Shown here: positions 1 to 55,093 of the stretch, in pieces
Layout: the number at the start of each line of letters is the position of its first letter
How positions within the stretch are numbered: position 1 is the stretch's first letter
Virus record (IMG/VR): IMGVR_UViG_3300032093_000174
Span: 1-55,093 of that record
Source: a virus
Lineage: Duplodnaviria > Caudoviricetes
Reading direction: 5' to 3' (one strand)
Length of the DNA stretch: 55,093 nucleotides
Notes under the pieces: model-generated
Seen by the model: only the letters and a program-made list of their open reading frames with translations
Databases searched by the model: none
What the model was told of the DNA's origin: nothing
Program-made: the position numbers and the translations under genes

Positions 1-141
1 CGCGCTGCTGCTGATCAGGTGGTGCCGGAAGAGCCGCTCTATGGGGGTGATCAGCGTTGGATGTGGGAGCGCGATGCCCGCCAGGCTTGCCGCAAGAAGC
101 TCCTCGCCATCGCCGCCGAGCTGGAGGGTGGCAATGACTGA
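1..141 (+). CDS. 3' part of small hypothetical protein (…RAAADQVVPE…LLAIAAELEGGND), paralogue of 705-881
   Basis: Frame 1 is open to TGA at 139-141 and overlaps the next ATG; same C-terminus as 705-881. Confidence 0.7.
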   Translation, partial: RAAADQVVPEEPLYGGDQRWMWERDARQACRKKLLAIAAELEGGND

Positions 142-349
142 GATCACCCTCTACAAGCTTGACGCTGCCTTTGCGCCGCTGAGCAAGTTCGATCATCTTG
201 CCAAGCCTGATGACTTCATCGAAGTGTCGTTATGGCACAACGGTGAAGGCTTCGATGCTCACCTGAGCAGCCATGCTGAACAGACCATCAGGTTTTCGTG
301 GGGTGAGTTCAAGGCCCTGAAGAAACTTATCAAGGAGCTGGACCAATGA
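134..349 (+). CDS. hypothetical protein (MTEITLYK…)
   Basis: GGAGGG upstream; ATG overlaps previous stop; couples to next gene. Confidence 0.7.
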   Translation: MTEITLYKLDAAFAPLSKFDHLAKPDDFIEVSLWHNGEGFDAHLSSHAEQTIRFSWGEFKALKKLIKELDQ

Positions 350-708
350 CCAACCTCTCCCCTGCCGCGCAAATGACTGACCAACACCCGATCACCCCAC
401 CGCCTGAGCTGGTTACCGACTGGTGCGGACAGTTGGCCCGTGAAAACGACTACGGTCCAACATGCGTCTACGACATTGCCACCCAAGCCGCCCGCTGGGG
501 CGCCGACCAGGAGCTGGAGGCGTGCTGTGAGTGGGTGGCTGTGGAGTCGATTGCCGCTGCAACTGAACTCCGCGCCGCTCGCCGCCCCACGCCGAGCTTG
601 AAGGAGCAGGCGCTAACTGCGCTGACGCGGTACACGACTGGCAAAACAATCCTCACCAATGACTCTGTTGACATTATCCGCCGCGCACTGGAGGCGCTAC
701 CTGAATGA
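346..708 (+). CDS. hypothetical phage protein (AARWGADQELEACCEW motif)
   Basis: ATGA overlaps at both ends; AGGAG upstream. Confidence 0.75.
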   Translation: MTNLSPAAQMTDQHPITPPPELVTDWCGQLARENDYGPTCVYDIATQAARWGADQELEACCEWVAVESIAAATELRAARRPTPSLKEQALTALTRYTTGKTILTNDSVDIIRRALEALPE

Positions 709-881
709 CTGACCAACCGCTTTCCCCCGCCGCCCAGGCGGTGCGTCATGTCGCGATTTGCGCCGGTCCAGAGCTGGAAGGTCGCATCGCCGCCGCCCTG
801 CGAACTGCTGCTGTGTACTGCACACGCGAACGACGCATCTTGCTGACCATCGCTGATGAGCTGGAGGGTGGCAATGACTGA
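705..881 (+). CDS. 58-aa hypothetical protein (MTDQPLSPAAQAV…IAAALR…IADELEGGND)
   Basis: Translated by hand; ATGA coupling; paralogous to 1-141. Confidence 0.65.
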   Translation: MTDQPLSPAAQAVRHVAICAGPELEGRIAAALRTAAVYCTRERRILLTIADELEGGND

Positions 882-933
882 CACTTTTCGTGCGCTGTGC
901 GCTGCCGGTGCCTGCACCCGCCAACACTATTAA
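874..933 (+). pseudogene. 19-codon stub (MTDTFRALCA…) of the FR(A/E)LCA family
   Basis: N-terminus nearly the same as 1227 (MTDFRELCA) and 1815 (…DFRALCA), but it stops early. Confidence 0.45.
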
Positions 934-952
934 CCAGAACAATCATTAGGCC

Positions 953-1234
953 ATGGAAATCCAAACACTTCGCGGCAACTTTTCTCAATTCAGCAAAGGT
1001 TTGTCAATTCGCGTATTAGACGGAAATGCAACGCTTGATACTTACATTGACCACAAGGAATTGCGAGCTTTTGCTGCCATGCTTGTTGACATTGCCGATG
1101 ACGCACTTTCCAAGATTGGAGAAGAAGCTCAAGATTGCCAATCGAAACTACGCGACTGTTATAATGATCTGCAAAGCGGCGATTGGAAAGCGCCCCTTGT
1201 CGAGCCGGTGCCTGGGGTGGAGGTCAATGACTGA
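953..1234 (+). CDS. hypothetical protein
   Basis: 93-aa ORF coupled to the next gene. Confidence 0.7.
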   Translation: MEIQTLRGNFSQFSKGLSIRVLDGNATLDTYIDHKELRAFAAMLVDIADDALSKIGEEAQDCQSKLRDCYNDLQSGDWKAPLVEPVPGVEVND

Positions 1235-1709
1235 CTTTCGTGAGCTGTGCGCTGAGCTTGTGGAAGCGCTAAATACAAACGACTACTACGACGAAAGATC
1301 TGATGAAATGGCCTACTCAGGATTACTGAGCCGCGCCCGCGCCGCGCTGGCCAAGCCCGAGCCGCAGGGGCCGACTGATGAGGAGTTGGATGAGCTGTTC
1401 ACCGATATTGATCAAGGTGGTGAAGCACTGAGCTGGCGTACCTACGCCCGCGCTGCCTTAGCCCGCTGGGGCCGCCTCGCCATCGAGCCGGTGCCTAAGC
1501 AGGAGGACGTTCACTACGCCTGGGAACTGCATGATGCCGAGGGTGAGTGGCAGGCTGGTGGATCAGCCAACAGCTTGGAGGATGTTCAACGAGAAGGCAA
1601 TCGCTATCTGCAGACCTACTCACAAGATGGCCCCCACAAGCTGATCATTCAGCAACACCGCGTAACAACTATCGAGCCGGTGCCTGGGGTGGAGGGTGCC
1701 GATGCTTAA
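1227..1709 (+). CDS. modular hypothetical protein (MTDFRELCAEL…ARAALARWG…)
   Basis: GGAGG before ATG 1227; internal IEPVP repeats. Confidence 0.75.
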   Translation: MTDFRELCAELVEALNTNDYYDERSDEMAYSGLLSRARAALAKPEPQGPTDEELDELFTDIDQGGEALSWRTYARAALARWGRLAIEPVPKQEDVHYAWELHDAEGEWQAGGSANSLEDVQREGNRYLQTYSQDGPHKLIIQQHRVTTIEPVPGVEGADA

Positions 1710-1818
1710 CGCCCTGCTCACCCTCGCCCTACTGCTCGCCCTCGGCGCAGCGGTTGAGCTGTGCATCAAGGCGACCTTCGTGCGCCTGCTGCCGTTGCTG
1801 CTGAGGATGTCCAAGTGA
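1702..1818 (+). CDS. 38-aa hydrophobic/membrane peptide (MLNALLTLALLLALG…)
   Basis: GGAGGG upstream; overlaps both neighbours. Confidence 0.55.
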   Translation: MLNALLTLALLLALGAAVELCIKATFVRLLPLLLRMSK

Positions 1819-2045
1819 CCCAAGAGCCTGATTTTCGCGCATTATGCGCCAAACTCATGGACCGATGGACCAAAGGAAAAGACTACTGGTCTGTCCTAGC
1901 TCAAATCCAAAGCGCACTAGCTTATGATCCTCGTAACGACGACGACTACGACTCCTACGAATACGCTACAGAACCTATTCCCTATGACACAACATGGGCG
2001 AAAACAAACCCCCCTGACGATGGAGGAATGGAAGGAACTGTATGA
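1815..2045 (+). CDS. hypothetical protein (FRALCA family)
   Basis: GTG start overlapping previous stop; followed by terminator. Confidence 0.6.
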   Translation: MTQEPDFRALCAKLMDRWTKGKDYWSVLAQIQSALAYDPRNDDDYDSYEYATEPIPYDTTWAKTNPPDDGGMEGTV

Positions 2046-2090
2046 ATGGTACGTTTACATTCTGTATCGAAACGCTGTTGATTATTAACC

Positions 2091-2112
2091 AAGGGCCGCA
2101 AGGCCCTTTTTT
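2091..2112 (+). terminator. intrinsic terminator
   Basis: AAGGGCC-GCAA-GGCCCTT followed by T run. Confidence 0.85.
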
Positions 2113-2140
2113 CTTGTCTAATCACACCCCGCCTATTGCA

Positions 2141-2171
2141 AAACAAAAGAAAAGAGGAGCTTTCGCTCCTC
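2141..2171 (-). terminator. intrinsic terminator (minus strand)
   Basis: Minus strand GAGGAGC-GAAA-GCTCCTC-TTTTCTTTT. Confidence 0.75.
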
Positions 2172-2345
2172 CTTCTTTACAAGCCTCCGATGAGCTTCTT
2201 TTCTTGGCGCATCTTCAACCAAGAGAATGGAAACCTCACTCGCCCAATGCGCGATGGAGGCCCTTGCGGAATCCTCCTTTCCATTCAAACCCGTCCACCC
2301 TCGCGGCTCAAAGAGGAGGTTGTTACGCCTCAGGACCGACTTGCT
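2145..2345 (-). ncRNA. candidate ~200-nt structured ncRNA
   Basis: Extended -10 TGCTATGCT at 2359-2351, multibranch pairing including a perfect 9-bp helix, own terminator. Confidence 0.55.
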
Positions 2346-2466
2346 TGGAAAGCATAGCACCTTCTGCGTCGAAACAGGCCATTGGCAATGGAAGGGGGAA
2401 ATGTGGTACGGTGAACACTGTCAGGAGGCGACTCCCTGACCCTCGCTATTTACTTTCTCTTTACAC

Positions 2467-2826
2467 ATGCTTCGTTTCTTTTCCATCGCTTCCATTGCTC
2501 TCAGCGCCTTGGCGCCCCTTGCAGTGGAGGCTAAATCCTCGTGCGGACTTGCCTCTCACTATGGTCGTGGAGATGGCTTCGCTTGGCGCACAATGGCCAA
2601 CGGCCAGCCCATGAATCCAAACGCTCTAACCACTGCCCATCGCACGCTGCCACTTGGCTCCAGGATCATCGTCACAAATCCGGCCAATGGGAAAAGCGTG
2701 AGGGTGACAGTTACGGACAGAGGTCCGTTCCACGGCGATAGGCGGCTCGATCTCAGCCATGGCGCCTTTAGTCATGTGGCGGAAGCCTCACAAGGTGTTG
2801 CTAGGCTTTGCTTCTCGTTGGCATAA
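2467..2826 (+). CDS. rlpA: RlpA-like (double-psi beta-barrel) lytic transglycosylase with signal peptide
   Basis: ASHYG…ANG…LTTAHRTLPLGS…VTN…NGKSV…DRGPF…RRLDLS motifs. Confidence 0.85.
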   Translation: MLRFFSIASIALSALAPLAVEAKSSCGLASHYGRGDGFAWRTMANGQPMNPNALTTAHRTLPLGSRIIVTNPANGKSVRVTVTDRGPFHGDRRLDLSHGAFSHVAEASQGVARLCFSLA

Positions 2827-2847
2827 TTCGCGAGAGCACGGAATCCC

Positions 2848-2873
2848 GAGCGCTTCGTAAGAGGCGCTTTTTT
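2848..2873 (+). terminator. intrinsic terminator
   Basis: AGCGCTTC-GTAA-GAGGCGCT followed by T run. Confidence 0.8.
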
Positions 2874-2887
2874 ATGACACGGCTAGC

Positions 2888-2938
2888 TTTGTAATAGTTC
2901 TTCACGAACCTTGCGGGATCCGGCTGGTCGTGTAATGT
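2888..2938 (+). promoter_or_regulatory. early promoter with degenerate HLR1-like site
   Basis: TTTGTAAT-AG-TTCTTCAC, then TTGCGG-16-TAATGT. Confidence 0.4.
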
Positions 2939-2958
2939 GCTCTCGTTGCCCTGTTCCG

Positions 2959-3156
2959 ATGAACAACCTCCCTTCCATTGTTTCTTTCTTCTCCATTTCC
3001 TGCGGCATGAGTATGCTCACTCTGGCCACATTGGTGCATACGCCCGAGCCGCAAGATAGCCCGGCAATGCTTCGCCAGTGCCTAAACATTCACCCTGAGC
3101 GTTACTGCCGCCTCACTTACGCTCCGTCTACAGTGAAGGCAATGGAAAGTAAGTGA
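2959..3156 (+). CDS. small membrane-anchored hypothetical protein
   Basis: Hydrophobic N-terminus; follows promoter. Confidence 0.6.
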   Translation: MNNLPSIVSFFSISCGMSMLTLATLVHTPEPQDSPAMLRQCLNIHPERYCRLTYAPSTVKAMESK

Positions 3157-3362
3157 TGTTTGAGCCGGGCGCAATTGTTGATCTCAACGACCACATCTTT
3201 GGCTGGAGAGGACAATATAAAGTGATGCCCAAGAAGACAGAAACCTCCGTGGTCAAGATTAAGAATATGGGGACAAACAGTGAGCAGTTTGTCAGTGCCG
3301 ACAGGCTTCGCAGGAGTCGTTTGTCACAATTCTTCATCAAGAGCCTTGCACCCAAACGATAA
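3153..3362 (+). CDS. small hypothetical protein (SH3/KOW-like pattern)
   Basis: GTGA overlap with previous gene. Confidence 0.6.
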   Translation: MMFEPGAIVDLNDHIFGWRGQYKVMPKKTETSVVKIKNMGTNSEQFVSADRLRRSRLSQFFIKSLAPKR

Positions 3363-3436
3363 GCAGCGCTGATGGTTCAGGGGCTTGACCGGGGCTCCGT
3401 CCATGGGCATTATGGCTTCAACGAGGCGCGAGCCTC
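3359..3436 (+). promoter_or_regulatory. early promoter with 15-bp dyad box and 5' GNRA hairpin
   Basis: ATAAGC-AGC-GCTGAT; TTGACC-17-CATTAT; GAGGC-GCGA-GCCTC. Confidence 0.7.
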
Positions 3437-3452
3437 TCATTCCTTTCTTTCC

Positions 3453-3758
3453 ATGACCACCTACCTCCTCGGCTACGCAACCAAAACCCCCATCGTGCGC
3501 GGCTTCCTTCGCCACGCTGGTAGCAGCATCGTCAGCGTGGAATTCGTCAAGGCTGACGGCAGCCTCCGCAAGATCCAGTTCAATCCTTGCGACCGCCAGG
3601 AAATCAAAGGCACTGGCAAGCCCTCTACCAATGCTTCCATTGTTCGTTGCCGCGACTTTGCAGTGGCCCGCAAGGATGGGCAGGGCGCTTGGCGCTCCTT
3701 TGACTGCGAGCGTGTGGTCAGCATCACCGCTAAGGGCGAAACGCTGGTGCTGGCCTGA
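3453..3758 (+). CDS. SH3-fold WYL_2/DUF2693-like phage protein
   Basis: VSVEFVKADGSLRK…GTGK…AWRSF…RVVSI pattern. Confidence 0.65.
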   Translation: MTTYLLGYATKTPIVRGFLRHAGSSIVSVEFVKADGSLRKIQFNPCDRQEIKGTGKPSTNASIVRCRDFAVARKDGQGAWRSFDCERVVSITAKGETLVLA

Positions 3759-3761
3759 TCG

Positions 3762-3835
3762 TTTGTAAACAATTGTGACGGGGGCCAATCCAGGCCCCTC
3801 TGTCCTGTATTGTTCTCTCACGAGGCGCGAGCCTC
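3762..3835 (+). promoter_or_regulatory. early promoter with HLR1-like site and 5' GNRA hairpin
   Basis: TTTGTAAA-CA-ATTGTGAC; GC dyad; TATTGT at 3808; GAGGC-GCGA-GCCTC. Confidence 0.7.
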
Positions 3836-3853
3836 TCCTTTCCTTCCCCTCCC

Positions 3854-4114
3854 ATGGCAACCATTCCCACTGTCCACCTCAACGGCACTGGCGCCAGCAC
3901 GCTCCGCGACGAGTATTGGGCCGCTTCCAAGGCGCTTGATGCAGCCGCTGAAGCACTTGCAGCCGCCACTTGCCATGGCCGCGACTTCTACCCTCAAGGC
4001 GCTGGTGCCTACGACCAGGCCCGCCATGAGCGCGACGTTGCTTTTCAAAAGCTTGACGAAGTGACCCGCTACGTGGACGAAATCCTCGGAGGCATCTGCG
4101 ACCAAATGCCCTGA
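3854..4114 (+). CDS. hypothetical protein (PTVHLNGT…HGRDFYPQ)
   Basis: ORF directly after conserved leader. Confidence 0.75.
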   Translation: MATIPTVHLNGTGASTLRDEYWAASKALDAAAEALAAATCHGRDFYPQGAGAYDQARHERDVAFQKLDEVTRYVDEILGGICDQMP

Positions 4115-4166
4115 AGTGTGAAGCTTTGTAACGGGGCTTGACCTCAGGCCCCAAATGAACTAATTT
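4115..4166 (+). promoter_or_regulatory. early promoter with HLR1-like site
   Basis: AGTGTGAA-GC-TTTGTAAC; TTGACC-17-TAATTT. Confidence 0.65.
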
Positions 4167-4198
4167 TCCTTTCGTCAGCCAACTTTCCTCTCAAAGCC

Positions 4199-5200
4199 AT
4201 GAGCCACCAATTCACCTCCGGCGTGTTCTTCAACAACGAGCCCGCCTGGCACAAGCTTGGCACCGTCCTCGACGGCACCCAGCCCGCTCGCGAAGCTTTC
4301 GCCACTGCTAATGCCTCCTGGGAAACCATCAGCACTCCCGTGTTCGATCCCACTGGTGAGCCCATCCCTGGCTACCAGGCCATCACTCGCGGCGACACTG
4401 GCAATGTGCTCTCCATCCAAAGCGAGAGCTATGCCATCGTTCAAAACGAACAGCTCATTCGCGTGGCAGAAGCCCTGCACGAGGATGCAACGATGGATGC
4501 AGTGGTGGTGCTCAACGAAGGGCGCAAGGTTGCATTCACTGCCAAGGTGAACAATTCCGAAGCCGATGTGCTCCCTGGTGACACCATCCACCAATACCTT
4601 GTTGGTTGCACTTCTCACGATGGCACTATTGCCTTCCAGGTGATGTTCAGCCCCATTCGTGTGGTTTGTCAGAACACGCTTTCCTACGCTCTAGGCCGTG
4701 CTGCTGCTGGTGCATCCACCAAGAAGATGCGCATTCGTCATACCAAGAACGCCAACGCTCTCATTGATCACCTTCCCTCGATCATTGACATGCAGCGCCA
4801 GCAGTTCACTGCGGGCATTGATGAACTGAAGGCAATGGCCGCCAAGCCCTGCACTTCCGCTCTGTTCCGTCAGTATTGTGAAAGCGTGTTTGCCGACCAA
4901 CTGGTGGGCATGACCAACGACAAGCGGGGCGACAAGAGCACTGCCCGCTCCAAGAAGCTGGAAGACCTCACTGCCTGGGACAATGTGGCCAACAAATTCC
5001 ATGGGGAAGGCATTGGCTTTGATATTCCTGGCGTGCAAGGCACCATGTGGGGCGCCTATCAAGCCATCACGGAGTATTTCTCGCACGATGCAGGCCGTGC
5101 CGTGGATTCCATTGATGCTGCCCGCCAGCGTCTGGAGAGCCTCTACTGGGGCACTGGTGCTGCCACTATCGCCAAGGCCCACTCCCTGGCTCTGGTTTGA
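4199..5200 (+). CDS. DUF932 / TIGR03299 phage-plasmid family protein
   Basis: PAWHKLG…Y.IVQN…SHDG…PIRVVCQNTL…IRHT…GTMWGAYQAITEY motifs. Confidence 0.85.
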   Translation: MSHQFTSGVFFNNEPAWHKLGTVLDGTQPAREAFATANASWETISTPVFDPTGEPIPGYQAITRGDTGNVLSIQSESYAIVQNEQLIRVAEALHEDATMDAVVVLNEGRKVAFTAKVNNSEADVLPGDTIHQYLVGCTSHDGTIAFQVMFSPIRVVCQNTLSYALGRAAAGASTKKMRIRHTKNANALIDHLPSIIDMQRQQFTAGIDELKAMAAKPCTSALFRQYCESVFADQLVGMTNDKRGDKSTARSKKLEDLTAWDNVANKFHGEGIGFDIPGVQGTMWGAYQAITEYFSHDAGRAVDSIDAARQRLESLYWGTGAATIAKAHSLALV

Positions 5201-5203
5201 GCC

Positions 5204-5282
5204 ATAAGCAAAGATCATCAATGGAGGGGCTGGTAACGGCCCCTTTTTCGCTTATTGTTCTTTCAATGAGGCGCGAGCCTCA
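5204..5282 (+). promoter_or_regulatory. terminator-overlapping early promoter with 5' GNRA hairpin
   Basis: AGGGGC…GCCCCT plus T run; TATTGT at 5253; TGAGGC-GCGA-GCCTCA. Confidence 0.7.
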
Positions 5283-5296
5283 CCGCCTTTCACTCC

Positions 5297-5494
5297 ATGG
5301 ACATCTCCGTCAACTACACCTCTCCCTGGGACAAGCGCTACTGGGCCAAAGACTACGCAGATGAGGCCTTGCGTATCCTCGTCTCCTCTGGTCGATGGCC
5401 CGCAGGCTCTCTGGTGGTTGAGCACACCGACCCTGCTAGTCCCACCCATTGGCGCGTGGTGTCCGTCACGGGCATCCAGCAACCGGGCTGGTGA
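5297..5494 (+). CDS. hypothetical protein
   Basis: ORF after conserved leader. Confidence 0.65.
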   Translation: MDISVNYTSPWDKRYWAKDYADEALRILVSSGRWPAGSLVVEHTDPASPTHWRVVSVTGIQQPGW

Positions 5495-5509
5495 ATTTGG
5501 CCCAATGGC

Positions 5510-5561
5510 TTGACGCCTGTCCCGCTTGAGCTTATTGTTCTTTCAACGGGCCGCGAGGCCC
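5510..5561 (+). promoter_or_regulatory. sigma70-type early promoter with 5' GNRA hairpin
   Basis: TTGACG-17-TATTGT; GGGCC-GCGA-GGCCC. Confidence 0.8.
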
Positions 5562-5576
5562 TCCTCACTTCCAGCC

Positions 5577-5957
5577 ATGACCCGCATCAATCACACCGTT
5601 GAACAGCTCACCACTGCTGATGCCTACACCGTCTTCAGCGGCCTCAACACCATCCGCATGACCATTACCGTGCCCGATTGGCACGAGCCTTTCCCCAGCC
5701 AGAAGCGCATGGGTGCTGCCAACCCCCGCACGCTGGAAATGACCGGCCTGCTGCACGTAAGCCGCACTTGGTATATCAATGGCCCTGTGATGGATCAGTG
5801 GACCATTTCCACGCTCAACGGCCCCGTGCATGTGCCTGCTGGCACTCGCATTGAGACAGAGGAGCTTCCCGAAGTGTGGGAGGCCAATTCCAAGCCCAGT
5901 AGCCCTGGCAAGAAGGAGTGGTACGCCTATACCAATGGCCGCACTGCCTTTTGTTAA
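5577..5957 (+). CDS. hypothetical protein
   Basis: ORF after conserved leader. Confidence 0.7.
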   Translation: MTRINHTVEQLTTADAYTVFSGLNTIRMTITVPDWHEPFPSQKRMGAANPRTLEMTGLLHVSRTWYINGPVMDQWTISTLNGPVHVPAGTRIETEELPEVWEANSKPSSPGKKEWYAYTNGRTAFC

Positions 5958-6025
5958 GCATTGTTACGGGCCCCTTTCCAGGGGCCTCTTTCGTTCTATT
6001 GTCTGTTCAACGAGGCGCGAGCCTC
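5950..6025 (+). promoter_or_regulatory. early promoter with HLR1-like site and 5' GNRA hairpin
   Basis: TTTGTTAA-GC-ATTGTTAC; GC dyad; TATTGT at 5997; GAGGC-GCGA-GCCTC. Confidence 0.7.
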
Positions 6026-6041
6026 TCTCTTCCTTCTTCCC

Positions 6042-6278
6042 ATGACCTCCTCCTTCATCCAAGACCAGCTCATTTCCATGGTTGCTCGCTTCATCTGCGA
6101 AGCCAAGGCTGGCGACATGCTCATGCTTCCTGCCATGGCAGCCCTCCACAAGCGTGAAGATGGCCGTATCTGCATGAGCCGCCGAGGAAGCCTGCCCATG
6201 CCCCTGTGGGAGCCCCTGAGCCACGATATTGTTGCCACCATCGTTCGGTGGAGCAAAGAAGACCTCCAGGCCGCCTGA
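6042..6278 (+). CDS. hypothetical protein
   Basis: ORF after conserved leader. Confidence 0.65.
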   Translation: MTSSFIQDQLISMVARFICEAKAGDMLMLPAMAALHKREDGRICMSRRGSLPMPLWEPLSHDIVATIVRWSKEDLQAA

Positions 6279-6322
6279 GCGGCCTCTCTCCCCTCCGCAT
6301 CCTCCGCATCCTCCCTAGAACC

Positions 6323-6511
6323 ATGCAAGACACCATCAACATCCTGGCCATCAGCAACAAAGGCCGTAGCCGCATTGGCACCACCATCACCACTGCCATT
6401 GTTGAGCAGAATTTTCACGACAAGCTTTTTATTGTGCTTCCGCAGTTCAATCAATGCCGATGGATTAAAAGGAACAATGATCCTGACTTTCGCATTATCC
6501 CGGAGGATTGA
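6323..6511 (+). CDS. hypothetical protein
   Basis: ATG after pyrimidine-rich leader. Confidence 0.6.
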   Translation: MQDTINILAISNKGRSRIGTTITTAIVEQNFHDKLFIVLPQFNQCRWIKRNNDPDFRIIPED

Positions 6512-6550
6512 TTGCTCTCCTAGCAATTACTGTTCCATCGCTTTCCTACC

Positions 6551-6859
6551 ATGCACACCATCCGCAACTACAACAGCAACGGGCCTTACTTTCCCTCCAC
6601 TCAGGGGGTGTATCAAGCAGCCCGTCTCCGCGAATTGATCATGCACGTCAGAGTGTGCATGCAAGATGGAGACTACCAAATTGGTGTGTTTGATGATGAT
6701 GGTCAATGCAAAGGTATTTGGACTGATGAAGCAGAGCCTGAGCCTGATGGTGAAGGAGGCATGGTTCTAGGAAGGCCCGCTTATGTGCTGTATCGCCCTG
6801 GCGACATCCCTGCAGGTTTGTGGAACCTGATGCTCTCCAAGTTCAAGAGGGTTCGATGA
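6551..6859 (+). CDS. hypothetical protein
   Basis: 102-aa ORF with ATGA coupling to next gene. Confidence 0.7.
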   Translation: MHTIRNYNSNGPYFPSTQGVYQAARLRELIMHVRVCMQDGDYQIGVFDDDGQCKGIWTDEAEPEPDGEGGMVLGRPAYVLYRPGDIPAGLWNLMLSKFKRVR

Positions 6860-7011
6860 TTCTCGTAGATTTCTTCTCTGAAGAGGCCTGTAAAGGCACG
6901 GAACTCGTAGAAGGCTGGTATTGGTATGAGGACGATGGGGAAGAAGTGGGAGGGCCGTATAGAGACGAGAAAGCCGCCATTGCGGCGGCTCAATCAGGGC
7001 TTAAATGGTGA
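6856..7011 (+). CDS. small acidic protein (GWYWY…GGPY…AI.AA)
   Basis: ATGA coupling; GAGG upstream. Confidence 0.6.
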   Translation: MILVDFFSEEACKGTELVEGWYWYEDDGEEVGGPYRDEKAAIAAAQSGLKW

Positions 7012-7095
7012 GGGTCCGGCTGGTTTTGTATTGGATCCGGCTGAAAGTGTATTGGGTCCGGCTAGAGGTGTATTGGGTCCGGGCAAGGGTGTATT
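7006..7095. repeat. ~4 tandem 21-bp repeats (TGTATTGG(G/A)TCCGG…)
   Basis: TGTATT at 7027, 7048, 7069 and 7090. Confidence 0.9.
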
Positions 7096-7121
7096 AGTGC
7101 GTTTGTACTATTTTCCTTGGC

Positions 7122-7140
7122 GAGAATGAGAATCGTTTTC
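7122..7140. promoter_or_regulatory. Fur-box-like site
   Basis: GAGAATGAGAATCGTTTTC matches GATAATGATAATCATTATC at 15/19. Confidence 0.6.
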
Positions 7141-7191
7141 AATAGTACTGGTGTACTGTAGTACTGGTGTACTACCATGCCGCCATGCGCA

Positions 7192-7280
7192 TAGCAGCAT
7201 ATGCCGGTAGCAGCATATGCCGGTAGCAGCATATGCCGGTAGCAGCATATGCCGGTAGCGACATATGCCGGTAGCGACAT
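7192..7280. repeat. 5.5 tandem 16-bp repeats TAGC(AG/GA)CATATGCCGG
   Basis: Units start at 7192, 7208, 7224, 7240, 7256 and 7272. Confidence 0.95.
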
Positions 7281-7300
7281 AATAGTGCAAATGTACCAGC

Positions 7301-7544
7301 ATAACCTGAGCCTATGATTCCCGGCCCTAGGATCAGCCAGGCTGATCAGACAAGCCGAGCCTATGGGCCAGCACCCCTCCCATAGCCTGAGCCTATCTGA
7401 CAAGCTGAGCTGATCAGACCGCCCCCTCTGACAAGCTGAGCTGATCAGACAAGCTGAGCCTATGGGCCGTGGCCCGCGTGACAAGCTGAGCTGATCAGAC
7501 AAGCTGAGCCTATGGGGCAAAGGCCAGTGATCAGCGCTGCTGAT
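7301..7544. repeat. ten 15-bp dyad boxes (ATCAGC-N3-GCTGAT-like), paired with ~50-bp period
   Basis: Starts at 7301, 7332/7350, 7382/7400, 7431/7449, 7481/7499 and 7530. Confidence 0.85.
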
Positions 7545-7715
7545 CAGGCCGCTAGTCTCACTTGTCTCGTGATAGGCGCGTGCGCGTGTGCGGTTCCAAT
7601 TACGGGGGGCGGCGATCACGGGCAGCAGCAGCAGCAGCCCCTACCATCCCTGCCCCCCTGCAGCCCTGGGCTAGTGGGCCACCTTTGCCACTGGCCCCCT
7701 AGCCTGGCCCTTTGG

Positions 7716-7766
7716 TTGACCTGCTACGGGGCCAGGCCCTTTAATGGGCTCACTGGCGAGAGCCAG
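7716..7766 (+). promoter_or_regulatory. promoter with 5' GNRA hairpin
   Basis: TTGACC-18-TTTAAT; CTGGC-GAGA-GCCAG. Confidence 0.65.
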
Positions 7767-7785
7767 CCCTCCACCCCCAAAGCTC

Positions 7786-9492
7786 ATGACCGCTTCCAAC
7801 CTGCCCAAAGCTGCCCTGGCCATCCTGGCCCTGCCGGGCGTCCAGTCCCTTGAGCGCGAGCCTGACGGCTGGTGCTGCCATCTGCACTACGGCTGGACGA
7901 CTGACGCCCTTAGTGGGGGCGGCACTATCATCGATTCAAACCTGGCCACAATCAGGGCCTACGTGAGGGGGGCCTATGTGATGCCAGCCCCTGCCCCTGC
8001 TGCAGTCCCTGCCCCCCATCCCTGCAGCGCTGAGGCCGTGGCCGACGACCTGCTATGGGCTTTGGATCAGCTTCGCTCAGAGCCTGAGCCTGCCCCTGCC
8101 CGTGGCCCCCTGCTGCCCGGCGAGACTGCCGCCCCTGCAGCCCCTGCCCCTGCAGGCCCTGCCCCTGAGCTGCCTGCCTTTGTCACCTGCCAGCAGCAGC
8201 AGCAGCAGCCGCAGCAGGGGGGCGAGTGGCGCCACCCTGCCCGTGGTGGCCGTGTGGCCTGGGATGAACCGGGAGAGTCTGCTGCAGCCCTGGCAGCCCT
8301 GCCCCCTCTGCCCCCTCTGCCCCCTGCCCCTGCTGCAGCCCCTGCCCCTGCTGCAGCCCCTGCCCGTCAGGCCGTGGCCCCTGGCCCCCTGGCCCGTAGC
8401 GTGGCCCCTGCCCGCTTACCTGCAGACGTGGCAGCTCTGCTGGCCCGATTTGGCCTTACGCTTGAAGGTCTTCTGACCGTGGGGGCCTCAAACGCCAAAC
8501 TCGCAAAGGGGGCGGCCCTGGCCTGGCCCGTGATCCTGCACCATCTGCCAGCAAAGGCCCTGGCTCAGGCCGTGGCAGGCCCTGCCCCTGGCAGCACTGC
8601 CCCCCGTAGTCGCATCCCTGGCCTGCAGGCCCTGGCAGAACGCGAGGGGGTGCTGGCCCTGGCCATGGCCCATAACGGCTGCCCCTGGGCATCTCAGGGC
8701 TGCGCGGCAGGCTGTCTGGCCTGGGCTGGCCATGGCGGCATGTCGGTGACCGTGGCAGCAGCCCGTGCCCGTAGGACTCTGGCGATGCTGGCAGGGGGGC
8801 CCGTCTACACCCGCGCCATCCTTTGGGCTCTGGCCCGTGCTTACCGGCAGGCTCAGGCCAAAGGGCTGCCCCTGGCTTACAGACTGCGCGGTACTGATGA
8901 TCTGCACTGGCATCTGGCCCGCCTCACTATCACCCCTGCAGAGGCTCAGAGCCTGGCCCGTCGCTATGGGTTGCCCGTGGCTCCCGGTGAGGGGATCACG
9001 CTTACTGAGGCCCTGGCCCTGGCCCCTGCTGGCACCATCCGCCCCTACGACTACAGCGCAGCCCCCGTGGATGGCCCTTTCGGCCTCAAGGCTCAAAGGT
9101 CAGCGGGCATCGATACGACCTGCAGCCTCAAGGCTGACCGGCAGGGGGGCGTCGACGTGGCGATACAGGCAGTCGCCGCAGGGTTCCGCGTGGCCGTGCC
9201 CGTGGCCCTGGCAAAGGGCCAGCCCTTGCCCGCCGTGCTGATCCTTGAAACCGGAGCCCAGGCCGTCGACCTGGCCTGTATCGATGGCGACACGTCCGAT
9301 CACCGATGGGCTGACCCGCAAGGGCCAGGCCTGGCAGGGGGCTGTGATGGCGTGGCCGTCATCCTGCGCACAAAGAGCAGCAGGGGCAAAGGGCCAGAGG
9401 CTGATGCATTCTCCCTGCAGCCTGTGATGGGCGTCTGGCAGCCCCTGGCAGGGGGCGGCCGGGCCATGCTCCGGGCTGAACCCTGGGCTTGA
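7786..9492 (+). CDS. Gp88-family protein with long Pro/Ala-rich N-terminal extension
   Basis: LLT…NAKLAK, CPWAS.GC..GCL..AG.G, RARRT, RLRGTDDL.W, YDYS and IDGD.SD.RW.DP motifs. Confidence 0.75.
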   Translation: MTASNLPKAALAILALPGVQSLEREPDGWCCHLHYGWTTDALSGGGTIIDSNLATIRAYVRGAYVMPAPAPAAVPAPHPCSAEAVADDLLWALDQLRSEPEPAPARGPLLPGETAAPAAPAPAGPAPELPAFVTCQQQQQQPQQGGEWRHPARGGRVAWDEPGESAAALAALPPLPPLPPAPAAAPAPAAAPARQAVAPGPLARSVAPARLPADVAALLARFGLTLEGLLTVGASNAKLAKGAALAWPVILHHLPAKALAQAVAGPAPGSTAPRSRIPGLQALAEREGVLALAMAHNGCPWASQGCAAGCLAWAGHGGMSVTVAAARARRTLAMLAGGPVYTRAILWALARAYRQAQAKGLPLAYRLRGTDDLHWHLARLTITPAEAQSLARRYGLPVAPGEGITLTEALALAPAGTIRPYDYSAAPVDGPFGLKAQRSAGIDTTCSLKADRQGGVDVAIQAVAAGFRVAVPVALAKGQPLPAVLILETGAQAVDLACIDGDTSDHRWADPQGPGLAGGCDGVAVILRTKSSRGKGPEADAFSLQPVMGVWQPLAGGGRAMLRAEPWA

Positions 9493-9561
9493 GCCCTGCT
9501 CATAGGCTGGCCCTCGTTTGCCCCCCGTTACCATGGCGGGGGGCCTTGTTTCGCTTAATTG

Positions 9562-9663
9562 GGAGACAATTATCATTAGAAATGCTCAACGATACGATTT
9601 CGTATCATCAGCATCGCTGATCAGTTGCAAAACGTTACAGAGAGCAGTAGTACGGCCGTACTA
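9562..9663. promoter_or_regulatory. compact cluster of five different regulator-like boxes
   Basis: Fur-like TAATGATAAT (minus), GATACG-N4-CGTATC, ATCAGC-ATC-GCTGAT, HLR1-like GTTGCAAA-AC-GTTACAGA, LexA-like TAGTAC-GGCC-GTACTA. Confidence 0.6.
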
Positions 9664-9932
9664 TCGCAGGGGGGCGGGGATACCCAAATTAGGAGCGACG
9701 CAATTTTCAATCCATTTTTTTGCCCCCATGTGCCACTTCCCAGTGCGCACTGACCGAACGATCTAGAGCTGAACGATGGGGAGTGAGGTCACCAAGATTG
9801 TTCGTAATCTTATGGTTCTTTCAGGATGAGGGCTATGGCAAGGAGGACGAAAGTAAGGAGAATTAGTAGAGCAATGATTACGCTCCAGGAGGGATCAGTT
9901 GGAGAGGCGAGGGGATGAAGCATGAGTTTATG

Positions 9933-10231
9933 AAGGCCGCTTGCGAGAGGGTAGCTCCCCCAGGAGCGTCATTCATGCGGCCTTAGTCTTACTATTGTCT
10001 CATTTGAGACTGTTTTAAGACTGGTGATAGCTACGCACAATATGAGCGATCAATAGAAAAGAAGAAAGCGAAAGGAGGTGGTAGGGAAGGAGCCCAGGAA
10101 TGTACCGCCTTGGGGGCTCAGCTCGTAGGGCTCCTAGCAAAGGCTTCTTAAAAGAAGGGAGTTGAGAGGAGGATGGTGGAGCTGAGCCGCTTGTTATCTA
10201 TCGCCTTGGGGGCTCCTGCTCGTAGCGGCTT
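9933..10231. repeat. three related stem-loops (two on +, one on -) with conserved loop and different stems
   Basis: 9933-9984, 10088-10135 and 10184-10231; loop CGCCTTGGGGGCTC..GCTCGTA. Confidence 0.7.
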
Positions 10232-10324
10232 GCGGAGGCTTATGAACTGCTCGTAATGAAGCTCACAAGCTACGCCTATTGTTATTGTAGAGCCAAATCT
10301 CATGAGTCTTAAATGAGACTCATG
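9985..10324. repeat. two palindromes with core GTCTYA-N2-TGAGAC
   Basis: Nested dyad at 9985-10022; 9-bp perfect arms at 10301-10324. Confidence 0.75.
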
Positions 10325-10428
10325 CTATAGCAAGGAAGTGACAGTTGAGAAAGTGTCTTTTATTGGCAAATCAAGACAAAAGCAAGGAAAATAAGCGCTG
10401 TTAGCATGGCTTTCCCTTCTCCGCAACC

Positions 10429-10668
10429 ATGGGATATAACAACAGTCGCACGGGCTATGCCACAGTCGTCAGCTTTTGGAGAGTGTTCGTCTCTTCAGAA
10501 AGAGCATGGCCTCGCACCATTCGGGACTTGCCTGCCATGGTCAAGCCCCCTAAGGAGCAGTTCTACCGTCCACGAGTGGCAGCGCATAGCGGCCATCAAA
10601 TTGACCTCCTGGATTGGCACTTGTCTTTAGATGAGACGCCACCGGCCTGCTGCTATCCTGATTGGTAG
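10429..10668 (+). CDS. hypothetical protein
   Basis: 79-aa ORF; an alternative frame (10406-10630) overlaps it. Confidence 0.4.
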   Translation: MGYNNSRTGYATVVSFWRVFVSSERAWPRTIRDLPAMVKPPKEQFYRPRVAAHSGHQIDLLDWHLSLDETPPACCYPDW

Positions 10669-10681
10669 TTCCTTGTGTCCC

Positions 10682-11044
10682 ATGAGCTTCGCCAGTTCCC
10701 TGCTCTTCTCCATTGCAATGGATGCCTGCAAAGAGGACTTAGACGAAGCGCGAGAGCGTCTTGAAGCGTTTGAGCTATGCAACGACAAGGTGACTGCTGC
10801 TGCGCTTGGCTATCTGCTTGCTAAGCAAGAAGAAAAAAGGAAAGAAGAGCAAGAAGAATGGATTTACGACCGCTTGTGTTCCATCATTGATAGTTGCATG
10901 GAGTGCGATGGCACTTACTACACAGAAAGTGCAGTGGAAGCCATTTTTGAAGTGTTTTACGATTGGCTAATTCACCACACTGAAAAGGACTGCGAAAAAG
11001 AACTTACCAAATTGTTTAAGCCTTATGTTGTGCAAAAGCACTAA
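10682..11044 (+). CDS. hypothetical acidic helical protein (start uncertain, 10682 or 10718)
   Basis: ORF with plausible protein composition. Confidence 0.65.
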   Translation: MSFASSLLFSIAMDACKEDLDEARERLEAFELCNDKVTAAALGYLLAKQEEKRKEEQEEWIYDRLCSIIDSCMECDGTYYTESAVEAIFEVFYDWLIHHTEKDCEKELTKLFKPYVVQKH

Positions 11045-11106
11045 TTGCTACCATTTTCTTTTCCCATAGCCTTTAGCCTTAAGGAGCTAGTCTCTTTAGG
11101 GCTTTT

Positions 11107-11295
11107 ATGTGGGATGATCTTCCTAGCCCCTTTATGGTGGGAGCCATTAAGGTGTGGCCGGTCCATTCCAGGCCAGATTTTTCTTGGTTCGTAGCTTACG
11201 AAGGTAAGCCGTTCTATTTCAAAACCAAGAGCAGCGCCATGCTCTTCGCCAGGGACAAGCAGTCCATGGAAGACCCAGAGGGGCTGTGCGACTAG
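11107..11295 (+). CDS. hypothetical protein
   Basis: 62-aa ORF filling the intergenic space. Confidence 0.6.
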   Translation: MWDDLPSPFMVGAIKVWPVHSRPDFSWFVAYEGKPFYFKTKSSAMLFARDKQSMEDPEGLCD

Positions 11296-11370
11296 CGCCA
11301 ATTGTGCAAAGATGTTGTGATTAAAGCTGGCACGATGGAAGTTTGAGCTAGGCTTTTTCCTGTTGTCACC

Positions 11371-11392
11371 AGCCCGCATGAGCGGGCTTTTT
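11371..11392 (+). terminator. terminator-like hairpin immediately before RNR alpha
   Basis: AGCCCGC-ATGA-GCGGGCT-TTTT. Confidence 0.65.
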
Positions 11393-11398
11393 CGTCTC

Positions 11399-12844
11399 AT
11401 GAAGCTGAAGGAAGGAGCCAAGGCAGACAAGATTGCTCGCACAGGAAGAGTCCAAAGCTGGATGGATGACCCGGAAGGTCGCCTCGCAGTGAGCTGCACG
11501 GTTTTTGTAGTTGAAGATTCAATGGAAGGGGAGGAAGGCATTGAAGCATCTTGGCGCTTTGTTTCCCATGGTCTGCGTAATGGTGCAGGAGTTGCTGTTC
11601 ACTTGTCTAATTTGCGCGGCAAGGGGCATGAAAATGGCAAAGGGCTTGTAGCAAGTGGCCCTGTAAGTTTTGGCAAGATTTATTCCACCCTCAATGAAAT
11701 TCTTCGTCGCGGCGGCGTCTATAAAAACGGGGCTGTAGTATTGCATCTTGATTATGACCATCCTGATGCCCTTGATTTTCTAAAAGCTTCTAGGCAAGAG
11801 CTTCCATGGGTGAAGCGTTGTCTCAACGTAGACGAAAATTTCCTGGAACGTTCTTCCAAGGAGCTGATTGATACTCTCCTTAAGGGCATTGGCACTGGCG
11901 ACATCTGGCTTAACAAGATTCGCTACAACGAAAAAGGCGAGCGCATTCGCGCCAATGTTTGCCTGGAAGTGTATCTCCCCCATCGTGGCACCTGCCTGCT
12001 GCAGCATGTCAACATGGGCGCCTGCTCCATTGAAGACGTGACAGGGGCCTTCGTGGAAGGCATGAAACAGCTTTGTGAGCTTCATGGCAAAACGGGCGTG
12101 GGCGCCACGGGCGAATATCTTCCTTCTGTGATTGATAGGCAAGTGGGGCTTGGCATGCTTGGGCTTGCTAATTTCCTTTCCCTCCATGGCATTTCCTATG
12201 CCGACTTCGGCAAGGCCCTGAAAGCCTTTAATCAAGCAGATCCGCGAGATTGGTATGAAATTATGGACAAGCCAGTGGGCAATGCCGTATTTGCCATTCA
12301 TCAAGGCATTCATAACGCCGCTGAAGTGGCTCGTGAAGCTGGAATGGAACGCGCCTTCTGCATTGCTCCTACAGCCTCTTGCTCCTACCGCTACTTAGAT
12401 TCCAAAGGCTTTACGACAGCCCCTGAAATCGCCCCTCCCATTGCTCGTTTAGTTGATCGGGATAGTGGCACTTTCGGCGTGGAAAGCTTTGACTATGGGG
12501 AAGTGGAAATTGCCGCTGAAGTGGGCTGGGACAATTACAAACTGGTCGCAGATGAGCTGGTACGTTTGTATCAAAATACTGGTCTTTTCCATGGCTATTC
12601 ATATAATTCATGGAGTGACATTGTTATTTACGACGAGGCCTTCTTGAAAGATTGGCTAGAATCTCCTCAGACAAGCCTCTACTATTCGCTGCAAGTTCTC
12701 CCGGACACGCAACGAAAAGATGATGCTTACGCTGCCTTAGACGACGAATTTAAGACCATTTTTGGACTCAGCGATACTGAGCCCTTAGGAGAGACTGTCT
12801 CTTGTGACATAGATGCTGGTTTCTGCGCTGCATGTGCAGAGTGA
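11399..12844 (+). CDS. nrdA: ribonucleotide reductase large subunit, compact cyanophage type
   Basis: VSCTVF, RRGG, NVCLE catalytic loop, IAPTASCS, SLYY and C-terminal CAAC motifs. Confidence 0.9.
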   Translation: MKLKEGAKADKIARTGRVQSWMDDPEGRLAVSCTVFVVEDSMEGEEGIEASWRFVSHGLRNGAGVAVHLSNLRGKGHENGKGLVASGPVSFGKIYSTLNEILRRGGVYKNGAVVLHLDYDHPDALDFLKASRQELPWVKRCLNVDENFLERSSKELIDTLLKGIGTGDIWLNKIRYNEKGERIRANVCLEVYLPHRGTCLLQHVNMGACSIEDVTGAFVEGMKQLCELHGKTGVGATGEYLPSVIDRQVGLGMLGLANFLSLHGISYADFGKALKAFNQADPRDWYEIMDKPVGNAVFAIHQGIHNAAEVAREAGMERAFCIAPTASCSYRYLDSKGFTTAPEIAPPIARLVDRDSGTFGVESFDYGEVEIAAEVGWDNYKLVADELVRLYQNTGLFHGYSYNSWSDIVIYDEAFLKDWLESPQTSLYYSLQVLPDTQRKDDAYAALDDEFKTIFGLSDTEPLGETVSCDIDAGFCAACAE

Positions 12845-12870
12845 CCCATCCTTCTCCTCCTTTTGTTGAT

Positions 12871-12895
12871 GGGGCCGCTTTGACGGCCCTCTTCT
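12871..12895 (+). terminator. GC hairpin between the RNR subunit genes
   Basis: GGGCCG-CTTTGA-CGGCCC followed by pyrimidines. Confidence 0.45.
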
Positions 12896-12931
12896 GTCTG
12901 TTTTCATTCCTTTCCATCGCGCTTTCTAATA

Positions 12932-13672
12932 ATGACCGTCCTTGAAAAGAGCCCTTATTCAGCAATGATCGCCAAGAAGCGCCCCTGGCAAGCCACGCCA
13001 GTGGACAATTCGCCTGTGAAGGAAGGCGCTGAATCCACGCTTTTCAAGACCATTGCTTTGCGCCACCTTGAGCTGCCCGTGAAGGACTTGCTTGAGCAAG
13101 GCTTACAGAAGGAACTGCCTTCCACTCCTGGCATCATTGAAGCGCTGCGCTCCAACCAGAAGGATGAAGAGCGTCATGATGAAGCGCTGAACTACGTGGC
13201 TGCCGCCTATGGCACTGACGAGAAGGCAGAGCGAGAAGTGCAAAACATCTTGAAGGTGTGGATGGAGCACCCCGCCCATCCAATTCATAAAGTGTCCATT
13301 ATTGAGCGTTCTATCTTCTTCGTTGCCCTGCCGTTCTTCCGCTTCAATGGCAACATCGGCATGCGCACGGTGTCAGCCGACATTAGCCGTGACGAGCAAG
13401 TGCATTGTGGCGTTCATGGTCTGGTGGCCAAGGAACTGGGCGAGACGGAAACAGAAAGCCTTAATAAGCTGCGCATTGCCACTGCTGGCTGGCTGTTTGA
13501 GCACTTGGGCAAGAGCGATGATCAATGGCTCGACAAGGATGCTTGGATGCAGCGCTCTGAGCGCCTGTTCTGGGAAGGAAAGGCTTCTGGCATGGAAGAC
13601 TCCCGCCGTAGCCGTCAAATCGCGTTCTTTGAAAGTTCAAACGTAAATCTGCCGAGCTATGGCGCTGCCTAG
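12932..13672 (+). CDS. nrdB: ribonucleotide reductase small (ferritin-like) subunit
   Basis: Two ExxH motifs (DEERH, DEQVH) plus LE and IE ligands; adjacent to the large subunit. Confidence 0.8.
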   Translation: MTVLEKSPYSAMIAKKRPWQATPVDNSPVKEGAESTLFKTIALRHLELPVKDLLEQGLQKELPSTPGIIEALRSNQKDEERHDEALNYVAAAYGTDEKAEREVQNILKVWMEHPAHPIHKVSIIERSIFFVALPFFRFNGNIGMRTVSADISRDEQVHCGVHGLVAKELGETETESLNKLRIATAGWLFEHLGKSDDQWLDKDAWMQRSERLFWEGKASGMEDSRRSRQIAFFESSNVNLPSYGAA

Positions 13673-13687
13673 TGCTATAGTCTCAGT

Positions 13688-13836
13688 TGAAGTCCTGTGT
13701 TTGCAGGCCAGAGAATTGATCGCCTCTGCCGGATTGATTCCCCGGTGCGCCCTCGACCCACATGGCAAGCGCAACGAATCATCAACACCCTCCATGCTTA
13801 GCTCCAGGACGCTGGATGACGCACAAACAGGAGGGT
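13688..13836 (+). ncRNA. candidate structured ncRNA
   Basis: Extended -10 TGCTATAGT at 13673; several hairpins, long-range helix, possible pseudoknots. Confidence 0.5.
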
Positions 13837-13840
13837 CACT

Positions 13841-13904
13841 GGGAAGCTGAGATAGCGCTAGGTACATAACCTAGAAGAAAGGGGGGCAGTTCCCCTCATT
13901 CCCT
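13841..13904 (+). ncRNA. degenerate tRNA-like element with CAU triplet
   Basis: GGGAA/TTCCC; CTAGG-TACATAA-CCTAG; 5-nt variable loop; AGGGG-GGCAGTT-CCCCT; minimal D arm. Confidence 0.55.
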
Positions 13905-13979
13905 TTTGCTACATTGAAGCCCCCGTTTTTCCTGCATTGACTGGCGTGGTACAGTGGTGCGGGTCACTTTTTGAAATCC

Positions 13980-14522
13980 GTGAGTAAAAAGAAGTGTCCC
14001 AAGTGGATTAAGGAATGTTGGGAGACTCACTCCAGCTCAGTGCTAGAGATTGATGTCGCAGTGGACTGGAGCGAACTGGACACTGAATGGAGTCGGTGCT
14101 GGTGCTGTGGCCATGAAACTAACAGGCTTCAAAAATGCCATATCGTCCCAAGTTCGCTTGGCGGCAGCGATTTAGCATCTAATTTTGTTCCATTGTGTTC
14201 CTTGTGCCACGATGAATCGCCTGATGTGAACGATCCACTAGAGATGCTTCAATGGATCAGGCAACAACAAAATCCCTTAAGTGGCCTTGGGCTTGGTCGT
14301 TATTGGCATCTAAATGATTTACTGCTAGAACTGTTCAACGATGCTGCAAAAAATTTTGACCAAGAATTATTCCAGGAGTGCCTAAAAAAAGCTTACAGTC
14401 AAGCGTCTTTTCATTTTTCTCAGTCTGGAGCTGGTATCAAGATGAAAAAAACAACAAGAGAATGGGTTCTTCGCAACGCCGTTACCTCGTACTTTGACAA
14501 GTTGGCAGCTATTGAATTATGA
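13980..14522 (+). CDS. HNH endonuclease
   Basis: CWCCG…CHIVP..LGGSD..SNFVPLCSLCH. Confidence 0.8.
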   Translation: MSKKKCPKWIKECWETHSSSVLEIDVAVDWSELDTEWSRCWCCGHETNRLQKCHIVPSSLGGSDLASNFVPLCSLCHDESPDVNDPLEMLQWIRQQQNPLSGLGLGRYWHLNDLLLELFNDAAKNFDQELFQECLKKAYSQASFHFSQSGAGIKMKKTTREWVLRNAVTSYFDKLAAIEL

Positions 14523-15070
14523 GCGCTTTTGTCACTGCAGACATCCACCTAGATCACGCAAAAATTCTTTCTTTTGACACCCCTGACGGAAGTCCATTGC
14601 GCCCTTATTCCTGCTTGGAAGAAATGCAGCAGGATCTAGAAGAGCGATGGAATGCCAAGGTGCATCAGAAAGATCGCGTGTATGTGCTGGGCGATGTTGC
14701 GTTTTCCAAGACGGGCCTGCGCCTGATGGAGCGGTTCAATGGGAAAAAAGTATTGATTGCTGGCAATCACGACCGACTTCCAGCCAAGCTATATCTTCAA
14801 TATTTTGAAGACATTCGTGGTGCTTATTTTCACCATGGCGACAGCACGATGCTGGGCGGACTAATCTTCACGCACATTCCAGTGCATCCCAAAGGGCTGG
14901 TTGGTCACTATCGCGGTAATGTCCACGGTCACCTTCATGCTCATCTCGTTTTCACAGACGAAGGGCAAGTGGATCGTAGGTATTTCAACGCATGCCTAGA
15001 AAGGAATGATTTCTCACCAATCCCATTAGAGTTGATTAAAGACTTCTTCAAAAGCCGTGAGCGAGCGTAG
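14519..15070 (+). CDS. calcineurin-like metallophosphoesterase
   Basis: DIH, LGD, GNHD, THIP and HGHLH motifs. Confidence 0.9.
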   Translation: MSAFVTADIHLDHAKILSFDTPDGSPLRPYSCLEEMQQDLEERWNAKVHQKDRVYVLGDVAFSKTGLRLMERFNGKKVLIAGNHDRLPAKLYLQYFEDIRGAYFHHGDSTMLGGLIFTHIPVHPKGLVGHYRGNVHGHLHAHLVFTDEGQVDRRYFNACLERNDFSPIPLELIKDFFKSRERA

Positions 15071-15269
15071 GACGTTTGACACGCCCATTCGTTGTAAATG
15101 GAACGCGCCCATTCATAATTTGTTGAAAGCCATTGATAATCACACCGAACTATTTCTTCTCCATGGAGACCCTTGGCATGCCGAAAAGGCAGCAGAACTC
15201 AGGGCTTATGTTCACGAACTAAAAACTTGGATCCACAAAGAAGAGCAAAATACCCTCAGCCAGATTTGA
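15057..15269 (+). CDS. hypothetical phage protein
   Basis: 70-aa ORF overlapping the previous gene. Confidence 0.65.
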   Translation: MSERRTFDTPIRCKWNAPIHNLLKAIDNHTELFLLHGDPWHAEKAAELRAYVHELKTWIHKEEQNTLSQI

Positions 15270-15324
15270 ACTGGCACTTGGCAGATTTTAAATCTGCGGC
15301 CTCTTCCGTTTGGGCTATGAGGGC
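15251..15324 (-). tRNA. trnL: tRNA-Leu(UAA), short variable loop, CCA not encoded
   Basis: Acceptor GCCCTCA/TGAGGGT plus A73; GCAGA-TTTAAAA-TCTGC; GCCAG-TTCAAAT-CTGGC. Confidence 0.9.
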
Positions 15325-15334
15325 GTGAGACAGA

Positions 15335-15481
15335 ACTTATCCCGCATTAGGGAATTAACAGGTGCGGCCTGTAGTTCTGTCAACAAGAACCATGAATGCT
15401 TCAACTCATTCACGGCATCTCCGAAACCAGCATTGACGAGGATACTGGTGCCGTTGGCCAACGGGCTCCTGCAGGAAGCCT
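15335..15481 (-). ncRNA. candidate multi-hairpin ncRNA or leader upstream of tRNA-Leu
   Basis: Extended -10 TGCTAAACT at 15494-15486; seven near-contiguous hairpins. Confidence 0.55.
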
Positions 15482-15488
15482 CAAAAGT

Positions 15489-15617
15489 TTAGCAGCGCCA
15501 GCTCCAAAACACAACCGCTCCTTGTGAGCACAATTGCTTATGTACGTGCCTTGCTTCTCGCAGAGGCACTACAACTTCTCTTTTCTGACCATGAAGGATA
15601 AACAACAGTCCAACCAT
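15489..15617 (-). CDS. 42-aa hypothetical protein
   Basis: Translated by hand (MVGLLFILHGQKREVVVPL…); starts 2 nt after the upstream stop. Confidence 0.45.
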   Translation of the reverse strand: MVGLLFILHGQKREVVVPLREARHVHKQLCSQGAVVFWSWRC

Positions 15618-15619
15618 GG

Positions 15620-15850
15620 CTAGATGTCATAAAGCTTGCATCGCGGAGAATCGGGGAATAGCGAACATTCCTTGTCCCACCAATCCCCCCTGTCTTTCTC
15701 TCCATTGAGCCAATAATATTGCTGCATGTGGTGAGCGTAGGCCTTTTCGGCCAGTTTGCGATCTTCCATGCTCACGCCAGGCTCTTGCATGGCATAAGCG
15801 GCTTCAATGGCAGCGTGAAACGCCTCTTCAGCAGCCCGAGAAAGAACCAT
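15620..15850 (-). CDS. CP12-like protein (C-terminal C-x8-C-K-L-Y-D)
   Basis: WWDKECSLFPDSPRCKLYDI; size typical of CP12; lacks the AWD_VEEL core. Confidence 0.55.
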   Translation of the reverse strand: MVLSRAAEEAFHAAIEAAYAMQEPGVSMEDRKLAEKAYAHHMQQYYWLNGEKDRGDWWDKECSLFPDSPRCKLYDI

Positions 15851-15874
15851 GGTGGAAACGCAAGTACGGCTAGT

Positions 15875-16063
15875 CTATTCAACGCTTTCTTTCTTTGCAA
15901 GTTGCTCCACCTTTAACTGCTGTTGCAGCTTTTTTAGGCGTGGCAGGAGCGAGGGTTCATAAAAGTGATCTGCTGCTAGCAGTTGAAGAGCAGTTTGCCT
16001 ATCAGCTTCTAACAATGCAACAAGATACGACACCTCCTTCAAAGAAAGATAAAAATGGTTCAT
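15875..16063 (-). CDS. hypothetical protein
   Basis: 62-aa ORF in the minus-strand operon. Confidence 0.6.
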   Translation of the reverse strand: MNHFYLSLKEVSYLVALLEADRQTALQLLAADHFYEPSLLPRLKKLQQQLKVEQLAKKESVE

Positions 16064-16111
16064 TTTTCAAAAAAGACGATAATTCTAAATTCCTGAAAAT
16101 TCTAGTGGTGA

Positions 16112-17488
16112 TCAGCGTACCAGACTATTCAGCCAATCAATATCATTATCCTTAGAGGCCTCAAGAATGGCACCAGCCAAGGCAAAAGCGTAGTCGTCTA
16201 CGCCCACTTCTTTGCCACCAGTTACCGCCCATTGCCCACTGCTTCTGTAGATAACACTGAGGTTTTTCAGTTGCTTGACGGCCTTCTCGTGAGGATACAT
16301 TTCAATAAGGCCAGCATTAAAGAGCTCCTTCATTTTGCTAAACGCTTTCATCTTGGTACTAACGGACCAAGCAAGTTCGGCAATGGGGAAGTCCTTAGAC
16401 ATGCTTTGAATGGTGCCAGAACTGTTGAACTGGTCAAGCACGATGCTTTGAAAATCGTAAATGCGATGGTGCTCCCTGATCCATTCTTCTACCTTGGCAA
16501 TATTCACTTCTTTCTTTCCGCCAATATCAAAATCAGGCTCAAAGGCATGAAATTTGTCCACCACTAGGCGCTCACCCTCGTAATGCACGATGCAAGCAGT
16601 GTAATCATCTCGACCCACGCCACCACGAGCAGGGTCAAGGGCTAGTACATATGTTCCCATTAGTTCACGCTGCGGAAACAAAATGCCCCTTTCTTTGTTC
16701 ACTGAAATGTCAACAATCTCCGCTGCCAACAATGCAGAGTTGTTCTTGGCAAACTGAGCACCATATTCCACCCAGAACTTATCAGGGTCGCGCTTTAGCT
16801 CAGCGTCAAGGAACGGACACCCCCATGGCAAATTTGGATTGACTGTCCAAGTGGCCAGGTTTTCCGCTTGCATGAACGGGTAGTCACCAGACGTGGCTTC
16901 GCAATAGTGCTGATAAAACAGACCATCAGTGAGCCATGGTGAAGATAGTTCCAGGATGCGACCGTGCTTACCAAACTGAGCGATGGAGGGAGACAGGGCT
17001 TGGTAAATGGCGCCAGCGCCACGGTTGGCATCGCCTTCAATGGCAAAGCTCAGCTCGTCCATGATCAGCATCACCACGGCTTTACCACGAGAAGCACGAG
17101 CCGATGCGGGGATGGCCTGGAACACGCAATTATTGCTCACTTCAATCTCAGTGGCTGTCTCCCTGGTAATTTCACCCACCAAGGGAGAGTCCATCAATAA
17201 TTGACGGATGTTGTTCAGGGCAAGCTTGGCCTGACTTTGATCGTTTGCAATGGTGAGGATGTAAAACTTTTCTGACTTTCTTACGCGCCTCTTGTATTGA
17301 TCCTCTAGAACGAAGCAGGCATAGAGCGCTGCAATGGAGGCCATGAGCGTCTTGCCACAGCGTCGGCCTAGTGCCCACACAGCGTGCGTCTTGTCTCCAC
17401 CAAAATAAGAATCAAGAATGCGCTTCTGCTCAGGCCACAGCTCCAATTGCAAAACTAGCTTGGCAAATTCACTGCATTTAAGCTTCAT
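16112..17488 (-). CDS. terL: terminase large subunit
   Basis: Walker A GRRCGKT, Walker B LIMDE, nuclease LALDPA and DD motifs. Confidence 0.92.
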   Translation of the reverse strand: MKLKCSEFAKLVLQLELWPEQKRILDSYFGGDKTHAVWALGRRCGKTLMASIAALYACFVLEDQYKRRVRKSEKFYILTIANDQSQAKLALNNIRQLLMDSPLVGEITRETATEIEVSNNCVFQAIPASARASRGKAVVMLIMDELSFAIEGDANRGAGAIYQALSPSIAQFGKHGRILELSSPWLTDGLFYQHYCEATSGDYPFMQAENLATWTVNPNLPWGCPFLDAELKRDPDKFWVEYGAQFAKNNSALLAAEIVDISVNKERGILFPQRELMGTYVLALDPARGGVGRDDYTACIVHYEGERLVVDKFHAFEPDFDIGGKKEVNIAKVEEWIREHHRIYDFQSIVLDQFNSSGTIQSMSKDFPIAELAWSVSTKMKAFSKMKELFNAGLIEMYPHEKAVKQLKNLSVIYRSSGQWAVTGGKEVGVDDYAFALAGAILEASKDNDIDWLNSLVR

Positions 17489-17970
17489 GCAAGTTCATCC
17501 ATGCTGCGCAACTTTTCTTTAGGGAAAAAATATGCAGGGCGTCCACGAGCCGGATCAGCCCAATATTTTCCCTCCATCGCCTCCTCTCCATAGCACCAGC
17601 CATGGATGAGGGTGGTCTTGTTTTCAATCGTAACCAAGACAAACTTCTTTTTCGGGCTTTCGTTTTTTTGGACGATTAAGTCATATTTATGCTTGCTTCT
17701 GGTTTTCACATCAATGCCAGGCAAATCATCGGAACCGCGCTTAGCTTCAGTTTCCTGATAAAGCAAAGGCTTCATGCCCAGATACGAGGCCACTGCCATT
17801 TCCCCTGCAGCGCCCAGCAGGTGAATATCCAGAGCTTTGATTCCTTGCCAGGCCCCACCATTACGCCCGCGCAAGCCTTTGCTTTCATTAAAGCCCTGGC
17901 GCCTCAGTCCTTCCTCCATGGCCAATTGACGTTCTTCATCGGTGAAGACAAATTCAATGGGAGTGGGCAT
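17485..17970 (-). CDS. putative PD-(D/E)XK nuclease-like protein
   Basis: GAAGEMAVA…DD..GIDVKT; ATGA-coupled to terL. Confidence 0.55.
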   Translation of the reverse strand: MPTPIEFVFTDEERQLAMEEGLRRQGFNESKGLRGRNGGAWQGIKALDIHLLGAAGEMAVASYLGMKPLLYQETEAKRGSDDLPGIDVKTRSKHKYDLIVQKNESPKKKFVLVTIENKTTLIHGWCYGEEAMEGKYWADPARGRPAYFFPKEKLRSMDELA

Positions 17971-18036
17971 GATCAAATGGACATCGTGGCTACTGTAGCC
18001 ACCAGTTAGCATGGATGCAACACATAATGCGGGAAA

Positions 18037-19866
18037 ATGTCGGAAGAAATCGTCAATCTTGGCCATAACGGCAATGAGAGCCTGCGAGTGGACGGTCTGG
18101 TGAATGCCCTCACAGGCATGGGTACTGGTCGCGACAAAAGCCAATTCACTTCCGCCCAGCCCATCGTCTTTCTCACACAGGAGGAACTAGAAAACCTCTA
18201 TTCCGAGTGGATTCCCAAGCGAATTGTGGACATCGTGGCCGAACAAGCCACCAGAAAAGGTTTCAAGGTGCTGTTTGGTGGAGAAGGTGCTGCTGCTGAA
18301 GAGGTGGCTGGCATTGAGCAAATCATTGAGGATTTGTACATCCTTGAGAACCTCGGCCTTGCTTGTAAAAATGCACGACTTTTTGGTGGCGCAGTTATTC
18401 TTCTGTACATCGACGACGGTCGCCCTGCAAACCAGCCTGTAGATCGACGGAACATCCGCAGTATTGAAGGCATGGAAGTGCTTGATCGCTGGCAGATTGC
18501 TCCAGTGATCAGCGAGGAAAGTCTCTACGACTATTCCAAGGCCACTTACTATCAAATCATTTCTGGCGACCTCATTCGCCAGCCACAACTCACTTACATC
18601 CATAAGGACAGGATTCTGAGGTTTGATGGGGAATGGCTTCCCTACAGGATCAGGCAGCGAAACTATGGGTGGGGAATGAGTAGTCTGCAGAGCGTTTATG
18701 ACAGCTTTCGTTTCTATTCCACTGGCATTAGTTCTGCAGCCACGCTTCTTACTGAATTTGACATCTTTGTGCATAAACTTCGTGGCCTGTCCACGATGCT
18801 TGCTGCTGGCAAAGAAAAGGACGTGCGTGATCGTCTGATTTTGAACGACATGAGCAAGAGCGTGTATCGCGGCTATGCAATTGACGCAGAGAAAGAAGAG
18901 CTGGAATTCATTAGCCGCAACTTTGGCGGCATTGGGGAAATTCTGGAGAAACTGCGCATTGATATTATTGGCGCCTCACAAATCCCCCATACCATTCTTT
19001 TTGGGGAAAGCCCTAGCGGATTGGGCTCCACTGGCCGGAGTGAAGAGCGCGACTTCGCGAAGATGCTGGGCGACTATCAGGCATCTCGGTTCAAGCGTCC
19101 AATCAAGCACCTCATGGAGATGATTCTCTTAAGCAAAGACGGTCCCACTAATGGACAAGTGCCTGATTCATGGCGCATTCATTTCAACGATTTGTTTGAA
19201 CTGAACGAAAGGGAGAAGGCTGACGTGAGGGCTCGCGTGGCGGCAGTAGACGGCCGTTACATCCAACTTGGCGTGCTCCACCCGAAAGAAGTGGCAGAGG
19301 CTCGCTACGGCGGTTCTGAGTGGTCAATGGAACTCACTCTCGACCCATCGCTTCCCCGTGAACTGCCGCAGCCCGGCGGTGAGATGAAAGTGCCTCCTGG
19401 TGGGCGCGACCCAATGAACGAAGAGAATGGCACTCTGCCGATGGACGGAAGTCGAGAAGTGCAGGATTCTGCAGGGCTTTTCTTAGAGCGCGATCTGGAG
19501 AAAGTAAAAGAAGATGCTGAGTTCAAAGACGAAGAACTCCACCAGCAAGCGGTTGCAGCAGCCAAAGCCAAGTTCAAGGTGTGGCCTAGTGCAGTGGCCG
19601 GTGCCTACGTGTCGCGTAAGTACAAGGAACTGTACAAGCGCAAGCATGGTTCAATGGAGGGAGCATTCAAAGGCAAGAAGACCACTGCTACCTACTTCAA
19701 AGAAGATGCCATTGAGCCCGTAAAAGTGGAGGGATTGATTTTGGGCGATTACGAAGAAGCTTCATTCATTTCTCCTGATGACATTGATGCTGCATTGAAT
19801 CAATGGAAGGAAACCGCTCCTGAGCGTTTCAAGGACATCCTGGAGTCGGAGAATGTTGAATCCTGA
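18037..19866 (+). CDS. portal protein (DUF1073 family) with C-terminal extension
   Basis: RIVDIVAE..R, ARLFGG, IHKDRILRF, IPHTILFGESPSGL.STG motifs; genomic position. Confidence 0.88.
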   Translation: MSEEIVNLGHNGNESLRVDGLVNALTGMGTGRDKSQFTSAQPIVFLTQEELENLYSEWIPKRIVDIVAEQATRKGFKVLFGGEGAAAEEVAGIEQIIEDLYILENLGLACKNARLFGGAVILLYIDDGRPANQPVDRRNIRSIEGMEVLDRWQIAPVISEESLYDYSKATYYQIISGDLIRQPQLTYIHKDRILRFDGEWLPYRIRQRNYGWGMSSLQSVYDSFRFYSTGISSAATLLTEFDIFVHKLRGLSTMLAAGKEKDVRDRLILNDMSKSVYRGYAIDAEKEELEFISRNFGGIGEILEKLRIDIIGASQIPHTILFGESPSGLGSTGRSEERDFAKMLGDYQASRFKRPIKHLMEMILLSKDGPTNGQVPDSWRIHFNDLFELNEREKADVRARVAAVDGRYIQLGVLHPKEVAEARYGGSEWSMELTLDPSLPRELPQPGGEMKVPPGGRDPMNEENGTLPMDGSREVQDSAGLFLERDLEKVKEDAEFKDEELHQQAVAAAKAKFKVWPSAVAGAYVSRKYKELYKRKHGSMEGAFKGKKTTATYFKEDAIEPVKVEGLILGDYEEASFISPDDIDAALNQWKETAPERFKDILESENVES

Positions 19867-20536
19867 TAATCTTTCCACCTTTAGCAGCGCCGTTCTTTCT
19901 GAAAGGATGGACGGCGAATGGTCTTACGACCCCATTAGCGGACGGTATAGAGGGAAGAACGGCCGCTTCTTGAGCCAAGCGGCAGTGGAGGCTTTAGTAG
20001 ACGGTCGCATCAAAAAGCTCGACAGCCAATTAAAAGACTTCACCAAGCGCTTGATAAACGGCAACATTACTATTGACCAGTGGCAAGGCAGCGTTCGTGA
20101 AGCCCTTAAGCCCGCTCACATTCAAGCCGCAATGGTTGGAGTGGGTGGCAAACAAGCTCTCTCTCAGTCTGACTATGGTCGCATCGGTCAAAGGCTTCGT
20201 TCGGAATACGCTTATCTTCAAAACTTTGCTTCTGATCTTTTGGGTGGCCGCATTTCTGCTCCCATGGCTCTTGCTCGTATCGGCCTATATGCTGAAAGCG
20301 TTCGTGGTTCTTACTGGGAAGGAACCACGATTCGGAGAGAAAAAGAAGGCTACACCTTGATGCGTCGCATCCTTGACGCGCAAGCAGTGCATTGTCAGGA
20401 CTGCATTGGTTACGCCGCTCGTGGCATTGTTCCCCTTGGAGCCGTACCGATGCCAGGCCAGCGGTGTGCATGTCGCTCCCGCTGTAAATGTCGCATTGAG
20501 CATTTGCGCCAGCAGTTTCCTAGTGTCGGCGTGTAA
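19853..20536 (+). CDS. head morphogenesis / minor capsid protein (Mu gpF-like)
   Basis: Follows portal; HC.DC…PG.RC.C..RCKC. Confidence 0.7.
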   Translation: MLNPDNLSTFSSAVLSERMDGEWSYDPISGRYRGKNGRFLSQAAVEALVDGRIKKLDSQLKDFTKRLINGNITIDQWQGSVREALKPAHIQAAMVGVGGKQALSQSDYGRIGQRLRSEYAYLQNFASDLLGGRISAPMALARIGLYAESVRGSYWEGTTIRREKEGYTLMRRILDAQAVHCQDCIGYAARGIVPLGAVPMPGQRCACRSRCKCRIEHLRQQFPSVGV

Positions 20537-20563
20537 TTTACGCTTTAGGATCGAGCGAGTTTC

Positions 20564-21793
20564 TTGCTTGATGTGGCAAAAATCTTGTATTGCGGCGATG
20601 TAGGAGTCCAAACTGGGTTTGGTCGCGTTGCTGAATATCTCATTCCCGCACTGGCGAAAGAGCATGAAGTGCATGCTCTGGCCGTCAATTGGCACGGCGA
20701 CCCCAATGAAATGCAGCAGCATTGCAAGATGTATCCTGCAATGGCCTATGGCTCCGATCCATTCGGTGCCCATCGCATGCGTGGGCTGGTTTCTGAAATC
20801 AAACCAGACGTTGTCTTTGTCGTCAACGACATCTGGGTGGCCATTCAGCTTTTCGATGTGGTCCAGGACTTAAAAGAGGGCATCGGGTTCAAGTGGATCA
20901 CTTACACCCCCATTGACTCCTACGGCTTGTTCCCAGAGCTGTTAGAGCCGCTGATGAAGTGGGACACTCTGATCACTTACACGGAATTTGCCAAGGAAGA
21001 AATTCAGAAGATTGGCTACGACAAGCCTATTCACGTTGTGGGGCACGGCACGGACTTCAGCAAGTTCTTTCCCATTGACAAAATGGAATGCCGCCAAGCC
21101 CTTGGCGTGCCAGAAGATGCTTTCGTGGTGTTCAATGGAAACAGAAACCAGCCACGCAAACGCATTGATCTAACCATCAAAGGCTTTATTGAATTTGCGC
21201 GAAATAAGCCTGATGCCCGTTTATGGCTCAATATGGGACCAAAGGATATGGGCTGGGATATTGTACCTTTATTCAAGCGCGTTGCTAGGGACTACGATTA
21301 CGACGCCACTGGGAAATTAATCCTGACCAGTCCAAACTTCGCCACACAGAATTGTCTTCCGATTGAACAGCTCAATCAGGTGTACAATGCTGTTGACGTG
21401 GGTGTTAATACTTGCCTGGGGGAGGGTTGGGGCCTCGTCAATACAGAGCATGCTGCCACCGGGGTAGCACAAGTGGTTCCAGACCATACAAGTCTGAAAG
21501 AAATTTTCAATGTCACCCGTCGCATCGCAATTGAAAGCTGGGAGACAGACAGGAATTATGGTCTAGAGCGGGGCCAGCCTTCACCTGGGGATCTTGCCTG
21601 CATCCTGAATGCCTACTACGAGGACCGCAAAAGCCTGGAAGACACAGGGAGCTGGTGCTATTCTCGCGTGCGTGAAAAGCAATTCACTTGGCCTTACGTG
21701 CAAAAGCAAATGGTCAAAATTATTGAAGACACTCTAAAAGTGAGGCCCCAATCTACTTTCAAGGGTTTTGGCGCTCCCGCTCGTATCAACTGA
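20564..21793 (+). CDS. GT-B glycosyltransferase (GT4-like)
   Basis: TGFGRV, HGTD..KF.P, NRNQPRKR and GEGWGL…E..ATG motifs. Confidence 0.9.
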   Translation: MLDVAKILYCGDVGVQTGFGRVAEYLIPALAKEHEVHALAVNWHGDPNEMQQHCKMYPAMAYGSDPFGAHRMRGLVSEIKPDVVFVVNDIWVAIQLFDVVQDLKEGIGFKWITYTPIDSYGLFPELLEPLMKWDTLITYTEFAKEEIQKIGYDKPIHVVGHGTDFSKFFPIDKMECRQALGVPEDAFVVFNGNRNQPRKRIDLTIKGFIEFARNKPDARLWLNMGPKDMGWDIVPLFKRVARDYDYDATGKLILTSPNFATQNCLPIEQLNQVYNAVDVGVNTCLGEGWGLVNTEHAATGVAQVVPDHTSLKEIFNVTRRIAIESWETDRNYGLERGQPSPGDLACILNAYYEDRKSLEDTGSWCYSRVREKQFTWPYVQKQMVKIIEDTLKVRPQSTFKGFGAPARIN

Positions 21794-21795
21794 TC

Positions 21796-22506
21796 ATGAA
21801 CATCTCTCAGATTTATCTTTCTGACAGCGAAGACCAAAGCCTGTCTCCGTTCCTGGATTATGCGACCACTACGGTCAAAAACGCTTTCCCAAATGACCAT
21901 CACACCATTTACAACAAAGAAAGTCTTCGGCAATTTATTGCTGACAACTACGACCCTGATGTCCTTTGGGCTTACGATTCTCTCCGTCCGTATTCTTACA
22001 AGGCTGACCTTGGTCGCTTTTGTCTTCTTAACAAGTTAGGAGGCTGGTATCTAGATATTGCCGTGAGAATGGTAAATTCAGTGGAGGTGGGGGATCGTAT
22101 TGAATGGTTAGCCTTCCGCGATATTCAACGCTTTAGTTACACCAGTTGGGCGTGCGCCACTACTGTGCTGTATTCCAAGCCGGATAATATTGCACTGATC
22201 ACTGCCATTGAAATGATCGTGAACAATTGTCACGAAAAATATTATGGCATCACGCCACTGTGTCCCACTGGCCCAACGCTTCTAGGGCAGGCTCTGGCTG
22301 CAAACGGAGGCAATCCCAATTTTGTCTATGGCGACTACCTGGAGCTGACTCCTACCCACGAACAAAAGAACCGAGCATTTGTTCTGCCAGACGGAACGAT
22401 CATGGCATGGAGCAAACCATCGGGAGGCGGTGATCTCACGGGGGTAGGCGCCAAGGGTGTAAACAATTACAACGAACTGTGGGCAAGCAGGAAGGTGTAC
22501 GCATGA
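21796..22506 (+). CDS. GT-A glycosyltransferase (Och1/GT32-like)
   Basis: KADLGRFCLL..LGGWYLD; CPTGP.LLG. Confidence 0.82.
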   Translation: MNISQIYLSDSEDQSLSPFLDYATTTVKNAFPNDHHTIYNKESLRQFIADNYDPDVLWAYDSLRPYSYKADLGRFCLLNKLGGWYLDIAVRMVNSVEVGDRIEWLAFRDIQRFSYTSWACATTVLYSKPDNIALITAIEMIVNNCHEKYYGITPLCPTGPTLLGQALAANGGNPNFVYGDYLELTPTHEQKNRAFVLPDGTIMAWSKPSGGGDLTGVGAKGVNNYNELWASRKVYA

Positions 22507-23153
22507 ACTTGACTGAACTTGCTAATTTTTACAACAGCGACAAAGGAAATTCTTACAAGTGCGCCCACTTTTATACCCAGCATTACGAGAAAGCGTTTGC
22601 TAAATACAAACAACAGCCTTCGCTTTCTCTCCTGGAAATTGGCTTAAACCGTGACGACTGCAGCGAAGTACCCTCGCTGCGTATTTACCAAAATTATTTT
22701 GGAGAGAAGGCCAGGTTATTTGGCTTTGACATTAGGGAGGAGTTTAAGGCTTTTGAGAAGGAAGGCTTTGAAATCTTCATTGGAGATCAATCTAATCCCG
22801 CTGATTTGGAGCAATGTTGTGCCAATCAATACGACATTATTGTCGATGATGGTAGTCATGCTTCTTCACACCAGCAAATTACACTTCGACACCTGTGGAG
22901 TGCATTAAAGCCTGGTGGCCTTTATGTAATCGAAGATCTGCACTGGCAGCCTTTTGAGGAAAGCTGTAGCAAGACTGTCAGCATCGCTAGGCAATGGATT
23001 GATGGCAAGCTAGAGGGTGGTGAGCACTTACCAGTAGAATGGCTCAACACTTTTGCCCAAGAAGTGGAGAACATTGAATTACTGCCATCTGCTAGTCCAT
23101 TGCATCCTTCTCACCTGACGAAGAACGCCCTTCTCTTTCTCTGGAAAAAATAA
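22503..23153 (+). CDS. class I SAM-dependent methyltransferase (sugar O-methyltransferase-like)
   Basis: SDK…H.Y…Y, LLEIG, GDQS, DIIVDDGSH and LKPGGLYVIEDLH motifs. Confidence 0.85.
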   Translation: MNLTELANFYNSDKGNSYKCAHFYTQHYEKAFAKYKQQPSLSLLEIGLNRDDCSEVPSLRIYQNYFGEKARLFGFDIREEFKAFEKEGFEIFIGDQSNPADLEQCCANQYDIIVDDGSHASSHQQITLRHLWSALKPGGLYVIEDLHWQPFEESCSKTVSIARQWIDGKLEGGEHLPVEWLNTFAQEVENIELLPSASPLHPSHLTKNALLFLWKK

Positions 23154-24445
23154 TGACAACTAGCTGGGACTGTTTTGATACTCTTGTAACGAGAATGCGC
23201 CTAAATCCTCTCACAGTTTTTGACTGGATGGGAGAAAAGTACGGACTGCCTAATTTCACTCACAGGCGAAAAGCGGCGGAAAGCAGATCCCCAGAAATGC
23301 TGTTCTCTATTTATGAAGAACTTGCGAAAGATTATCAGTGGACCGAAGAGCAAAAAGCTTTTTACAAGAAGGCCGAAATCCAGGCAGAGATTGAACAATG
23401 TGTACCCATTGAAGAGAATCTTCGCCAAGTAAAAGACGGTGATTTAATCGTCAGCGATATGTATCTTCCGCGAGAAGTCATTGAGGCAATCTTGCGCAAA
23501 AATGGGCTAAACAAAGCGGTGTCAATCTATGTGAGCACTGGCGGCAAAAGCTCAGGAACCATCTGGAAGCACCTCCCTTCCATTGATCTCCACATAGGAG
23601 ATAATCTGCATTCTGATGTGAATAGCCCTAGCGCTTTCGGAATTGACGCCAAACACTACACAAATTTTGAGCTAAATACTCTGGAGCAATTGGTCGGCGG
23701 CGAATTGGGCCTGCTAATGCGCGTGGTGAGATTGGCCAATCCGTATGAGCCTGGCACCATCTTACATCGCATGTGGTTAGAGCAGTCACAGTTAAATGTG
23801 CCAGCGCTCATCCTTGCATCCGCTTCTCTTCCATCGGATAATCTTGCTTTTGTTCATCGTGATTGCGTACATTTACAGCGCATCCATGAACAGCTTCACG
23901 GGTGCCAAAACGTAGCCTTTCATTGCTCAAGAATTGCAATGGAGAAAAAGGGGGATGCGTGGAATGACTATGTGATTAACACTGCCAAGGGCCGAACTAT
24001 TGTTGATTTACAAGGCACCGGAGGAAGCGTTGGAAGATATTGGGCAGAAGCTTTTTATGAAAGGCCCGAGATTATTTATGTCACTGGGATGATGGCGGTG
24101 GGAAAGGCTTTGGTCACTATTCCCACTGACGTTATTGAAAGGTTTAATTCTTCTCCATTGGGATCACTGGGGATGTTTCCTGAAAGATTTGAGAATGAGT
24201 TTGACAAAGATGTTTTGGAGTGTCAGAAACTAGCCGTTGACAAGGCCATTCAATACATGCCCTATTTTTCCTTGAAACAAGAAAACCTTGGCTTGCTTGC
24301 CCGTTTGGTTTCCTTGATGTATCACTCGCATACTCCTGTGTGGAACAACCATCAAAGCAATCATGCCATTGACAAGGTGGAGCATGATTGGCCCGCTGCG
24401 CGAGCATTGGACGATACAATTGCAATAGGAATGGCATTTGAATGA
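23153..24445 (+). CDS. HAD-superfamily hydrolase of the type found in glycan loci
   Basis: SWDCFDTL, VSDMYL, K..G and HIGDN..SD motifs. Confidence 0.8.
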   Translation: MTTSWDCFDTLVTRMRLNPLTVFDWMGEKYGLPNFTHRRKAAESRSPEMLFSIYEELAKDYQWTEEQKAFYKKAEIQAEIEQCVPIEENLRQVKDGDLIVSDMYLPREVIEAILRKNGLNKAVSIYVSTGGKSSGTIWKHLPSIDLHIGDNLHSDVNSPSAFGIDAKHYTNFELNTLEQLVGGELGLLMRVVRLANPYEPGTILHRMWLEQSQLNVPALILASASLPSDNLAFVHRDCVHLQRIHEQLHGCQNVAFHCSRIAMEKKGDAWNDYVINTAKGRTIVDLQGTGGSVGRYWAEAFYERPEIIYVTGMMAVGKALVTIPTDVIERFNSSPLGSLGMFPERFENEFDKDVLECQKLAVDKAIQYMPYFSLKQENLGLLARLVSLMYHSHTPVWNNHQSNHAIDKVEHDWPAARALDDTIAIGMAFE

Positions 24446-24702
24446 TGACCAAAAAGCAAAAGCAGGCAAAAGTTGCCAAGGTTATGGGGGAATTCAAGGC
24501 TGGCACCTTAAAAGGAAGTGATAAAAAGCCAATTAAGAATTACAAGCAGGCAGTTGCCATTGCTCTCTCTGAAGCTGGCATGAGCATGCCAAAGAAGGAT
24601 GCAAGCGAAGAATACATGCGGGCGTTCATTCGCCAAGTCTTAGAAGAGGAAGAAGCGATGGAAGAAGAGGGAGAAGAGGAGGAAGAAGAGGGAAAGGATT
24701 GA
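24442..24702 (+). CDS. DUF6496-like small protein with acidic tail
   Basis: KVAKVMGEFKAGTL…KQAVAIALSEAG. Confidence 0.7.
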   Translation: MMTKKQKQAKVAKVMGEFKAGTLKGSDKKPIKNYKQAVAIALSEAGMSMPKKDASEEYMRAFIRQVLEEEEAMEEEGEEEEEEGKD

Positions 24703-25046
24703 GGGGAGATGCCCAGTCATTCTCCCCTCCATCGTCTGTACGATCTGCCGCTCGTCGCGGCCTAGAACTGCGTAAGAAGCACGGTAAAGGCGGTCTTAGT
24801 ACGCAGGAGGCTGGCAAGCAAGGCATTGGAAGTGGGGTGGCAAGAGCTTCTGATTTGGCTGGCGGCGGTGCTGTGAGCTATGCAACGATCAAAAGGATGG
24901 CCGCATTCTTCTCTCGCCACGAAAAGAACAAGAGTGGAGGGGAAGATGATGCTGGTTACATCGCATGGTTGCTATGGGGAGGAAATGCAGGCAAGGCATG
25001 GGCCAATCGCATTATTAAGATGGTTGAAAGCGCTAAAGATCAATGA
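24699..25046 (+). CDS. basic head-module-associated hypothetical protein
   Basis: ARRGL…GVARA…TIKRM.AFFSRH…GYIAWLLWGG, a domain I recall from phage head modules. Confidence 0.7.
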   Translation: MRGDAQSFSPPSSVRSAARRGLELRKKHGKGGLSTQEAGKQGIGSGVARASDLAGGGAVSYATIKRMAAFFSRHEKNKSGGEDDAGYIAWLLWGGNAGKAWANRIIKMVESAKDQ

Positions 25047-25351
25047 GCGAATACGTGCGGGTGATTGAAGAAGAGGAAGATGGTATTGGCGTGATGAAAG
25101 CGCTTGCCATTCTTTCCGCTAACGAGCATCGCAACACCTCACAGTGGCGCCTCGTCGAAGAGCAGCATTTCAAAAATGGACGCCTCGATGAAACTCACAT
25201 TTTTGTCATTAATGCCTATGACAAGCCTGACAAGCATTTTGATCAAGTGAAGATGCTGGTTTTTGAGGCTGAGGCTATTGCAAAGTCTTATGTGATGGAG
25301 GGTATTGAAAGTCAACTTGCAGAACTGTCGGATGAAGAGGACGATGATTAA
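25043..25351 (+). CDS. hypothetical acidic protein
   Basis: ATGA coupling. Confidence 0.7.
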   Translation: MSEYVRVIEEEEDGIGVMKALAILSANEHRNTSQWRLVEEQHFKNGRLDETHIFVINAYDKPDKHFDQVKMLVFEAEAIAKSYVMEGIESQLAELSDEEDDD

Positions 25352-25590
25352 TCTTCGCTTACTGCGGAGACTACGAATGTGGGGTAGCCAAGAAGATACA
25401 AAATTGAAAGCTGAAAAGCAGAACTAAGCAAGCGTATCTCCGCGCAATCAGGCGAAATAATGCCTCGCTCCATTCGCGAAACGGTGGTTTGGTCGCAATG
25501 AAGGATGGCCGCTATGTCGCATTGTGACATGCCGCTGTTGAGGCGAGCTTCTCTCATTCGCTGTCCAATCACTTGCCTGCTTTCTTGCAT
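25348..25590 (-). CDS. XRE/Cro-C1 helix-turn-helix protein
   Basis: IGQRMREAR..SGMSQ..IA…QTTVSRMERG…P. Confidence 0.85.
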   Translation of the reverse strand: MQESRQVIGQRMREARLNSGMSQCDIAAILHCDQTTVSRMERGIISPDCAEIRLLSSAFQLSILYLLGYPTFVVSAVSED

Positions 25591-25708
25591 GGAAAGTATG
25601 GGAGCCTTTACTTTTGTGGTGATGCGCCGATGCTGAATATGCTGCATTTTTAGGCTGTATTTCCTAAGTTAGTCTATCTCGCGTTTTATTTCTTGATAGA
25701 GTATTGCC

Positions 25709-26899
25709 ATGAGCGACACCTGCTTTCGTTACGATGTAGCGCCGATTGACAAGTACGAAGTGACCCCTGAGGGTTATCTTCGTGCCTGGGCAACCATTGC
25801 GCGTACTGGTGTACAACATTACACCGACGCTGATGGTTCCATTCGTCGCGAATATCGTCCCGAAACCGAAGTGGCGTCTCCTGAAAGCTTGGCCTCATTT
25901 GCGGGCAAAGCAATCACTCTTGAGCACCCGCCAGTCTTATTAGATAGTGCCAATACAAAGGACTATCAAATTGGCTTCAGTGGCACTGAAGTGGTATATG
26001 ACAACGGCTTTGTCCGGGCAGTTATGACCATCACTGATCAGGAAGCCATTGAGCGCATTATGCGTGGTGATGCGAAGGAGGTCAGCGCTGGCTATCGCGT
26101 CAATTATGAAGCGACTCCTGGCGTAACCGACAGTGGTGAGAATTACGATGGCATCCAAACGGAAATCAGCGGAAATCACATTGCTGTTGTTCGCAGAGGT
26201 CGCGCTGGCCCGCAAGTGAAGCTTCATCTAGATCGTCTGGATGCTGCCGATCCTTCTCTATTTACTCCCATTGAGGAACCATCTATGACTGCAAAAGTCA
26301 ATTTTGATGGCGCTGAGTTTGAGGTGACCGAGAGCGTAGCTCTGGCGATCACCAAAGAACGGGAAGACGCCAAAATGTCCTACGAGGACATGAAGAAAAA
26401 GTGCGACGAGCTGCAAGCCGCCGCTGATTCCATGAAGGCCGAAATGGATGCCATGGAAAAAGAAATGAAGGGCAAGTGCGACTCTGCCGAAGGGCGTGCC
26501 GATGCTCTTGCTCAAGAACTGGAAGGCCTTAAGACTGATCTTGAAGCCGCCCAGAAAGTGAATGTGGACGGTCTTGTCGAAGAGCGCATTGCTCTGATTG
26601 ATAAAGCTCGCACTTCGCTTGATTCCGCTTTTGATTTTGCTGGCAAGTCTGCTCGCGAAATCATGGAAGCTTCCATCAAGGCCGTTCGTGGTGATGCTGA
26701 TTTGTCGGAGCGTTCCGACGATTACGTGACTGCCATGTTCGACACGCTGGCCGAATCGCCCCGCGCTGATTCTGCTGCTACGGAAGAACTGCGCAAAGCC
26801 GTTGCTTCCATTGCCTCTCCAGTATCTGCTCCTTCGTCCTACATGGACAAGCTTCAGAATGCTTGGAAATCCCCCCTCTCCGTTTCTAAGGAGCGCTGA
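25709..26899 (+). CDS. DUF2213 protein (prohead protease/scaffold)
   Basis: TPEGYL…ARTG…EYRP…ITLEHP…EVSAGY…NHIAVV.RGRAG, followed by coiled coil. Confidence 0.88.
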   Translation: MSDTCFRYDVAPIDKYEVTPEGYLRAWATIARTGVQHYTDADGSIRREYRPETEVASPESLASFAGKAITLEHPPVLLDSANTKDYQIGFSGTEVVYDNGFVRAVMTITDQEAIERIMRGDAKEVSAGYRVNYEATPGVTDSGENYDGIQTEISGNHIAVVRRGRAGPQVKLHLDRLDAADPSLFTPIEEPSMTAKVNFDGAEFEVTESVALAITKEREDAKMSYEDMKKKCDELQAAADSMKAEMDAMEKEMKGKCDSAEGRADALAQELEGLKTDLEAAQKVNVDGLVEERIALIDKARTSLDSAFDFAGKSAREIMEASIKAVRGDADLSERSDDYVTAMFDTLAESPRADSAATEELRKAVASIASPVSAPSSYMDKLQNAWKSPLSVSKER

Positions 26900-26902
26900 T
26901 CC

Positions 26903-27463
26903 ATGCCTGTAACTTTTTCCGCGTCGGGGTCTCCCTCTGCTGGCGGCGTGCAACAGAGCTACGCTCTTGTTCATGACGCACTGCTGGAAGGACAACTCTC
27001 TGACACCCGCGACAACACGATTAGCACCTGCATCAACGAAACCACCGTTGTGCAGCCTTTTGGTGACCTTCAGGTTTACAACCTTGCTGGTACTGTTGCT
27101 AACTCTGCAACCACCATTTCTGGCGCAACTGGCACCGTTCTTGGCGTCAACGTGCTCACCTACGTTGATGAAACTGCACGGAATGCCGACAATCGCCCTG
27201 GCGTCAAAGTTCGTCAAGCGATGAACGTTGCAAACGAAGGTGCAGTGGCCGTTTACGTGACTGGTGCAGTGAATCCTGCTTCGCCTGTTCGCGTGCTGTA
27301 TGCCGCCAGTGGCACTGGCAAGGCTGGTCAATTCAGTCATGCTTTTGCTTCTGGCCGTACTGTTCGCCTGTCCAACGCTCGCTTCCTCACGTCTACCACC
27401 AGTTCTGGTCTTGCGATCCTGGAGCTGAATGGTCCGAGCTTCACTCTCTCTGCCGATTCTTGA
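26903..27463 (+). CDS. capsid decoration/cement protein
   Basis: Between protease and major capsid genes; beta-rich. Confidence 0.7.
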   Translation: MPVTFSASGSPSAGGVQQSYALVHDALLEGQLSDTRDNTISTCINETTVVQPFGDLQVYNLAGTVANSATTISGATGTVLGVNVLTYVDETARNADNRPGVKVRQAMNVANEGAVAVYVTGAVNPASPVRVLYAASGTGKAGQFSHAFASGRTVRLSNARFLTSTTSSGLAILELNGPSFTLSADS

Positions 27464-27478
27464 TAGGAGGCCCTACTA

Positions 27479-28393
27479 ATGTCTGATTTTCGCATGGACG
27501 ATGCGGGCCTGTTTCTTGAGCGTCAGCTTGAGTACATTCGCCCCCAGGTATTTGAAATCGCTTATGCCGACATCAAATACCCCACGATTCTGCCTGTAAC
27601 CAGCGAAGCTGGCCCTGGCGCCCAAACCTTCACCTACCGTGTCATGGACTCCACTGGTGAGTTCCGTCTGATTGCGGATGCCGCCGATGATCTGCCCCGT
27701 GCCGACATCAGCCAGGTGGAAAAGAGCATCAACATTCGCTCCTTCGGTGGCTCCTTTGGTTACACCGTTCAGGAACTGCGTGCAGCTCAAATGGCCAACA
27801 TTGCTCTTGAGCAACGTCGCGCCGCTGCTGTGCGTCGTGCCTACGAGGAGAAAGTTGAAAGCGTTGCCATGTTCGGTGAATCCACCGTTAGCCTGGCTGG
27901 CTTCTTCAACAACGCCACTGTTGATGTGATTGCTGCTGACAAGTGGTTTACCACCTCCGGCACCACTGCTCAAGAAATGCTGGAACTGCTGAACTATGGC
28001 GTTAGCGCCATTATCAATGGTTCGCAAATGAAGGAGCAGCCCGACACCATTCTGCTGGCTTACGAGGACTACAACAAAGTGAGCACCACCCGTAACTCCG
28101 ATTCGTCGGACGTGACTGTGCTTGAGTATTTCCTGCGTACCAACCCCTACATCCGTAATGTTGAGCCCATCAACCAACTGACGAAGGGTAAGAACGGTGG
28201 CCGACTGAACACCAGCCGCATGGTGGTGTACAAGCGTGACCCTGAGAAAGTGCAACTGCACATCCCCCAGCCTCTTGAACTGTTCCCGCCCCAACAGCGT
28301 GGTCTGGAGTTCATTGTCCCTGCTCACGCTCGCGTGGGTGGTGTGGCTCTGTACTATCCCAAGAGCATGATCTACGTTCAGGCTTCATCCTGA
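27479..28393 (+). CDS. major capsid protein (DUF2184, HK97 fold)
   Basis: FL.RQLE.I, DLP.AD, YTVQEL.AA, TVLEYF, RMVVY and GGV..YYP motifs; strong AGGAGG upstream. Confidence 0.9.
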   Translation: MSDFRMDDAGLFLERQLEYIRPQVFEIAYADIKYPTILPVTSEAGPGAQTFTYRVMDSTGEFRLIADAADDLPRADISQVEKSINIRSFGGSFGYTVQELRAAQMANIALEQRRAAAVRRAYEEKVESVAMFGESTVSLAGFFNNATVDVIAADKWFTTSGTTAQEMLELLNYGVSAIINGSQMKEQPDTILLAYEDYNKVSTTRNSDSSDVTVLEYFLRTNPYIRNVEPINQLTKGKNGGRLNTSRMVVYKRDPEKVQLHIPQPLELFPPQQRGLEFIVPAHARVGGVALYYPKSMIYVQASS

Positions 28394-28448
28394 ACCTAGA
28401 CAAGCAAGGGGCGTTAAGCTTTATGACAGTTCTTCTTGAACATTCAAA

Positions 28449-28835
28449 ATGTTAATCGCTTACCGCCCTGAGCTTGAAAATCCGCCGCGTGAAGGTGGTT
28501 TTGGCATTATCACTGATACTGGCCTGATTCAACTGGCTCCTGGTCTTAACCAGGACATCCCGGAGCTTCAATGGAAAACCGCACGACAGAATCAAACCGT
28601 TAAACGGTTGATGACTATCGGCGCTATTGAAGAAGTGAAAGAACAACTCACCGTGGAAACCATTCCTCAGGATGTTCAGACACTGGTCAACATGCCTCTG
28701 GTAGAAGCTTTTCGTATTCTTGAGGTGATTCACGATCTGGATCAACTTGCAGAATGGAAGAAAAGCGAAGGGCGCGTCAGAATTCGTAATGCCATTACCA
28801 AGCGTCAAGAAGCAATCAAGATCGGGAAGGCTTGA
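28449..28835 (+). CDS. hypothetical head-associated protein
   Basis: Position after the major capsid gene. Confidence 0.7.
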   Translation: MLIAYRPELENPPREGGFGIITDTGLIQLAPGLNQDIPELQWKTARQNQTVKRLMTIGAIEEVKEQLTVETIPQDVQTLVNMPLVEAFRILEVIHDLDQLAEWKKSEGRVRIRNAITKRQEAIKIGKA

Positions 28836-28837
28836 TC

Positions 28838-29152
28838 ATGACCGTTACTTACGAAAGCTTTCTTACGCGCTTCCCCGAATTCACCCCCCATCCATCGGGA
28901 ATTGTAAACGGGGCCATCACTGAAGCCACTGCCGACGCCTCGGAAGACGTGTTTGGCGATCAAACTGATCGTGCAGTAAAGCATCTAGCGGCACATATTA
29001 TTGCCATTCAACTTGCACAAATGGGCGTTCAAATTGGCGCCACTGAAGGCAAGGTATATGGCAAGGGGCTGGAGGCCACTCAATATGGCCAAGAGTTCAA
29101 ACGAATGCTTGAAACCGTTGCTGGTTCTTTCTCCATTGGCTTTGTCGCATGA
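28838..29152 (+). CDS. head-tail adaptor (DUF4054-like)
   Basis: F..RFPEF, LAAH and T.YGQEF motifs. Confidence 0.8.
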   Translation: MTVTYESFLTRFPEFTPHPSGIVNGAITEATADASEDVFGDQTDRAVKHLAAHIIAIQLAQMGVQIGATEGKVYGKGLEATQYGQEFKRMLETVAGSFSIGFVA

Positions 29153-29538
29153 TTAACGGCCTCTCACCATTAGCTAATGCCACACTTGTGTGGTCGGTGG
29201 CTTCTGGTTATGCCGTTGATAGTGAAACGGGAAATTACATCTCCCTTTCATCAGGTGTGACATACTATGCCAGTTTGAAGCAAAAGCGCAATCCGCAGTA
29301 CGACTATTTGCTTGGTGCTGATAGTACGGCTGTCTACATGGAAGGACGACTGACGGGGCCATTGGCACTGTCTGGCATCACTCCCGGAAGCTCCGCTGTT
29401 GCAACAATCAATGGGAGGGAAGGACGGTTTGAGCTATTGCCAAACGAGCAAATTGCTGATCACTATTGGCAGTTTCTTGGCACGCCAATCAGAGGCATTT
29501 TTAGACTGGTTGGCAAAGGAAGCGTTCAAAACGTTTGA
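29149..29538 (+). CDS. putative head-closure/neck protein
   Basis: Size and position. Confidence 0.55.
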   Translation: MINGLSPLANATLVWSVASGYAVDSETGNYISLSSGVTYYASLKQKRNPQYDYLLGADSTAVYMEGRLTGPLALSGITPGSSAVATINGREGRFELLPNEQIADHYWQFLGTPIRGIFRLVGKGSVQNV

Positions 29539-29574
29539 CGCTTAACCATTTTCTTTCCCATTGAGGATTTTCTC

Positions 29575-30153
29575 ATGCTCTACCACCCGACTGAACTGGT
29601 TAAGAGCCAAGACGTTATTGTGCGTGTTGGCTCTGTGGCTGGTGTGGCTCGCCCTGTGATCACGCAGAGTGGTGCTACGTTCACTGTGAGCGGTGCTCCC
29701 ACCCTCTTTACCCTGCAAGCAGCCACGACGGCCTCTGTGGCCTTTAACGACGGCAATACCGAGTTCTACCTGCTGGGTGGCGGCGGTTTTGCTGACAGCG
29801 TGATTGTCACCTCTCAGGCCACTGCTTCCATCACTTCTTACTTCCAGAAAGATGTGGATGGCACTGTTTTCATCCCCAACAGCTTTGACGAAGCTTTCCA
29901 AGTGGTTGCCGCTTCTCGCTACGACAAAACCCAGGAAGTGTATGTTGAGATTAATAAGCAACTGGGCGTGAGTGGCACTACGTTCTTCTATGACCGCGTG
30001 GCATTTGTTGCTGCGGTGATGAACTATAACGAAAGCTATCCTGCAGACAATCTGGTTGAATGCAGCTTCGACCTGATTAGCCGTGGTCGCATCGGCATTC
30101 ACCAGAATGCCACCAACACTGGCAGCATCATCCCGACTGCTCCCAATAGCTGA
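29575..30153 (+). CDS. major tail tube protein
   Basis: Size, position, highly expressed codon style, followed by terminator. Confidence 0.7.
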   Translation: MLYHPTELVKSQDVIVRVGSVAGVARPVITQSGATFTVSGAPTLFTLQAATTASVAFNDGNTEFYLLGGGGFADSVIVTSQATASITSYFQKDVDGTVFIPNSFDEAFQVVAASRYDKTQEVYVEINKQLGVSGTTFFYDRVAFVAAVMNYNESYPADNLVECSFDLISRGRIGIHQNATNTGSIIPTAPNS

Positions 30154-30174
30154 CTTTCCTCCATCGTTTTTGCT

Positions 30175-30201
30175 AGCCTTCCTTTACGGGAAGGCTTTTT
30201 T
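30175..30201 (+). terminator. intrinsic terminator
   Basis: AGCCTTCC-loop-GGAAGGCT-TTTTT. Confidence 0.85.
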
Positions 30202-30204
30202 ATT

Positions 30205-30612
30205 GTGAATATTGCGCAGCTACGAGACACTATTACAACGCTGTTAAGCGCCAGCCCAAACCTAGTGGGTTCTTATGCGTTGCCCAATGGCACCACAATT
30301 CCTGCCATCTATGTGGTGGGTCAACAAGGTGTGCCTTCAGAGTTTAAGGCAACTGGACTAGAGGTGACAATGCGACAGTTTCCAGAGATTATCCCACGCT
30401 CACCACTGTGTAGCCTCAAAATGAACCAACTATGGGAAGTCATTTTGGTGCAATATACTCCCAGCGAAAACACTTTGCCGGTTGCAATGGACAGGATGGT
30501 TAGACGTTTCCCCGACTCCACGCCAAGATATTTTCCTGGTGATGACGTGGCCTATGAGCGCTGTCGATTTGTCATTCCAGATATGATTTTGCGCCCTCTG
30601 TATGGATCATGA
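30205..30612 (+). CDS. putative tail terminator/completion protein
   Basis: Size and position. Confidence 0.5.
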   Translation: MNIAQLRDTITTLLSASPNLVGSYALPNGTTIPAIYVVGQQGVPSEFKATGLEVTMRQFPEIIPRSPLCSLKMNQLWEVILVQYTPSENTLPVAMDRMVRRFPDSTPRYFPGDDVAYERCRFVIPDMILRPLYGS

Positions 30613-31067
30613 GTGCCATTGTTGTTGGAGCACAGGTTATTGGCGGGGAAGGATGGGAGAAAAAACTACGCGCCGCTTTTGAAGCCTGGGCATCAGAAGA
30701 TATTGATGATGCCTATTGGGATGATCAATTCAAGGATGACAAGTGGGTTTATCAAAACGAAACAAGGCGTAAAAATGGAGAAGTGGTGGGCTCTCCTCGT
30801 GACATCTACGATTTAGGCGAGCTCTACGAAAGTGGGAGAGAATCTTTCAGGATCACTCAGGGGTCAATGGATATTACTGCGTCATGGAATTGGGATGCAA
30901 AGAATTCTTCTGGCAGGGCATATGCGTGGTATGTTCACGAAGGGCTTGGTACCAATGTCACTCCCCGCCCATGGACTGACGAATTGCAAGTGCCTAGCAG
31001 ATTTGAGGCCAGCAGTGTTCGCCTTGCATTGAGGCGTAGAATCAAGATTGCTTTCCAGAGCAAGTGA
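30609..31067 (+). CDS. tail completion protein (HK97 gp10-like)
   Basis: RDIYD.GEL..S…YA.YVHEG…PRPW. Confidence 0.65.
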   Translation: MSAIVVGAQVIGGEGWEKKLRAAFEAWASEDIDDAYWDDQFKDDKWVYQNETRRKNGEVVGSPRDIYDLGELYESGRESFRITQGSMDITASWNWDAKNSSGRAYAWYVHEGLGTNVTPRPWTDELQVPSRFEASSVRLALRRRIKIAFQSK

Positions 31068-31327
31068 ATATTGATTATTTGTGGAGCGAGGACCAAACAG
31101 TCCACGCCATTAACTGCCTAATTGAAGGCACAGCCCTAGAAGCTGGTATCTTGTGTCTTGTTGCTTGCGGAGAAACTACCATTAGAATTTCAAACGAAAG
31201 TCACTCTCTCCTTGTTGAAGTGCCGCCTGATTTTCGTTCGGGCCACGAACGAGTGAAGGTGTTCAACGCATTGCTAAACATTCTTGACCATGAGCAAATA
31301 CAGCTTTCTTCTGGAAACCAAGACTGA
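31064..31327 (+). CDS. hypothetical protein
   Basis: GTGA coupling. Confidence 0.6.
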   Translation: MNIDYLWSEDQTVHAINCLIEGTALEAGILCLVACGETTIRISNESHSLLVEVPPDFRSGHERVKVFNALLNILDHEQIQLSSGNQD

Positions 31328-31841
31328 GGAGTTCTTTGAGCTTCTTCCAAATATTCGCATGAAGAAATATGGCGGATGGCTAGTGGCGGAAGCCATTGAG
31401 CAAGAGGAAATTAGCAAACTGCAAAGCCAAGCAACGATTCGCGCCGTTCAACTTGCAAAGCGCATCGCCACGGCGAAAGACATTCCCCTTGATGAGGCAT
31501 TCTCTTTGCTGCAAGGCGGTGCTGGCTCTATTACAGAAGCAGAACTACTCGCTGAATACACAGAAGAAACTCTCAGCATGATTACCAGCGGGTCTTCCGT
31601 GGAGAGCACTAACGCTCGCATGGCCACTGCTTTCGTGCGTTCTCGCGGGCAGGGGCTGGTGGATGGCGAATGGCAGGACTTGGCTGATTGGGACTTGGAA
31701 GACACGAAAACTCTGCCCCGTCGAGCCATCGCCAAAGTGGTGGAATTCATCTCCGCTGAGCAAGAAGCAGAAATGAAGGAGGCTGTAGATGGGGCAAAAA
31801 AATCCCAGAAGAGGAATACTCCTCAACAGCAGAACGCCTAG
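31290..31841 (+). CDS. tail assembly chaperone (gpG-like)
   Basis: Upstream of tape measure; slippery A AAA AAA at 31796-31802. Confidence 0.75.
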   Translation: MSKYSFLLETKTEEFFELLPNIRMKKYGGWLVAEAIEQEEISKLQSQATIRAVQLAKRIATAKDIPLDEAFSLLQGGAGSITEAELLAEYTEETLSMITSGSSVESTNARMATAFVRSRGQGLVDGEWQDLADWDLEDTKTLPRRAIAKVVEFISAEQEAEMKEAVDGAKKSQKRNTPQQQNA

Positions 31842-32269
31842 AAGCTCAGGCCAGGAAGTTTCTGACTTCTCTCACTCCATGGAATGATCTTTATTTTCGA
31901 CTATCTGCGTCGGATTTTAAGGATGAGCGATGGAGTGCGAGATGTTTTGGGCGTCAACGAGTGAGCGATGTCAAAGCAGCTCTAAAGTTTCTAGAGAAAC
32001 ACGACATCACTAAATACAACATTCAAAGCGTAGCTGTAGCAAAGCTTGGTGCAATGGCTGCAGGGATGATGGGCGGCAAGAAGGTTTCAGTGAAGCCAGA
32101 AAACTTCCTACCGTTTGACGCGACAAAAGTCAAGAAAGATCATGGAGTCACAGACGAAAGCCTTATGGTATTGCAGCGTTTAATGAAGGAGCGCGTGATG
32201 AATGGGCGAGTGATTGCTTTGCTTGCCGAAGAAATCAAAGCCTTTAGTGGACGCAACCAAGGGCAATGA
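31802..32269 (+). CDS. tail assembly chaperone gpT-like part, reached by -1 frameshift
   Basis: -1 frame is open from the slippery site into ORF 31961-32269. Confidence 0.75.
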   Translation: MPEEEYSSTAERLEAQARKFLTSLTPWNDLYFRLSASDFKDERWSARCFGRQRVSDVKAALKFLEKHDITKYNIQSVAVAKLGAMAAGMMGGKKVSVKPENFLPFDATKVKKDHGVTDESLMVLQRLMKERVMNGRVIALLAEEIKAFSGRNQGQ

Positions 32270-32302
32270 TTATAGAATTGGTAACATAGAGGGTTTTGTA
32301 AA

Positions 32303-35300
32303 ATGGCGGTTCAAGACGCAGAACTTAAGCTGAAGGTAAGTCTTGACCTAGCTTTTTTTCGGCAGCAATTACTGGGACTAGGACAAGCGGCTGCTGGCAC
32401 TTCAGTGCCTATCCAAGTTAAGTTTGATCGTCGCACCATTCAAAATGAACTAAATACACTTGGGCGCAATATTAGTCAGCGCACATATCGACTAGAGGTT
32501 GCAACCAATATTGAAGCTGAAATTAGAAACGCACAAAAGCTTGCTAAGTTGCTGCGTGAAATGCCAGCAGGTTCAAGAGGTGTCGCGGGTGTAACCAGCA
32601 AAGGATTCGGCCAGAAAGCTTTTTTGGGCGTCTCTCCATCGGAAATCAAACAACTATACAAGGCCGCAGCAGATGCAGGTTTAGTTGCTTTCAGGGAGTC
32701 TATCGCCAATAACAAAAGAGAGATTGCCAAGGAACTTGGATTAGTTGGAAAGGATTCAATTGCTGGGTTAGTAAATGGCCTAAACAGTCAAAATCCCGCA
32801 CTCCGAAAAGCCGCCCAAACTCTTGGTGAAGATTTACTTGCATCTGTCAAGGGTGTTCTTGGCATTGCATCTCCTTCTCGTGAATTCAAAAAAATTGGTG
32901 AAAACGTAGGACAAGGTTTTCAGCAGGGCATGCTGTCCTCTATGGACAAAGCATTTGATGCCGTAGAAGACTTGATGCGAGCACGTATGAGAGTGCTCGA
33001 TACGATTGCTCGTGGAGTTTTTCGTTTTGTGGGAATGGATCCCGTCGCGTTGAGAGCAGAAGCTGCTCAGCGTCGCGCATTGCCTGGCGTTAACTTTCCA
33101 GCAACGGTACCATCCCGCAATATTCCCATCGGACCATCTGGCACTGGAAGAGCTCTTCCCCCCGGCGCCACTCCATCAGCACTGCCCGGCACCGCTTTTG
33201 GCTCTCAACGCTATCTCCCCACCGCCTTAAGTGATGAATTAAAAACAATCTTACGAGGAGCCGCTTTTGCTTTCGTTGATTCCATCAAGCAACAAACGAG
33301 AAGTGTTCGCGTTGGTCTTGCCGCATCACAGCAACCATTGCTAGGTGGAAGCCGCATCGCAGGACTGCTCCCCGCTGGCGTGGGGCGTGTTTCCAATGTG
33401 TATTCAACTGGTGCTATTGGAGGGGAAACACGAGCTGAAATGATGGCTCGTCGCGAACGTGAAGCACGTATGCGTTCAGCCTTGCGTGGAATGGATGTTA
33501 TGGGCGGCGGCGCTGGCCGCCCTGCCGCTCCTTATAGCTATTCGTATAGAGGCGCACGTCCCACAGGTGCCATTATTCCTTACGCAGCGGCGGGAGCATT
33601 GGTGGCGCAACCGGGCGGCCCTCCCAGCGGTCCTCCAGGGGGCGGTGGCGGCCTGAGAGGAATGGTTGGTCAGTTTAGTCGAGCGCTTGGAAACATTCAA
33701 TTACCCGGCGCCGGAATGGTGCGCGAACTGGGCGATGAATTCGGCATGGCAACAAAACAAGTGTTGCTGTTTGGTACTGCCTATAAGGCCCTGGCTTTTG
33801 CCACGTCTTTCCCTGCACAAGTAGGACAAGCAGTTGGCGCACTACAGACTTTCAATAACACGCTCAAGGCAATTTCCCCTACCGCACAAGAGGTGAAGAG
33901 TTCTAACAAATTAATTCTAGATCTGGTTGATAAGTATAACGTGCCATTGCAGTCAGCTCGCGATGGATTTACCAAACTGTATGCTTCAATGCAACCGGCG
34001 GGTTTTAGTGGCGATGAAGTGAGGGCTGTCTTTACTGGCATCAGCAAGGCCGCCGCTGCATTTGGCATGAGCGCGGACAAGGTTGATCGTGTGAACTATG
34101 CCTTTGCTCAGATGGCAAGCAAAGGTCAAGTAATGAGTGAAGAATTGAAGGGACAGTTAGGCGATGTTTTGCCTGGGGCGATGGCAATTTTCGCTGAAGC
34201 TGCTGGATTCAAGGGACCAGATGCCATTCAAAAATTCTCAGCAGCCCTGGAAGAAGGTGCATACAAAGGAAGGGCGATGAAAGTATTGCTGCAGAATGTT
34301 GGCACAATCATGAACAAGGAATTCGGTCCTGGCGCGGAGGGAGCAGCAAGAACATTCCAGGGCGCAATGAATCGTATGCAAAATTCACTTACGCTTCTTT
34401 ATGAAGGCTTTGAACCCATTGCTGTTGGATTCTTGAATGCTGTTGTAATGCCGTTGACGGATGGAATTAAGCAAGTAACAGATGGGCTGAATGCTTTCCT
34501 CACGGGCACCGCCGCTAAAACCACTGGTGGATTTGCTTTCGCGCAACAATTAACGCAACTGAAGCCAGCTTTCGATGGAATTACCGCAAACATCAGAACT
34601 ATTCTTCCATTGTTTTCTCAGTTTGGACAGATTGCACTTGGCGTAGGCAAGGTATTGCTGCAGATTGCAGGAAATCCTTTAGCGGGATATTTGGCGAGAA
34701 TCTATGCCATTGTTTTACCGCTGACAATTGCGTTTAGCGCCATACGAAATGTAATCACAGGTGTTGTCGCTTCTGTCATGAGCATGAACGGGGCCGTGTT
34801 GCTTGGCACTCAGCGACTAGCGACTTTCCGTTCGATCATGCAAGCGACTAACTTGACTGCTTCTCAGGTTGCTACAGGACTTCGCATTGCGACTGCGGCG
34901 TTTATGACGCTAGGTAGCGCGGGAGTTTTGCTGGCTATTGGCGCTCTGATTGAAAGAATGTTTGCCCTGAAAGGGGCGCTAGATAGTATCTCTCAGTCTA
35001 CCATTGCCATGAGGGGAAATATTTCTGGCATGGCAAATGCTGGAATGGTTGGTGGCCTTAAAAATGTCTCCAAGGATCTGCAAAATCAATTGCGCACATA
35101 TGAACAGCTCAAGCCACTTGTTGGCGGGGGCACATTTGGGCCGAAGCGTCAACCAAGTAAGCAAGAAGCGCAAAAAATGCAAGAATTGGGGCTTGGTGGC
35201 TTCCTGGGAACGGACATATTTGGCAAACCCTTTATCAACGATTTTGTAGATGCCTCGCGAATCGTGGAGGCAAGGATCCAGCAACTTCGCTCTAACATTC

Positions 35301-37588
35301 AAAACGTAAACCAAAAGCTTCCGCTTGCCACAAAGATTGCGGAAAGTATGAAGCCGCCCAGTGCTGCCGCCATTGCCCCTATTCCTCCTGGAGAAGGCAC
35401 AGATAAAGAAAAAGAAAAAGCAGCGCAAAAGGCCGCAGAAGATGCTCGCAAGCTTGCCGATGAAAAGCGTCGCTATGAAAGCGAACTGCTCAAGATCAAC
35501 GCAGCCCAAGCCATGGATCTAGACGATGCTGCCTTCGACCATTGGAAAACTTTGCAAGACGAAAAGTTCAACTATCTAGAGGCTGGACAAAATGCGTGGA
35601 TGAAGAACGAGCTAAAGCTACAGCGTGATTTACAGCAGATTGAAATTCAGCGAATTGAAGCCATTCGTAAAGCGCGTCAAGAAACACAGAAGGCCGAAGT
35701 AGAAGCCAATGCCAGGGCAATGGTTGCGCAAGAGCAAGCACCATTCGGCGGCGCTGCCACCTTTGGCGCAACGGGACGCAGTTTCAATGCACCGGGATGG
35801 GTGCATGGCCATTTCCAGAATATGGACAGAGCCTCACTGGTGCAAGATACCACCGACACCGTAATGCGACTGATCTCACAAGGTGTGCCGACAGAGCTTG
35901 GTAGCGGTCAGAAATTTACTAAGGGGATGGGGCGAGATCAAGTGGAGGCATTGGTCAAACGAGGTATTGGTTCGCACAAAAAATATGCAAGCGGAATAGG
36001 CGCCATTGATGTGTTTGTGCCGGAAGGCACGAAGGTGCCCATGCCCCTGTCCGGCGTGGGCAATCTTGGTGGCGCTGCTGGCATTAGCGGAAGACTGTCT
36101 GGAGGCACGCAGTTGATGCACTTGGCTGTTGGTTCGCGTTCTTCTACAGAAGGCAATGCAGCGCGTCAGCGCAAGGAAGTAACAAAAGATCATAATGCAC
36201 AGTTAGCAGTCATTGGGGCTATTAACAAGAAAGAGCTAGAGGCGGCGCAAATCAAGCTTTCCAATGAAGCGGCGCAGCAAAAAGTAAATACGGCCATCAA
36301 AGAATATGTTGCCTCCATTGCCCCCGTAGAACAGCAAAAGCTGGAGAACTCCTTATTGGCCACACGCATCAAACTTATGCGATCTGGCGCTTTTGGGGAA
36401 TCGCTGGACGTTCAAATGCAAATGGCTGAAGCTGAAACCAAGAGAGTTTTGGGGGTGCAACTTGCCACTGCAGCCATTGTAGATAATGAAGCCAAGATAA
36501 AGGCCAACAATGAAGCAGTGAAAATTGGTGCCAAAGGCATCGCGCAAGCCAATGCTGAAAACGAAGTGTATGCTCGTGGGATCGCCACCAATACGCAAAA
36601 AATTGGCGAACTAAATCAGGCTACGCAGGATTACATTCCCACCCTTCAAGAGAAGTTGCGTCTCGCGCAGCAAGCGGCAGAAGTGGAACTTCAAGGTGCA
36701 ATTCAACAAGCCACGCCACTTGGCGGACGCGGACTTTCGCTGGGTTTTATTGGAGAATCAGGCGAGCAGGCCGCTTCCGCCTTTGACCGTGCCATTGGGG
36801 CGGGAAAAACTCAAGAGCAAGCAAAAGCCGATGCACAATACTTTGGTGAGCTTCAGAATAAACTCACGCTTCTTGAAGCACGCAACAATGCCATTAAAAG
36901 TTCCATCATGGGTATTGGCGATGCTTTTGCTACTGCAATGACAACAGGCGTGGCAAGCTTGATTGATGGCACCGCCAGCGCCCAGGAAGTATTTTCTAAT
37001 TTCCTGAAGAGCATTGGACAGGCTCTGACCCAGGCTGCTGCTCAAATGATCGCCACTTACATTGCTATTGGCATTGCTCGTATCTTTGCTGGCATGAGCG
37101 GCGGCGGTGGTCTTGAAGCAAGAACTCCTTCTGGCAATGCGGCGTTTATGGATAGAGTGAGCAAGCTGGATTTGGCGGGTAGTGCCTACGCAAACGGTGG
37201 AATAGCTTTTGGCGGCTTCCGGGCGTTTGCCAATGGTGGCGTGGTCAATGGCCCCACTCTTGGCTTGGTAGGCGAAGGCAAGTACAACGAAGCTATTGTT
37301 CCATTGCCTGATGGCAAGAGCATTCCCGTGATGATGCGCGGTGGGCAGCCAAGCTCTCGCGACCTCATCGGCGGATCCATGAGCCAAGCGATGGCGCCTG
37401 TTCTCAGCATGAGCTTTGAAAGTACCACTATCAATGGAGTGGAATATGTGAGCAGGGATCAGTTGGAGCAAGCTATGATGGATACACGCAAGGCCGCCGC
37501 AAGAGAAGGCGCCGCTCGTGGCGCTACTTTGGCTATTGACAAGCTTCAACAAAGCCCTAGCACTCGCAGGCGCATTGGACTGTCGTAA
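32303..37588 (+). CDS. tape measure protein
   Basis: 1761 aa, helical and Ala/Gly-rich; AFAQMASKGQVMSEELKGQLGD..PGA; FANGGVV.GPTL.LVGEG. Confidence 0.93.
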   Translation: MAVQDAELKLKVSLDLAFFRQQLLGLGQAAAGTSVPIQVKFDRRTIQNELNTLGRNISQRTYRLEVATNIEAEIRNAQKLAKLLREMPAGSRGVAGVTSKGFGQKAFLGVSPSEIKQLYKAAADAGLVAFRESIANNKREIAKELGLVGKDSIAGLVNGLNSQNPALRKAAQTLGEDLLASVKGVLGIASPSREFKKIGENVGQGFQQGMLSSMDKAFDAVEDLMRARMRVLDTIARGVFRFVGMDPVALRAEAAQRRALPGVNFPATVPSRNIPIGPSGTGRALPPGATPSALPGTAFGSQRYLPTALSDELKTILRGAAFAFVDSIKQQTRSVRVGLAASQQPLLGGSRIAGLLPAGVGRVSNVYSTGAIGGETRAEMMARREREARMRSALRGMDVMGGGAGRPAAPYSYSYRGARPTGAIIPYAAAGALVAQPGGPPSGPPGGGGGLRGMVGQFSRALGNIQLPGAGMVRELGDEFGMATKQVLLFGTAYKALAFATSFPAQVGQAVGALQTFNNTLKAISPTAQEVKSSNKLILDLVDKYNVPLQSARDGFTKLYASMQPAGFSGDEVRAVFTGISKAAAAFGMSADKVDRVNYAFAQMASKGQVMSEELKGQLGDVLPGAMAIFAEAAGFKGPDAIQKFSAALEEGAYKGRAMKVLLQNVGTIMNKEFGPGAEGAARTFQGAMNRMQNSLTLLYEGFEPIAVGFLNAVVMPLTDGIKQVTDGLNAFLTGTAAKTTGGFAFAQQLTQLKPAFDGITANIRTILPLFSQFGQIALGVGKVLLQIAGNPLAGYLARIYAIVLPLTIAFSAIRNVITGVVASVMSMNGAVLLGTQRLATFRSIMQATNLTASQVATGLRIATAAFMTLGSAGVLLAIGALIERMFALKGALDSISQSTIAMRGNISGMANAGMVGGLKNVSKDLQNQLRTYEQLKPLVGGGTFGPKRQPSKQEAQKMQELGLGGFLGTDIFGKPFINDFVDASRIVEARIQQLRSNIQNVNQKLPLATKIAESMKPPSAAAIAPIPPGEGTDKEKEKAAQKAAEDARKLADEKRRYESELLKINAAQAMDLDDAAFDHWKTLQDEKFNYLEAGQNAWMKNELKLQRDLQQIEIQRIEAIRKARQETQKAEVEANARAMVAQEQAPFGGAATFGATGRSFNAPGWVHGHFQNMDRASLVQDTTDTVMRLISQGVPTELGSGQKFTKGMGRDQVEALVKRGIGSHKKYASGIGAIDVFVPEGTKVPMPLSGVGNLGGAAGISGRLSGGTQLMHLAVGSRSSTEGNAARQRKEVTKDHNAQLAVIGAINKKELEAAQIKLSNEAAQQKVNTAIKEYVASIAPVEQQKLENSLLATRIKLMRSGAFGESLDVQMQMAEAETKRVLGVQLATAAIVDNEAKIKANNEAVKIGAKGIAQANAENEVYARGIATNTQKIGELNQATQDYIPTLQEKLRLAQQAAEVELQGAIQQATPLGGRGLSLGFIGESGEQAASAFDRAIGAGKTQEQAKADAQYFGELQNKLTLLEARNNAIKSSIMGIGDAFATAMTTGVASLIDGTASAQEVFSNFLKSIGQALTQAAAQMIATYIAIGIARIFAGMSGGGGLEARTPSGNAAFMDRVSKLDLAGSAYANGGIAFGGFRAFANGGVVNGPTLGLVGEGKYNEAIVPLPDGKSIPVMMRGGQPSSRDLIGGSMSQAMAPVLSMSFESTTINGVEYVSRDQLEQAMMDTRKAAAREGAARGATLAIDKLQQSPSTRRRIGLS

Positions 37589-37590
37589 TC

Positions 37591-37974
37591 ATGGCTACCT
37601 TCCCTGCAATCAGGCCCACGCGACGCTCCTTCACCTTCGGGGAATACCCCGTGAAGGCTTATCGCGCATTATCCGGCAAGGTGGTACGCAGAAGCTTTGG
37701 CAGCAAGCCTTATGGTCATTTGCTTGAGCTTATGTTTGAAGGCATTGACGATAACGTGGTGAATCAGTTGTTTGATCATTACAACATCCAGCAAGGCGTT
37801 ACGATTGGTTTCACGCTGCCTGATGAAGTGTTTTCTGGTATTTCTTCTGAACTGAGAGGCAAACTACAGGCGCCTTCTTCTATTGAATGGACTTACGCGG
37901 AAACGCCCACGGTGGAAAGCATTTACAGCGGGCGTAGCAATGTGACCATCAAGCTAACTGGAGAGTTTGCTTAA
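37591..37974 (+). CDS. distal tail / minor tail protein
   Basis: Directly after the tape measure gene; size. Confidence 0.6.
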   Translation: MATFPAIRPTRRSFTFGEYPVKAYRALSGKVVRRSFGSKPYGHLLELMFEGIDDNVVNQLFDHYNIQQGVTIGFTLPDEVFSGISSELRGKLQAPSSIEWTYAETPTVESIYSGRSNVTIKLTGEFA

Positions 37975-38489
37975 TGGAAGCCATCCGCATTGTCCAATAT
38001 TTTGCCTTGCGTACTTATGCCAGCTCGTTCAACTGGCAACAAGCTGATGACTCCAACTTCAACAAAGATAGGGTGTACAACCACTACTATCAAAACTTCT
38101 TTGTTGGCGCAACGAGGGAATGGAACGGTCAACAATATGCCTTTGCGCCATTTCGGGCAGAAGGCACCATGTCATCCTTGGGAGGCGACAATCCCCTAGT
38201 GCAAGTATTGTTTCCCAACGTGGAAGTAGCCATTCGCTTTGTTGAACAGGGTAACGGCAACAGGCTTAGCCGTCTTACGCTTTCTACTGTTTGGCTCAAT
38301 GCTGCACTCAATCAGATTAAGGCATACGAAGAGCGCTATGTAGGAGTGGGCGCTAGCTTTTCTGACACCACCATTGAACTTCGCTTTAGAAGTGCCATGG
38401 ACAGCGTAGGGGCTCAATTCCCCGCTCGCAAACTGAGCCGCAGCAACGTAGGCATACTACCATTGAGCGCAGACATCTCTCTTCGCTAA
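37974..38489 (+). CDS. minor tail (gpL-like) protein
   Basis: W.GQ.Y…PF; S.MD.V..QFP.R; position. Confidence 0.55.
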   Translation: MEAIRIVQYFALRTYASSFNWQQADDSNFNKDRVYNHYYQNFFVGATREWNGQQYAFAPFRAEGTMSSLGGDNPLVQVLFPNVEVAIRFVEQGNGNRLSRLTLSTVWLNAALNQIKAYEERYVGVGASFSDTTIELRFRSAMDSVGAQFPARKLSRSNVGILPLSADISLR

Positions 38490-38884
38490 TGGCTATCAAC
38501 TATTCCGACCTCATCGGCTTGAGGCATAAATATGCAGCTTCTCCTGAAGACGGTGAAGGCTGCACTGATTGCTGGTTGTTGTGCGTGGAAGTGAGAAATC
38601 GTCTTGGCTTAAGAGATTTGCGCGAGGTGTTTCCTTTTGTTTACAACGACTACAAAGAAGAAGAACTCACCATTCGTCGTATCTTGCGCTGGTTGCTTAC
38701 TTATGGAGAGGTGTTGACAGAGCCGCGTCCCGGTGCATTGTTCTATCTTCCTGGCGCCAATTCGCTTCTTGCCATGGCAGTCGTAGCTGATGATGGCAAC
38801 TGCCTTTTTCTTGGCCAGAGTAAGATGGTGGTTGCAGCACCATTGGCAATGGTGCGACCAAAGAAATTTTTCTGGGCAGAATAA
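38489..38884 (+). CDS. NlpC/P60-like tail-tip assembly protein (gpK-like)
   Basis: LIG…G.TDCW.L…V…LG. Confidence 0.6.
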   Translation: MAINYSDLIGLRHKYAASPEDGEGCTDCWLLCVEVRNRLGLRDLREVFPFVYNDYKEEELTIRRILRWLLTYGEVLTEPRPGALFYLPGANSLLAMAVVADDGNCLFLGQSKMVVAAPLAMVRPKKFFWAE

Positions 38885-41800
38885 TGAGCGACAATCAAAG
38901 AAGGCTTCTTCCTTACGAGCATCAGCTAGTAGAGGCTCTTGGTATTACGAAAGAAGACTATCTTGATTTTGTTGCACAACAACACGTTTATAGGGATGTG
39001 AAGGAAGGAACTGTTTTAGATGTCAGAAACTGGGAAGTTGTCGCCATTGTCTTGACGGTTATTGGCGTATTGTTTCAAGTGGCGGCAGTGCTGTTTGCTC
39101 CCAAGCCACAGACCCCAACGATAGCAGGACAAGGCTCGCAATCACGAGACGATATTTTTGCTCCGCGTTTTGGCTTCAATAGTGCTCAGCAGCTCGCTGC
39201 CTATGGCGAACCCATTCCCCTTGTCTACACCAACACTGCGACAAATCCTGCAGGAGGCGTGCGCGTTGCCTCCAATCTTGTGTGGTCAGCAGTGCAGAGC
39301 TATGGAAGCAGTCAGTTTGTTCAGCTTATGTTTGTCATTGGTGCAGGGGGAATGCGCACTGTTGATCTTGCTAAAAGTGCGTTTGGACAGGTGCCGTTGC
39401 GTGATTTAGTAGCACAAAGTTACTGGGCCTATTTCAACCCCAACGCCACTGGATCTCTTCAAAATAATCATTTACTGCCGCCTCTTGCAGGCCCTCAAAT
39501 TTCCGATCCATCGTTCGCTGGAAGTACCCAAGATAATCCCTATCGCATTAGAGATGGAATAAATGGCGACAAGCTGGATGGCTTTAGTCATGCCTATTCA
39601 CCTTCTGCATCAGCCACGTTTGGTATTTATGGCGTAGTGCCTATCAATGTGGAATATTCAGTGAGGGATCCAGAAGGCAATCTTCGCTGGGACTTCAACC
39701 GCATTTTTTCTCGCCCTGCATGGAATCCAATCACACGCGATGTCAAGGTTGGAGATCAGCGTGTTGTTTGGCTTGAGCAGTGGTCTGGCCCTCGTGAAGG
39801 GCACTTTCCTGAAGCCACTGATCAAGTTAACAATTTACGCCAAACTTTGGCCAATGTGTTTGATGCCGGAAGTTTATTCAAGCTTGGTTCTGCTGAATAT
39901 CGCATTCTTTCTATCAATAAAAATGATATTTTCAATGACAGCATGGTGGTAGTGCTTGAATGCACAAAGGCAGGAGCTCTTCCCCTGGTGGACTATAACA
40001 GTACGGCCGAGCAAGATTTGAATCCCGCCGATTTTTTCGTAAAAGCTTTAGTGCGTATTGAAAAAGCATCTTACGAAACAGTGTCCGCTTGCCGGATAGT
40101 TGACTTTTCAATCAAGGCCAAAGTGTTTAAGCGCATTTCAGGAAGGCAGCAATCATACGGAAGCAACCAGCAACAAGGCTATGCAAGTTCAGACAATGGC
40201 CTCAAACGGCGTTCTGCAATGTTTATTGTTCATTTCAAACGCACCACCGAAGCAAACTATCGCACCATTACTGGCATCTTTGTTGTGGCGAGAGCTGCGG
40301 ACATTGAAAATTTTGTCTATTTTCGTTTCGATTCTCAGAGTGAAGCCTCTAACTGGCAATTTGTTTTTGAGCCGGTCGCTGATGCGCCTACTGAGTTTGA
40401 CACCCGTCCCGAATTGCTAGATGAGTATAACAATCGCGTGTGTTATTTCCTGGAGAACTCAGGGGCAGTTGTGCGATTTCCAGCCCAGCGGAATAGCCTT
40501 GGGGGCAGCTTGGAAGCGTTTGAATACAGAGGAACGGTCTATGTGTCTACCAATAAGGGATGGCCTGCGCCTGATCGGGGCAACAATCCACTTGGCACCA
40601 CTGAATGGGCGATATTTGCAAATCAATCAGACACGCAGTTGCAACATTCCTTTGACAATGGCCCGGAGTTTTCATTGGCAGCAATCACAGAGCAAATTGT
40701 CGAGCCATTCTCTTCTTTTTCGTCGCTCTACCAAGGGCTGTCTTTGTTCGGCTTCAATATGTACTCAGGCAAGACCATTCAAGACTTGCGCTCGTTTACG
40801 TTGTTCGTAGACCAAGGTAGAGAATGTCGCACTCTTAGCACCACTTCCCCTGGCTCTATTTCTCCATTTCCCAATGAATGTCCATGCAATGCCCCGGACA
40901 TTTTCTTGGACACGATTCTGGATACTACTGATGGTATTGGCCAGTTCGCTAGTTTGCATTCCGTAGATGTAGAGCAACTAGCTTTTAGTAAGCGCTTTTG
41001 CCAAGCTAATCAACTATTCATGGATGGCGTAATTGCAGAACCCACAGCATGGCGTGAATTCTGGGCTGTTAATGCTGGCTTCAGCTTACTGGAGCTTGCC
41101 AAGATTGGCGGCAAAGATACGCTAATTCCTGCGGTGCCTTATGATAAGAACAATGGGCAGATCAACGGCACCATTATCGTCTCGGCATTGTTCAATCAAG
41201 GAAATATTCTTGAAGATAGCTACAAGGAAGAATTTATTGACTATGGCAACGGCACGCAGGATGTAGTGCTAACTGGCATCTATCGCACATCAGAATCAGG
41301 TAGCGCCTTTGCCAAGAATTCAAGTGTGGAGGTTCAACTGGCCGACACTGTTGAAGGTGTGGCGTTGCGGGAGACTGTCGATATGTCTCGTTTTGTCACC
41401 ACTAAGGAACAGGCCGTTAAAGTGCTGAAATATTTATGCAATGTTCGTCGTCATTCCCGCCGCGCCATTGAATTCAAGACCTTCCCTACGGATAGTCCAG
41501 TGTTTCCCGGCGCCTATATCTATGTGGAGTTAGCGCAAAATCAATGGCAAAACATCTACTCAGGTATTATCGAGGACGATGGGCTTTTGAATTTGCCGCT
41601 GGTAGACAGCTTGCCCGATGACGACTATTCCATGATCATTTACTGGCCCAACTCTTCATCTACTTTCCCTGGTAATTTGGAAATAGCTGATGGCTTCTTG
41701 ACAGTGAGAGTGCGCAACGGAAGGGCCGTGAGACTGGAAAATGGCACAGAATGGAGCATTGCACAATGGAAAGGCTATTTATTTGTGCTCGGTAAGTCTG

Positions 41801-41967
41801 TACGCAATAAGCGCATTTTTCGCGTGACGGAGGTATCAATGGATGAAGAAGGGGAGACGACAGTTAAGGGCGTGGAACATGCCGATCAAAACGGCTCTTC
41901 CCTGATTGCACGAGGCATTGCGCAATATGTGCCAGGATTGTTCATGATTGACGGTCGCCCGGAATAA
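38884..41967 (+). CDS. central tail tip/hub protein (gpI/J-like)
   Basis: FGFNS.Q.LA.YGEPIPLVY; 1027 aa; position. Confidence 0.75.
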   Translation: MSDNQRRLLPYEHQLVEALGITKEDYLDFVAQQHVYRDVKEGTVLDVRNWEVVAIVLTVIGVLFQVAAVLFAPKPQTPTIAGQGSQSRDDIFAPRFGFNSAQQLAAYGEPIPLVYTNTATNPAGGVRVASNLVWSAVQSYGSSQFVQLMFVIGAGGMRTVDLAKSAFGQVPLRDLVAQSYWAYFNPNATGSLQNNHLLPPLAGPQISDPSFAGSTQDNPYRIRDGINGDKLDGFSHAYSPSASATFGIYGVVPINVEYSVRDPEGNLRWDFNRIFSRPAWNPITRDVKVGDQRVVWLEQWSGPREGHFPEATDQVNNLRQTLANVFDAGSLFKLGSAEYRILSINKNDIFNDSMVVVLECTKAGALPLVDYNSTAEQDLNPADFFVKALVRIEKASYETVSACRIVDFSIKAKVFKRISGRQQSYGSNQQQGYASSDNGLKRRSAMFIVHFKRTTEANYRTITGIFVVARAADIENFVYFRFDSQSEASNWQFVFEPVADAPTEFDTRPELLDEYNNRVCYFLENSGAVVRFPAQRNSLGGSLEAFEYRGTVYVSTNKGWPAPDRGNNPLGTTEWAIFANQSDTQLQHSFDNGPEFSLAAITEQIVEPFSSFSSLYQGLSLFGFNMYSGKTIQDLRSFTLFVDQGRECRTLSTTSPGSISPFPNECPCNAPDIFLDTILDTTDGIGQFASLHSVDVEQLAFSKRFCQANQLFMDGVIAEPTAWREFWAVNAGFSLLELAKIGGKDTLIPAVPYDKNNGQINGTIIVSALFNQGNILEDSYKEEFIDYGNGTQDVVLTGIYRTSESGSAFAKNSSVEVQLADTVEGVALRETVDMSRFVTTKEQAVKVLKYLCNVRRHSRRAIEFKTFPTDSPVFPGAYIYVELAQNQWQNIYSGIIEDDGLLNLPLVDSLPDDDYSMIIYWPNSSSTFPGNLEIADGFLTVRVRNGRAVRLENGTEWSIAQWKGYLFVLGKSVRNKRIFRVTEVSMDEEGETTVKGVEHADQNGSSLIARGIAQYVPGLFMIDGRPE

Positions 41968-42017
41968 CAACAGGCTATTAGAATGGCCTTATACTAAAAG
42001 AAAAGTGCTCACTGGCG

Positions 42018-42821
42018 ATGGCTATTTATACGGGCAATGATGGCACCATGTTTTTGGCCCCAACAGGCGGCACTGGCCTCGTGGGGGTATTTACCGTACC
42101 AGTGTGGTCTACAGGGGGTCGGTTGCCCATCAATATTGGAGAGATTTTTAACGTGGCCACGTTCCAGGGGAGCGGCAGAGGAGCGCAAGTAAGAGCTATT
42201 GACTTCATTCCTGCAGGCTCGGCCGATGGCACCATTTGCCGTTTCGAGGTGGTAGTAGGCGGCACTGGCTATGCAGTTGGCAATCAATTGGCATGGGCAA
42301 GAACATGGCAGCCCAATTTGTGGATACAAACCACGCCAACCATTGTCACGGAGAGTAATACTGCTGTCGTTGAAAACATTCTCGACACTACTGAAGATCC
42401 ATATCGAGTGGCCAAGATTCGCGGTTGGACATTAAACAGTAATTCTGAAGTGGTTGAAACCACAAGCCTTGGAGACACCACCAAAACATACGCCCCATCG
42501 ATTACATCCAATGACGGCACGGCAACGCTATTGTTTTACGAGCAGGATAGTGGTTTTGAACAGTTTGGAGACATTTATGAATACATTGATATTTTGTTTC
42601 CCACTACCACGCCTCGTGAAGTGCGTGTGAACCTGCTGATCAGCAAAGGAACGTTCACCAGGGACGGCGGTGATTATTGGAAGACCAATTTTGCCTTTAA
42701 TGCTTTTATTACTAGCGCAAGTATTGGTGTGTCTTATGGGGAAGTTGTAACTGTTGAAACTAACTTCACAGTGAATGGTCCGTTGAGAGATCGGCCATGG
42801 AAGGGCGGACAGGTTTATTGA
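42018..42821 (+). CDS. tail-tube-fold-like virion protein
   Basis: YTG.DG…WTL…VETTSLGD…G.ATL…A.ITSASIG…F..NG. Confidence 0.55.
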   Translation: MAIYTGNDGTMFLAPTGGTGLVGVFTVPVWSTGGRLPINIGEIFNVATFQGSGRGAQVRAIDFIPAGSADGTICRFEVVVGGTGYAVGNQLAWARTWQPNLWIQTTPTIVTESNTAVVENILDTTEDPYRVAKIRGWTLNSNSEVVETTSLGDTTKTYAPSITSNDGTATLLFYEQDSGFEQFGDIYEYIDILFPTTTPREVRVNLLISKGTFTRDGGDYWKTNFAFNAFITSASIGVSYGEVVTVETNFTVNGPLRDRPWKGGQVY

Positions 42822-42843
42822 TGCCTTTAGTGATTGACAAGGC

Positions 42844-43776
42844 ATGACTGTATTCGCGGGACACTATGGGCAAGTCGAGCTTAAGCGCGTAGGTGGTGGA
42901 GGCTCGATTAATGCGCGAATTAGTCCTGCCAATTTACTGGTCAGTAGAAAGCGCATCAACATTGGCGATCCAGATGGCATTGACTTGCCTAATGGAACCA
43001 TCACTACAGGTGACCGCATTAGACTCACCACTAGCGATTCTCGCGGCCTGCCACTGAGGCTCTACACAAACGCCGCAAATACCACTTACATAGACAACCC
43101 TGGCGCTGGCGTTCTTCCCATTGAATTTTTTGCCAATGTGGATGCCATGGGCGCCATTCGCATGTATCGCAGCTTTAGCGATGCCATTAATAATCCCGGC
43201 GTGCGCTTCTTGGCAGTACCACTATCCGTTAGTGCATTAGCAGCGCCTTGGCAAGTTGATATGTCCATTGTTGAAGGTGGTTTTCATAAGCTAGGGCAAG
43301 TAAAGGGTTTCACGTTTTCTACTGACAGAGACTCCACTGAAATCACCTCCCTGGGTGAACGCTTCAAAAACTTTGCGCAATCTGGCATCTCCGGCAGTGG
43401 CACTGTTGACTGCTTGTTTAGTTTCAAAAACTTAAACGACGAAGAAATCCCACTTGCATTATGCGAACTTGTACAAAAGATAGAAGCAGGGGCAAAATTT
43501 GCTGGCAAGTTTTACTTGCTTGAACCACGAGTGCAGCAAATTCCTGGCTATGCAACAAATGAAGGCGTATGGTATGAAGTAAATGGTATTATGACAAGAG
43601 CTGGTATTACAGTGCAATCAGATCAGATTGTGGAATGCAGTTTTGATTTTATCAGTGCCGGTGCATTTGCCCTGAAGAGTGGAGTAACACCAGTCGAAAT
43701 AACAACTGAGGCTGACGTTAGAATTGGCACTGATGCCGATTTGACAGAGCTTGGGCTCTTAGTGGAAGCAAACTAA
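42844..43776 (+). CDS. tail-tube-fold-like virion protein
   Basis: F.FSTDR…EITSLGE.F…GISGSG..DC.F. Confidence 0.55.
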   Translation: MTVFAGHYGQVELKRVGGGGSINARISPANLLVSRKRINIGDPDGIDLPNGTITTGDRIRLTTSDSRGLPLRLYTNAANTTYIDNPGAGVLPIEFFANVDAMGAIRMYRSFSDAINNPGVRFLAVPLSVSALAAPWQVDMSIVEGGFHKLGQVKGFTFSTDRDSTEITSLGERFKNFAQSGISGSGTVDCLFSFKNLNDEEIPLALCELVQKIEAGAKFAGKFYLLEPRVQQIPGYATNEGVWYEVNGIMTRAGITVQSDQIVECSFDFISAGAFALKSGVTPVEITTEADVRIGTDADLTELGLLVEAN

Positions 43777-43778
43777 CC

Positions 43779-46661
43779 ATGACAGTCCGTATTTCTGAGC
43801 TAAATGAACTTTCTGGCGATTTAGCTCAGGGAGATTTGCTGCCTATCGTTGACTTAAGTGGCGGTGAAACCAAGAAGATTCAAGCTGGTAATTTCATTGC
43901 TATTGGCATCAGCGGGGCGCCGTCATCGTTCATTGATCTCGCCAAGCTTAATCAATCATCTACGACTAAACTTGCCGCAAATGCGCTGGCCACGACTGGC
44001 GTGGGTTCTGGCACTTATGGCAATGCCTCCACAGTTCCACAATTCACGGTCAATTCTCAAGGCCTTGTCACTTTCGCTTCTGGCGTGCCCATTGTTATTG
44101 CGGCAAGTGGCGTTACTGGTCTTGCTCCCGTGGCGACCAGTGGCACTTATGCAAGCTTAACTGGGCTTCCTGCACTCGGCAGTATTGCTTCGCAAAGTGC
44201 TGGCAACGTAGCCATCAGCGGCGGCACAATTAGTGGCGCGACGATCAGTGTCAATGGCGTAACGATTAGTGGCGGCACTATTGTTGCCATTACTGACCTG
44301 GCTATTGCCGATGGTGGCACTGGAGCGTCTACAGCATCTGACGCCCGAACAAACCTTGGCCTTGTCATTGGTACCAACGTCCAAGCATATAGTTCTGTTC
44401 TCTCTGGCGTTGCTGGGCAGTTTACGGCAGCCGATCAAATTGTTTATGCCTCTGCATCGGGCGTAGTCGCTTCTACTCCCTTCACTGCATTTGGTCGTTC
44501 CATTGTTTCTGGATCTACCGCCAACAGTGTACGCTCTACGCTTGGCCTTGGCTCGATAGCCATCCAAGAGGCTAACAATGTTGCCATTTTGGGGGGCGCT
44601 ATTTCTGGGGTGACGCTAACCACTGGCAACGCGACCATTAGCGGCGGTACTATTAGCGGAATCACTGACTTGGCGGTAGCAGATGGCGGCACAGGCGCCT
44701 CCACTGCTTTGCAAGCAAGGGCAAATCTTGGTCTAGCTATTGGCACTAATGTTCAGGCCTATAGCAGTGTCCTGTCTGGAGTGGCCAGTCGGTTTACTGC
44801 GGCGGACGAGGTCATTTATGCCTCTGCGTCAGGCGTGATTGCTTCTGCTCCGTTCACTTCGTTAGGACGCTCTATTGTTTCTGGCTCTACTGCTAGTGAC
44901 GTTAGAGGTACGCTGGGCCTTGGCTCAATGGCGGTGCAAAATGCAGGCCTTGTAACAATTAGTGGTGGCACCATTAATGGCATCACTGATTTAGCGGTGA
45001 CTGATGGTGGCACGGGCGCCTCCACGGCTTCTGGCGCACGCTCTAATCTTGGCCTTGTCATTGGCACCAATGTGCAGGCTTACGACGCTGGCCTTGCCTC
45101 CATCGCTGGACTCACCACTTCTGTTGGACAATTCCTCTACACTACCGCCTCTGACACCTATACGACAGGCGCAATCACTGATTTCACAAGAACATTTCTT
45201 GCAAGCGGTACGAATGGTGCAACATCACGATCATATTTGGGAGTGGGCGCGGTAGGTGCCTTAGAAGTGGTCACTTCTAGCTTTATTGCCACCGGAGCCG
45301 TTGGCAGTGGAGCCCTGGCAGACAGTGGCGTCACTTCAGTGAAAATTGCTTCTGGCAATGTCATCACTACCTCCATAGCCGACTCTGCCGTCACCACAGC
45401 CAAAATCAATAACGATGCCATTACAGCGGCGAAGGTGGCTGATAATTCCGTAACCATTGTTGGCGCTAACCCTCCAATCAGCATTGGCAGTTTTATCGGT
45501 CAGCAATACGTTGATTCCGTTACCAATTTTGAATATACATGGAATGGGAGTGCCTGGCAGCGGTTAGCAGGCATTGCTTCAATTGCTTTTTCTGATAGTA
45601 CACCACTGTCGTTTACTGCCACCTACCCTGACGCATTTTCGGCAACAATTACCACCTCGCTGGATAATCAAACCGCCAATACTATTTTTGCTGGCCCATC
45701 GTCTGGCTCTGCTTCTGCTCCTTCATTTAGAGCTCTTGCTTCCACTGATCTGCCCATCGCCACTTCCAGCACAAGAGGGGGAGTGCTCCCTGGCGCTGGT
45801 TTGTCCGTGGCCGCCAATGGTGCATTAAATCATAGCAATTCAACAGTGGCTGGCACTTACGCGGGGCCAGTAACAATTGATGCACAGGGGCATATTGTTT
45901 CAGCGCTTGCCAACCTTCAGGCCTCAAACATTCCTAATTTGGATGCAAGCAAGATCACCACTGGCACATTTACCAGCGCATTTCTTGCTCCCAACAGTGT
46001 TACTGCTTCTCAGCTTGCAGATTATGGTATTGCACAAGTAAGCGAAAGCGCCCCCGCTCCTGAATTCGCTGGGCAATGGTGGATCAATCCAAATGATCGC
46101 TCTGCTTTTATTTGGGTGGGGGAAGTCACTCCTGTGCCGAATGGTTATTGGCTCAACTTGGGCTATGGCTCTCCCACGCAAATCAACTTGCGTTTTGGTG
46201 GCACCTATAACGCTTCTGGCAATACAGTGGCCAGCATCAACAACTATGGCATTGAAGCGGGATTAACTGTTGGTCAAGGGCTATCCGCACCTAACACAGC
46301 AAACAATGGTGTCTATCTAATTGTCACGGCAAGTGGAGTGGGTTCTGCACCTGCGCCTGCAGACAATCTTGCCATAGGTAACTGGGTGCTATCTCAGGGC
46401 ATTGGCGCCACTTGGACCAAGGTTAATTTAAGCAGCGCAGTGGCTGGAGTTGGCGATCAAGACGTTCTCGTGAACGGCGCGGCGCTTGTCCCAACGGCAT
46501 CTGGTGTGGCCAGTCAAGAAGATCTTAATGCAGTTTTGTGGGCGCGGGCTCAAATTGCCAATACTTCTACTGCTGGCATTGTGCGTGCATCTTCTGAAAT
46601 CGTCGTGGCATCTGGCACGGGCATTATGACCATTGGAACAGTTGATGACGGTTCTTATTAA
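43779..46661 (+). CDS. tail fibre-like protein with three internal repeats
   Basis: ISGGTI..ITDLA..DGGTGASTA..AR.NLGL.IGTNVQAY occurs three times. Confidence 0.8.
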   Translation: MTVRISELNELSGDLAQGDLLPIVDLSGGETKKIQAGNFIAIGISGAPSSFIDLAKLNQSSTTKLAANALATTGVGSGTYGNASTVPQFTVNSQGLVTFASGVPIVIAASGVTGLAPVATSGTYASLTGLPALGSIASQSAGNVAISGGTISGATISVNGVTISGGTIVAITDLAIADGGTGASTASDARTNLGLVIGTNVQAYSSVLSGVAGQFTAADQIVYASASGVVASTPFTAFGRSIVSGSTANSVRSTLGLGSIAIQEANNVAILGGAISGVTLTTGNATISGGTISGITDLAVADGGTGASTALQARANLGLAIGTNVQAYSSVLSGVASRFTAADEVIYASASGVIASAPFTSLGRSIVSGSTASDVRGTLGLGSMAVQNAGLVTISGGTINGITDLAVTDGGTGASTASGARSNLGLVIGTNVQAYDAGLASIAGLTTSVGQFLYTTASDTYTTGAITDFTRTFLASGTNGATSRSYLGVGAVGALEVVTSSFIATGAVGSGALADSGVTSVKIASGNVITTSIADSAVTTAKINNDAITAAKVADNSVTIVGANPPISIGSFIGQQYVDSVTNFEYTWNGSAWQRLAGIASIAFSDSTPLSFTATYPDAFSATITTSLDNQTANTIFAGPSSGSASAPSFRALASTDLPIATSSTRGGVLPGAGLSVAANGALNHSNSTVAGTYAGPVTIDAQGHIVSALANLQASNIPNLDASKITTGTFTSAFLAPNSVTASQLADYGIAQVSESAPAPEFAGQWWINPNDRSAFIWVGEVTPVPNGYWLNLGYGSPTQINLRFGGTYNASGNTVASINNYGIEAGLTVGQGLSAPNTANNGVYLIVTASGVGSAPAPADNLAIGNWVLSQGIGATWTKVNLSSAVAGVGDQDVLVNGAALVPTASGVASQEDLNAVLWARAQIANTSTAGIVRASSEIVVASGTGIMTIGTVDDGSY

Positions 46662-46683
46662 GGAGCGATGAAGAGGATTAGAC

Positions 46684-46857
46684 ATGCCCTACCAATCGCC
46701 CAGGCTTGTTTACGCGGGCAAAGAAATTCCGCCATACGGAAATCCAGGGCAAGTCGTGGTCAAAACGGCGAGCGCCTTTTATTACACGACATGGGATAGC
46801 CTGGATCGCATTTTGAACGACACAAATGGGGTGATTGACGAAGGCGAATACGACTAG
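46684..46857 (+). CDS. 57-aa fibre-associated peptide
   Basis: Translated by hand; ends IDEGEYD, like the VDDGSY end of the upstream gene. Confidence 0.55.
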   Translation: MPYQSPRLVYAGKEIPPYGNPGQVVVKTASAFYYTTWDSLDRILNDTNGVIDEGEYD

Positions 46858-46920
46858 CCTTTAGAATGCAGCAAGTTAATCGCTCCTCTTGATGAGCTGA
46901 GCACTCGGAACTTTTTCTCC

Positions 46921-49900
46921 ATGGCATCCACTCTCAAGCATCTTCGTTCTTCTACGACCGATAAGCGCCCCACTGCCTCTGGGTTGGCGGAAGGACAGTT
47001 GGCTCTTAATACTGCTTCAGGCACGCCTGCATTGTTCTTCAAGGACAATGGAGGGGGCGTAGTGAAGGTTGGTCCGGCGCATGTGGGCGGCACTGCGCCC
47101 AACGCTTCTCCTGCTGGCAGTGCTGGTAACAGCATGGGAGAACTATGGGTGGATAATGGTACGACAATCAATGGTCTGAAGTATTACGACGGTTCTGTTT
47201 TCGTCAATCTCACCCCGTCTGGTAGTACCACTGTTCCAGGGCTGGTTGAGCTTGCTACTAATGCAGAAACACAAGCTGGCACTGACACTGTTCGCGCCGT
47301 GACGCCTTCGGGCTTGCAAAGCAAGATTAGCGACAGTATAAGCACTACCAGCTCGACCACCATCGCCTCTGCTACTGCCGTAAAAACGGCTTATGACTTA
47401 GCCAACGCAGCATTGCCCCGAAGTGGAGGATCAGTTACTGGCGAGCTTTTGATTGCACCGTCTGGAAGCCTTGTTTTTGAAGGTAGTACAAACGACGGCT
47501 TTGAAACCACACTGGCAGTAACCGATCCCACGGCAGATAGGATTATCACGCTGCCCAATACGACTGGCACGGTCATTACTACTGGCGACACGGGAACTGT
47601 TACCAGCACAATGATTGTCGATGGCACAATTGTCAACGCCGACATCAATGCTTCTGCCGCCATCGTTGACACTAAGCTTGCCACAATTGCTACCGCAGGA
47701 AAGGTAAGCAATAGTGCTACTACTGCCACCAGCGCCAATACGGCCAGTGCCATTGTTGCCCGCGACGGAAGCGGCAACTTTACGGCCAATGTCATCACTG
47801 CTTCGCTGACTGGTAACGTAACGGGCAATGTAACTGGCAATCTTACTGGCACTGCTAGCGCCATTGCTGATGATACTGTCACCTCTGCGAAGATTGTTGA
47901 TGGTGCTATTGTCAATGCCGATGTTAATGCTTCTGCGGCCATTGCTGGCACAAAGATCAGCCCTAACTTTGGCAGTCAGAACATTGTCACGACTGGCACC
48001 GCCACTGCTTCCGGCTTTATTCCCACTGGTTCTAGCGTGCCAACAAATGGCATGTATTTGCCAGCGGCAAACCAATTAGGCTTCTCAACCAATGGCACGG
48101 GGCGGTTGTTCGTCGATGCGAGCGGCAGGGTGGGAATTGGAACAAGTACCCCAGTTTCTCCGTTGACAATTATTGGTGCTGTTGATGGCGTATCATTCGG
48201 AACGAATACAACAAGTTTGGCGAGTAGCACTGCCAACGGTGTATTTTCTCCCACTGGCAACCAGCTTGGCTTTACAACTAATGCAACTGAGCGGGTGCGG
48301 ATTGACACAGGTGGCCGTTTGTTGGTTGGGACGAGTGTTGCCTATTCAATTCTTGGTTTTCAAGCGGGCACGCAACTTGCAGCACAAGATGGGACAGTTT
48401 TATGTATTAGAAACACCGAAAACAATGCAGGTACTGAATTAAACTGCGCCAAATCCCGTGGAACAGTAGGTGCTGCAGCAACTGTGGTGTCTGGTGACAC
48501 TATTGCCATTCAGCGTTTTGCCGCGTTTGAAGGGACGTCTTATGTAGAAGCTGCCCGTGTAGCAGCGCAAGTTGACGGCACCCCTGGCACCAATGACATG
48601 CCCGGTCGTTTGGTGTTCAGTACTACTGCTGATGGAGGAAGTACCGTAAGTGAGCGGATGCGTATTGATTCCAGCGGGAGGGTTGGGATTGGCGCTACTA
48701 GCCCAACCGAATTACTGCAGGTGGGCGGCAACATTTTTGCAAACGGTGGATTTGTTCGGACGGCTGGTGCAGGTGGAGCCGCAATTACTACGCGGGGATT
48801 TCGTCAAACAATCGATGGCACCGAATACTTGGCCATCTATCACGACAACACCGGTGCCGTATTTAACGTAAACGGCTCCGAACGCGCCCGCATCGACTCC
48901 TCCGGCAGGCTGCTGGTGGGGGCAAGTAGTGCGCGTAGCAATTACTACGGCTCCGTGACGCCAGGGGGAATTCAACTTGAAACTGGAACTCAGTCTCTTT
49001 TTCAAAACTCCAATAACGCCATTGGCTCTGCGTTCTATTTAGGCAAGTCTCGTGGGGCAACGGTTAACAGCAACACGGTGGTTCAGGCTGGTGATCAGCT
49101 TGGCGCTGTAATTTTCTTTGGCGCTGATGGAACAAATGTCTGGCCTGGTGCTCAGATTACCGCAGAAGTAGACGGCACCCCTGGCGCCAACGACATGCCA
49201 GGCCGCCTGGTATTCAGCACCACAGCCGATGGTGCTGCCAGTCCTACGGAGCGGATGCGGATTGACAACGCCGGGAACACCACATGGAATGGTGTTGGCC
49301 TTAAGCTAACTACAGGCAGGAACATTTCTGCGACTGTAGATAACAGCAGTATCAATATACTTGGCGGAGATATCACAACTAATCCAGGTGCAAACATTGA
49401 ACTCTATGGGGGCACCCACGTTTCATTTGCCAACACAATGATCCTGGATGCCAATGAGCATCGCTTCCGCACCGCAAACGGAGTCACTGAGCGGATGCGA
49501 ATTGATTCCAGCGGCAACGTAGGCATCGGAGGCGTCCCTGGCTCTTATCGCCTAGATGTTTTGGGGAGTGGTGGACAGAGAATCTTGAATCAAGGAGGAG
49601 GATCATTTCTTGAAATTGGCCAGGGAACTACAACTAATCAACCTGCTTACATTGATCTTATTGGCGATACAACTTACGCAGATTTTGGTTTCAGAATTAT
49701 TCGTAACGGTGGTGGGGCAAACGCAAACACTGAGTTTGTGCATCGTGGAACAGGCGACTTAAGACTTTACACTCAAGACGCTGCGCCCATTACGTTCTAT
49801 ACCGCTAACGCAGAACGCGCCCGCATCGACACCTCAGGCAGGCTGCTGGTGGGGACGAGTGCAAGCATCACTGCTGTTAGCTTCCCTTCTCTTGTTCAAT

Positions 49901-50541
49901 CAAACTCTTTTTACTCATATCAATCTTCGTTGTTTTCCGCCGATGCAAACGGTTCAAATACATTTTTCTTAAAATCAAGAAACGCGACAACAGGATCTCA
50001 CACCGTCGTCCAAGCTAACGATGTGTTTGGACAGATTAATTTTGCAGGCTCTGATGGCGCAAATTTTGTTTCAGGCGCAAATATTGCCGCAGCAGTAGAC
50101 GGCACCCCCGGCACCAACGACATGCCAGGCCGCCTGGTGTTCAGCACCACTGCTGACGGCGCTGCATCGCCTACTGAGCAACTCCGCATCTCCAACGGCG
50201 GCACCGTCATCTACAACCAGCCTGCACCGGCAGCCGTAGACGTTACCGCCACGCTGACCGTTGCCAACCTCACCGCCAAGATCATCACCTCATCCACTGC
50301 TGCGGCTGTCACAATGACACTGCCCACTGGCACACTGATGGATGGCGGTTTCAGCGGCCTCTACAACAACATGGCCTTTGAGTGGAGCGTCATCAACACA
50401 GGCGCCACAAACGCTGTGACAGTCCAGGGCGGCACCGGTCACACCCTAGTAGGCTCCGGTACTGTTGCTGCCAACAACTCACAGCGCTTCCTTTCCCGCA
50501 GAACGGCAGCGACCACATGGGTCACCTACCGTTTGACCTAA
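46921..50541 (+). CDS. long tail fibre / receptor-binding protein
   Basis: N-terminal KRP…LAEGQLALN; repeated ERMRIDSSG.VGIG and DGTPG.NDMPGRLVFSTTADG. Confidence 0.85.
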   Translation: MASTLKHLRSSTTDKRPTASGLAEGQLALNTASGTPALFFKDNGGGVVKVGPAHVGGTAPNASPAGSAGNSMGELWVDNGTTINGLKYYDGSVFVNLTPSGSTTVPGLVELATNAETQAGTDTVRAVTPSGLQSKISDSISTTSSTTIASATAVKTAYDLANAALPRSGGSVTGELLIAPSGSLVFEGSTNDGFETTLAVTDPTADRIITLPNTTGTVITTGDTGTVTSTMIVDGTIVNADINASAAIVDTKLATIATAGKVSNSATTATSANTASAIVARDGSGNFTANVITASLTGNVTGNVTGNLTGTASAIADDTVTSAKIVDGAIVNADVNASAAIAGTKISPNFGSQNIVTTGTATASGFIPTGSSVPTNGMYLPAANQLGFSTNGTGRLFVDASGRVGIGTSTPVSPLTIIGAVDGVSFGTNTTSLASSTANGVFSPTGNQLGFTTNATERVRIDTGGRLLVGTSVAYSILGFQAGTQLAAQDGTVLCIRNTENNAGTELNCAKSRGTVGAAATVVSGDTIAIQRFAAFEGTSYVEAARVAAQVDGTPGTNDMPGRLVFSTTADGGSTVSERMRIDSSGRVGIGATSPTELLQVGGNIFANGGFVRTAGAGGAAITTRGFRQTIDGTEYLAIYHDNTGAVFNVNGSERARIDSSGRLLVGASSARSNYYGSVTPGGIQLETGTQSLFQNSNNAIGSAFYLGKSRGATVNSNTVVQAGDQLGAVIFFGADGTNVWPGAQITAEVDGTPGANDMPGRLVFSTTADGAASPTERMRIDNAGNTTWNGVGLKLTTGRNISATVDNSSINILGGDITTNPGANIELYGGTHVSFANTMILDANEHRFRTANGVTERMRIDSSGNVGIGGVPGSYRLDVLGSGGQRILNQGGGSFLEIGQGTTTNQPAYIDLIGDTTYADFGFRIIRNGGGANANTEFVHRGTGDLRLYTQDAAPITFYTANAERARIDTSGRLLVGTSASITAVSFPSLVQSNSFYSYQSSLFSADANGSNTFFLKSRNATTGSHTVVQANDVFGQINFAGSDGANFVSGANIAAAVDGTPGTNDMPGRLVFSTTADGAASPTEQLRISNGGTVIYNQPAPAAVDVTATLTVANLTAKIITSSTAAAVTMTLPTGTLMDGGFSGLYNNMAFEWSVINTGATNAVTVQGGTGHTLVGSGTVAANNSQRFLSRRTAATTWVTYRLT

Positions 50542-50569
50542 CCCTGCCAACAGAGATCCCTTTTGAATA

Positions 50570-50690
50570 ACCACCGCCACATTGAGTGGCGCATCGCTGC
50601 TTAAATGCCAAGCCTCTAATGGCCAAGTGTTCACGTCCCACTGCATTGCAGACGCCAGCGACGACACCTATCGGGCCGGTAGTCCTATGC
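50570..50690 (+). pseudogene. frameshifted remnant paralogous to 50730-51035
   Basis: IEWRIA / LKCQASNGQVFTSHCIADASDDTYRAG versus FSWNVANLERHTADGLVFTVHYTIDANDGTYSSG. Confidence 0.7.
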
Positions 50691-50729
50691 TCTAACCTGT
50701 CCTAGACTATGTCCTTCCATTGTCCCACT

Positions 50730-51035
50730 ATGACTTCTTTCTCTTGGAACGTGGCCAATCTTGAGCGCCACACTGCTGACGGCTTGGTTTTCACCGTCCA
50801 CTACACCATTGACGCCAACGACGGCACCTATTCTTCGGGGGCCTATGGAAGCATTGGCCTTGAGCCCCCCACAGGCACCCCCATTCCCTATGCTGAACTC
50901 TCTTCGGAGATTGTCGTGGAATGGGTGAAGGATAGTCTTGGCGCTGATAAAGTGGCTGAAATCGAAGCCGCTTTGCAAGCTCAGCTTGACGAGCAACATC
51001 AGCCCAGCCGCGCTTCAGGTGTGCCATGGCAGTGA
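50730..51035 (+). CDS. fibre-associated small protein (chaperone-like)
   Basis: W.VANLER..ADG.V.TVHY…IPYAEL…V..WV…G.PW; follows the fibre gene. Confidence 0.75.
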   Translation: MTSFSWNVANLERHTADGLVFTVHYTIDANDGTYSSGAYGSIGLEPPTGTPIPYAELSSEIVVEWVKDSLGADKVAEIEAALQAQLDEQHQPSRASGVPWQ

Positions 51036-51166
51036 AAAGCAAGCAAGGCGCCGCTCGCGTTGAGCACGAGCCCAATCCCCCCAAGACCACTTCCATTGGG
51101 CAGGGTCAACATTCGCGCCCTCGTCGCAAAGGGAAAAAACCCATGAGAGGGCAAGGCAAAGGCTGA
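51026..51166 (+). CDS. 46-aa basic peptide ending KKPMRGQGKG
   Basis: Translated by hand; followed by terminator. Confidence 0.6.
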   Translation: MAVKSKQGAARVEHEPNPPKTTSIGQGQHSRPRRKGKKPMRGQGKG

Positions 51167-51182
51167 TTGACGGTCCACCACG

Positions 51183-51214
51183 AGGAGGCTACCATTCTGG
51201 GGCCTCCTTTTTTT
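51183..51214 (+). terminator. intrinsic terminator
   Basis: AGGAGGC-loop-GCCTCCT followed by T run. Confidence 0.7.
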
Positions 51215-51219
51215 ATGCC

Positions 51220-51471
51220 ATGCCTTTCGTCAACACCATTTCCTTCGCCCATCGCTTTTCTGATGACAAAGCGATGGAAGGATATTGTTCCTACAAAGAA
51301 GTTAACCACACCTATAGCGGAGATGGCGCCCAGGCGGTTTCACGAGCCTTCTTTCAATTTATGATGGCCTGTGGCTACCTTCCCCATAGCGTCATTGAAG
51401 CAATGCAAAATATTAGCAGCGAGTACAAAAGAACCTGCGGCTACAATAAGGAAAAGACAATGGAAGAATAA
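51220..51471 (+). CDS. hypothetical protein
   Basis: 83-aa ORF with TAATG coupling. Confidence 0.55.
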   Translation: MPFVNTISFAHRFSDDKAMEGYCSYKEVNHTYSGDGAQAVSRAFFQFMMACGYLPHSVIEAMQNISSEYKRTCGYNKEKTMEE

Positions 51472-52688
51472 TGGGGCAAGTAATTGCTGGCGGCGAACAG
51501 TTTGAAACTCACATAGAAGCTGATCATAGGGGCCGCGTGCTACAAAGCGGCCCTGACAGCGGAATGGTTGATGCCTTTGGTCGCCAGCGCGTAAGCGATC
51601 CCTATACGCTATTTGATAGCACGCTGCGCTATGACAAGCGACCAGACCAATGGTTTGAAGTTGTTTCTGGAGGTGGTAGCTCGACATTTTTGCCAAATGA
51701 ATGTAGCGTTGCAATGACAGTTGCTACGGCTTCTGGAAGCACTGTGCTTCGCCGTACTAAACAAAACTTTCCTTATCAGGCAGGCAAAAGCCTGATGATT
51801 ATGCAGAGTTTCGTTGGCGCTACTCTTGCTGATGGCGTCACTCAAGAAGTTGGCTTTTTTGATAACAATAACGGCGTTTTTGTAAGGGCTAGCGGCACTA
51901 CTATTCAGTTCGTAGTAAGAAGTTTTGCTACTGGAGCGGTAGTTGAAAATGTGGTTAACCAAAGCGATTGGAACATTGATACGTTGCCATCTTTGAACTT
52001 TGCCAAAGCTCAAATTTTCACTGCCGATTTTGAATGGTTACGTGTGCGTTGCGGGTTTGTTATTGATGGTGAAGTGACGTATTGCCATGAATTTCAACAT
52101 TCCAATTCCATTGATTCTGTCTATATGCAGACAGCAATCTTGCCATTGTCCTATCGCATTCACAATAGCATTGCACAGGCTTCTGGCCGCACTTTTAAGC
52201 AGATTTGTTGCAGCGTTTTAAGTGAAGGGGGTTATGAACCAGATGGGGCAATTTATTCTATTAATCATGATTTAGCAGCAGTTCCTAACGCGACTGGGGA
52301 GCGTGTTACTGCTGGCATTCGCATGGCAAGTGGTCGTACTGGCAACGTCATTCTTCCTGTGCGGATTTCTACGACCACTGCTTCCAGCGATGTGGTGCTA
52401 TGGCGTTTGCGCTTAAATCCAACGGTGTCTGGTGTTACTTGGGCGCCAGCGGACAATGGAAGGGGGAACGTCGAGACTACTACCAGCGCGACATCGGTGT
52501 CTGGTGGCACTGTGATTGACTCTGGATTTGTTTCACAGGGATCAGCCAATAACTATGCAGTGGCAGAAGCCATTCGTCTTGCCTTGGGGCAGAATGCGTC
52601 TGGCGTGAGCGACACTTTAATTTTGACAGTAGATAGCAATGTTAGTGCTAAAGCCCTTGGGATGATTGGATGGGTTGAAGTGGCGTAA
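51471..52688 (+). CDS. virion structural protein (beta-rich)
   Basis: DAFGR.RVS.P.TLFDS…FPYQ.GKS…G.FD..NG.F. Confidence 0.7.
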   Translation: MGQVIAGGEQFETHIEADHRGRVLQSGPDSGMVDAFGRQRVSDPYTLFDSTLRYDKRPDQWFEVVSGGGSSTFLPNECSVAMTVATASGSTVLRRTKQNFPYQAGKSLMIMQSFVGATLADGVTQEVGFFDNNNGVFVRASGTTIQFVVRSFATGAVVENVVNQSDWNIDTLPSLNFAKAQIFTADFEWLRVRCGFVIDGEVTYCHEFQHSNSIDSVYMQTAILPLSYRIHNSIAQASGRTFKQICCSVLSEGGYEPDGAIYSINHDLAAVPNATGERVTAGIRMASGRTGNVILPVRISTTTASSDVVLWRLRLNPTVSGVTWAPADNGRGNVETTTSATSVSGGTVIDSGFVSQGSANNYAVAEAIRLALGQNASGVSDTLILTVDSNVSAKALGMIGWVEVA

Positions 52689-52744
52689 GCTAGAGCTGTA
52701 ACAAGGCAATAGTTGTAGACTGTTTTAATGATGCTAGGTAAAAT

Positions 52745-53086
52745 GTGGATCCAGCACGTTACGACATAACTATTCACCAAGGCGCCACTTTTCAAATGGC
52801 CCTGCAATACAAGGACAGTGTTGGCACGCCAGTCAATATGAATGGTTATACCTTGGAGGCTGAGCTATGGAATCGCACTGGCACTGCAAAACTTGCCAAT
52901 TTTGACACTCCATGGACCGTTCAATCCAGTGGCATGTTTAATTTACGGCTTGACAGCACTGTCACGTCTGGCATTACAGAACAAGGACAATACGATTTAA
53001 TGATTACGGAGCCGGGGGGCGATAAATACTACTTACTGCAAGGCACTGCTTATATTGATCTGGGGCTGACTGGGCGAGGGTTGTGA
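52745..53086 (+). CDS. baseplate/fibre-anchor-like small protein
   Basis: [11 protein letters not shown]…P.N..GY…YDL…LLQG. Confidence 0.65.
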
Positions 53087-54924
53087 TGACTGGCAACATT
53101 ACTGTCACGCAAGACAACACGCAACTTGTTATTACAGAAGAGAGCGGCAACGAAGTGGTGGTTCTTGCCGCCAGTTCTCCCTCCATTGCTCTGAGTGGAA
53201 ACGGACCACAGGGCGCAATTGGCGCCACAGGCGCATCTGGCGTGATTGGTGCCACTGGCGCAACAGGCGCTGGTGTGACTGGCGCAACTGGCGTGCAGGG
53301 TGCCACTGGCATTCAAGGAGCCACGGGCGTTACTGGCGCTAGTGGTCCGGTGGGTGCCACTGGAGTGGTGGGCGTTACGGGCGCCACGGGAGCGCAAGGT
53401 GCCACTGGTGTGGGTATCACAGGAGCAACTGGCGTAGTGGGCGTTACAGGCGCCACGGGAGCAACTGGCATTCAAGGGGCCACGGGCCCGGTGGGTATTA
53501 CTGGGGCCACGGGTGCTACCGGCGTGATTGGCGTTAGTGGCGCTACCGGGCCAATTGGCGCCACTGGCGTGATTGGTCCTACTGGTGTGTCAGGCCCCAC
53601 TGGAGCGACCGGCGCTTTGGGTGCTACTGGCGTTCAAGGGGTGACAGGTGCCACGGGAGTAGTGGGCGTGTCTGGTGCCACTGGCCCGGCAGGAATCACA
53701 GGGGCAACTGGCGCAATTGGCGTGTCAGGGGCGACGGGCGCCACTGGAGCGACGGGCGTTACTGGCGCCACGGGCGTTGGTATCACTGGTGCTACTGGTG
53801 CTACTGGCGTTGCTGGCGTGAGTGCTGCAGGTCGCATTTGGTATTTCCGTCAAGCCAATTCCGACATTAGCGGCTACGAATCGTTACAGCCAGACAGGCC
53901 TGATTCAGATCCACAAGATGACATGACTGCCGTGGTGGTTAATACCAGCGGTCAAGTGATCATTGAAGAATTTGCCACTGATGCTGGCGATCCAGGCATC
54001 ACTGAAATTCCCTCTGGCGAGTATGAGTTTCGTTTCTGGAGTTACGTTAGTAGCGCGAGTGGGAGCACCAATCTTGTCTTCAAAGTTTACAAGCGCAACA
54101 CTGGTGGCACTGAAACTCTCCTGTTTGAACTTGATAGCCCCGAGATCGACGCCACAAGTAGCAACTATTACACAGCGCTAAGGGTTCTTGTCAGTCCTCT
54201 CACCATCTCCGATACTGATCGAATTGTTGTAAAAGTTTATGCTGAAACCACTCACACTAGCAATGTCACTGCTCATTTCCTGCATTCAGGCATAACCCCT
54301 AGCAGCATTCGCACTGCCATTGCTCAAGGCTATATCGGCCCGCAAGGGGCGACTGGCGCCACTGGCGTGATTGGTCCCACTGGTGCATCTGGCGTGGTTG
54401 GCGTGAGTGGTGCTACTGGTGCCATTGGCGTGAGTGGTGCTACGGGAGTTATTGGTGTAAGTGGTGCAACAGGGGCCACTGGTGTGCAGGGCGCCACTGG
54501 CGTGATTGGCATTACAGGCGCCACTGGAGTGCAGGGTCCAACGGGTGCCACTGGGGTGGAGGGAGTTACGGGCGCTACTGGGGCTACTGGCGTTATTGGA
54601 GTATCTGGAGCCACTGGGGTGCAGGGGGCGACTGGCGTGGTTGGCGTTACCGGGGCTACTGGTGTGACTGGCGCCACTGGTGTGACTGGCGCCACTGGAG
54701 TGCAAGGTGCCACGGGGGTAGTGGGCGTATCAGGGGCCACTGGTGCGACGGGAGTTGCTGGGGTGACTGGAGCCACTGGGGTGCAGGGGGCGACGGGGCC
54801 AATTGGCATCACGGGCGCCACTGGGGTGGTAGGCGTATCGGGGGCAACAGGGGCTACAGGCCCTGCAAGCGCAACAAGCTACGGCGCCATTCTTGCTATT
54901 CATTACGGCGCAGCAGTGCCCTAA
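53083..54924 (+). CDS. collagen-like (G-X-T) fibre protein with central globular domain
   Basis: Two long G-X-Y tracts dominated by GAT, GVT and GVS. Confidence 0.88.
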
Positions 54925-54942
54925 CATTCACTTTTATCCGCC

Positions 54943-55093
54943 ATGCCCGCTAACACTTCGCCCATTTGGACGTTAACCCCAAACGTCAGTCATGCCGACA
55001 TCTTGACTACAGCCGTAAACCTGAATACCACGGCCCCTGGTACAGTAGGGACCAACTGTTTCGTAGCATTTACATCTGGCGTAAACGGCTCTT
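54943..55093 (+). CDS. 5' part of a structural/hypothetical protein (MPANTSPIWTLTP…)
   Basis: Open to the window end. Confidence 0.6.
   Translation, partial: MPANTSPIWTLTPNVSHADILTTAVNLNTTAPGTVGTNCFVAFTSGVNGS

Follow-up and report, generated by a model that had tools for sequence, protein, structure and literature searches.

The DNA analysed here, referred to as the window, is a stretch of 55,093 nt from a cyanosiphovirus that carries a Phage_portal_3 portal, a tape-measure protein and a Major_capside protein. On its minus strand, positions 2146-2359 encode a structured non-coding RNA of about 200 nt as a stand-alone gene with a promoter, a multi-junction fold and an intrinsic terminator. 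The promoter is an extended -10 element, TGCTATGCT (2359-2351; consensus TGnTAnnnT), which was read in the sequence, as TG-C-TATGCT, in a preliminary description of this DNA, and the motif is kept in homologues: it lies 5-9 nt upstream of the first base of helix P1 in 60 of the 61 distinct homologues with at least 40 nt of upstream DNA. Transcription would start at about 2344-2346. The predicted primary transcript (2346-2141, about 200 nt) comprises the structured core (2344-2179) and then the terminator, its ends being placed by the promoter and the terminator. The latter (2175-2141) is a GAAGGAGGAGC-GAAA-GCUCCUCUUUU stem-loop (2175-2150) followed by the U-rich tail UUUUCUUUU, in line with the GAAA-loop terminator and U-tract first proposed. 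Under a strict rule that demands both a hairpin at or below -8 kcal/mol and a T-run, a terminator follows the RNA in 56 of the 62 distinct homologues. The flanks of four of the six homologues that fail this rule (L045, L046, L049, and L061) were read and contain the hairpin with an interrupted T-tract; the other two are L181 and L206. On the plus strand, a convergent terminator (2091-2108), also spotted at first reading, closes the upstream gene (ORF 1761-2045). On the promoter side, the plus-strand gene at 2467-2826 encodes a secreted RlpA-like protein of 119 aa (DPBB_1; Pfam PF03330, E 3e-20; PHROG 'lipoprotein precursor').

The fold shared by the family is organized around a three-way junction of P1, P2, and P3 that is closed by P1, and P3 leads on to P4 and P5 (window coordinates below, all on the minus strand). 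P1, the closing helix first noticed as CAAGTC/GGCTTG, pairs GCAAGUC (2344-2338) with GGCUUGU (2185-2179); all seven pairs show changes on both sides, and 99.5% of the cells are paired in A1, a structure-blind MAFFT alignment of 29 sequences. The P2 domain (2293-2336) pairs GUCC (2333-2336) with GGAC (2293-2296), with 99% of cells paired, and closes a four-way junction bearing P2a (2328-2331/2316-2319), P2b (2313-2315/2307-2309), and the invariant GYRA tetraloop hairpin P2c (CC-GCGA-GG, 2299-2306; CC-GNRA-GG in the family). The P2a and P2b stems vary in sequence, yet they form in 31 of 32 constrained folds, L046 being without both. P3 pairs GGGUUU (2287-2292) with AAGCUC (2192-2197); its five consensus pairs have all changed on both sides, and pairing reaches 98.6% in A1 and 99.4% among the 62 sequences. 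The TCC.TGAG/CTCA..GGA helix of the preliminary description is wrong, as homologues instead pair GUCC with GGAC (P2) and GGGUU(U) with (A)AGCUC (P3) and leave AUCGGA unpaired.

The P4 domain (2225-2286) is built on the perfect 9-bp helix that had been pointed out before, GAAUGGAAA (2278-2286) with UUUCCAUUC (2225-2233). All seven of its modelled pairs are compensatory, and the top covarying column pairs fall here. Across the family, P4 encloses a GNRA-capped hairpin, a GCAUGG-loop hairpin, and a GYRAGG strand, which in the window are P4a (GGAGG/CCUCC, 2277-2273/2260-2256, with UCC-GCAA-GGG and the GNRA loop GCAA at 2264-2267), P4b (UCGC/GCGA, 2254-2251/2243-2240, with the loop GCAUUGG at 2244-2250), and GUGAGG (2234-2239); both hairpins had been drawn correctly. 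P5, likewise as first drawn (TCTTGG/CCAAGA), is a hairpin at 2202-2224 that pairs UCUUGGU with GCCAAGA (2224-2218/2208-2202) in constrained folds. Constrained folding of 32 sequences places a hairpin here that varies in sequence and length, and the covariance model R1 models only its base. The unpaired junction AUCGGA between P3 and P1 (2186-2191) is invariant in alignments A1 and A4. It is kept in all 60 known members that were found again by a motif-free scan and in members found via neighbouring proteins, while the search patterns behind most members themselves require some of the 'invariant' motifs, a bias controlled only in part. The scan without the AUCGGA requirement found no member lacking AUCGGA; one match was a truncated member, and five new ones arose by chance in GC-rich DNA that looks like coding sequence.

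Homologues were found on 77 IMG/VR phage contigs and two short MAG contigs, which give 62 distinct core sequences of 144 to 206 nt. R1 matches the window at 2173-2349 (145.4 bits, E 6e-33), 34 of 34 contigs of the first DNA scan, 43 of 43 new contigs of the second, and the two MAG contigs. The RNA is also carried by the cultured Synechococcus phage S-CBS4 (73.4 bits, E 2e-17), where it would lie at about 64,500-64,740 of the phage record, on the strand opposite gp093. Lake and estuary viromes commonly contain cyanophages of the S-CBS4-like group, and the family is so far confined to S-CBS4-like siphoviruses of picocyanobacteria. A pattern search of 185,579 species genomes returned 107 matches, only two of which are true members, both on short contigs with the same cassette; the other 105 are chance matches. 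The RNA was not found in any of the 151 cyanobacterial genomes sampled, a sample that does not prove absence, and a pattern match in Raphidiopsis brookii D9 (L095) is due to chance only. A blastn search of positions 1900-2900 against phage and plasmid collections gave nothing or one unrelated 84-nt match.

The preliminary description had proposed paired helices, and comparison of homologues shows that it is pairing, not a reading frame, that is conserved. In A1, 92.9% of the cells are paired, compared with 71.2% in shuffled alignments and 42-50% in slid controls, and changes on both sides affect 29 of the 37 pairs. Covariation scores 0.639 versus 0.246, and none of 500 shuffles reaches the observed value. 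With all 62 sequences, in an alignment fitted to the model, 96.4% of cells pair and 32 of the 37 pairs are compensatory. The same data also point to the strand. G-U cells outnumber A-C cells by 157 to 23, which places the RNA on the strand opposite rlpA; the other strand would give 80.3% pairing instead of 92.9%, and the GNRA and UUCG loops read correctly on the minus strand only. Together with the promoter (60/61) and the terminator (56/62), the G-U/A-C asymmetry and the loop types indicate an RNA on the minus strand. Folding of the single sequence is uninformative as evidence and, taken alone, misleading about the strand: the minus strand has a minimum free energy of -77.4 kcal/mol (z = -1.38; 17 of 200 shuffles fold as well), while the plus strand has z = -2.22. 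It is therefore the comparative evidence, with 29 of 37 pairs compensatory and 0 of 500 shuffles as good, rather than the lone sequence, that demonstrates structure beyond chance. Covariation, strand asymmetry, loops, and gene signals thus support the original claim of a stand-alone RNA, about 200 nt long, encoded on the minus strand between a promoter and a terminator of its own. A structured non-coding RNA gene on this strand is almost certainly genuine, and we regard 2141-2359 as an independently transcribed gene whose transcript, of about 200 nt, is predicted from its sequence signals.

Alternatively, the element could be no RNA gene at all: it could be a DNA-level element, such as an origin, a packaging site, or a recombination site that acts as folded single-stranded DNA, or a gene for a small protein. 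Open frames do cross it on the rlpA strand in many members (e.g., ORF 2042-2614 in the window), and G-T pairs are tolerated in folded DNA too. However, no frame is conserved. The RNA strand has stops in all three frames in most members, in L047 and L052 every one of the six frames is interrupted by a stop, and six-frame translations of diverged members show at most 38% identity over at most 49 aa and do not align, so that the coding hypothesis is rejected and the early judgement that the overlapping ORFs are unconvincing holds. A promoter and a U-tract terminator at fixed distances, the GNRA and UUCG loop types characteristic of RNA, and contigs in RNA libraries also argue against this alternative, which is barely credible.

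The contigs in question come from two metatranscriptome runs, which may share one campaign. They measure 151 and 159 nt and lie wholly inside 2175-2333, and they count as weak evidence; strand and ends are unreadable from contigs, and DNA carry-over is possible. A third RNA run (X1) has contigs on the flanking genes and none on the RNA region. Only contigs are available for these three runs, and the uncovered parts of 1700-2900 in them prove nothing.

No family was recognised at first reading, and the Rfam 15 library leads to the same result. At the gathering threshold, its 4227 models, which include 6S, Y RNA-like, pRNA, T-box, riboswitches, self-cleaving ribozymes, and cyanobacterial Yfr/Cyano motifs, match only a tRNA (15251-15324) in the window; 15 loci with diverse members gave no match, and six further loci gave tRNAs only. 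Even at E values up to 10, no weak match covers the structured core. The weak matches cover the terminator alone, the best being ctRNA_p42d (18-27 bits; gathering score 50). The RNA contains AGGGUGG.AC, which we take to resemble a T-box sequence; a T-box leader was rejected, as there is no T-box match at E up to 10 and no downstream aminoacyl-tRNA-related gene. A search of the published literature gave no description of the RNA, which the supplementary tables of cyanophage genome papers might nevertheless list. Judged by these comparisons of sequence and structure, the window RNA is the founding member of an uncatalogued RNA family.

The most constant feature of the surroundings is rlpA. The RNA is divergent from an rlpA-like gene in all 76 checkable contigs of 80 (by locus set, rlpA lies upstream on the opposite strand in 38 of 38, in 39 of 43 with the other four truncated, and in 2 of 2), and this holds even where neighbouring genes flip orientation or gain insertions. 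The two are inherited as a two-gene cassette with back-to-back promoters, and this shared inheritance suggests that the RNA and the secreted RlpA-like peptidoglycan-binding or lytic protein are probably co-expressed or functionally coupled. In the window, a putative rlpA promoter, TGGTACGGT, lies at 2404-2412 (+), and the rlpA leader carries a 5' hairpin, GTCAGGAG-GCGA-CTCCCTGAC, at 2420-2440 (+), which is conserved and covarying. On the rlpA strand, TGnTAnnnT occurs in 33 of 61 distinct intergenic regions, compared with 8.8 expected from shuffles, and a hairpin comes next in 32 of the 33. In other cyanophage lineages (L012 and L018), rlpA-like genes are preceded by a structured leader of another kind.

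The RNA might be a dedicated regulator of rlpA that times a potentially lytic cell-wall enzyme, either by competition or interference between the back-to-back promoters or by binding the 5' hairpin of the rlpA mRNA through a short contact that depends on structure. Strict adjacency and divergence in every checkable contig, their persistence despite changes of neighbouring genes, the spacing of a few tens of bp between two promoters of the extended -10 type, and the covarying hairpin at the start of the leader would all suit such a role. The complementarity that it might call for is not conserved, however: by methods that are crude, duplex energies between the RNA and the rlpA 5' region gave z scores of -0.4 to +1.4 relative to shuffles at 13 loci, and runs of at least 8 pairs were about as frequent as in shuffled sequences at 32 loci and had no consistent position. 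This speaks against simple antisense action on rlpA, complementarity being no better than that of shuffled sequence. With its 170 nt, four junctions, and roughly 30 conserved nucleotides outside helices, the fold also goes far beyond what known antisense regulators need, and the linkage may partly reflect inherited synteny, because all carriers are related phages. We consider a dedicated rlpA regulator rather unlikely. A recurring purine stretch of the RNA, GAGGGUGG, pairs through G-U with the pyrimidine-rich signal-peptide codons of rlpA, and this pairing is taken as an effect of composition.

On the terminator side, most loci have a small 'DPRN...EPIP' ORF that is related across loci. In the L039 group, L047, and S-CBS4 (gp092) it lies just beyond the terminator and is co-directional with the RNA, and in the window and most other loci the next gene is convergent, the next minus-strand feature of the window being the antisense of the convergent ORF. 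This arrangement bears on whether the RNA is a riboswitch-like aptamer with the terminator as its expression platform, which would control read-through into the small ORF where that is co-directional and antisense to it where it is convergent. An aptamer-like fold (multi-junction, with conserved junction nucleotides and GNRA loops), a terminator directly after the core, and the small ORF next to it in most loci, co-directional in some, are what such a device would show. With the next gene convergent, however, the window and most loci have no same-strand gene downstream to control, and the RNA occupies a 5' UTR position only in the minority named above. Moreover, no anti-terminator alternative that would pair P1 with the terminator was seen by eye; a purine linker sets the two apart, P1 itself being a stable helix of 7 bp, and no Rfam riboswitch family matches. 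A riboswitch is thus an improbable explanation of the family as a whole, and a leader or riboswitch role may apply in the L039 group, L047, and S-CBS4.

The architecture would also fit a ribozyme, self-cleaving or otherwise catalytic, that serves phage RNA processing: the fold is compact and multi-junction, with invariant unpaired AUCGGA, G, GYRAGG, and GCAUGG and with tetraloops suited to docking. Beyond this architecture, nothing favors catalysis. No known self-cleaving class in Rfam matches, and the RNA is not part of a longer transcript that needs processing. In addition, a covariation scan of all columns against all returned the known helices and scattered two-state correlations, with no stacked extra helix that would indicate a pseudoknot or tertiary pairing. 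We therefore judge a ribozyme very improbable.

The explanation that we prefer, an independently transcribed structured RNA gene that acts in trans through its fold, is on the whole reasonably probable, a blended judgement for all its parts; structure-dependent trans action in itself, suggested by the architecture, has somewhat less than an even chance. Host RNA polymerase would transcribe the RNA from its own promoter. With both ends locked in helices (P1 and the terminator), the molecule should be stable, and the conserved unpaired junction nucleotides and two GNRA loops would support a compact tertiary fold. During infection this fold would bind a protein or a small ligand, with no long antisense pairing involved. 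The absolute linkage to rlpA suits a cis-acting or local regulatory role at least as well as it suits trans action. That the RNA is the core of a new phage ribonucleoprotein, or a ligand-sensing RNA, tied to the secreted RlpA-like cell-wall enzyme is a speculative and rather unlikely proposal; if true, it could time envelope remodelling, lysis, or superinfection exclusion in cyanobacteria. It would in that case be a class of phage RNA that acts in trans through its fold and is not known to have a counterpart, and the L012 and L018 leaders would suggest that phage rlpA genes are generally under RNA-based control.

The support for the RNA is unusually clean: there are 62 distinct sequences, and almost every helix shows compensatory changes. 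For annotation, it fills an 'empty' intergenic region of about 350 bp in at least 80 contigs and provides a new family for Rfam. Because it is present in S-CBS4, which can be grown in the laboratory on Synechococcus sp. CB0101, its function is directly testable. The rlpA gene is widespread in cyanophages and unexplained, and since the RNA is tied to it, solving the RNA may explain why cyanophages carry rlpA.

Several orphan structured RNA motifs of phages and cyanophages are collected in Rfam, among them PhotoRC-I/II, wcaG, manA, glnA, abiF, GOLLD, and ROOL. In a CB0101 cyanophage, the Rfam families listed by a published report are abiF, wcaG, manA, and glnA (PMC9964418). The window RNA resembles such orphan RNAs in being phage-borne, recognised by structure and covariation, of unknown function at discovery, and present in aquatic metagenomes. 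It differs in matching none of the 4227 Rfam 15 models and in having its own promoter and terminator and no 5' leader position, strictly paired with a divergent rlpA-like gene. In type I toxin-antitoxin systems of the tisB/istR-1 type, a small RNA and its target form a divergent pair and the partner is a short hydrophobic peptide. The window RNA is similar in being small, in having a promoter and a terminator of its own, and in being transcribed away from a gene whose product might damage the envelope, but it is far more structured and lacks conserved complementarity to the neighbouring mRNA, and its neighbour is a 119-aa secreted DPBB protein. With riboswitch aptamers it shares a multi-helix junction, conserved unpaired junction nucleotides, GNRA loops, and an intrinsic terminator that follows, and it differs from them in mostly lacking a same-strand downstream gene, in showing no alternative pairing by eye, and in matching no family. 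Phage phi29 pRNA is a phage-encoded, independently transcribed RNA of about 170-200 nt with helical junctions, which works through its fold with a protein partner and not by antisense pairing. No homology to it was detected in the cmscan against the whole library, the carrier is a cyanosiphovirus rather than a phi29-like podovirus, and the window RNA neighbours rlpA with no link to packaging genes; yet both are phage-encoded, junction-built structured RNAs of about 170-200 nt. Multi-junction RNAs with many conserved unpaired nucleotides are rare, and those whose function has been solved have usually proved to be ribozymes, riboswitches, or the cores of ribonucleoproteins.

The RNA gene lies on the minus strand in a 354-bp gap separating two plus-strand genes, an upstream ORF of 94 aa (1761-2045, +) with a terminator at its end (2091-2108) and an RlpA-like gene of 119 aa (rlpA; 2467-2826, +) whose product has a signal peptide and a DPBB_1 'RlpA-like' domain. 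The minus-strand features named in the preliminary description were found again on re-reading the sequence: an extended -10 motif, TGCTATGCT (2359-2351, -), a series of helices, and a GAAA-loop terminator hairpin followed by UUUUCUUUU (2175-2150, -). Among related sequences, a TGnTAnnnT motif stands 5-9 nt upstream of the closing helix, P1, in 60 of the 61 distinct sequences with enough upstream DNA, and a terminator (a hairpin of at least -8 kcal/mol strength plus a T-run) lies 16-26 nt past the covariance model of the RNA (R1) in 56/62 sequences. In four of the remaining six (L045, L046, L049, and L061), the hairpin is seen by eye with an interrupted T-tract. An otherwise 97.6%-identical relative (L002:2615-2680, the L043 contig) carries ~26 bp extra just beyond the RNA terminator, repeating the terminator's 3' half.

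Folding of the single sequence is no better than chance (MFE z = -1.38 for the minus strand and -2.22 for the plus strand), so related sequences have to settle the question. The first homologous loci were fetched through the two flanking proteins. In the intergenic region, identity is 97-98% for close relatives and, over part of its length, 67-77% for more distant ones; by eye the helices have altered sequence with retained pairing. Three DNA-pattern scans of IMG/VR, with patterns built from short conserved motifs, yielded 34, 70 (43 new), and 66 (6 new) stretches. R1 gives 105-156 bits to each of the 34 stretches from the first scan and 45-137 bits to all 43 new ones from the second, where locus ends truncate the lowest scorers; the six new ones from the third are one truncated member and five chance matches. 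Besides the window, the family includes 77 IMG/VR contigs, full or near-full, and a single truncated one, with 62 distinct core sequences of 144-206 nt, and the DNA pattern alone sufficed to retrieve 77/77 IMG/VR contigs. The patterns impose the motifs GGTCCT, AGGRTGGAC, ATCGGA, CATGG, and CCGYRAGGGTGG; members reached via neighbour proteins (L006, L007, L016, L017, L034-L036, and phage S-CBS4) also carry them, with small variants. The third scan, which did not require ATCGGA, re-found 60 known members, 60/60 with this motif, and no member lacking it. Apart from P2 and P2c, where there is hardly any variation, the helix statistics are independent of the motifs so imposed.

RNAalifold on a structure-blind MAFFT alignment of 29 distinct sequences (A1) gives 37 pairs, 29 of them compensatory; a second alignment of 62 sequences (A4) is fitted to the model and leans towards the structure. 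Pairing is possible in 92.9% of cells in A1 (71.2% when shuffled) and 96.4% in A4 (69.9% when shuffled), and in 42-50% and 40-47%, respectively, when the 3' partner is slid by 1-3 columns. Changes on both sides occur in 29/37 pairs of A1 and 32/37 of A4, amounting to 245 cells (87 expected) and 584 cells (174 expected). The covariation score is 0.639 versus 0.246 for shuffled A1 and 0.726 versus 0.221 for shuffled A4, and 0/500 shuffles of either alignment reach the observed value. An all-against-all column covariation scan has only modelled helices at its top and reveals no additional stacked helix.

A common architecture is found throughout 32 sequences folded with only P1-P4 and P2c fixed. 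On the minus strand, P1 pairs 2344-2338 with 2185-2179, and an unpaired G (2337) separates it from P2 (GUCC/GGAC), which closes a four-way junction with two variable hairpins, P2a and P2b (both absent in L046), and the invariant P2c (CC-GYRA-GG). P3 pairs 2292-2287 with 2197-2192, and P4 (2286-2278 with 2233-2225) encloses P4a, a hairpin capped by GNRA, P4b, whose loop contains GCAUGG (GCAUUGG in the window), and a GYRAGG strand. The fold also has a variable minus-strand hairpin, P5, and an unpaired AUCGGA (2191-2186, -) that returns to P1. The helix TCC.TGAG/CTCA..GGA proposed earlier is unsupported, its nucleotides falling in P2, P3, and the AUCGGA junction.

The strand is indicated by 157 G-U versus 23 A-C cells in the modelled pairs, by 92.9% of cells able to pair on the minus strand versus 80.3% on the opposite strand, and by tetraloops that are GNRA or UUCG only if read on the minus strand. 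Because the RNA strand has stops in all three frames in most members, stops interrupt all six frames in L047 and L052, and six-frame translations of 14 diverged members align with those of the window at no more than 38% identity over at most 49 residues, the alternative that homologues conserve a reading frame in place of pairing fails. Sequence comparison establishes the RNA as a unit of conserved promoter, fold, and terminator, without coding potential.

In a word-index search, three metatranscriptome runs turned out to contain small portions of the stretch. Across window positions 1700-2900, the contigs of one run (X1) are confined to the flanking genes, and the other two (X2 and X3) give one contig each (151 and 159 nt), wholly inside 2183-2333 and 2175-2333 and each one letter off the window, a C-to-U variant shared with L003. 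RNA-library contigs carry neither strand nor ends, DNA carry-over is possible, and the two studies may be one campaign; the contigs hint weakly at the existence of a short RNA of roughly this extent. We propose that the host polymerase would transcribe the RNA independently, that P1 and the terminator would lock both ends to give a stable RNA, and that ~30 conserved unpaired junction and loop nucleotides, together with two GNRA loops, would form a tertiary fold serving as a functional surface. From such a surface we infer that the RNA may have a protein or small molecule as its binding partner and act through that contact rather than by long antisense pairing; a catalytic role is an unlikely alternative.

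The RlpA-like gene is upstream on the opposite strand in 38/38 loci of the first set, 39/43 of the second (the four exceptions have 205 nt or less of upstream DNA), and 2/2 contigs from metagenome-assembled genomes (MAGs); with three double-counted contigs removed, 76/80 contigs have this arrangement and four are not assessable. On the rlpA side, TGnTAnnnT occurs in 33 of 61 distinct intergenic regions versus 8.8 expected, followed in 32/33 by a hairpin with a GGCGAC or GGAGAC loop; most members of the S-CBS4-like subfamily have, by eye, GGCACAATGG and a similar hairpin in its place. In the window (2404-2440, +), the extended -10-like motif of rlpA, TGGTACGGT, is ~45 bp from the RNA's -10 in the opposite orientation, and the rlpA mRNA would start with a conserved, covarying hairpin, as in 32 of the 61 regions compared. 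The strict RNA-rlpA pairing argues for co-expression or functional coupling. A less likely reading is that the RNA regulates rlpA; two crude tests found no special complementarity between the RNA and the rlpA 5' region.

In most loci, the terminator side of the RNA adjoins a small ORF with a DPRN..DYD..(Y/F)..EPIP..W motif (window 1761-2045, +, and homologues), which matches no Pfam or PHROG family. In loci of the window type this ORF converges on the RNA; in the L039 group, L047, and S-CBS4 (gp092), both run in the same direction. Less probably still, the RNA may sense a ligand and control read-through towards this ORF. At L035:3400-4290 (the L058 contig), an ~800-bp insertion adjoins the RNA terminator and is flanked on both sides by a duplicated portion of the terminator region; its ORF is, by eye, HNH-type endonuclease-like, and it looks like a homing-endonuclease insertion. 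The window and L003 share a mosaic block, 92-100% identical over ~1850-2550, that spans the upstream ORF end, the RNA, the intergenic region, and ~85 nt at the start of rlpA. On either side identity drops to 47-67%, so the remaining rlpA is only 67% identical in protein, a pattern suggestive of recombination boundaries within the flanking genes.

The window, a linear IMG/VR virus record of 55,093 bp with a completeness estimate of 76%, has siphovirus gene content (portal, DUF2213, Major_capside, and a 1761-aa tape-measure protein), and its major capsid protein shares 84.9% identity with the counterpart in Synechococcus phage S-CBS4, which infects Synechococcus sp. CB0101. It also contains a tRNA gene (15251-15324, -; Rfam 54.3 bits) on the strand opposite most genes, a GC spike (0.71 at 8001-9000, 0.45-0.60 elsewhere) within a 582-aa ORF (7744-9492) with a weak GP88 domain match, and a 613-aa ORF (53083-54924, +) with five collagen triple-helix repeat stretches (Pfam E 1e-51) that adjoins large tail genes and is likely a tail fibre. 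The S-CBS4 member (L178:3093-3290, -; record positions about 64,535-64,732; 73.4 bits, E 2e-17) lies in an unannotated gap that separates gp092 from the 'lipoprotein precursor' rlpA, gp093. The first pattern, run against one genome each of 185,579 prokaryote species, gave 107 stretches with two true members (L078 and L104), both of them short contigs from MAGs that carry the same rlpA cassette and hence are probably phage DNA. The RNA was found in 0/151 genomes sampled from the cyanobacterial class; so far as these scans reach, it appears to be carried by phages. No RNA match came from the thirteen loci (L012, L018-L029) whose rlpA-like genes are more distant. Two of these phages, with large tRNA arrays, have a different conserved region of ~170 nt (L012:2560-2900 and L018:2600-2960, rlpA strand) between a terminator plus TATAAT/TATATT promoter and the rlpA-like start codon, in which hairpins differ in sequence and keep pairing (e.g., CCGU..ACGG versus CCCC..GGGG around a GUUUCA loop). 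It is a candidate structured 5' leader, and Rfam finds only tRNAs in both loci at gathering scores.

The RNA was compared with known families in Rfam 15. At gathering scores, the window gives a tRNA only and nothing on the RNA, and 15 loci with diverse members give 0 matches; at E up to 10, window positions 1950-2550 give weak terminator-like matches only and 8 small loci only terminator matches. No published description of the RNA was found in the literature searched, supplementary files aside. As non-coding RNAs of a CB0101 cyanophage, the part of PMC9964418 consulted gives only abiF, wcaG, manA, and glnA. The non-coding RNA family is well supported as real and as uncatalogued in the sources searched, and it is testable in a cultured phage-host pair.

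Follow-up and report, generated by a model that had tools for sequence, protein, structure and literature searches.

The window analysed here, the whole 55,093-nucleotide stretch of an IMG/VR phage record, comes from kin of Synechococcus phage S-CBS4 and contains six short hairpins on its plus strand. Their positions were given in an earlier note, and reading of the sequence, an exact search and a hairpin scan agree on all six. Each belongs to a cassette in which a -10 box is followed by the hairpin, a C/U-rich leader of about 17 nt and a start codon in the context CC-ATG; this order recurs throughout the clade, and the hairpins sit at the predicted 5' ends of many short gene transcripts in this Synechococcus-type phage group.

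Six hairpin cassettes in the window

All six cassettes run on the plus strand. The first opens with a promoter-like TTGACC-17-CATTAT (3385..3413; nine of 12 consensus matches), whose -10 hexamer (3408-3413) would place the start of transcription at A3420, and continues with the hairpin GAGGC-GCGA-GCCTC (3423..3436; covariance-model E = 3.7e-10), a leader (3437-3452) and, from ATG 3453, the gene for a 101-aa WYL_2/Sm-like protein (3453-3758). In cassette 2, a GC hairpin (3781-3798) precedes the -10 hexamer TATTGT (3808..3813; predicted +1 A3820), and the same stem-loop sequence (3822..3835; E = 3.1e-08) leads to ATG 3854 and an 86-aa protein (3854-4114). Cassette 3 has a terminator-like hairpin (5226-5243) and its T5 run immediately before its TATTGT hexamer (5253..5258; predicted +1 A5265); here a flanking T-A pair lengthens the stem to 6 bp, giving (T)GAGGC-GCGA-GCCTC(A) at 5267..5282 (5-bp core from 5268; E = 2e-11), upstream of ATG 5297 and a 65-aa protein (5297-5494). 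Cassette 4 combines a promoter-like TTGACG-17-TATTGT (5510..5538; hexamer 5533-5538; predicted +1 A5545) with a different stem, GGGCC-GCGA-GGCCC (5548..5561; E = 3.3e-13), ahead of ATG 5577 and a 126-aa protein (5577-5957). A terminator-like hairpin (5968-5987) again lies ahead of the TATTGT hexamer of cassette 5 (5997..6002; predicted +1 A6009), where GAGGC-GCGA-GCCTC (6012..6025; E = 1.1e-12) precedes ATG 6042 and a 78-aa protein (6042-6278). The genes 3' of cassette 5, at 6324, 6551 and 6856, carry neither promoter nor hairpin. Cassette 6 has a promoter-like TTGACC-18-TTTAAT (7716..7745; hexamer 7740-7745; predicted +1 A7752), which was found by reading the sequence and is absent from the list of a simple promoter scan, and its hairpin, CTGGC-GAGA-GCCAG (7753..7766), was missed by the sequence-heavy covariance model R1; relatives have CTGGC-GCGA-GCCAG at this site, and also other stems. 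It precedes ATG 7786 and a 568-aa GP88-like protein of the replication region (7786-9492).

The geometry is as the earlier note described it: The stems begin 9, 8, 9, 9, 9 and 7 nt past the -10 hexamers of cassettes 1 to 6 (7-9 nt had been proposed), and the leaders to the ATG measure 16, 18, 15, 15, 16 and 19 nt (proposed, 15-19 nt). These leaders are pyrimidine-rich, and at the six window sites they contain no GGAG-type motif. At all six predicted 5' ends the hairpin is present in both the MFE and the centroid fold, with the leader unpaired. The label "early" for these transcripts is one that we infer from their position and promoter type.

The window also provides a contrast. The DUF932 gene (4199-5200, plus strand) has a promoter-like TTGACC-17-TAATTT (4138..4166, plus strand) without a GNRA hairpin, and the 19 orthologous regions compared upstream of this gene contain no stem of 5 bp or longer and, in one of them, a 4-bp GAGA hairpin. 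Overall, between 3453 and 9492, the hairpin accompanies six of seven promoter-bearing genes and none of the three promoter-less genes, which points to an element tied to the predicted start site.

Chance does not readily produce such an arrangement. The 14-mer GAGGC-GCGA-GCCTC occurs four times in the window and in none of 100 shuffles. Perfect 5-bp stems closed by a GCGA or GAGA loop number six in the whole window (mean 0.91, maximum 4, in 200 dinucleotide shuffles) and six in 3300-7900 alone (mean 0.12, maximum 1, in shuffles), and a scan of both strands found no further one elsewhere in the 55 kb. In a search of the window against Rfam 15, in which a family's gathering score or an E value of at most 1 would have counted as a match to a hairpin, only a tRNA reached the gathering score, and the four weak matches in 3300-7900 overlap no hairpin.

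Conservation and covariation across the clade

Among 58 related contigs, fetched via protein homology alone, 55 carry the cassette, and S-CBS4 itself has five hairpins (63662, 66675, 67137, 67590 and 68728). In all, we collected 196 unique hairpin contexts on 91 of 95 contigs, counts that do not stand for independent events, since common descent or homogenisation by recombination may link the cassettes. None of 75 metagenome matches lies at a contig start. When distinct upstream regions were chosen solely by the downstream protein, the hairpin was kept in 15 of 16 (cassette 5, the 6012 hairpin), 10 of 10 (cassette 4, the 5548 hairpin) and 5 of 5, even though the orthologous proteins fall to 34-57% identity.

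In the 44-row orthologous alignment, 92.8% of cells are paired (21.6-61.1% in slid controls), each of the five pairs has changed on both sides (28 cells), and the score for covariation, 0.470 as against 0.256, is reached by none of 500 shuffles; RNAalifold predicts the identical five pairs from this alignment. Of 201 unique sites, 90 have perfect stems, and the single non-Watson-Crick pairs are G·T in 77 cases, T·G in 4, A·C in 8 and C·A in 4. Read on the sense strand, this gives 81 G·U against 12 A·C, an asymmetry which argues that the sense-strand RNA is the selected form. Three stem types occur within the window and 54 across the clade. Because these sequence changes keep the pairing, the hairpin is, on comparative evidence, a real selected signal. 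The earlier proposal that the stems covary and that structure is selected is thereby upheld by covariation in the orthologous set, by the wobble asymmetry on the sense strand and by recurrence across the clade, and selection on structure is strongly supported well beyond the window.

The loop is more restricted than had been supposed. It was described as GNRA, and a four-nucleotide loop of the form G-N-R-A does cap a Watson-Crick stem at all six window sites, but this class is wider than the data warrant: Nearly all loops read GCGA or GAGA, G being the third base. The 44 orthologous rows contain GCGA (32), GAGA (9) and GCAA (2), so that one of these three is present in 43 rows and none in one, and conservation reaches 90% or more at loop positions 1, 3 and 4 even as the stems covary. 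When all 256 tetraloops were tallied on 5-bp stems before ORFs, GCGA (53) and GAGA (15) led, the next best reaching 8. Hairpins of the same phages that are followed by a T-run instead have GAAA (14), GCAA (7) and GTAA (6), and GCAA is rare in the 5' hairpins although one transition, from G to A at loop position 3, would produce it.

Promoter, start site and leader geometry

A TAnnnT box lies 6-12 nt 5' of the hairpin in 84 of 122 sites in the clade, and in 66 of the 84 the seventh base past this -10 box is A or G. The predicted 5' overhang before the hairpin is thus 0-3 nt in 68 of these 84 sites and 4-6 nt in the other 16; at TAATTT-type promoters the hairpin lies 12 nt past the -10 box, leaving about 6 nt (11 of 84 sites). 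Conserved sequence in the clade extends to the hairpin flanks (CAAC and WCC, the first bases past the stem being TCC or ACC) and to the start-codon context, CC-ATG-AC. The leaders average A 0.18, C 0.45, G 0.10 and T 0.26, and 89 of 122 sites have 15-19 nt between hairpin and ATG.

Discussion

The hairpin most likely shields these mRNAs from decay, its exact job being a prediction. The explanation that we regard as the best, and would still place slightly below an even chance, is that the 5'-terminal stem-loop, together with the initiating ribosome, would protect transcripts of the host polymerase from 5'-dependent decay, as the earlier note had suggested in part. On this view, an RNA stem-loop of 5-7 bp, capped by a GCGA or GAGA tetraloop, would act in cis from the very start of short transcripts, most of them monocistronic, which the sigma-70-type polymerase of the host would produce from promoters with a TATTGT-type -10 box; the compact expression cassette would consist of a terminator (where present), the -10 box, 6-9 nt, the hairpin, an unstructured, purine-poor, C/U-rich leader of about 15-19 nt, and CC-AUG. 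With only 0-3 unpaired 5' nucleotides, such a transcript would offer no single-stranded end for pyrophosphate removal, and 5'-end-dependent nucleases would likewise be denied one; in cyanobacteria such nucleases include RNase J, as a 5'-to-3' exonuclease, and perhaps RNase E. The leader length would just fit a Shine-Dalgarno-independent 30S subunit abutting the hairpin, in which case there would be no naked A/U-rich RNA between the cap-like stem and the ribosome.

The location of the hairpin at the predicted 5' end fits this stabiliser role, and there are precedents for it. Terminal stem-loops are reported to stabilise the ompA and papA mRNAs of E. coli and the aprE mRNA of B. subtilis, where, as here, a short stable hairpin lies a few nucleotides from the 5' end with the ribosome-binding region next, the two elements jointly protecting the mRNA, and B. 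subtilis RppH is described as requiring at least two unpaired 5' nucleotides (PMC3997798). The phage element differs in being a repeated, family-wide cassette of predicted function, with a near-fixed GCGA/GAGA loop, a C/U-rich leader that lacks a Shine-Dalgarno sequence, and fixed spacing. In Synechocystis, RNase J is reported to degrade 5'-monophosphate RNA as a 5' exonuclease, and both it and RNase E to cleave single-stranded regions with a bias for A (PMC7283877); a C signal directly 5' of the start codon is described as typical of cyanobacterial non-Shine-Dalgarno genes (PMC5397173). There is also an account of a cyanophage that increases host RNase E and yet shields its own mRNAs: In P-SSP7, a T7-like podovirus of Prochlorococcus, transcripts are rendered refractory to this host ribonuclease by long antisense duplexes over whole transcripts (PMC9692554), whereas the element of these S-CBS4-like siphoviruses is a 14-nt cis hairpin at the 5' end.

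Several observations count against stabilisation. A purely stabilising role leaves unexplained why GCGA and GAGA are preferred over GAAA and GCAA, whose stability is equal or greater; the overhang of about 6 nt at TAATTT-type promoters should weaken 5' protection; and the DUF932 promoter is without the hairpin in 18 of 19 lineages. In addition, that host RNase E senses the 5' end is an assumption, since endonucleolytic cutting by Synechocystis RNases E and J in vitro is reported to be independent of 5' phosphorylation state (PMC7283877).

The choice of loop is what a tag would account for, and it is possible, if rather unlikely, that a trans-acting factor (a host protein, the ribosome or a phage protein) reads the GNGA loop and thereby favours phage mRNAs, antiterminates, or later shuts off the whole class jointly, with a logic like that of lambda N/boxB or T4 RegA/RegB. 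Loop positions 1, 3 and 4 are highly conserved as the stems covary, and the loops are unlike those of the terminator-like hairpins, but common ancestry of the cassettes could account for part of this preference, and phage proteins are still absent when truly early transcripts are made. The likeness to lambda nut lies in a 5-bp stem with a G...A, GNRA-type loop 3' of early promoters, in a phage with terminator-like hairpins between its early genes. The lambda boxB loop has five nucleotides; here it has four at all six sites and throughout the alignment, and the element recurs in almost all small transcripts, at +2 to +17, instead of once per operon. Four boxA-like consensus strings have no plus-strand match in 3300-7900, and a crude scan of this incomplete genome for an arginine-rich N-type peptide found no 18-residue window with more than 6 R/K in the 22 ORFs of 1-11.3 kb. 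From the boxB-like tag of the earlier note we therefore retain the general logic, in that a loop-specific reader may exist, and reject membership of boxB/nut on the four-nucleotide loop and the lack of a boxA-like partner in 3300-7900. T4 RegB and RegA act on the Shine-Dalgarno and initiation region as sequence motifs; they share with the present element a short common RNA signal near the starts of early messages that could permit joint regulation of a class, whereas here the signal is a structured hairpin 5' of a leader without a Shine-Dalgarno sequence, and no RegA/RegB-like gene was identified. More specifically, though again with rather low probability, the GNGA hairpin might serve the mRNAs of small host-takeover genes as a 5' address label peculiar to their class, and have a dedicated reader. 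Candidates for this reader are the stand-alone WYL_2/Sm-like protein and, by means of a tetraloop-helix contact, the 30S subunit of the host. The former is encoded by cassette 1 and is small and highly conserved; in DriD and CapW its fold binds single-stranded nucleic acid, but support for calling it Sm-like is weak (Pfam E = 0.018, below the cut-off; Z at most 6.8) and RNA binding is putative. If such a label exists, its reader would favour these messages, which lack Shine-Dalgarno sequences, in stability or in translation, or would later silence all of them together, and the 14-nt structured 5' tag would define a post-transcriptional regulon of a kind undescribed for phages of cyanobacteria.

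An action mainly in translation, in which the hairpin is a standby or landing site, or its GNGA loop docks on the 30S platform, so that leaders without Shine-Dalgarno sequences are initiated efficiently at a fixed distance, seems to us improbable. It would explain the narrow hairpin-ATG spacing, the unstructured, pyrimidine-rich leader and the conserved start-codon context; but the spacing equally represents the shortest leader that keeps the stem clear of the 30S footprint, and because the promoter-less genes at 6324, 6551 and 6856 have a similar C-rich CC-ATG and no hairpin, the hairpin tracks start sites rather than start codons. We give very little credence to an element acting at the level of DNA, be it the operator palindrome of an HTH repressor, a non-template-strand hairpin during initial transcription or a recombination linker that shuffles small genes. 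The element does span predicted +1 to +17, the classical position of an operator, a phage HTH repressor-like gene is present (25348-25647, minus strand), and the cassette sequence is near-identical at four window sites while the small genes that it flanks vary among relatives. A double-stranded operator palindrome is rejected nonetheless: Stem types vary within one genome, so that no single recognition sequence exists per genome, and the 81 to 12 excess of G·T over A·C, unexpected for a double-stranded palindrome, would be shared only by a non-template single strand. Recombination would be a by-product of the conservation and leaves the compensatory changes unexplained. Similarly slight is the chance that the hairpin attenuates or pauses transcription close to the promoter, acting as a weak intrinsic terminator just past the start site. 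A simple scan does call the hairpins at 3423, 3822 and 6012 terminator-like, because at least five of the eight bases past the stem are T, but these tails are interrupted C/U tracts (e.g., TCATTCCTTT), those at 5268, 5548 and 7753 have no T-rich tail, the stems are of just 5 bp and are followed in the clade by TCC or ACC, and the true terminators of these phages have long T runs and other loops. Identity with intrinsic terminators, which are likewise GC-rich hairpins with GNRA loops, is therefore rejected, with three copies having an interrupted pyrimidine tail and three having none; unlike them, the 5' hairpins lie past a -10 box, lack a U-tract and carry GCGA or GAGA rather than GAAA, GCAA or GTAA. 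The terminator-like hairpins that do occur between the cassettes abut or overlap the next promoter, as is described for promoter-coupled terminators in bacteria (bioRxiv 10.64898/2026.08.19.745784).

Hairpin cassettes in the window

The earlier note had described six 5-bp GNRA hairpins at the 5′ ends of early transcripts, and at the positions it gave, a reading of the sequence, an exact search and a hairpin scan agree on six, all on the + strand: GAGGC-GCGA-GCCTC at 3423, 3822, 5268 and 6012 (by all three methods) and, from the reading and the hairpin scan, GGGCC-GCGA-GGCCC at 5548 and CTGGC-GAGA-GCCAG at 7753. The 14-mer GAGGC-GCGA-GCCTC, present in four copies in the window, appears in none of 100 shuffles. 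The window has six perfect 5-bp stems that carry a GCGA or GAGA loop, whereas 200 dinucleotide shuffles average 0.91 and never exceed 4; all six lie within 3300-7900, where shuffles average 0.12 and never exceed 1. The signals that the note had placed around the hairpins are also there on reading the + strand: a -10-like hexamer stands 7-9 nt ahead of each (CATTAT at 3408-3413; TATTGT at 3808-3813, 5253-5258, 5533-5538 and 5997-6002; TTTAAT at 7740-7745), and each is followed by a 15-19-nt pyrimidine-rich leader without a Shine-Dalgarno sequence and then by an ATG that opens a reading frame (3453, 3854, 5297, 5577, 6042 and 7786). A promoter scan assigns two cassette promoters a TTGAC-type -35 box at a spacing of 17 nt, and a third promoter (7716-7745) reads as having one at 18 nt. 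From their position and host-type promoters, the hairpin-led genes are presumably early.

On the + strand, the preceding genes' terminator-like GC hairpins at 3781-3798, 5226-5243 (with a T5 run) and 5968-5987 each have a -10 box directly after them, and so the region forms a string of small units of terminator, promoter, hairpin, leader and gene. At 3781-3813, 5226-5258 and 5968-6002 the upstream gene's terminator-like hairpin adjoins or overlaps the promoter, and a further GC hairpin (4133-4152) carries the -35 box TTGACC in its loop; the arrangement resembles the promoter-terminator coupling outlined in bioRxiv 10.64898/2026.08.19.745784. The hairpin follows promoters, not every start codon: the genes at 6324, 6551 and 6856 have neither promoter nor hairpin. 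The DUF932 gene (4199-5200) has a promoter, TTGACC-17-TAATTT, and no hairpin.

Evidence for selection on pairing

Because hairpins found by scanning are paired by construction, selection on structure was tested on sets chosen by the downstream protein only, each family being named here by the start of its gene in the window. In the 6042 family, the hairpin is present in 15 of 16 distinct upstream regions at protein identities down to 34%, with stems that include GAGGC/GCCTC, GAGGC/GCTTC, GAAGC/GCTTC, GAGCC/GGCTC, GGGCA/TGCCC and GGGGC/GCCTC, as well as six-pair stems, among them that of Synechococcus phage S-CBS4. All upstream regions of the 5577 (10/10) and 5297 (5/5) families have it. The 3453 family is less uniform. 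A 5-bp hairpin occurs in seven of its regions (in two of them with a GCAA loop) and a 4-bp one in another; five more have GCC-GCGA-GGC alone, a further four lack a promoter and carry a 4-bp GCGA hairpin at 5-6 nt from the ATG, and the last three have no hairpin. Upstream of the replication-region gene at 7786, a set limited by its ambiguous start codon, 13 of 26 regions place a G(C/A)GA hairpin ahead of the first, second or third in-frame ATG. The 19 DUF932 upstream regions contain no 5-bp hairpin, and a 4-bp GAGA hairpin occurs in one of them.

An alignment of 44 of 51 regions, which leaves out the 3453-family rows that have no promoter cassette (L063, L062, L059, L061, L018, L054 and L027), bears out the proposal that pairing has been kept by compensatory change: 92.8% of cells are paired, and each of the five pairs has changed on both sides (28 cells). 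Covariation scores 0.470, versus 0.256 in shuffled alignments (none of 500 shuffles as high), sliding the partner by 1-3 columns lowers pairing to 21.6-61.1%, and RNAalifold returns the same five pairs. Conservation is 90% or more at loop positions 1, 3 and 4 and in the CC that precedes the ATG, and loop position 2 is C or A (GCGA in 32 rows, GAGA in 9, GCAA in 2 and no loop in 1).

Sites with at most one non-Watson-Crick pair (201 unique sites from 106 sources, 1.26 Mb) carry information about the strand that folds. Ninety are perfect, and in the rest the single exception is G·T at 77 sites, T·G at 4, A·C at 8, C·A at 4, C·C at 10 and another mismatch at 8. Tolerance of C-to-T changes in the 3′ arm is about seven times that of the mirror-image G-to-A changes in the 5′ arm, the pattern expected of a folded sense strand that accepts G·U pairs. 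There is strong support for the element as a real cis-acting RNA hairpin, found across the clade, that sits where small phage transcripts are predicted to begin.

Distribution and loop preference

Relatives were gathered with two protein queries (60 loci, 58 IMG/VR contigs), and all 256 tetraloops on perfect 5-bp stems were tallied on both strands of 63 sources (857 kb), counting unique contexts. Among 353 hairpins ahead of an ORF that starts with ATG and has 40 codons or more, GCGA (53) and GAGA (15) lead and the next loop reaches 8; among 135 hairpins followed by a T-run, the leaders are GAAA (14), ATCA (8), GCAA (7) and GTAA (6). When G·U pairs are allowed and the stem has at least 5 bp, GNRA hairpins ahead of ORFs have the loops GCGA 89, GAGA 33, GCAA 16, GGAA 15, GTAA 12, GGGA 10, GAAA 8 and GTGA 4. 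The 122 GCGA and GAGA sites have 54 different inner stems, and 119 are on the strand of the gene that oriented the locus; the ATG lies 15-19 nt past the hairpin in 89, a TAnnnT box lies 3-12 nt upstream in 84 (TATTGT in 45), and leader composition is A 0.18, C 0.45, G 0.10 and T 0.26.

At least one cassette occurs in 55 of the 58 contigs fetched by protein alone, and at least three occur in 24. Adding 43 loci picked by the cassette pattern, and thus selected for the motif, brings the total to 196 unique 50-nt contexts, spread over 91 of 95 contigs. Pattern matches in the viral collection have the full cassette context in 51 of 54 cases. Across 185,579 reference prokaryote genomes, the pattern matches 23 times, never in cyanobacteria; 20 of these matches, chance hits or terminators, lack the cassette context, and the other 3 are true cassettes, each on a short MAG contig. 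Those three contigs (L068, L081 and L089) are binned to MAGs of three unrelated phyla (Bacteroidetes, Aquiluna and Methylacidiphilales) and are probably mis-binned phage DNA of the S-CBS4-like clade. A search for relatives by covariance model had also been suggested; the model (R1) covers the whole cassette and is dominated by sequence, and it recovered five window copies and missed that at 7753, for which reason counts were taken from pattern scans.

Taking the seventh base after the -10 hexamer as the predicted +1 puts an A at all six window sites (3420, 3820, 5265, 5545, 6009 and 7752, + strand) and a purine at 66 of 84 sites (A 49, G 17). From that +1, 68 of the 84 sites would leave 0-3 nt ahead of the stem and 16 would leave 4-6 nt, the longer overhangs being mostly at TAATTT promoters with a 12-nt gap. 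Folding of the six predicted 5′ ends gives the hairpin (about -9 kcal/mol alone) in both the minimum-energy and centroid structures each time, with the leader open. A scan of metagenome contigs with an 18-mer, aimed at contigs that begin at the predicted +1, gave 75 matches (19 strict cassettes, about 12 more with a CACAAT-type -10 box, the rest apparently chance), none of them within 5 nt of a contig start.

Possible functions of the hairpin

As a 5′ stem-loop leader, the element is of a kind already known; from sequence and predicted 5′ ends, we infer that it would work most like an ompA-type 5′ stabiliser, with a loop specificity of its own. A nut site was ruled out, the boxB loop having five bases and this loop four; the + strand of 3300-7900 has no match to any of four boxA-like strings, and a crude test of the 22 ORFs between 1 and 11.3 kb of this incomplete genome found no N-like arginine-rich stretch. 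An intrinsic terminator was rejected, though three copies have pyrimidine tails that cause a simple scan to flag them. Rfam has no family matching at the hairpins, which makes the element a candidate new cis-regulatory RNA family, and a literature search outside subscription papers (the original S-CBS4 genome paper among them) and supplements found no description of it.

We tentatively favor the explanation that the hairpin is a 5′ protective stem-loop working with the initiating ribosome, such that a 5′-terminal stem-loop plus a bound ribosome would give the phage mRNA two-part protection. This explanation is suggested by an anatomy that matches the two-part protection of bacterial mRNAs, by spacing relative to the 30S subunit, by A-poor leaders and by a host group in which starts without a Shine-Dalgarno are a trait. 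Leaders of 15-19 nt are about the shortest to leave a stable stem outside the estimated 30S footprint, and the cassette leaders are poor in both A and G. Joint protection by a stem-loop and a bound ribosome is described for the ompA, papA and aprE mRNAs, and RppH is described as requiring unpaired 5′ nucleotides (PMC3997798). Cyanobacteria are reported to have RNase E and an RNase J with 5′-to-3′ exonuclease activity on monophosphorylated RNA, the two cleaving single-stranded stretches with an A bias (PMC7283877), and one cyanophage is reported to increase RNase E in its host and at the same time to shield its own RNAs (PMC9692554). Starts that lack a Shine-Dalgarno and have a C just upstream of the AUG are given as a cyanobacterial trait (PMC5397173), so the absence of a Shine-Dalgarno here is ordinary for this host group.

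Protection leaves the choice of loop unexplained, in that stability alone would permit GAAA or GCAA; these loops are used in terminator-like hairpins of the same phages, yet the 5′ hairpins almost always have G as the third base of the loop. This preference, beyond what stability asks, keeps in play a factor that reads the GCGA or GAGA loop, although we consider such a reader rather unlikely. One lead, not evidence, is the 101-aa product of the first hairpin-led gene (3453-3758), which has 43 invariant columns among 16 orthologues. It has a sub-threshold Pfam match to WYL_2 (E 0.018, 15.8 bits versus a cut-off of 26.7), atlas neighbors with WYL_2 or DUF2693, and a predicted fold of a helix and a β-barrel (pLDDT 82). 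Its best structural matches are the WYL domains of PafBC, BrxR, DriD and CapW, and SspB (Z 5.8-6.8), with Hfq and Lsm proteins next (Z 4-5), all below the Z of about 8 at which the tool's scores become meaningful, and Foldseek gave no match at E ≤0.001. Together the signals give weak but consistent backing to an Sm-like or WYL fold, and the protein is a candidate single-stranded nucleic-acid binder. A role for the hairpin in organizing translation we judge improbable. To a promoter-proximal attenuator we assign very little probability, and we assign as little to a role at the DNA level: the arm asymmetry is unexpected for a double-stranded palindrome, or for antisense RNA, but fits the non-template DNA strand equally well, as that strand shares the transcript's sequence.

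To our knowledge, post-transcriptional control is almost unknown in cyanophages outside the T4-like and T7-like groups, and we know of no mapped promoters or transcripts in S-CBS4-like siphoviruses. The hairpin gives these phages a defined, testable cassette of promoter, 5′ hairpin, leader without a Shine-Dalgarno and terminator, and a cultured pair, S-CBS4 and Synechococcus sp. CB0101, exists for testing it. If the hairpin is a stabilizer, it would be a compact expression part for picocyanobacteria and a second cyanophage escape from host RNases, beside antisense RNA; if its loop is read by a factor, it would represent a new phage RNA-protein or RNA-ribosome recognition system.

Relationship to Synechococcus phage S-CBS4

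The window, a linear IMG/VR virus record estimated to be 76% complete, has S-CBS4 (host Synechococcus sp. CB0101) as its only close cultured relative, with DNA about 70% identical over small stretches and a portal protein 68.5% identical. The two have a common gene order (small unknown genes, replication-region protein, ribonucleotide reductase, terminase, portal, head, tail), and the hairpin region is the counterpart of the S-CBS4 right end. S-CBS4 has five cassettes, at 63662, 66675, 67137, 67590 and 68728, and a further match inside a gene at 9981 that is probably chance. The hairpin is a marker of true gene starts and points to corrections in how S-CBS4 is annotated: the cassettes at 67137 and 67590 indicate + strand genes starting near 67170 and 67621, whereas the record places gp100 (67152-67631) on the - strand and has gp101 begin at 67699, 26 codons past the cassette ATG.

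The S-CBS4 protein gp086 (labelled 'Rnase E', 26648-27379) was dropped as a candidate nuclease, having weak HTH matches (GerE/LuxR-type and sigma-70 region 4-like) and no ribonuclease domain; the window ORF at 1026-1709 proved not to be a relative of it. A different conserved hairpin, acgttca CCCNN-GCGA-NNGGG cgcATG, lies past a tRNA-like end in S-CBS4 (4432, - strand) and in the related loci L042, L045, L055, L057 and L038, just 3 nt ahead of the ATG and in a context unlike the promoter cassette; it does not follow the window's tRNA-Leu(taa) (15251-15324, - strand).

Dense direct repeats lie just upstream of the window's replication-region gene (7786-9492), with a 21-nt unit repeated 3.4 times at 7012-7095, a 16-nt unit 5.2 times at 7192-7275 and a 50-nt unit 3.6 times at 7341-7516, and this block (7012-7516) is probably an origin with iterons. 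Part of the replication-region protein (44 residues, encoded within window 7786-8100) shares 68% identity with a region that carries no annotation in Synechococcus phages B3 and B23, whose genomes are 244 kb.

Follow-up and report, generated by a model that had tools for sequence, protein, structure and literature searches.

Organisation of the locus

The window analysed here (the whole stretch of 55,093 nucleotides) derives from an S-CBS4-like cyanosiphophage with a freshwater cyanobacterial host. Between a small conserved ORF predicted to encode an acidic protein of 51 amino acids (positions 6856-7011, plus strand) and a GP88-like gene (7786-9492, plus strand) it contains a non-coding tract of about 770 bases (7012-7785) which is composed of successive blocks. 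These are four 21-bp repeats, four LexA-type dyads together with one Fur-family box, a 24-bp palindrome leading into a five-unit 16-bp array, a GATC-rich dyad array and a conserved leader of about 200 bp. The stop codon of the small ORF adjoins the first 21-bp repeat, and its 3' end is kept in most of the related loci; the ORF has no Pfam match. The original prediction had described a gene-free, block-built region at 7006-7544. This description is confirmed, and the non-coding tract extends farther, to approximately position 7785. Two ORFs within the tract (7062-7619, minus strand; 7512-7853, plus strand) had no Pfam matches and overlie repeats that differ among related viruses. The tract holds no credible gene. 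With regard to a possible structured RNA, a search of the region against Rfam detected no family.

Together with the GP88-like gene and another small cassette downstream of it, the repeat region forms a module of about 4.3 kb (6750-11100). The whole module is missing in the cultured relative S-CBS4, which has the same gene order, and is therefore regarded as accessory rather than as a core origin or packaging site. Contigs from four DNA runs break inside the repeats (7221/7230 and 7458/7487) and contain co-occurring variants.

The four direct repeats at 7012-7095 (plus strand), which were recovered by a repeat search as originally described, follow the pattern GGGTCCGGCT-N6-GTATT and are iteron-like and phage-specific. 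Their core, GGNCCGGS-N7-GTAT, occurs four times in this block and once elsewhere in the 55 kb (0.95 expected). Most relatives carry a block of three to four units of 21-23 bp at the same locus, and in the complete genome of the relative G007 it was found solely there. As a host site the motif was rejected, being not enriched in 13 genomes of the host genus (429 matches vs 1327 in the control). The 60-mer with the lowest GC content of the zone adjoins the repeats, with 35% GC at position 7090 of the window and 8%, 12% and 5% GC in L004, L019 and L024, respectively.

Boxes resembling host operators

The motif TAGTAC-N4-GTACTA was found six times in the window when up to two mismatches were allowed (0.40 expected; none of 100 shuffles reached six). 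Four of these matches are the dyads that had been proposed at 7095, 7143, 7159 and 7283, while two, a perfect match at 9648 and a weak match at 47223, are located outside the proposed array. The box at 7095-7110 (TAGTGCGTTTGTACTA) is degenerate, with one mismatch, and recurs in L021. The box at 7283-7298 (TAGTGCAAATGTACCA) has two mismatches and perfect copies at the same position in L021 and L006. The two boxes at 7143-7174 (TAGTACTGGTGTACT(G/A)) abut each other. According to our by-eye reading both match the cyanobacterial LexA consensus RGTACNNNDGTWCB at every specified position and its other form AGTACWNWTGTACT at 13 of 14, as these are quoted in PMC3091678. The boxes follow one another without any spacer (7126-7142, 7143-7158 and 7159-7174).

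In five picocyanobacterial genomes the related pattern GTACNNNTGTACT was matched 32 times, vs five times in the control, and the host copies of the motif are located upstream of recA, umuD-like and dprA genes. According to Pfam, the ten ORFs flanking host sites comprise three recA, two S24-peptidase (umuD-like), two dprA, one TraB-family and one ankyrin ORF as well as one without a family. GTAC-N4-GTAC was not detected within 1.5 kb of lexA itself in the five genomes. Consensus fit, placement at SOS genes in genomes of the host clade and conservation of the locus in relatives thus bear out the proposed LexA sites at the level of the motif. The perfect form TAGTAC-N4-GTACTA was found 20 times in 22 phage sequences vs not at all in the five host genomes. 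No gene for an S24 (LexA/CI-type) peptidase or for Fur was detected in five relatives searched, four of which are at least 90% complete, and no LexA DNA-binding domain is encoded in the window.

Directly adjoining the next LexA box, a Fur-family box (GAGAATGAGAATCGTTTTCAA, 7122-7142) was recognised by its palindrome. Its first 19 bases (GAGAATGAGAATCGTTTTC, 7122-7140) differ at three positions from the palindrome TTGAGAATNATTCTCAA and agree at 15 of 19 positions with the E. coli Fur consensus quoted in the original prediction. Better copies, with one mismatch among the relatives, are located at the equivalent position in L021, L006, L027, L026 and L009. The palindrome has 40 sites in host genomes vs three in the control, and these cluster in an iron-stress island with genes for ferritin, flavodoxin, a solute-binding protein, a porin and Crp-family regulators. 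In G005 the sites precede the genes for ferritin, flavodoxin and a Crp-family regulator and a gene with a CobW_C domain, and in G001 and G002 they precede Crp-family genes. Fur-family boxes have the form of a 7-1-7 inverted repeat or three-hexamer 19-mer. The host copies and the conserved position in relatives support the reading of the proposed site as a Fur-family box, a class within which Fur and Zur sites are not distinguishable here (see PMC3323870).

A host operator class that was absent from the original prediction is represented by the 24-bp palindrome ATGCCGCCATGCGCATAGCAGCAT at 7177-7200. It resembles the host operator before persulfide-dioxygenase-like genes and shares 21 of 24 bases with the site in the host genome G004. 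At five host loci (two in G001 and one each in G004, G046 and G052) the palindrome closely precedes the start codons of orthologous genes that combine an MBL fold with a rhodanese domain. The adjacent 16-bp array (7192-7275, plus strand) is an expansion of the right half of this palindrome. A repeat search gave 5.2 copies of the unit TAGCAGCATATGCCGG with 97% matches, each with the palindrome GCATATGC, in confirmation of the proposed array. Relatives have runs of GCATA phased at 8 bp at the position of this array.

The remaining regulator assignments of the original prediction fared differently. A reading of the 16-bp repeats as NtcA sites was rejected, as GTA-N8-TAC is missing from 7006-7544 (nine copies in the whole window, all outside the region) and the repeat reads GGTA-N8-TGCC, which is not an NtcA site. 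The T-N11-A pattern of LysR-type regulators is too degenerate for a meaningful motif test.

GATC-rich array, leader and GP88-like gene

Repeat and motif searches resolved positions 7301-7547 into a GATC-rich composite array with periods of 18, 50 and 99 bp. It consists of GACAAGCTGAGC units, five CTGATCAG palindromes and 7-5-7 dyads such as TGATCAGCGCTGCTGATCA, with the arms CCTATGGG/CCCATAGG; the ten 15-bp dyads reported for 7301-7544 could not be reproduced as such. The 247 bp contain seven GATC (0.85 in shuffles), and 11 of the 31 matches to TGATCAG in the window (9.5 expected) are located in 7342-7547. The array is 82-87% identical in L021 and L006, and TGATCA-rich arrays are also present in L032, L013 and L009. 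In host genomes the GACAAGCTGAGC unit had 122 matches vs 30 in the control, yet none of them was exact. TGATCAG-N5-CTGATCA had 116 host sites vs three in the control, a ratio which is not trusted because the reversed control contains CTAG.

The conserved leader (7548-7715, plus strand) with its conserved GGCCA...TGGCC hairpin is 76-89% identical in L021, L006, L004 and L009; an alignment of ten sequences gave weak covariation support (term -0.16). It is followed by the promoter-like TTGACC-N18-TTTAAT (7716-7745, plus strand), of which TTGAC..TAATG is kept in L021, L006 and L004. This sole promoter-like element, located 420-620 bp downstream of the boxes, was recognised by eye and not called in a consensus promoter scan of 6500-8000, which returned no sites.

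The GP88-like gene (PF17338, phrog_1617) is listed as an ORF from 7744 and, according to the alignment, probably starts with the ATG at 7786. The protein comprises a variable N-terminal part, a Pro/Ala-rich linker and a C-terminal GP88 domain. Its predicted fold has a pLDDT of 93.8, and C79, C86 and C90 are invariant. The GP88 domain had neither a sequence match in the PDB nor a Foldseek match there at E <= 0.001, and its BFVD matches were GP88 and Gp37/Gp68-like viral models only. A lead from mycobacteriophage origins, taken up because GP88 is a cluster A family, was dropped, since no link to gene 88 was found in PMC7157519.

On the 3' side of the GP88-like gene the motif scan revealed the second small cassette (9617-9663) with CTGATCAG (9617-9624) and the perfect LexA-type box TAGTACGGCCGTACTA (9648-9663). 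Relatives have a LexA-like, Fur-like or third-operator box directly 3' of this gene. The genes downstream include ribonucleotide reductase, with the beta subunit of a class Ia reductase nearby.

The locus in related viruses

Equivalent arrays were sought in related phage contigs as proposed, and the boxes recur at the same locus in excess over DNA elsewhere. LexA-like boxes were detected in 12 of 17 related contigs, Fur-like boxes in 11 and the third operator in nine, at 13 to 45 times the density of the flanking DNA. Counted over 22 non-redundant sequences with upstream zones of 37.1 kb in total, there are 37 LexA-like boxes in these zones vs nine in 149.8 kb elsewhere, and 19 Fur-like boxes vs six. 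The third operator, for which the scan took in the whole window rather than its first 20 kb alone, has 17 copies in the zones vs two in 197.6 kb elsewhere.

While the arms of the LexA-type dyads are kept across the relatives, their spacers vary. The array content turns over: composite units are duplicated entire, with one of 55 bp present twice in L006 and one of 82 bp repeated 2.3 times in L026, and units with 100% matches occur in L033 (periods 26 and 24) and L034 (period 25). We agree with the original prediction that there are more sites than one promoter needs, as relatives have up to six LexA-like boxes (L021) or about 20 Pho-box-like units (L031). In L031 all 20 copies of CTTAAC are located in 5240-5480, with none in the remaining 7.3 kb, and 14 of the 19 spacings are 11 bp. 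A cyanobacterial Pho box comprises at least three direct 8-bp units CTTAACCT with 3-bp linkers (PMC1906773), and the L031 array has this structure; the window itself is without Pho boxes.

A two-unit Pho pattern was not enriched in five host-like genomes (30 vs 61 in the control), and the 25-bp dyad of L004 gave no signal in hosts (25 vs 44). The core of the 34-bp unit of L011 and L019 had 74 host matches vs 13, chiefly in small genomes. Prophage copies were not found in genomes by the peptide patterns used.

Proposed function of the region

We tentatively prefer the explanation that the tract controls a moron-like accessory module, with host stress repressors gating a gene cassette. The predicted operators beside the 21-bp repeats would be those of host LexA (SOS), of a Fur-family sensor (Fur or Zur) and of the repressor of the persulfide-dioxygenase/SQR genes. 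In the unstressed cell these host repressors would be bound at the cassette and keep rightward transcription into the GP88-like gene low, and at the second cassette they would restrain the following genes including those for the ribonucleotide reductase. Upon DNA damage, metal starvation or sulfide stress the repressors would leave, and the phage would thereby sense the physiology of its host via host proteins. We infer from the sequence that the repressors bind, which promoter they regulate and in which direction they act. Since many near-perfect sites reside on DNA that is being replicated, these regulators would also be expected to be titrated to some extent as a side effect, and the single boxes before the next genes are placed like ordinary operators.

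Promoters of the Bacillus phage GIL01 and of coliphage 186 (tum) are reportedly repressed by host LexA. Unlike such promoters, the region has four boxes, and up to six in a relative, which alternate with phage repeats and with operators belonging to two further host regulators. Furthermore, its promoter is putative, and only a lytic life style is known for the phage group (S-CBS4). Colicin-type promoters, which are mapped and compact, carry tandem SOS boxes with a second regulator. The two abutting LexA boxes beside a metal or other stress operator are similar to this arrangement, which in colicins provides tight multi-signal control of an accessory gene, whereas the cassette described here is duplicated and hundreds of bases away from the gene. 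A promoter of the CTX phage is repressed by LexA, as described in PMC9502458. Similar to PrstA of that phage, host SOS boxes are located in a phage control region, a phage gene for a LexA/CI-type peptidase not being found here. Cyanophage genes bound and controlled by host PhoB are described in PMC10976474. Like S-PM2d and P-SSM2 pstS in that account, L031 with its Pho-box-like units would represent a cyanophage using a host nutrient-stress regulator and its box. The known cases comprise one or two boxes per promoter, in contrast to about 20 units at 11-bp spacing in L031 and none in the window.

Several observations argue against a control region. No promoter was called among the boxes, the number of sites exceeds the need of a promoter with boxes that abut and composite units that are duplicated, and perfect LexA-type dyads are present in the 22 phage sequences (20) and missing in the five host genomes. 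Unless there are several promoters, three repressors acting in series would require three simultaneous stresses, and five of the 17 relatives lack a LexA-like box. The first three points would be in accordance with an array selected as a sink for host regulators. On the replicating phage copies it would sequester LexA, the Fur-family sensor and the repressor of the PDO/SQR genes, and genes for SOS/recombination, metal uptake and sulfide would be induced with no phage protein involved. This seems possible, if rather unlikely. It would also fit the targeting of several unrelated regulators at one locus, the array content changing between relatives with some units matching at 100%, and the neighbouring phage genes which look iron-dependent (class Ia reductase beta subunit; GP88-like protein with its invariant Cys triad). 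Its physical principle is that of the Fur titration assay (FURTA), a laboratory method in which the Fur regulon is derepressed once multicopy DNA supplies a Fur box; unlike this artefact a natural phage function is proposed here, and the window holds just one Fur-like box, which is imperfect. Against a decoy speak furthermore the single boxes ahead of the next genes resembling ordinary operators, the five relatives without LexA-like boxes and the open-access literature, in which no phage precedent was found. The L031 array would starve the host Pho promoters of the activator PhoB, which would seemingly be harmful to the phage. The broader idea of a natural multi-regulator decoy is likewise regarded as unlikely; in it, phage DNA alone would redirect the SOS, metal and sulfur programmes of the host, and each lineage of phages would exchange its arrays according to the regulator to be disarmed.

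The 21-bp repeats could alternatively be iterons for a phage initiator at a replication origin or protein-loading site, with the A+T-richer patch melting and host regulators gating the firing, which we consider improbable. An equivalent arrangement, four iterons plus an A+T-rich stretch, is present at the lambda origin, and E. coli datA and P1 incA are titration loci. The locus resembles them in its four phased direct repeats, two helical turns apart and unique in the genome of the complete relative, beside the lowest-GC 60-mer, and in its clustered sites able to titrate a DNA-binding protein. It differs in that an initiator gene and DnaA boxes are lacking, the module is dispensable (S-CBS4 lacks it, without group-wide conservation) and titration would affect stress regulators of the host rather than a replication protein. 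The clustered GATC and the minimum of the cumulative GC skew (6.5-9.5 kb in the window; 33 kb in G007, near the gene at 31.0-32.6 kb) are in line with an origin, but positions 1-9 kb have an unusual base composition and the gene is C-rich, both of which confound the skew. An adjacent initiator of a known family was not found, the ORFs scanned included no Rep-type family and the next gene is enzyme-like. DnaA-like boxes occur at 0.08 per kb inside and outside the upstream zones alike, and the helicase-type gene of the phage group is about 11 kb away in S-CBS4. It appears still less probable that the motifs only resemble host operators and have phage proteins as their sole binders, such as the HTH_3 (Cro/CI-type) regulator encoded at 25348-25647, or are neutral slippage products. 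Arrays of identical units indeed point to recent slippage, the 21-bp repeats and GACAAGCTGAGC units have no clear host counterpart, and Pho-box prediction in phage genomes is described as unreliable in PMC10976474. However, host operators are matched at the level of individual bases by three independent classes of motif, which are found together in divergent relatives. The HTH_3 regulator was rejected as the binder, since the intergenic DNA of its own gene has none of these motifs. The GATC-bearing TGATCAG hexamers, clustered well above expectation, recall the P1 pac site, and several related contigs terminate within or beside the locus. Nevertheless a packaging (pac) or partition site, where the small subunit of the terminase or a centromere-binding protein would recognise the repeats, is very improbable. 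The large terminase gene (16112-17488, minus strand, by S-CBS4 gene order) and its neighbour are 8.6 kb distant beside the portal gene, no partition gene was present among the ORFs scanned, and contig ends at repeats are a typical product of short-read assemblers. The locus, absent from S-CBS4, is moreover internal in the complete 68.5-kb relative G007, which does not support the suggestion of the original prediction that a genome end may be coated here.

Implications for phage-host interaction

Phages are known to borrow single host regulators, as the CTX phage does with LexA and cyanomyoviruses do with PhoB. In the open-access literature we came across no phage locus described as combining the operators of at least three unrelated host stress regulators, with an array content varying by relative. 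The arrangement suggests that the virus may read or manipulate the stress state of its host through DNA alone. Either reading offers short DNA probes usable for tests, and the analysis additionally yielded a putative operator of the regulon for persulfide dioxygenase in freshwater picocyanobacteria. If the region acts as a decoy, it would represent a new kind of host takeover; if it acts as a sensor, it would show a picocyanobacterial virus coupling an accessory cassette to DNA damage, metal supply and sulfide.

Structure of the repeat region

The blocks named in the original prediction proved to be real in repeat and motif scans of the window. Four 21-bp repeats occupy positions 7012-7095, with one further copy of the motif elsewhere in the window and 0.95 expected. 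LexA-type dyads are located at 7095, 7143, 7159 and 7283; the underlying pattern, TAGTAC-N4-GTACTA with up to two mismatches, matched six times in the window compared to 0.40 expected, the sites outside the repeat region being those at 9648 (perfect, just 3' of the GP88-like gene) and 47223 (weak). A Fur-like 19-mer is located at 7122-7140. No spacer separates the Fur-like box (7126-7142) from the two best dyads (7143-7158 and 7159-7174), which follow it directly. A 16-bp unit present in 5.2 copies (7192-7275) represents an expansion of the right half of a palindrome at 7177-7200, and a composite array (7301-7547) contains five CTGATCAG palindromes and seven GATC sites (0.85 expected). The non-coding stretch continues via a conserved leader to approximately 7785. 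Neither a family match for the ORFs within the repeat region nor an Rfam family was found. The NtcA site that had been claimed for the region is not present, and the proposed location at a genome end does not apply according to the complete 68.5-kb relative G007, in which the 21-bp motif and the LexA-type box are confined to this locus.

The stretch of about 900 bp located 3' of the GP88-like gene (9500-10400) contains short ORFs only and begins with CTGATCAG (9617) and the perfect LexA-type box (9648). It resembles another control region, placed ahead of the genes leading to the ribonucleotide reductase.

An accessory module with a GP88-like gene

The window record is linear and viral, comprises 55,093 bp and has a completeness of approximately 76%. 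It shares its gene order with the Synechococcus siphophage S-CBS4, in which small early genes precede those for the alpha and beta subunits of ribonucleotide reductase, the terminase and the portal, followed by structural genes. About 4.3 kb of the window have no counterpart in S-CBS4. This extra DNA is bounded by a gene homologous to the final one of S-CBS4 (6551-6859) and by a small ORF at about 11108 that is conserved at the beginning of the S-CBS4 record. Besides the repeat region, it includes a 582-codon ORF (7744-9492) and a stretch with few genes. Since the module was not detected in a scan of the entire S-CBS4 record, the repeat region and the GP88-like gene are accessory.

The C-terminal 348 residues of the 7744-9492 product correspond to Pfam GP88 and belong to a large family (519 representatives) with three invariant cysteines (C-x6-C-x3-C). 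The confidently predicted alpha/beta fold (pLDDT 93.8) had no match in the PDB and resembles GP88 and Gp37/Gp68-like viral models only; the protein looks like an enzyme and not an initiator. Its N-terminal part varies among relatives, and this domain is also free-standing in other viral contigs (L033-L036). The Pro/Ala-rich linker carries an 18-base insertion in one sample (position 7984).

Further features of the two phages were observed. The S-CBS4 record NC_016766 opens within a gene, as both of its ends show: the ORF homologous to 6551-6859 overruns the record end and, when the ends are joined, reaches a stop five bases into the start, so that the record ends are probably not physical ends. 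Positions 1-9000 of the window have a G+C content of 52-71%, compared to 45-54% for most of the window past 10 kb, and a negative GC skew despite plus-strand genes, a composition unlike that of the remaining phage. Long runs of 9-, 18-, 27- and 81-bp repeats, including GGCGCAACT and ACTGGCGCC, were detected at 53200-54860 within a 613-codon ORF near the tail-fibre genes, as would fit a collagen-like protein with Gly-X-Y repeats. The lone minus-strand gene inside the structural module (25348-25647) encodes a 99-residue HTH_3 (Cro/CI-type) regulator positionally equivalent to the S-CBS4 gp021 'transcriptional repressor'; the DNA upstream of this gene contains dyads of its own (TTAGG-N8-CCTAA and CTATC-N20-GATAG).

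The same locus in related viral contigs

Using the GP88-like protein as query, 34 loci were identified in viral contigs. At the equivalent position, immediately past the stop codon of a small conserved ORF, most relatives have three to four same-type repeats of 21-23 bp followed by variable arrays and, in closer relatives, by a conserved leader. Boxes were counted in 21 loci and the first 20 kb of the window, leaving out eight near-duplicates (L005, L008, L010, L012, L017, L018, L025 and L029) as well as L033-L037, in which the GP88 domain is absent or only partly shared. LexA-like boxes numbered 37 in the upstream zones (37.1 kb), four just after the gene (12.7 kb) and nine in the remainder (149.8 kb); the corresponding numbers of Fur-like boxes were 19, five and six. 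Among the 17 sequences having at least 1.5 kb upstream, 12 contain one or more LexA-like boxes and 11 one or more Fur-like boxes; no LexA-like box was found in L004, L011, L016, L019 and L031. The LexA-type arms are constant while the spacers vary (TGGT, ATTT, AAAC, AAAT, GTTT and others), as would be expected for a protein-binding dyad. The motif of the 7177-7200 palindrome matched 17 times in upstream zones and twice elsewhere (9 of 17 sequences).

In the relative L031, the 21-bp repeats and a Fur-like box are followed by 20 CTTAAC units within 240 bp, mostly 11 bp apart and lacking in the rest of the locus. This array of about 20 CTTAACC units (5249-5473) replaces the LexA and third-operator blocks at the equivalent locus, and its geometry is the same as that of the cyanobacterial Pho box, described in PMC1906773 as 8-bp CTTAACCT units with 3-bp linkers. 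A crude two-unit Pho pattern was not enriched in five host-like genomes, and predictions of Pho boxes in phages have proved unreliable (PMC10976474).

Arrays were also observed at the same locus in L033 (5326-5575; 26 and 24 bp) and L034 (5383-5575; 25 bp), with units matching at 100%, in L037 (846-926; 24 bp, 87%) and in L036 (1617-1879; 40 bp, 80%), indicating recent expansion and fast turnover of the locus. The array units of two other relatives gave no signal in host genomes in one case and an uncertain one in the other.

Corresponding sites in host-clade genomes

Five genomes of the host clade (Vulcanococcus and freshwater Synechococcus), found by a 16S primer scan, represent relatives of likely hosts. 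The window dyads agree with the cyanobacterial LexA consensus as given in PMC3091678. In the five genomes GTACNNNTGTACT matched 32 times compared to five times for the reversed pattern, a type of control that is possibly biased, as flagged for the TGATCAG dyads. Of ten flanking ORFs compared with Pfam, three were assigned to recA, two to umuD-type S24 peptidases, two to dprA and one each to a TraB-family and an ankyrin protein; one had no family. However, no LexA-type box was found near lexA itself in these genomes, and the perfect 6+6 palindrome is absent from them compared to 20 copies in phage sequences, both of which count against the LexA reading. A perfect hairpin, (T/C)GATCAGCAGTGCTGATCAG, was observed in three host genomes (loci L243, L244 and L247) in a conserved non-coding element 3' of a 255-266-codon gene, each copy sharing a contig with lexA.

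With a mismatch-tolerant consensus scan, which is cruder than a profile, the palindrome TTGAGAATNATTCTCAA (up to three mismatches) gave 40 sites compared to three for the control. In the host-clade genome G005 such Fur-type sites precede genes for ferritin, flavodoxin, a Crp-family regulator and a CobW_C-domain protein, in an island where genes for a solute-binding protein and a porin are also present; a Crp-family regulator gene is likewise preceded by a site in both G001 and G002. Fur and Zur are not distinguishable here because of the CobW-type neighbour and the cyanobacterial Zur boxes described in PMC3323870.

The 7177-7200 palindrome is identical to a site in G004 at 21 of 24 positions. 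A short distance upstream of orthologous MBL-fold+rhodanese (persulfide-dioxygenase-like) genes, G001 (two loci), G004, G046 and G052 have related sites; in G002 such a site adjoins an SQR-like flavoprotein gene. The motif matched five times in the five genomes (control: one) and eight times in 31 genomes (control: one), five of which have a match. In freshwater picocyanobacteria the conserved palindrome (A/T)ATGCGGCTATGCTCATA was observed at host loci L238, L239, L240, L242, L258, L259 and L262, preceding MBL-fold+rhodanese genes or adjoining the SQR-like gene, which makes it a candidate operator for a sulfide-responsive regulon not described so far.

The 21-bp repeats were rejected as a host motif by the host-genome scan, and the GACAAGCTGAGC units and TGATCAG dyads gave no trustworthy signal in host genomes.

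Possible function of the repeat region

Resemblances to the E. coli Fur consensus, P1 pac, the lambda origin, GIL01, coliphage 186, colicin promoters, datA/incA and FURTA belong to the general background of the readings considered here. No promoter was found by a scan among the boxes, the only promoter-like element lies 420-620 bp further on, and the number and perfection of the sites go beyond the needs of a promoter. These points count against a control region and keep alive the originally predicted decoy, in which the array would titrate host regulators, although this putative role appears rather unlikely. An origin-like platform, to which the four phased repeats adjoining the lowest-GC patch and the skew minimum would fit, seems more doubtful still, since an initiator and DnaA boxes are missing and S-CBS4 lacks the module. 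As no S24 peptidase or Fur gene was detected in five near-complete relatives, host proteins are the likely predicted binders of the boxes; binding by phage proteins only is improbable, and a pac or partition site is the most improbable of these readings.

The repeat region is tentatively regarded as a putative control region read by the host, which is possible and the favoured reading since single boxes also precede the next genes, phages are known to borrow regulators from their hosts, the module is accessory and no phage copy of the regulators was detected in five near-complete relatives.
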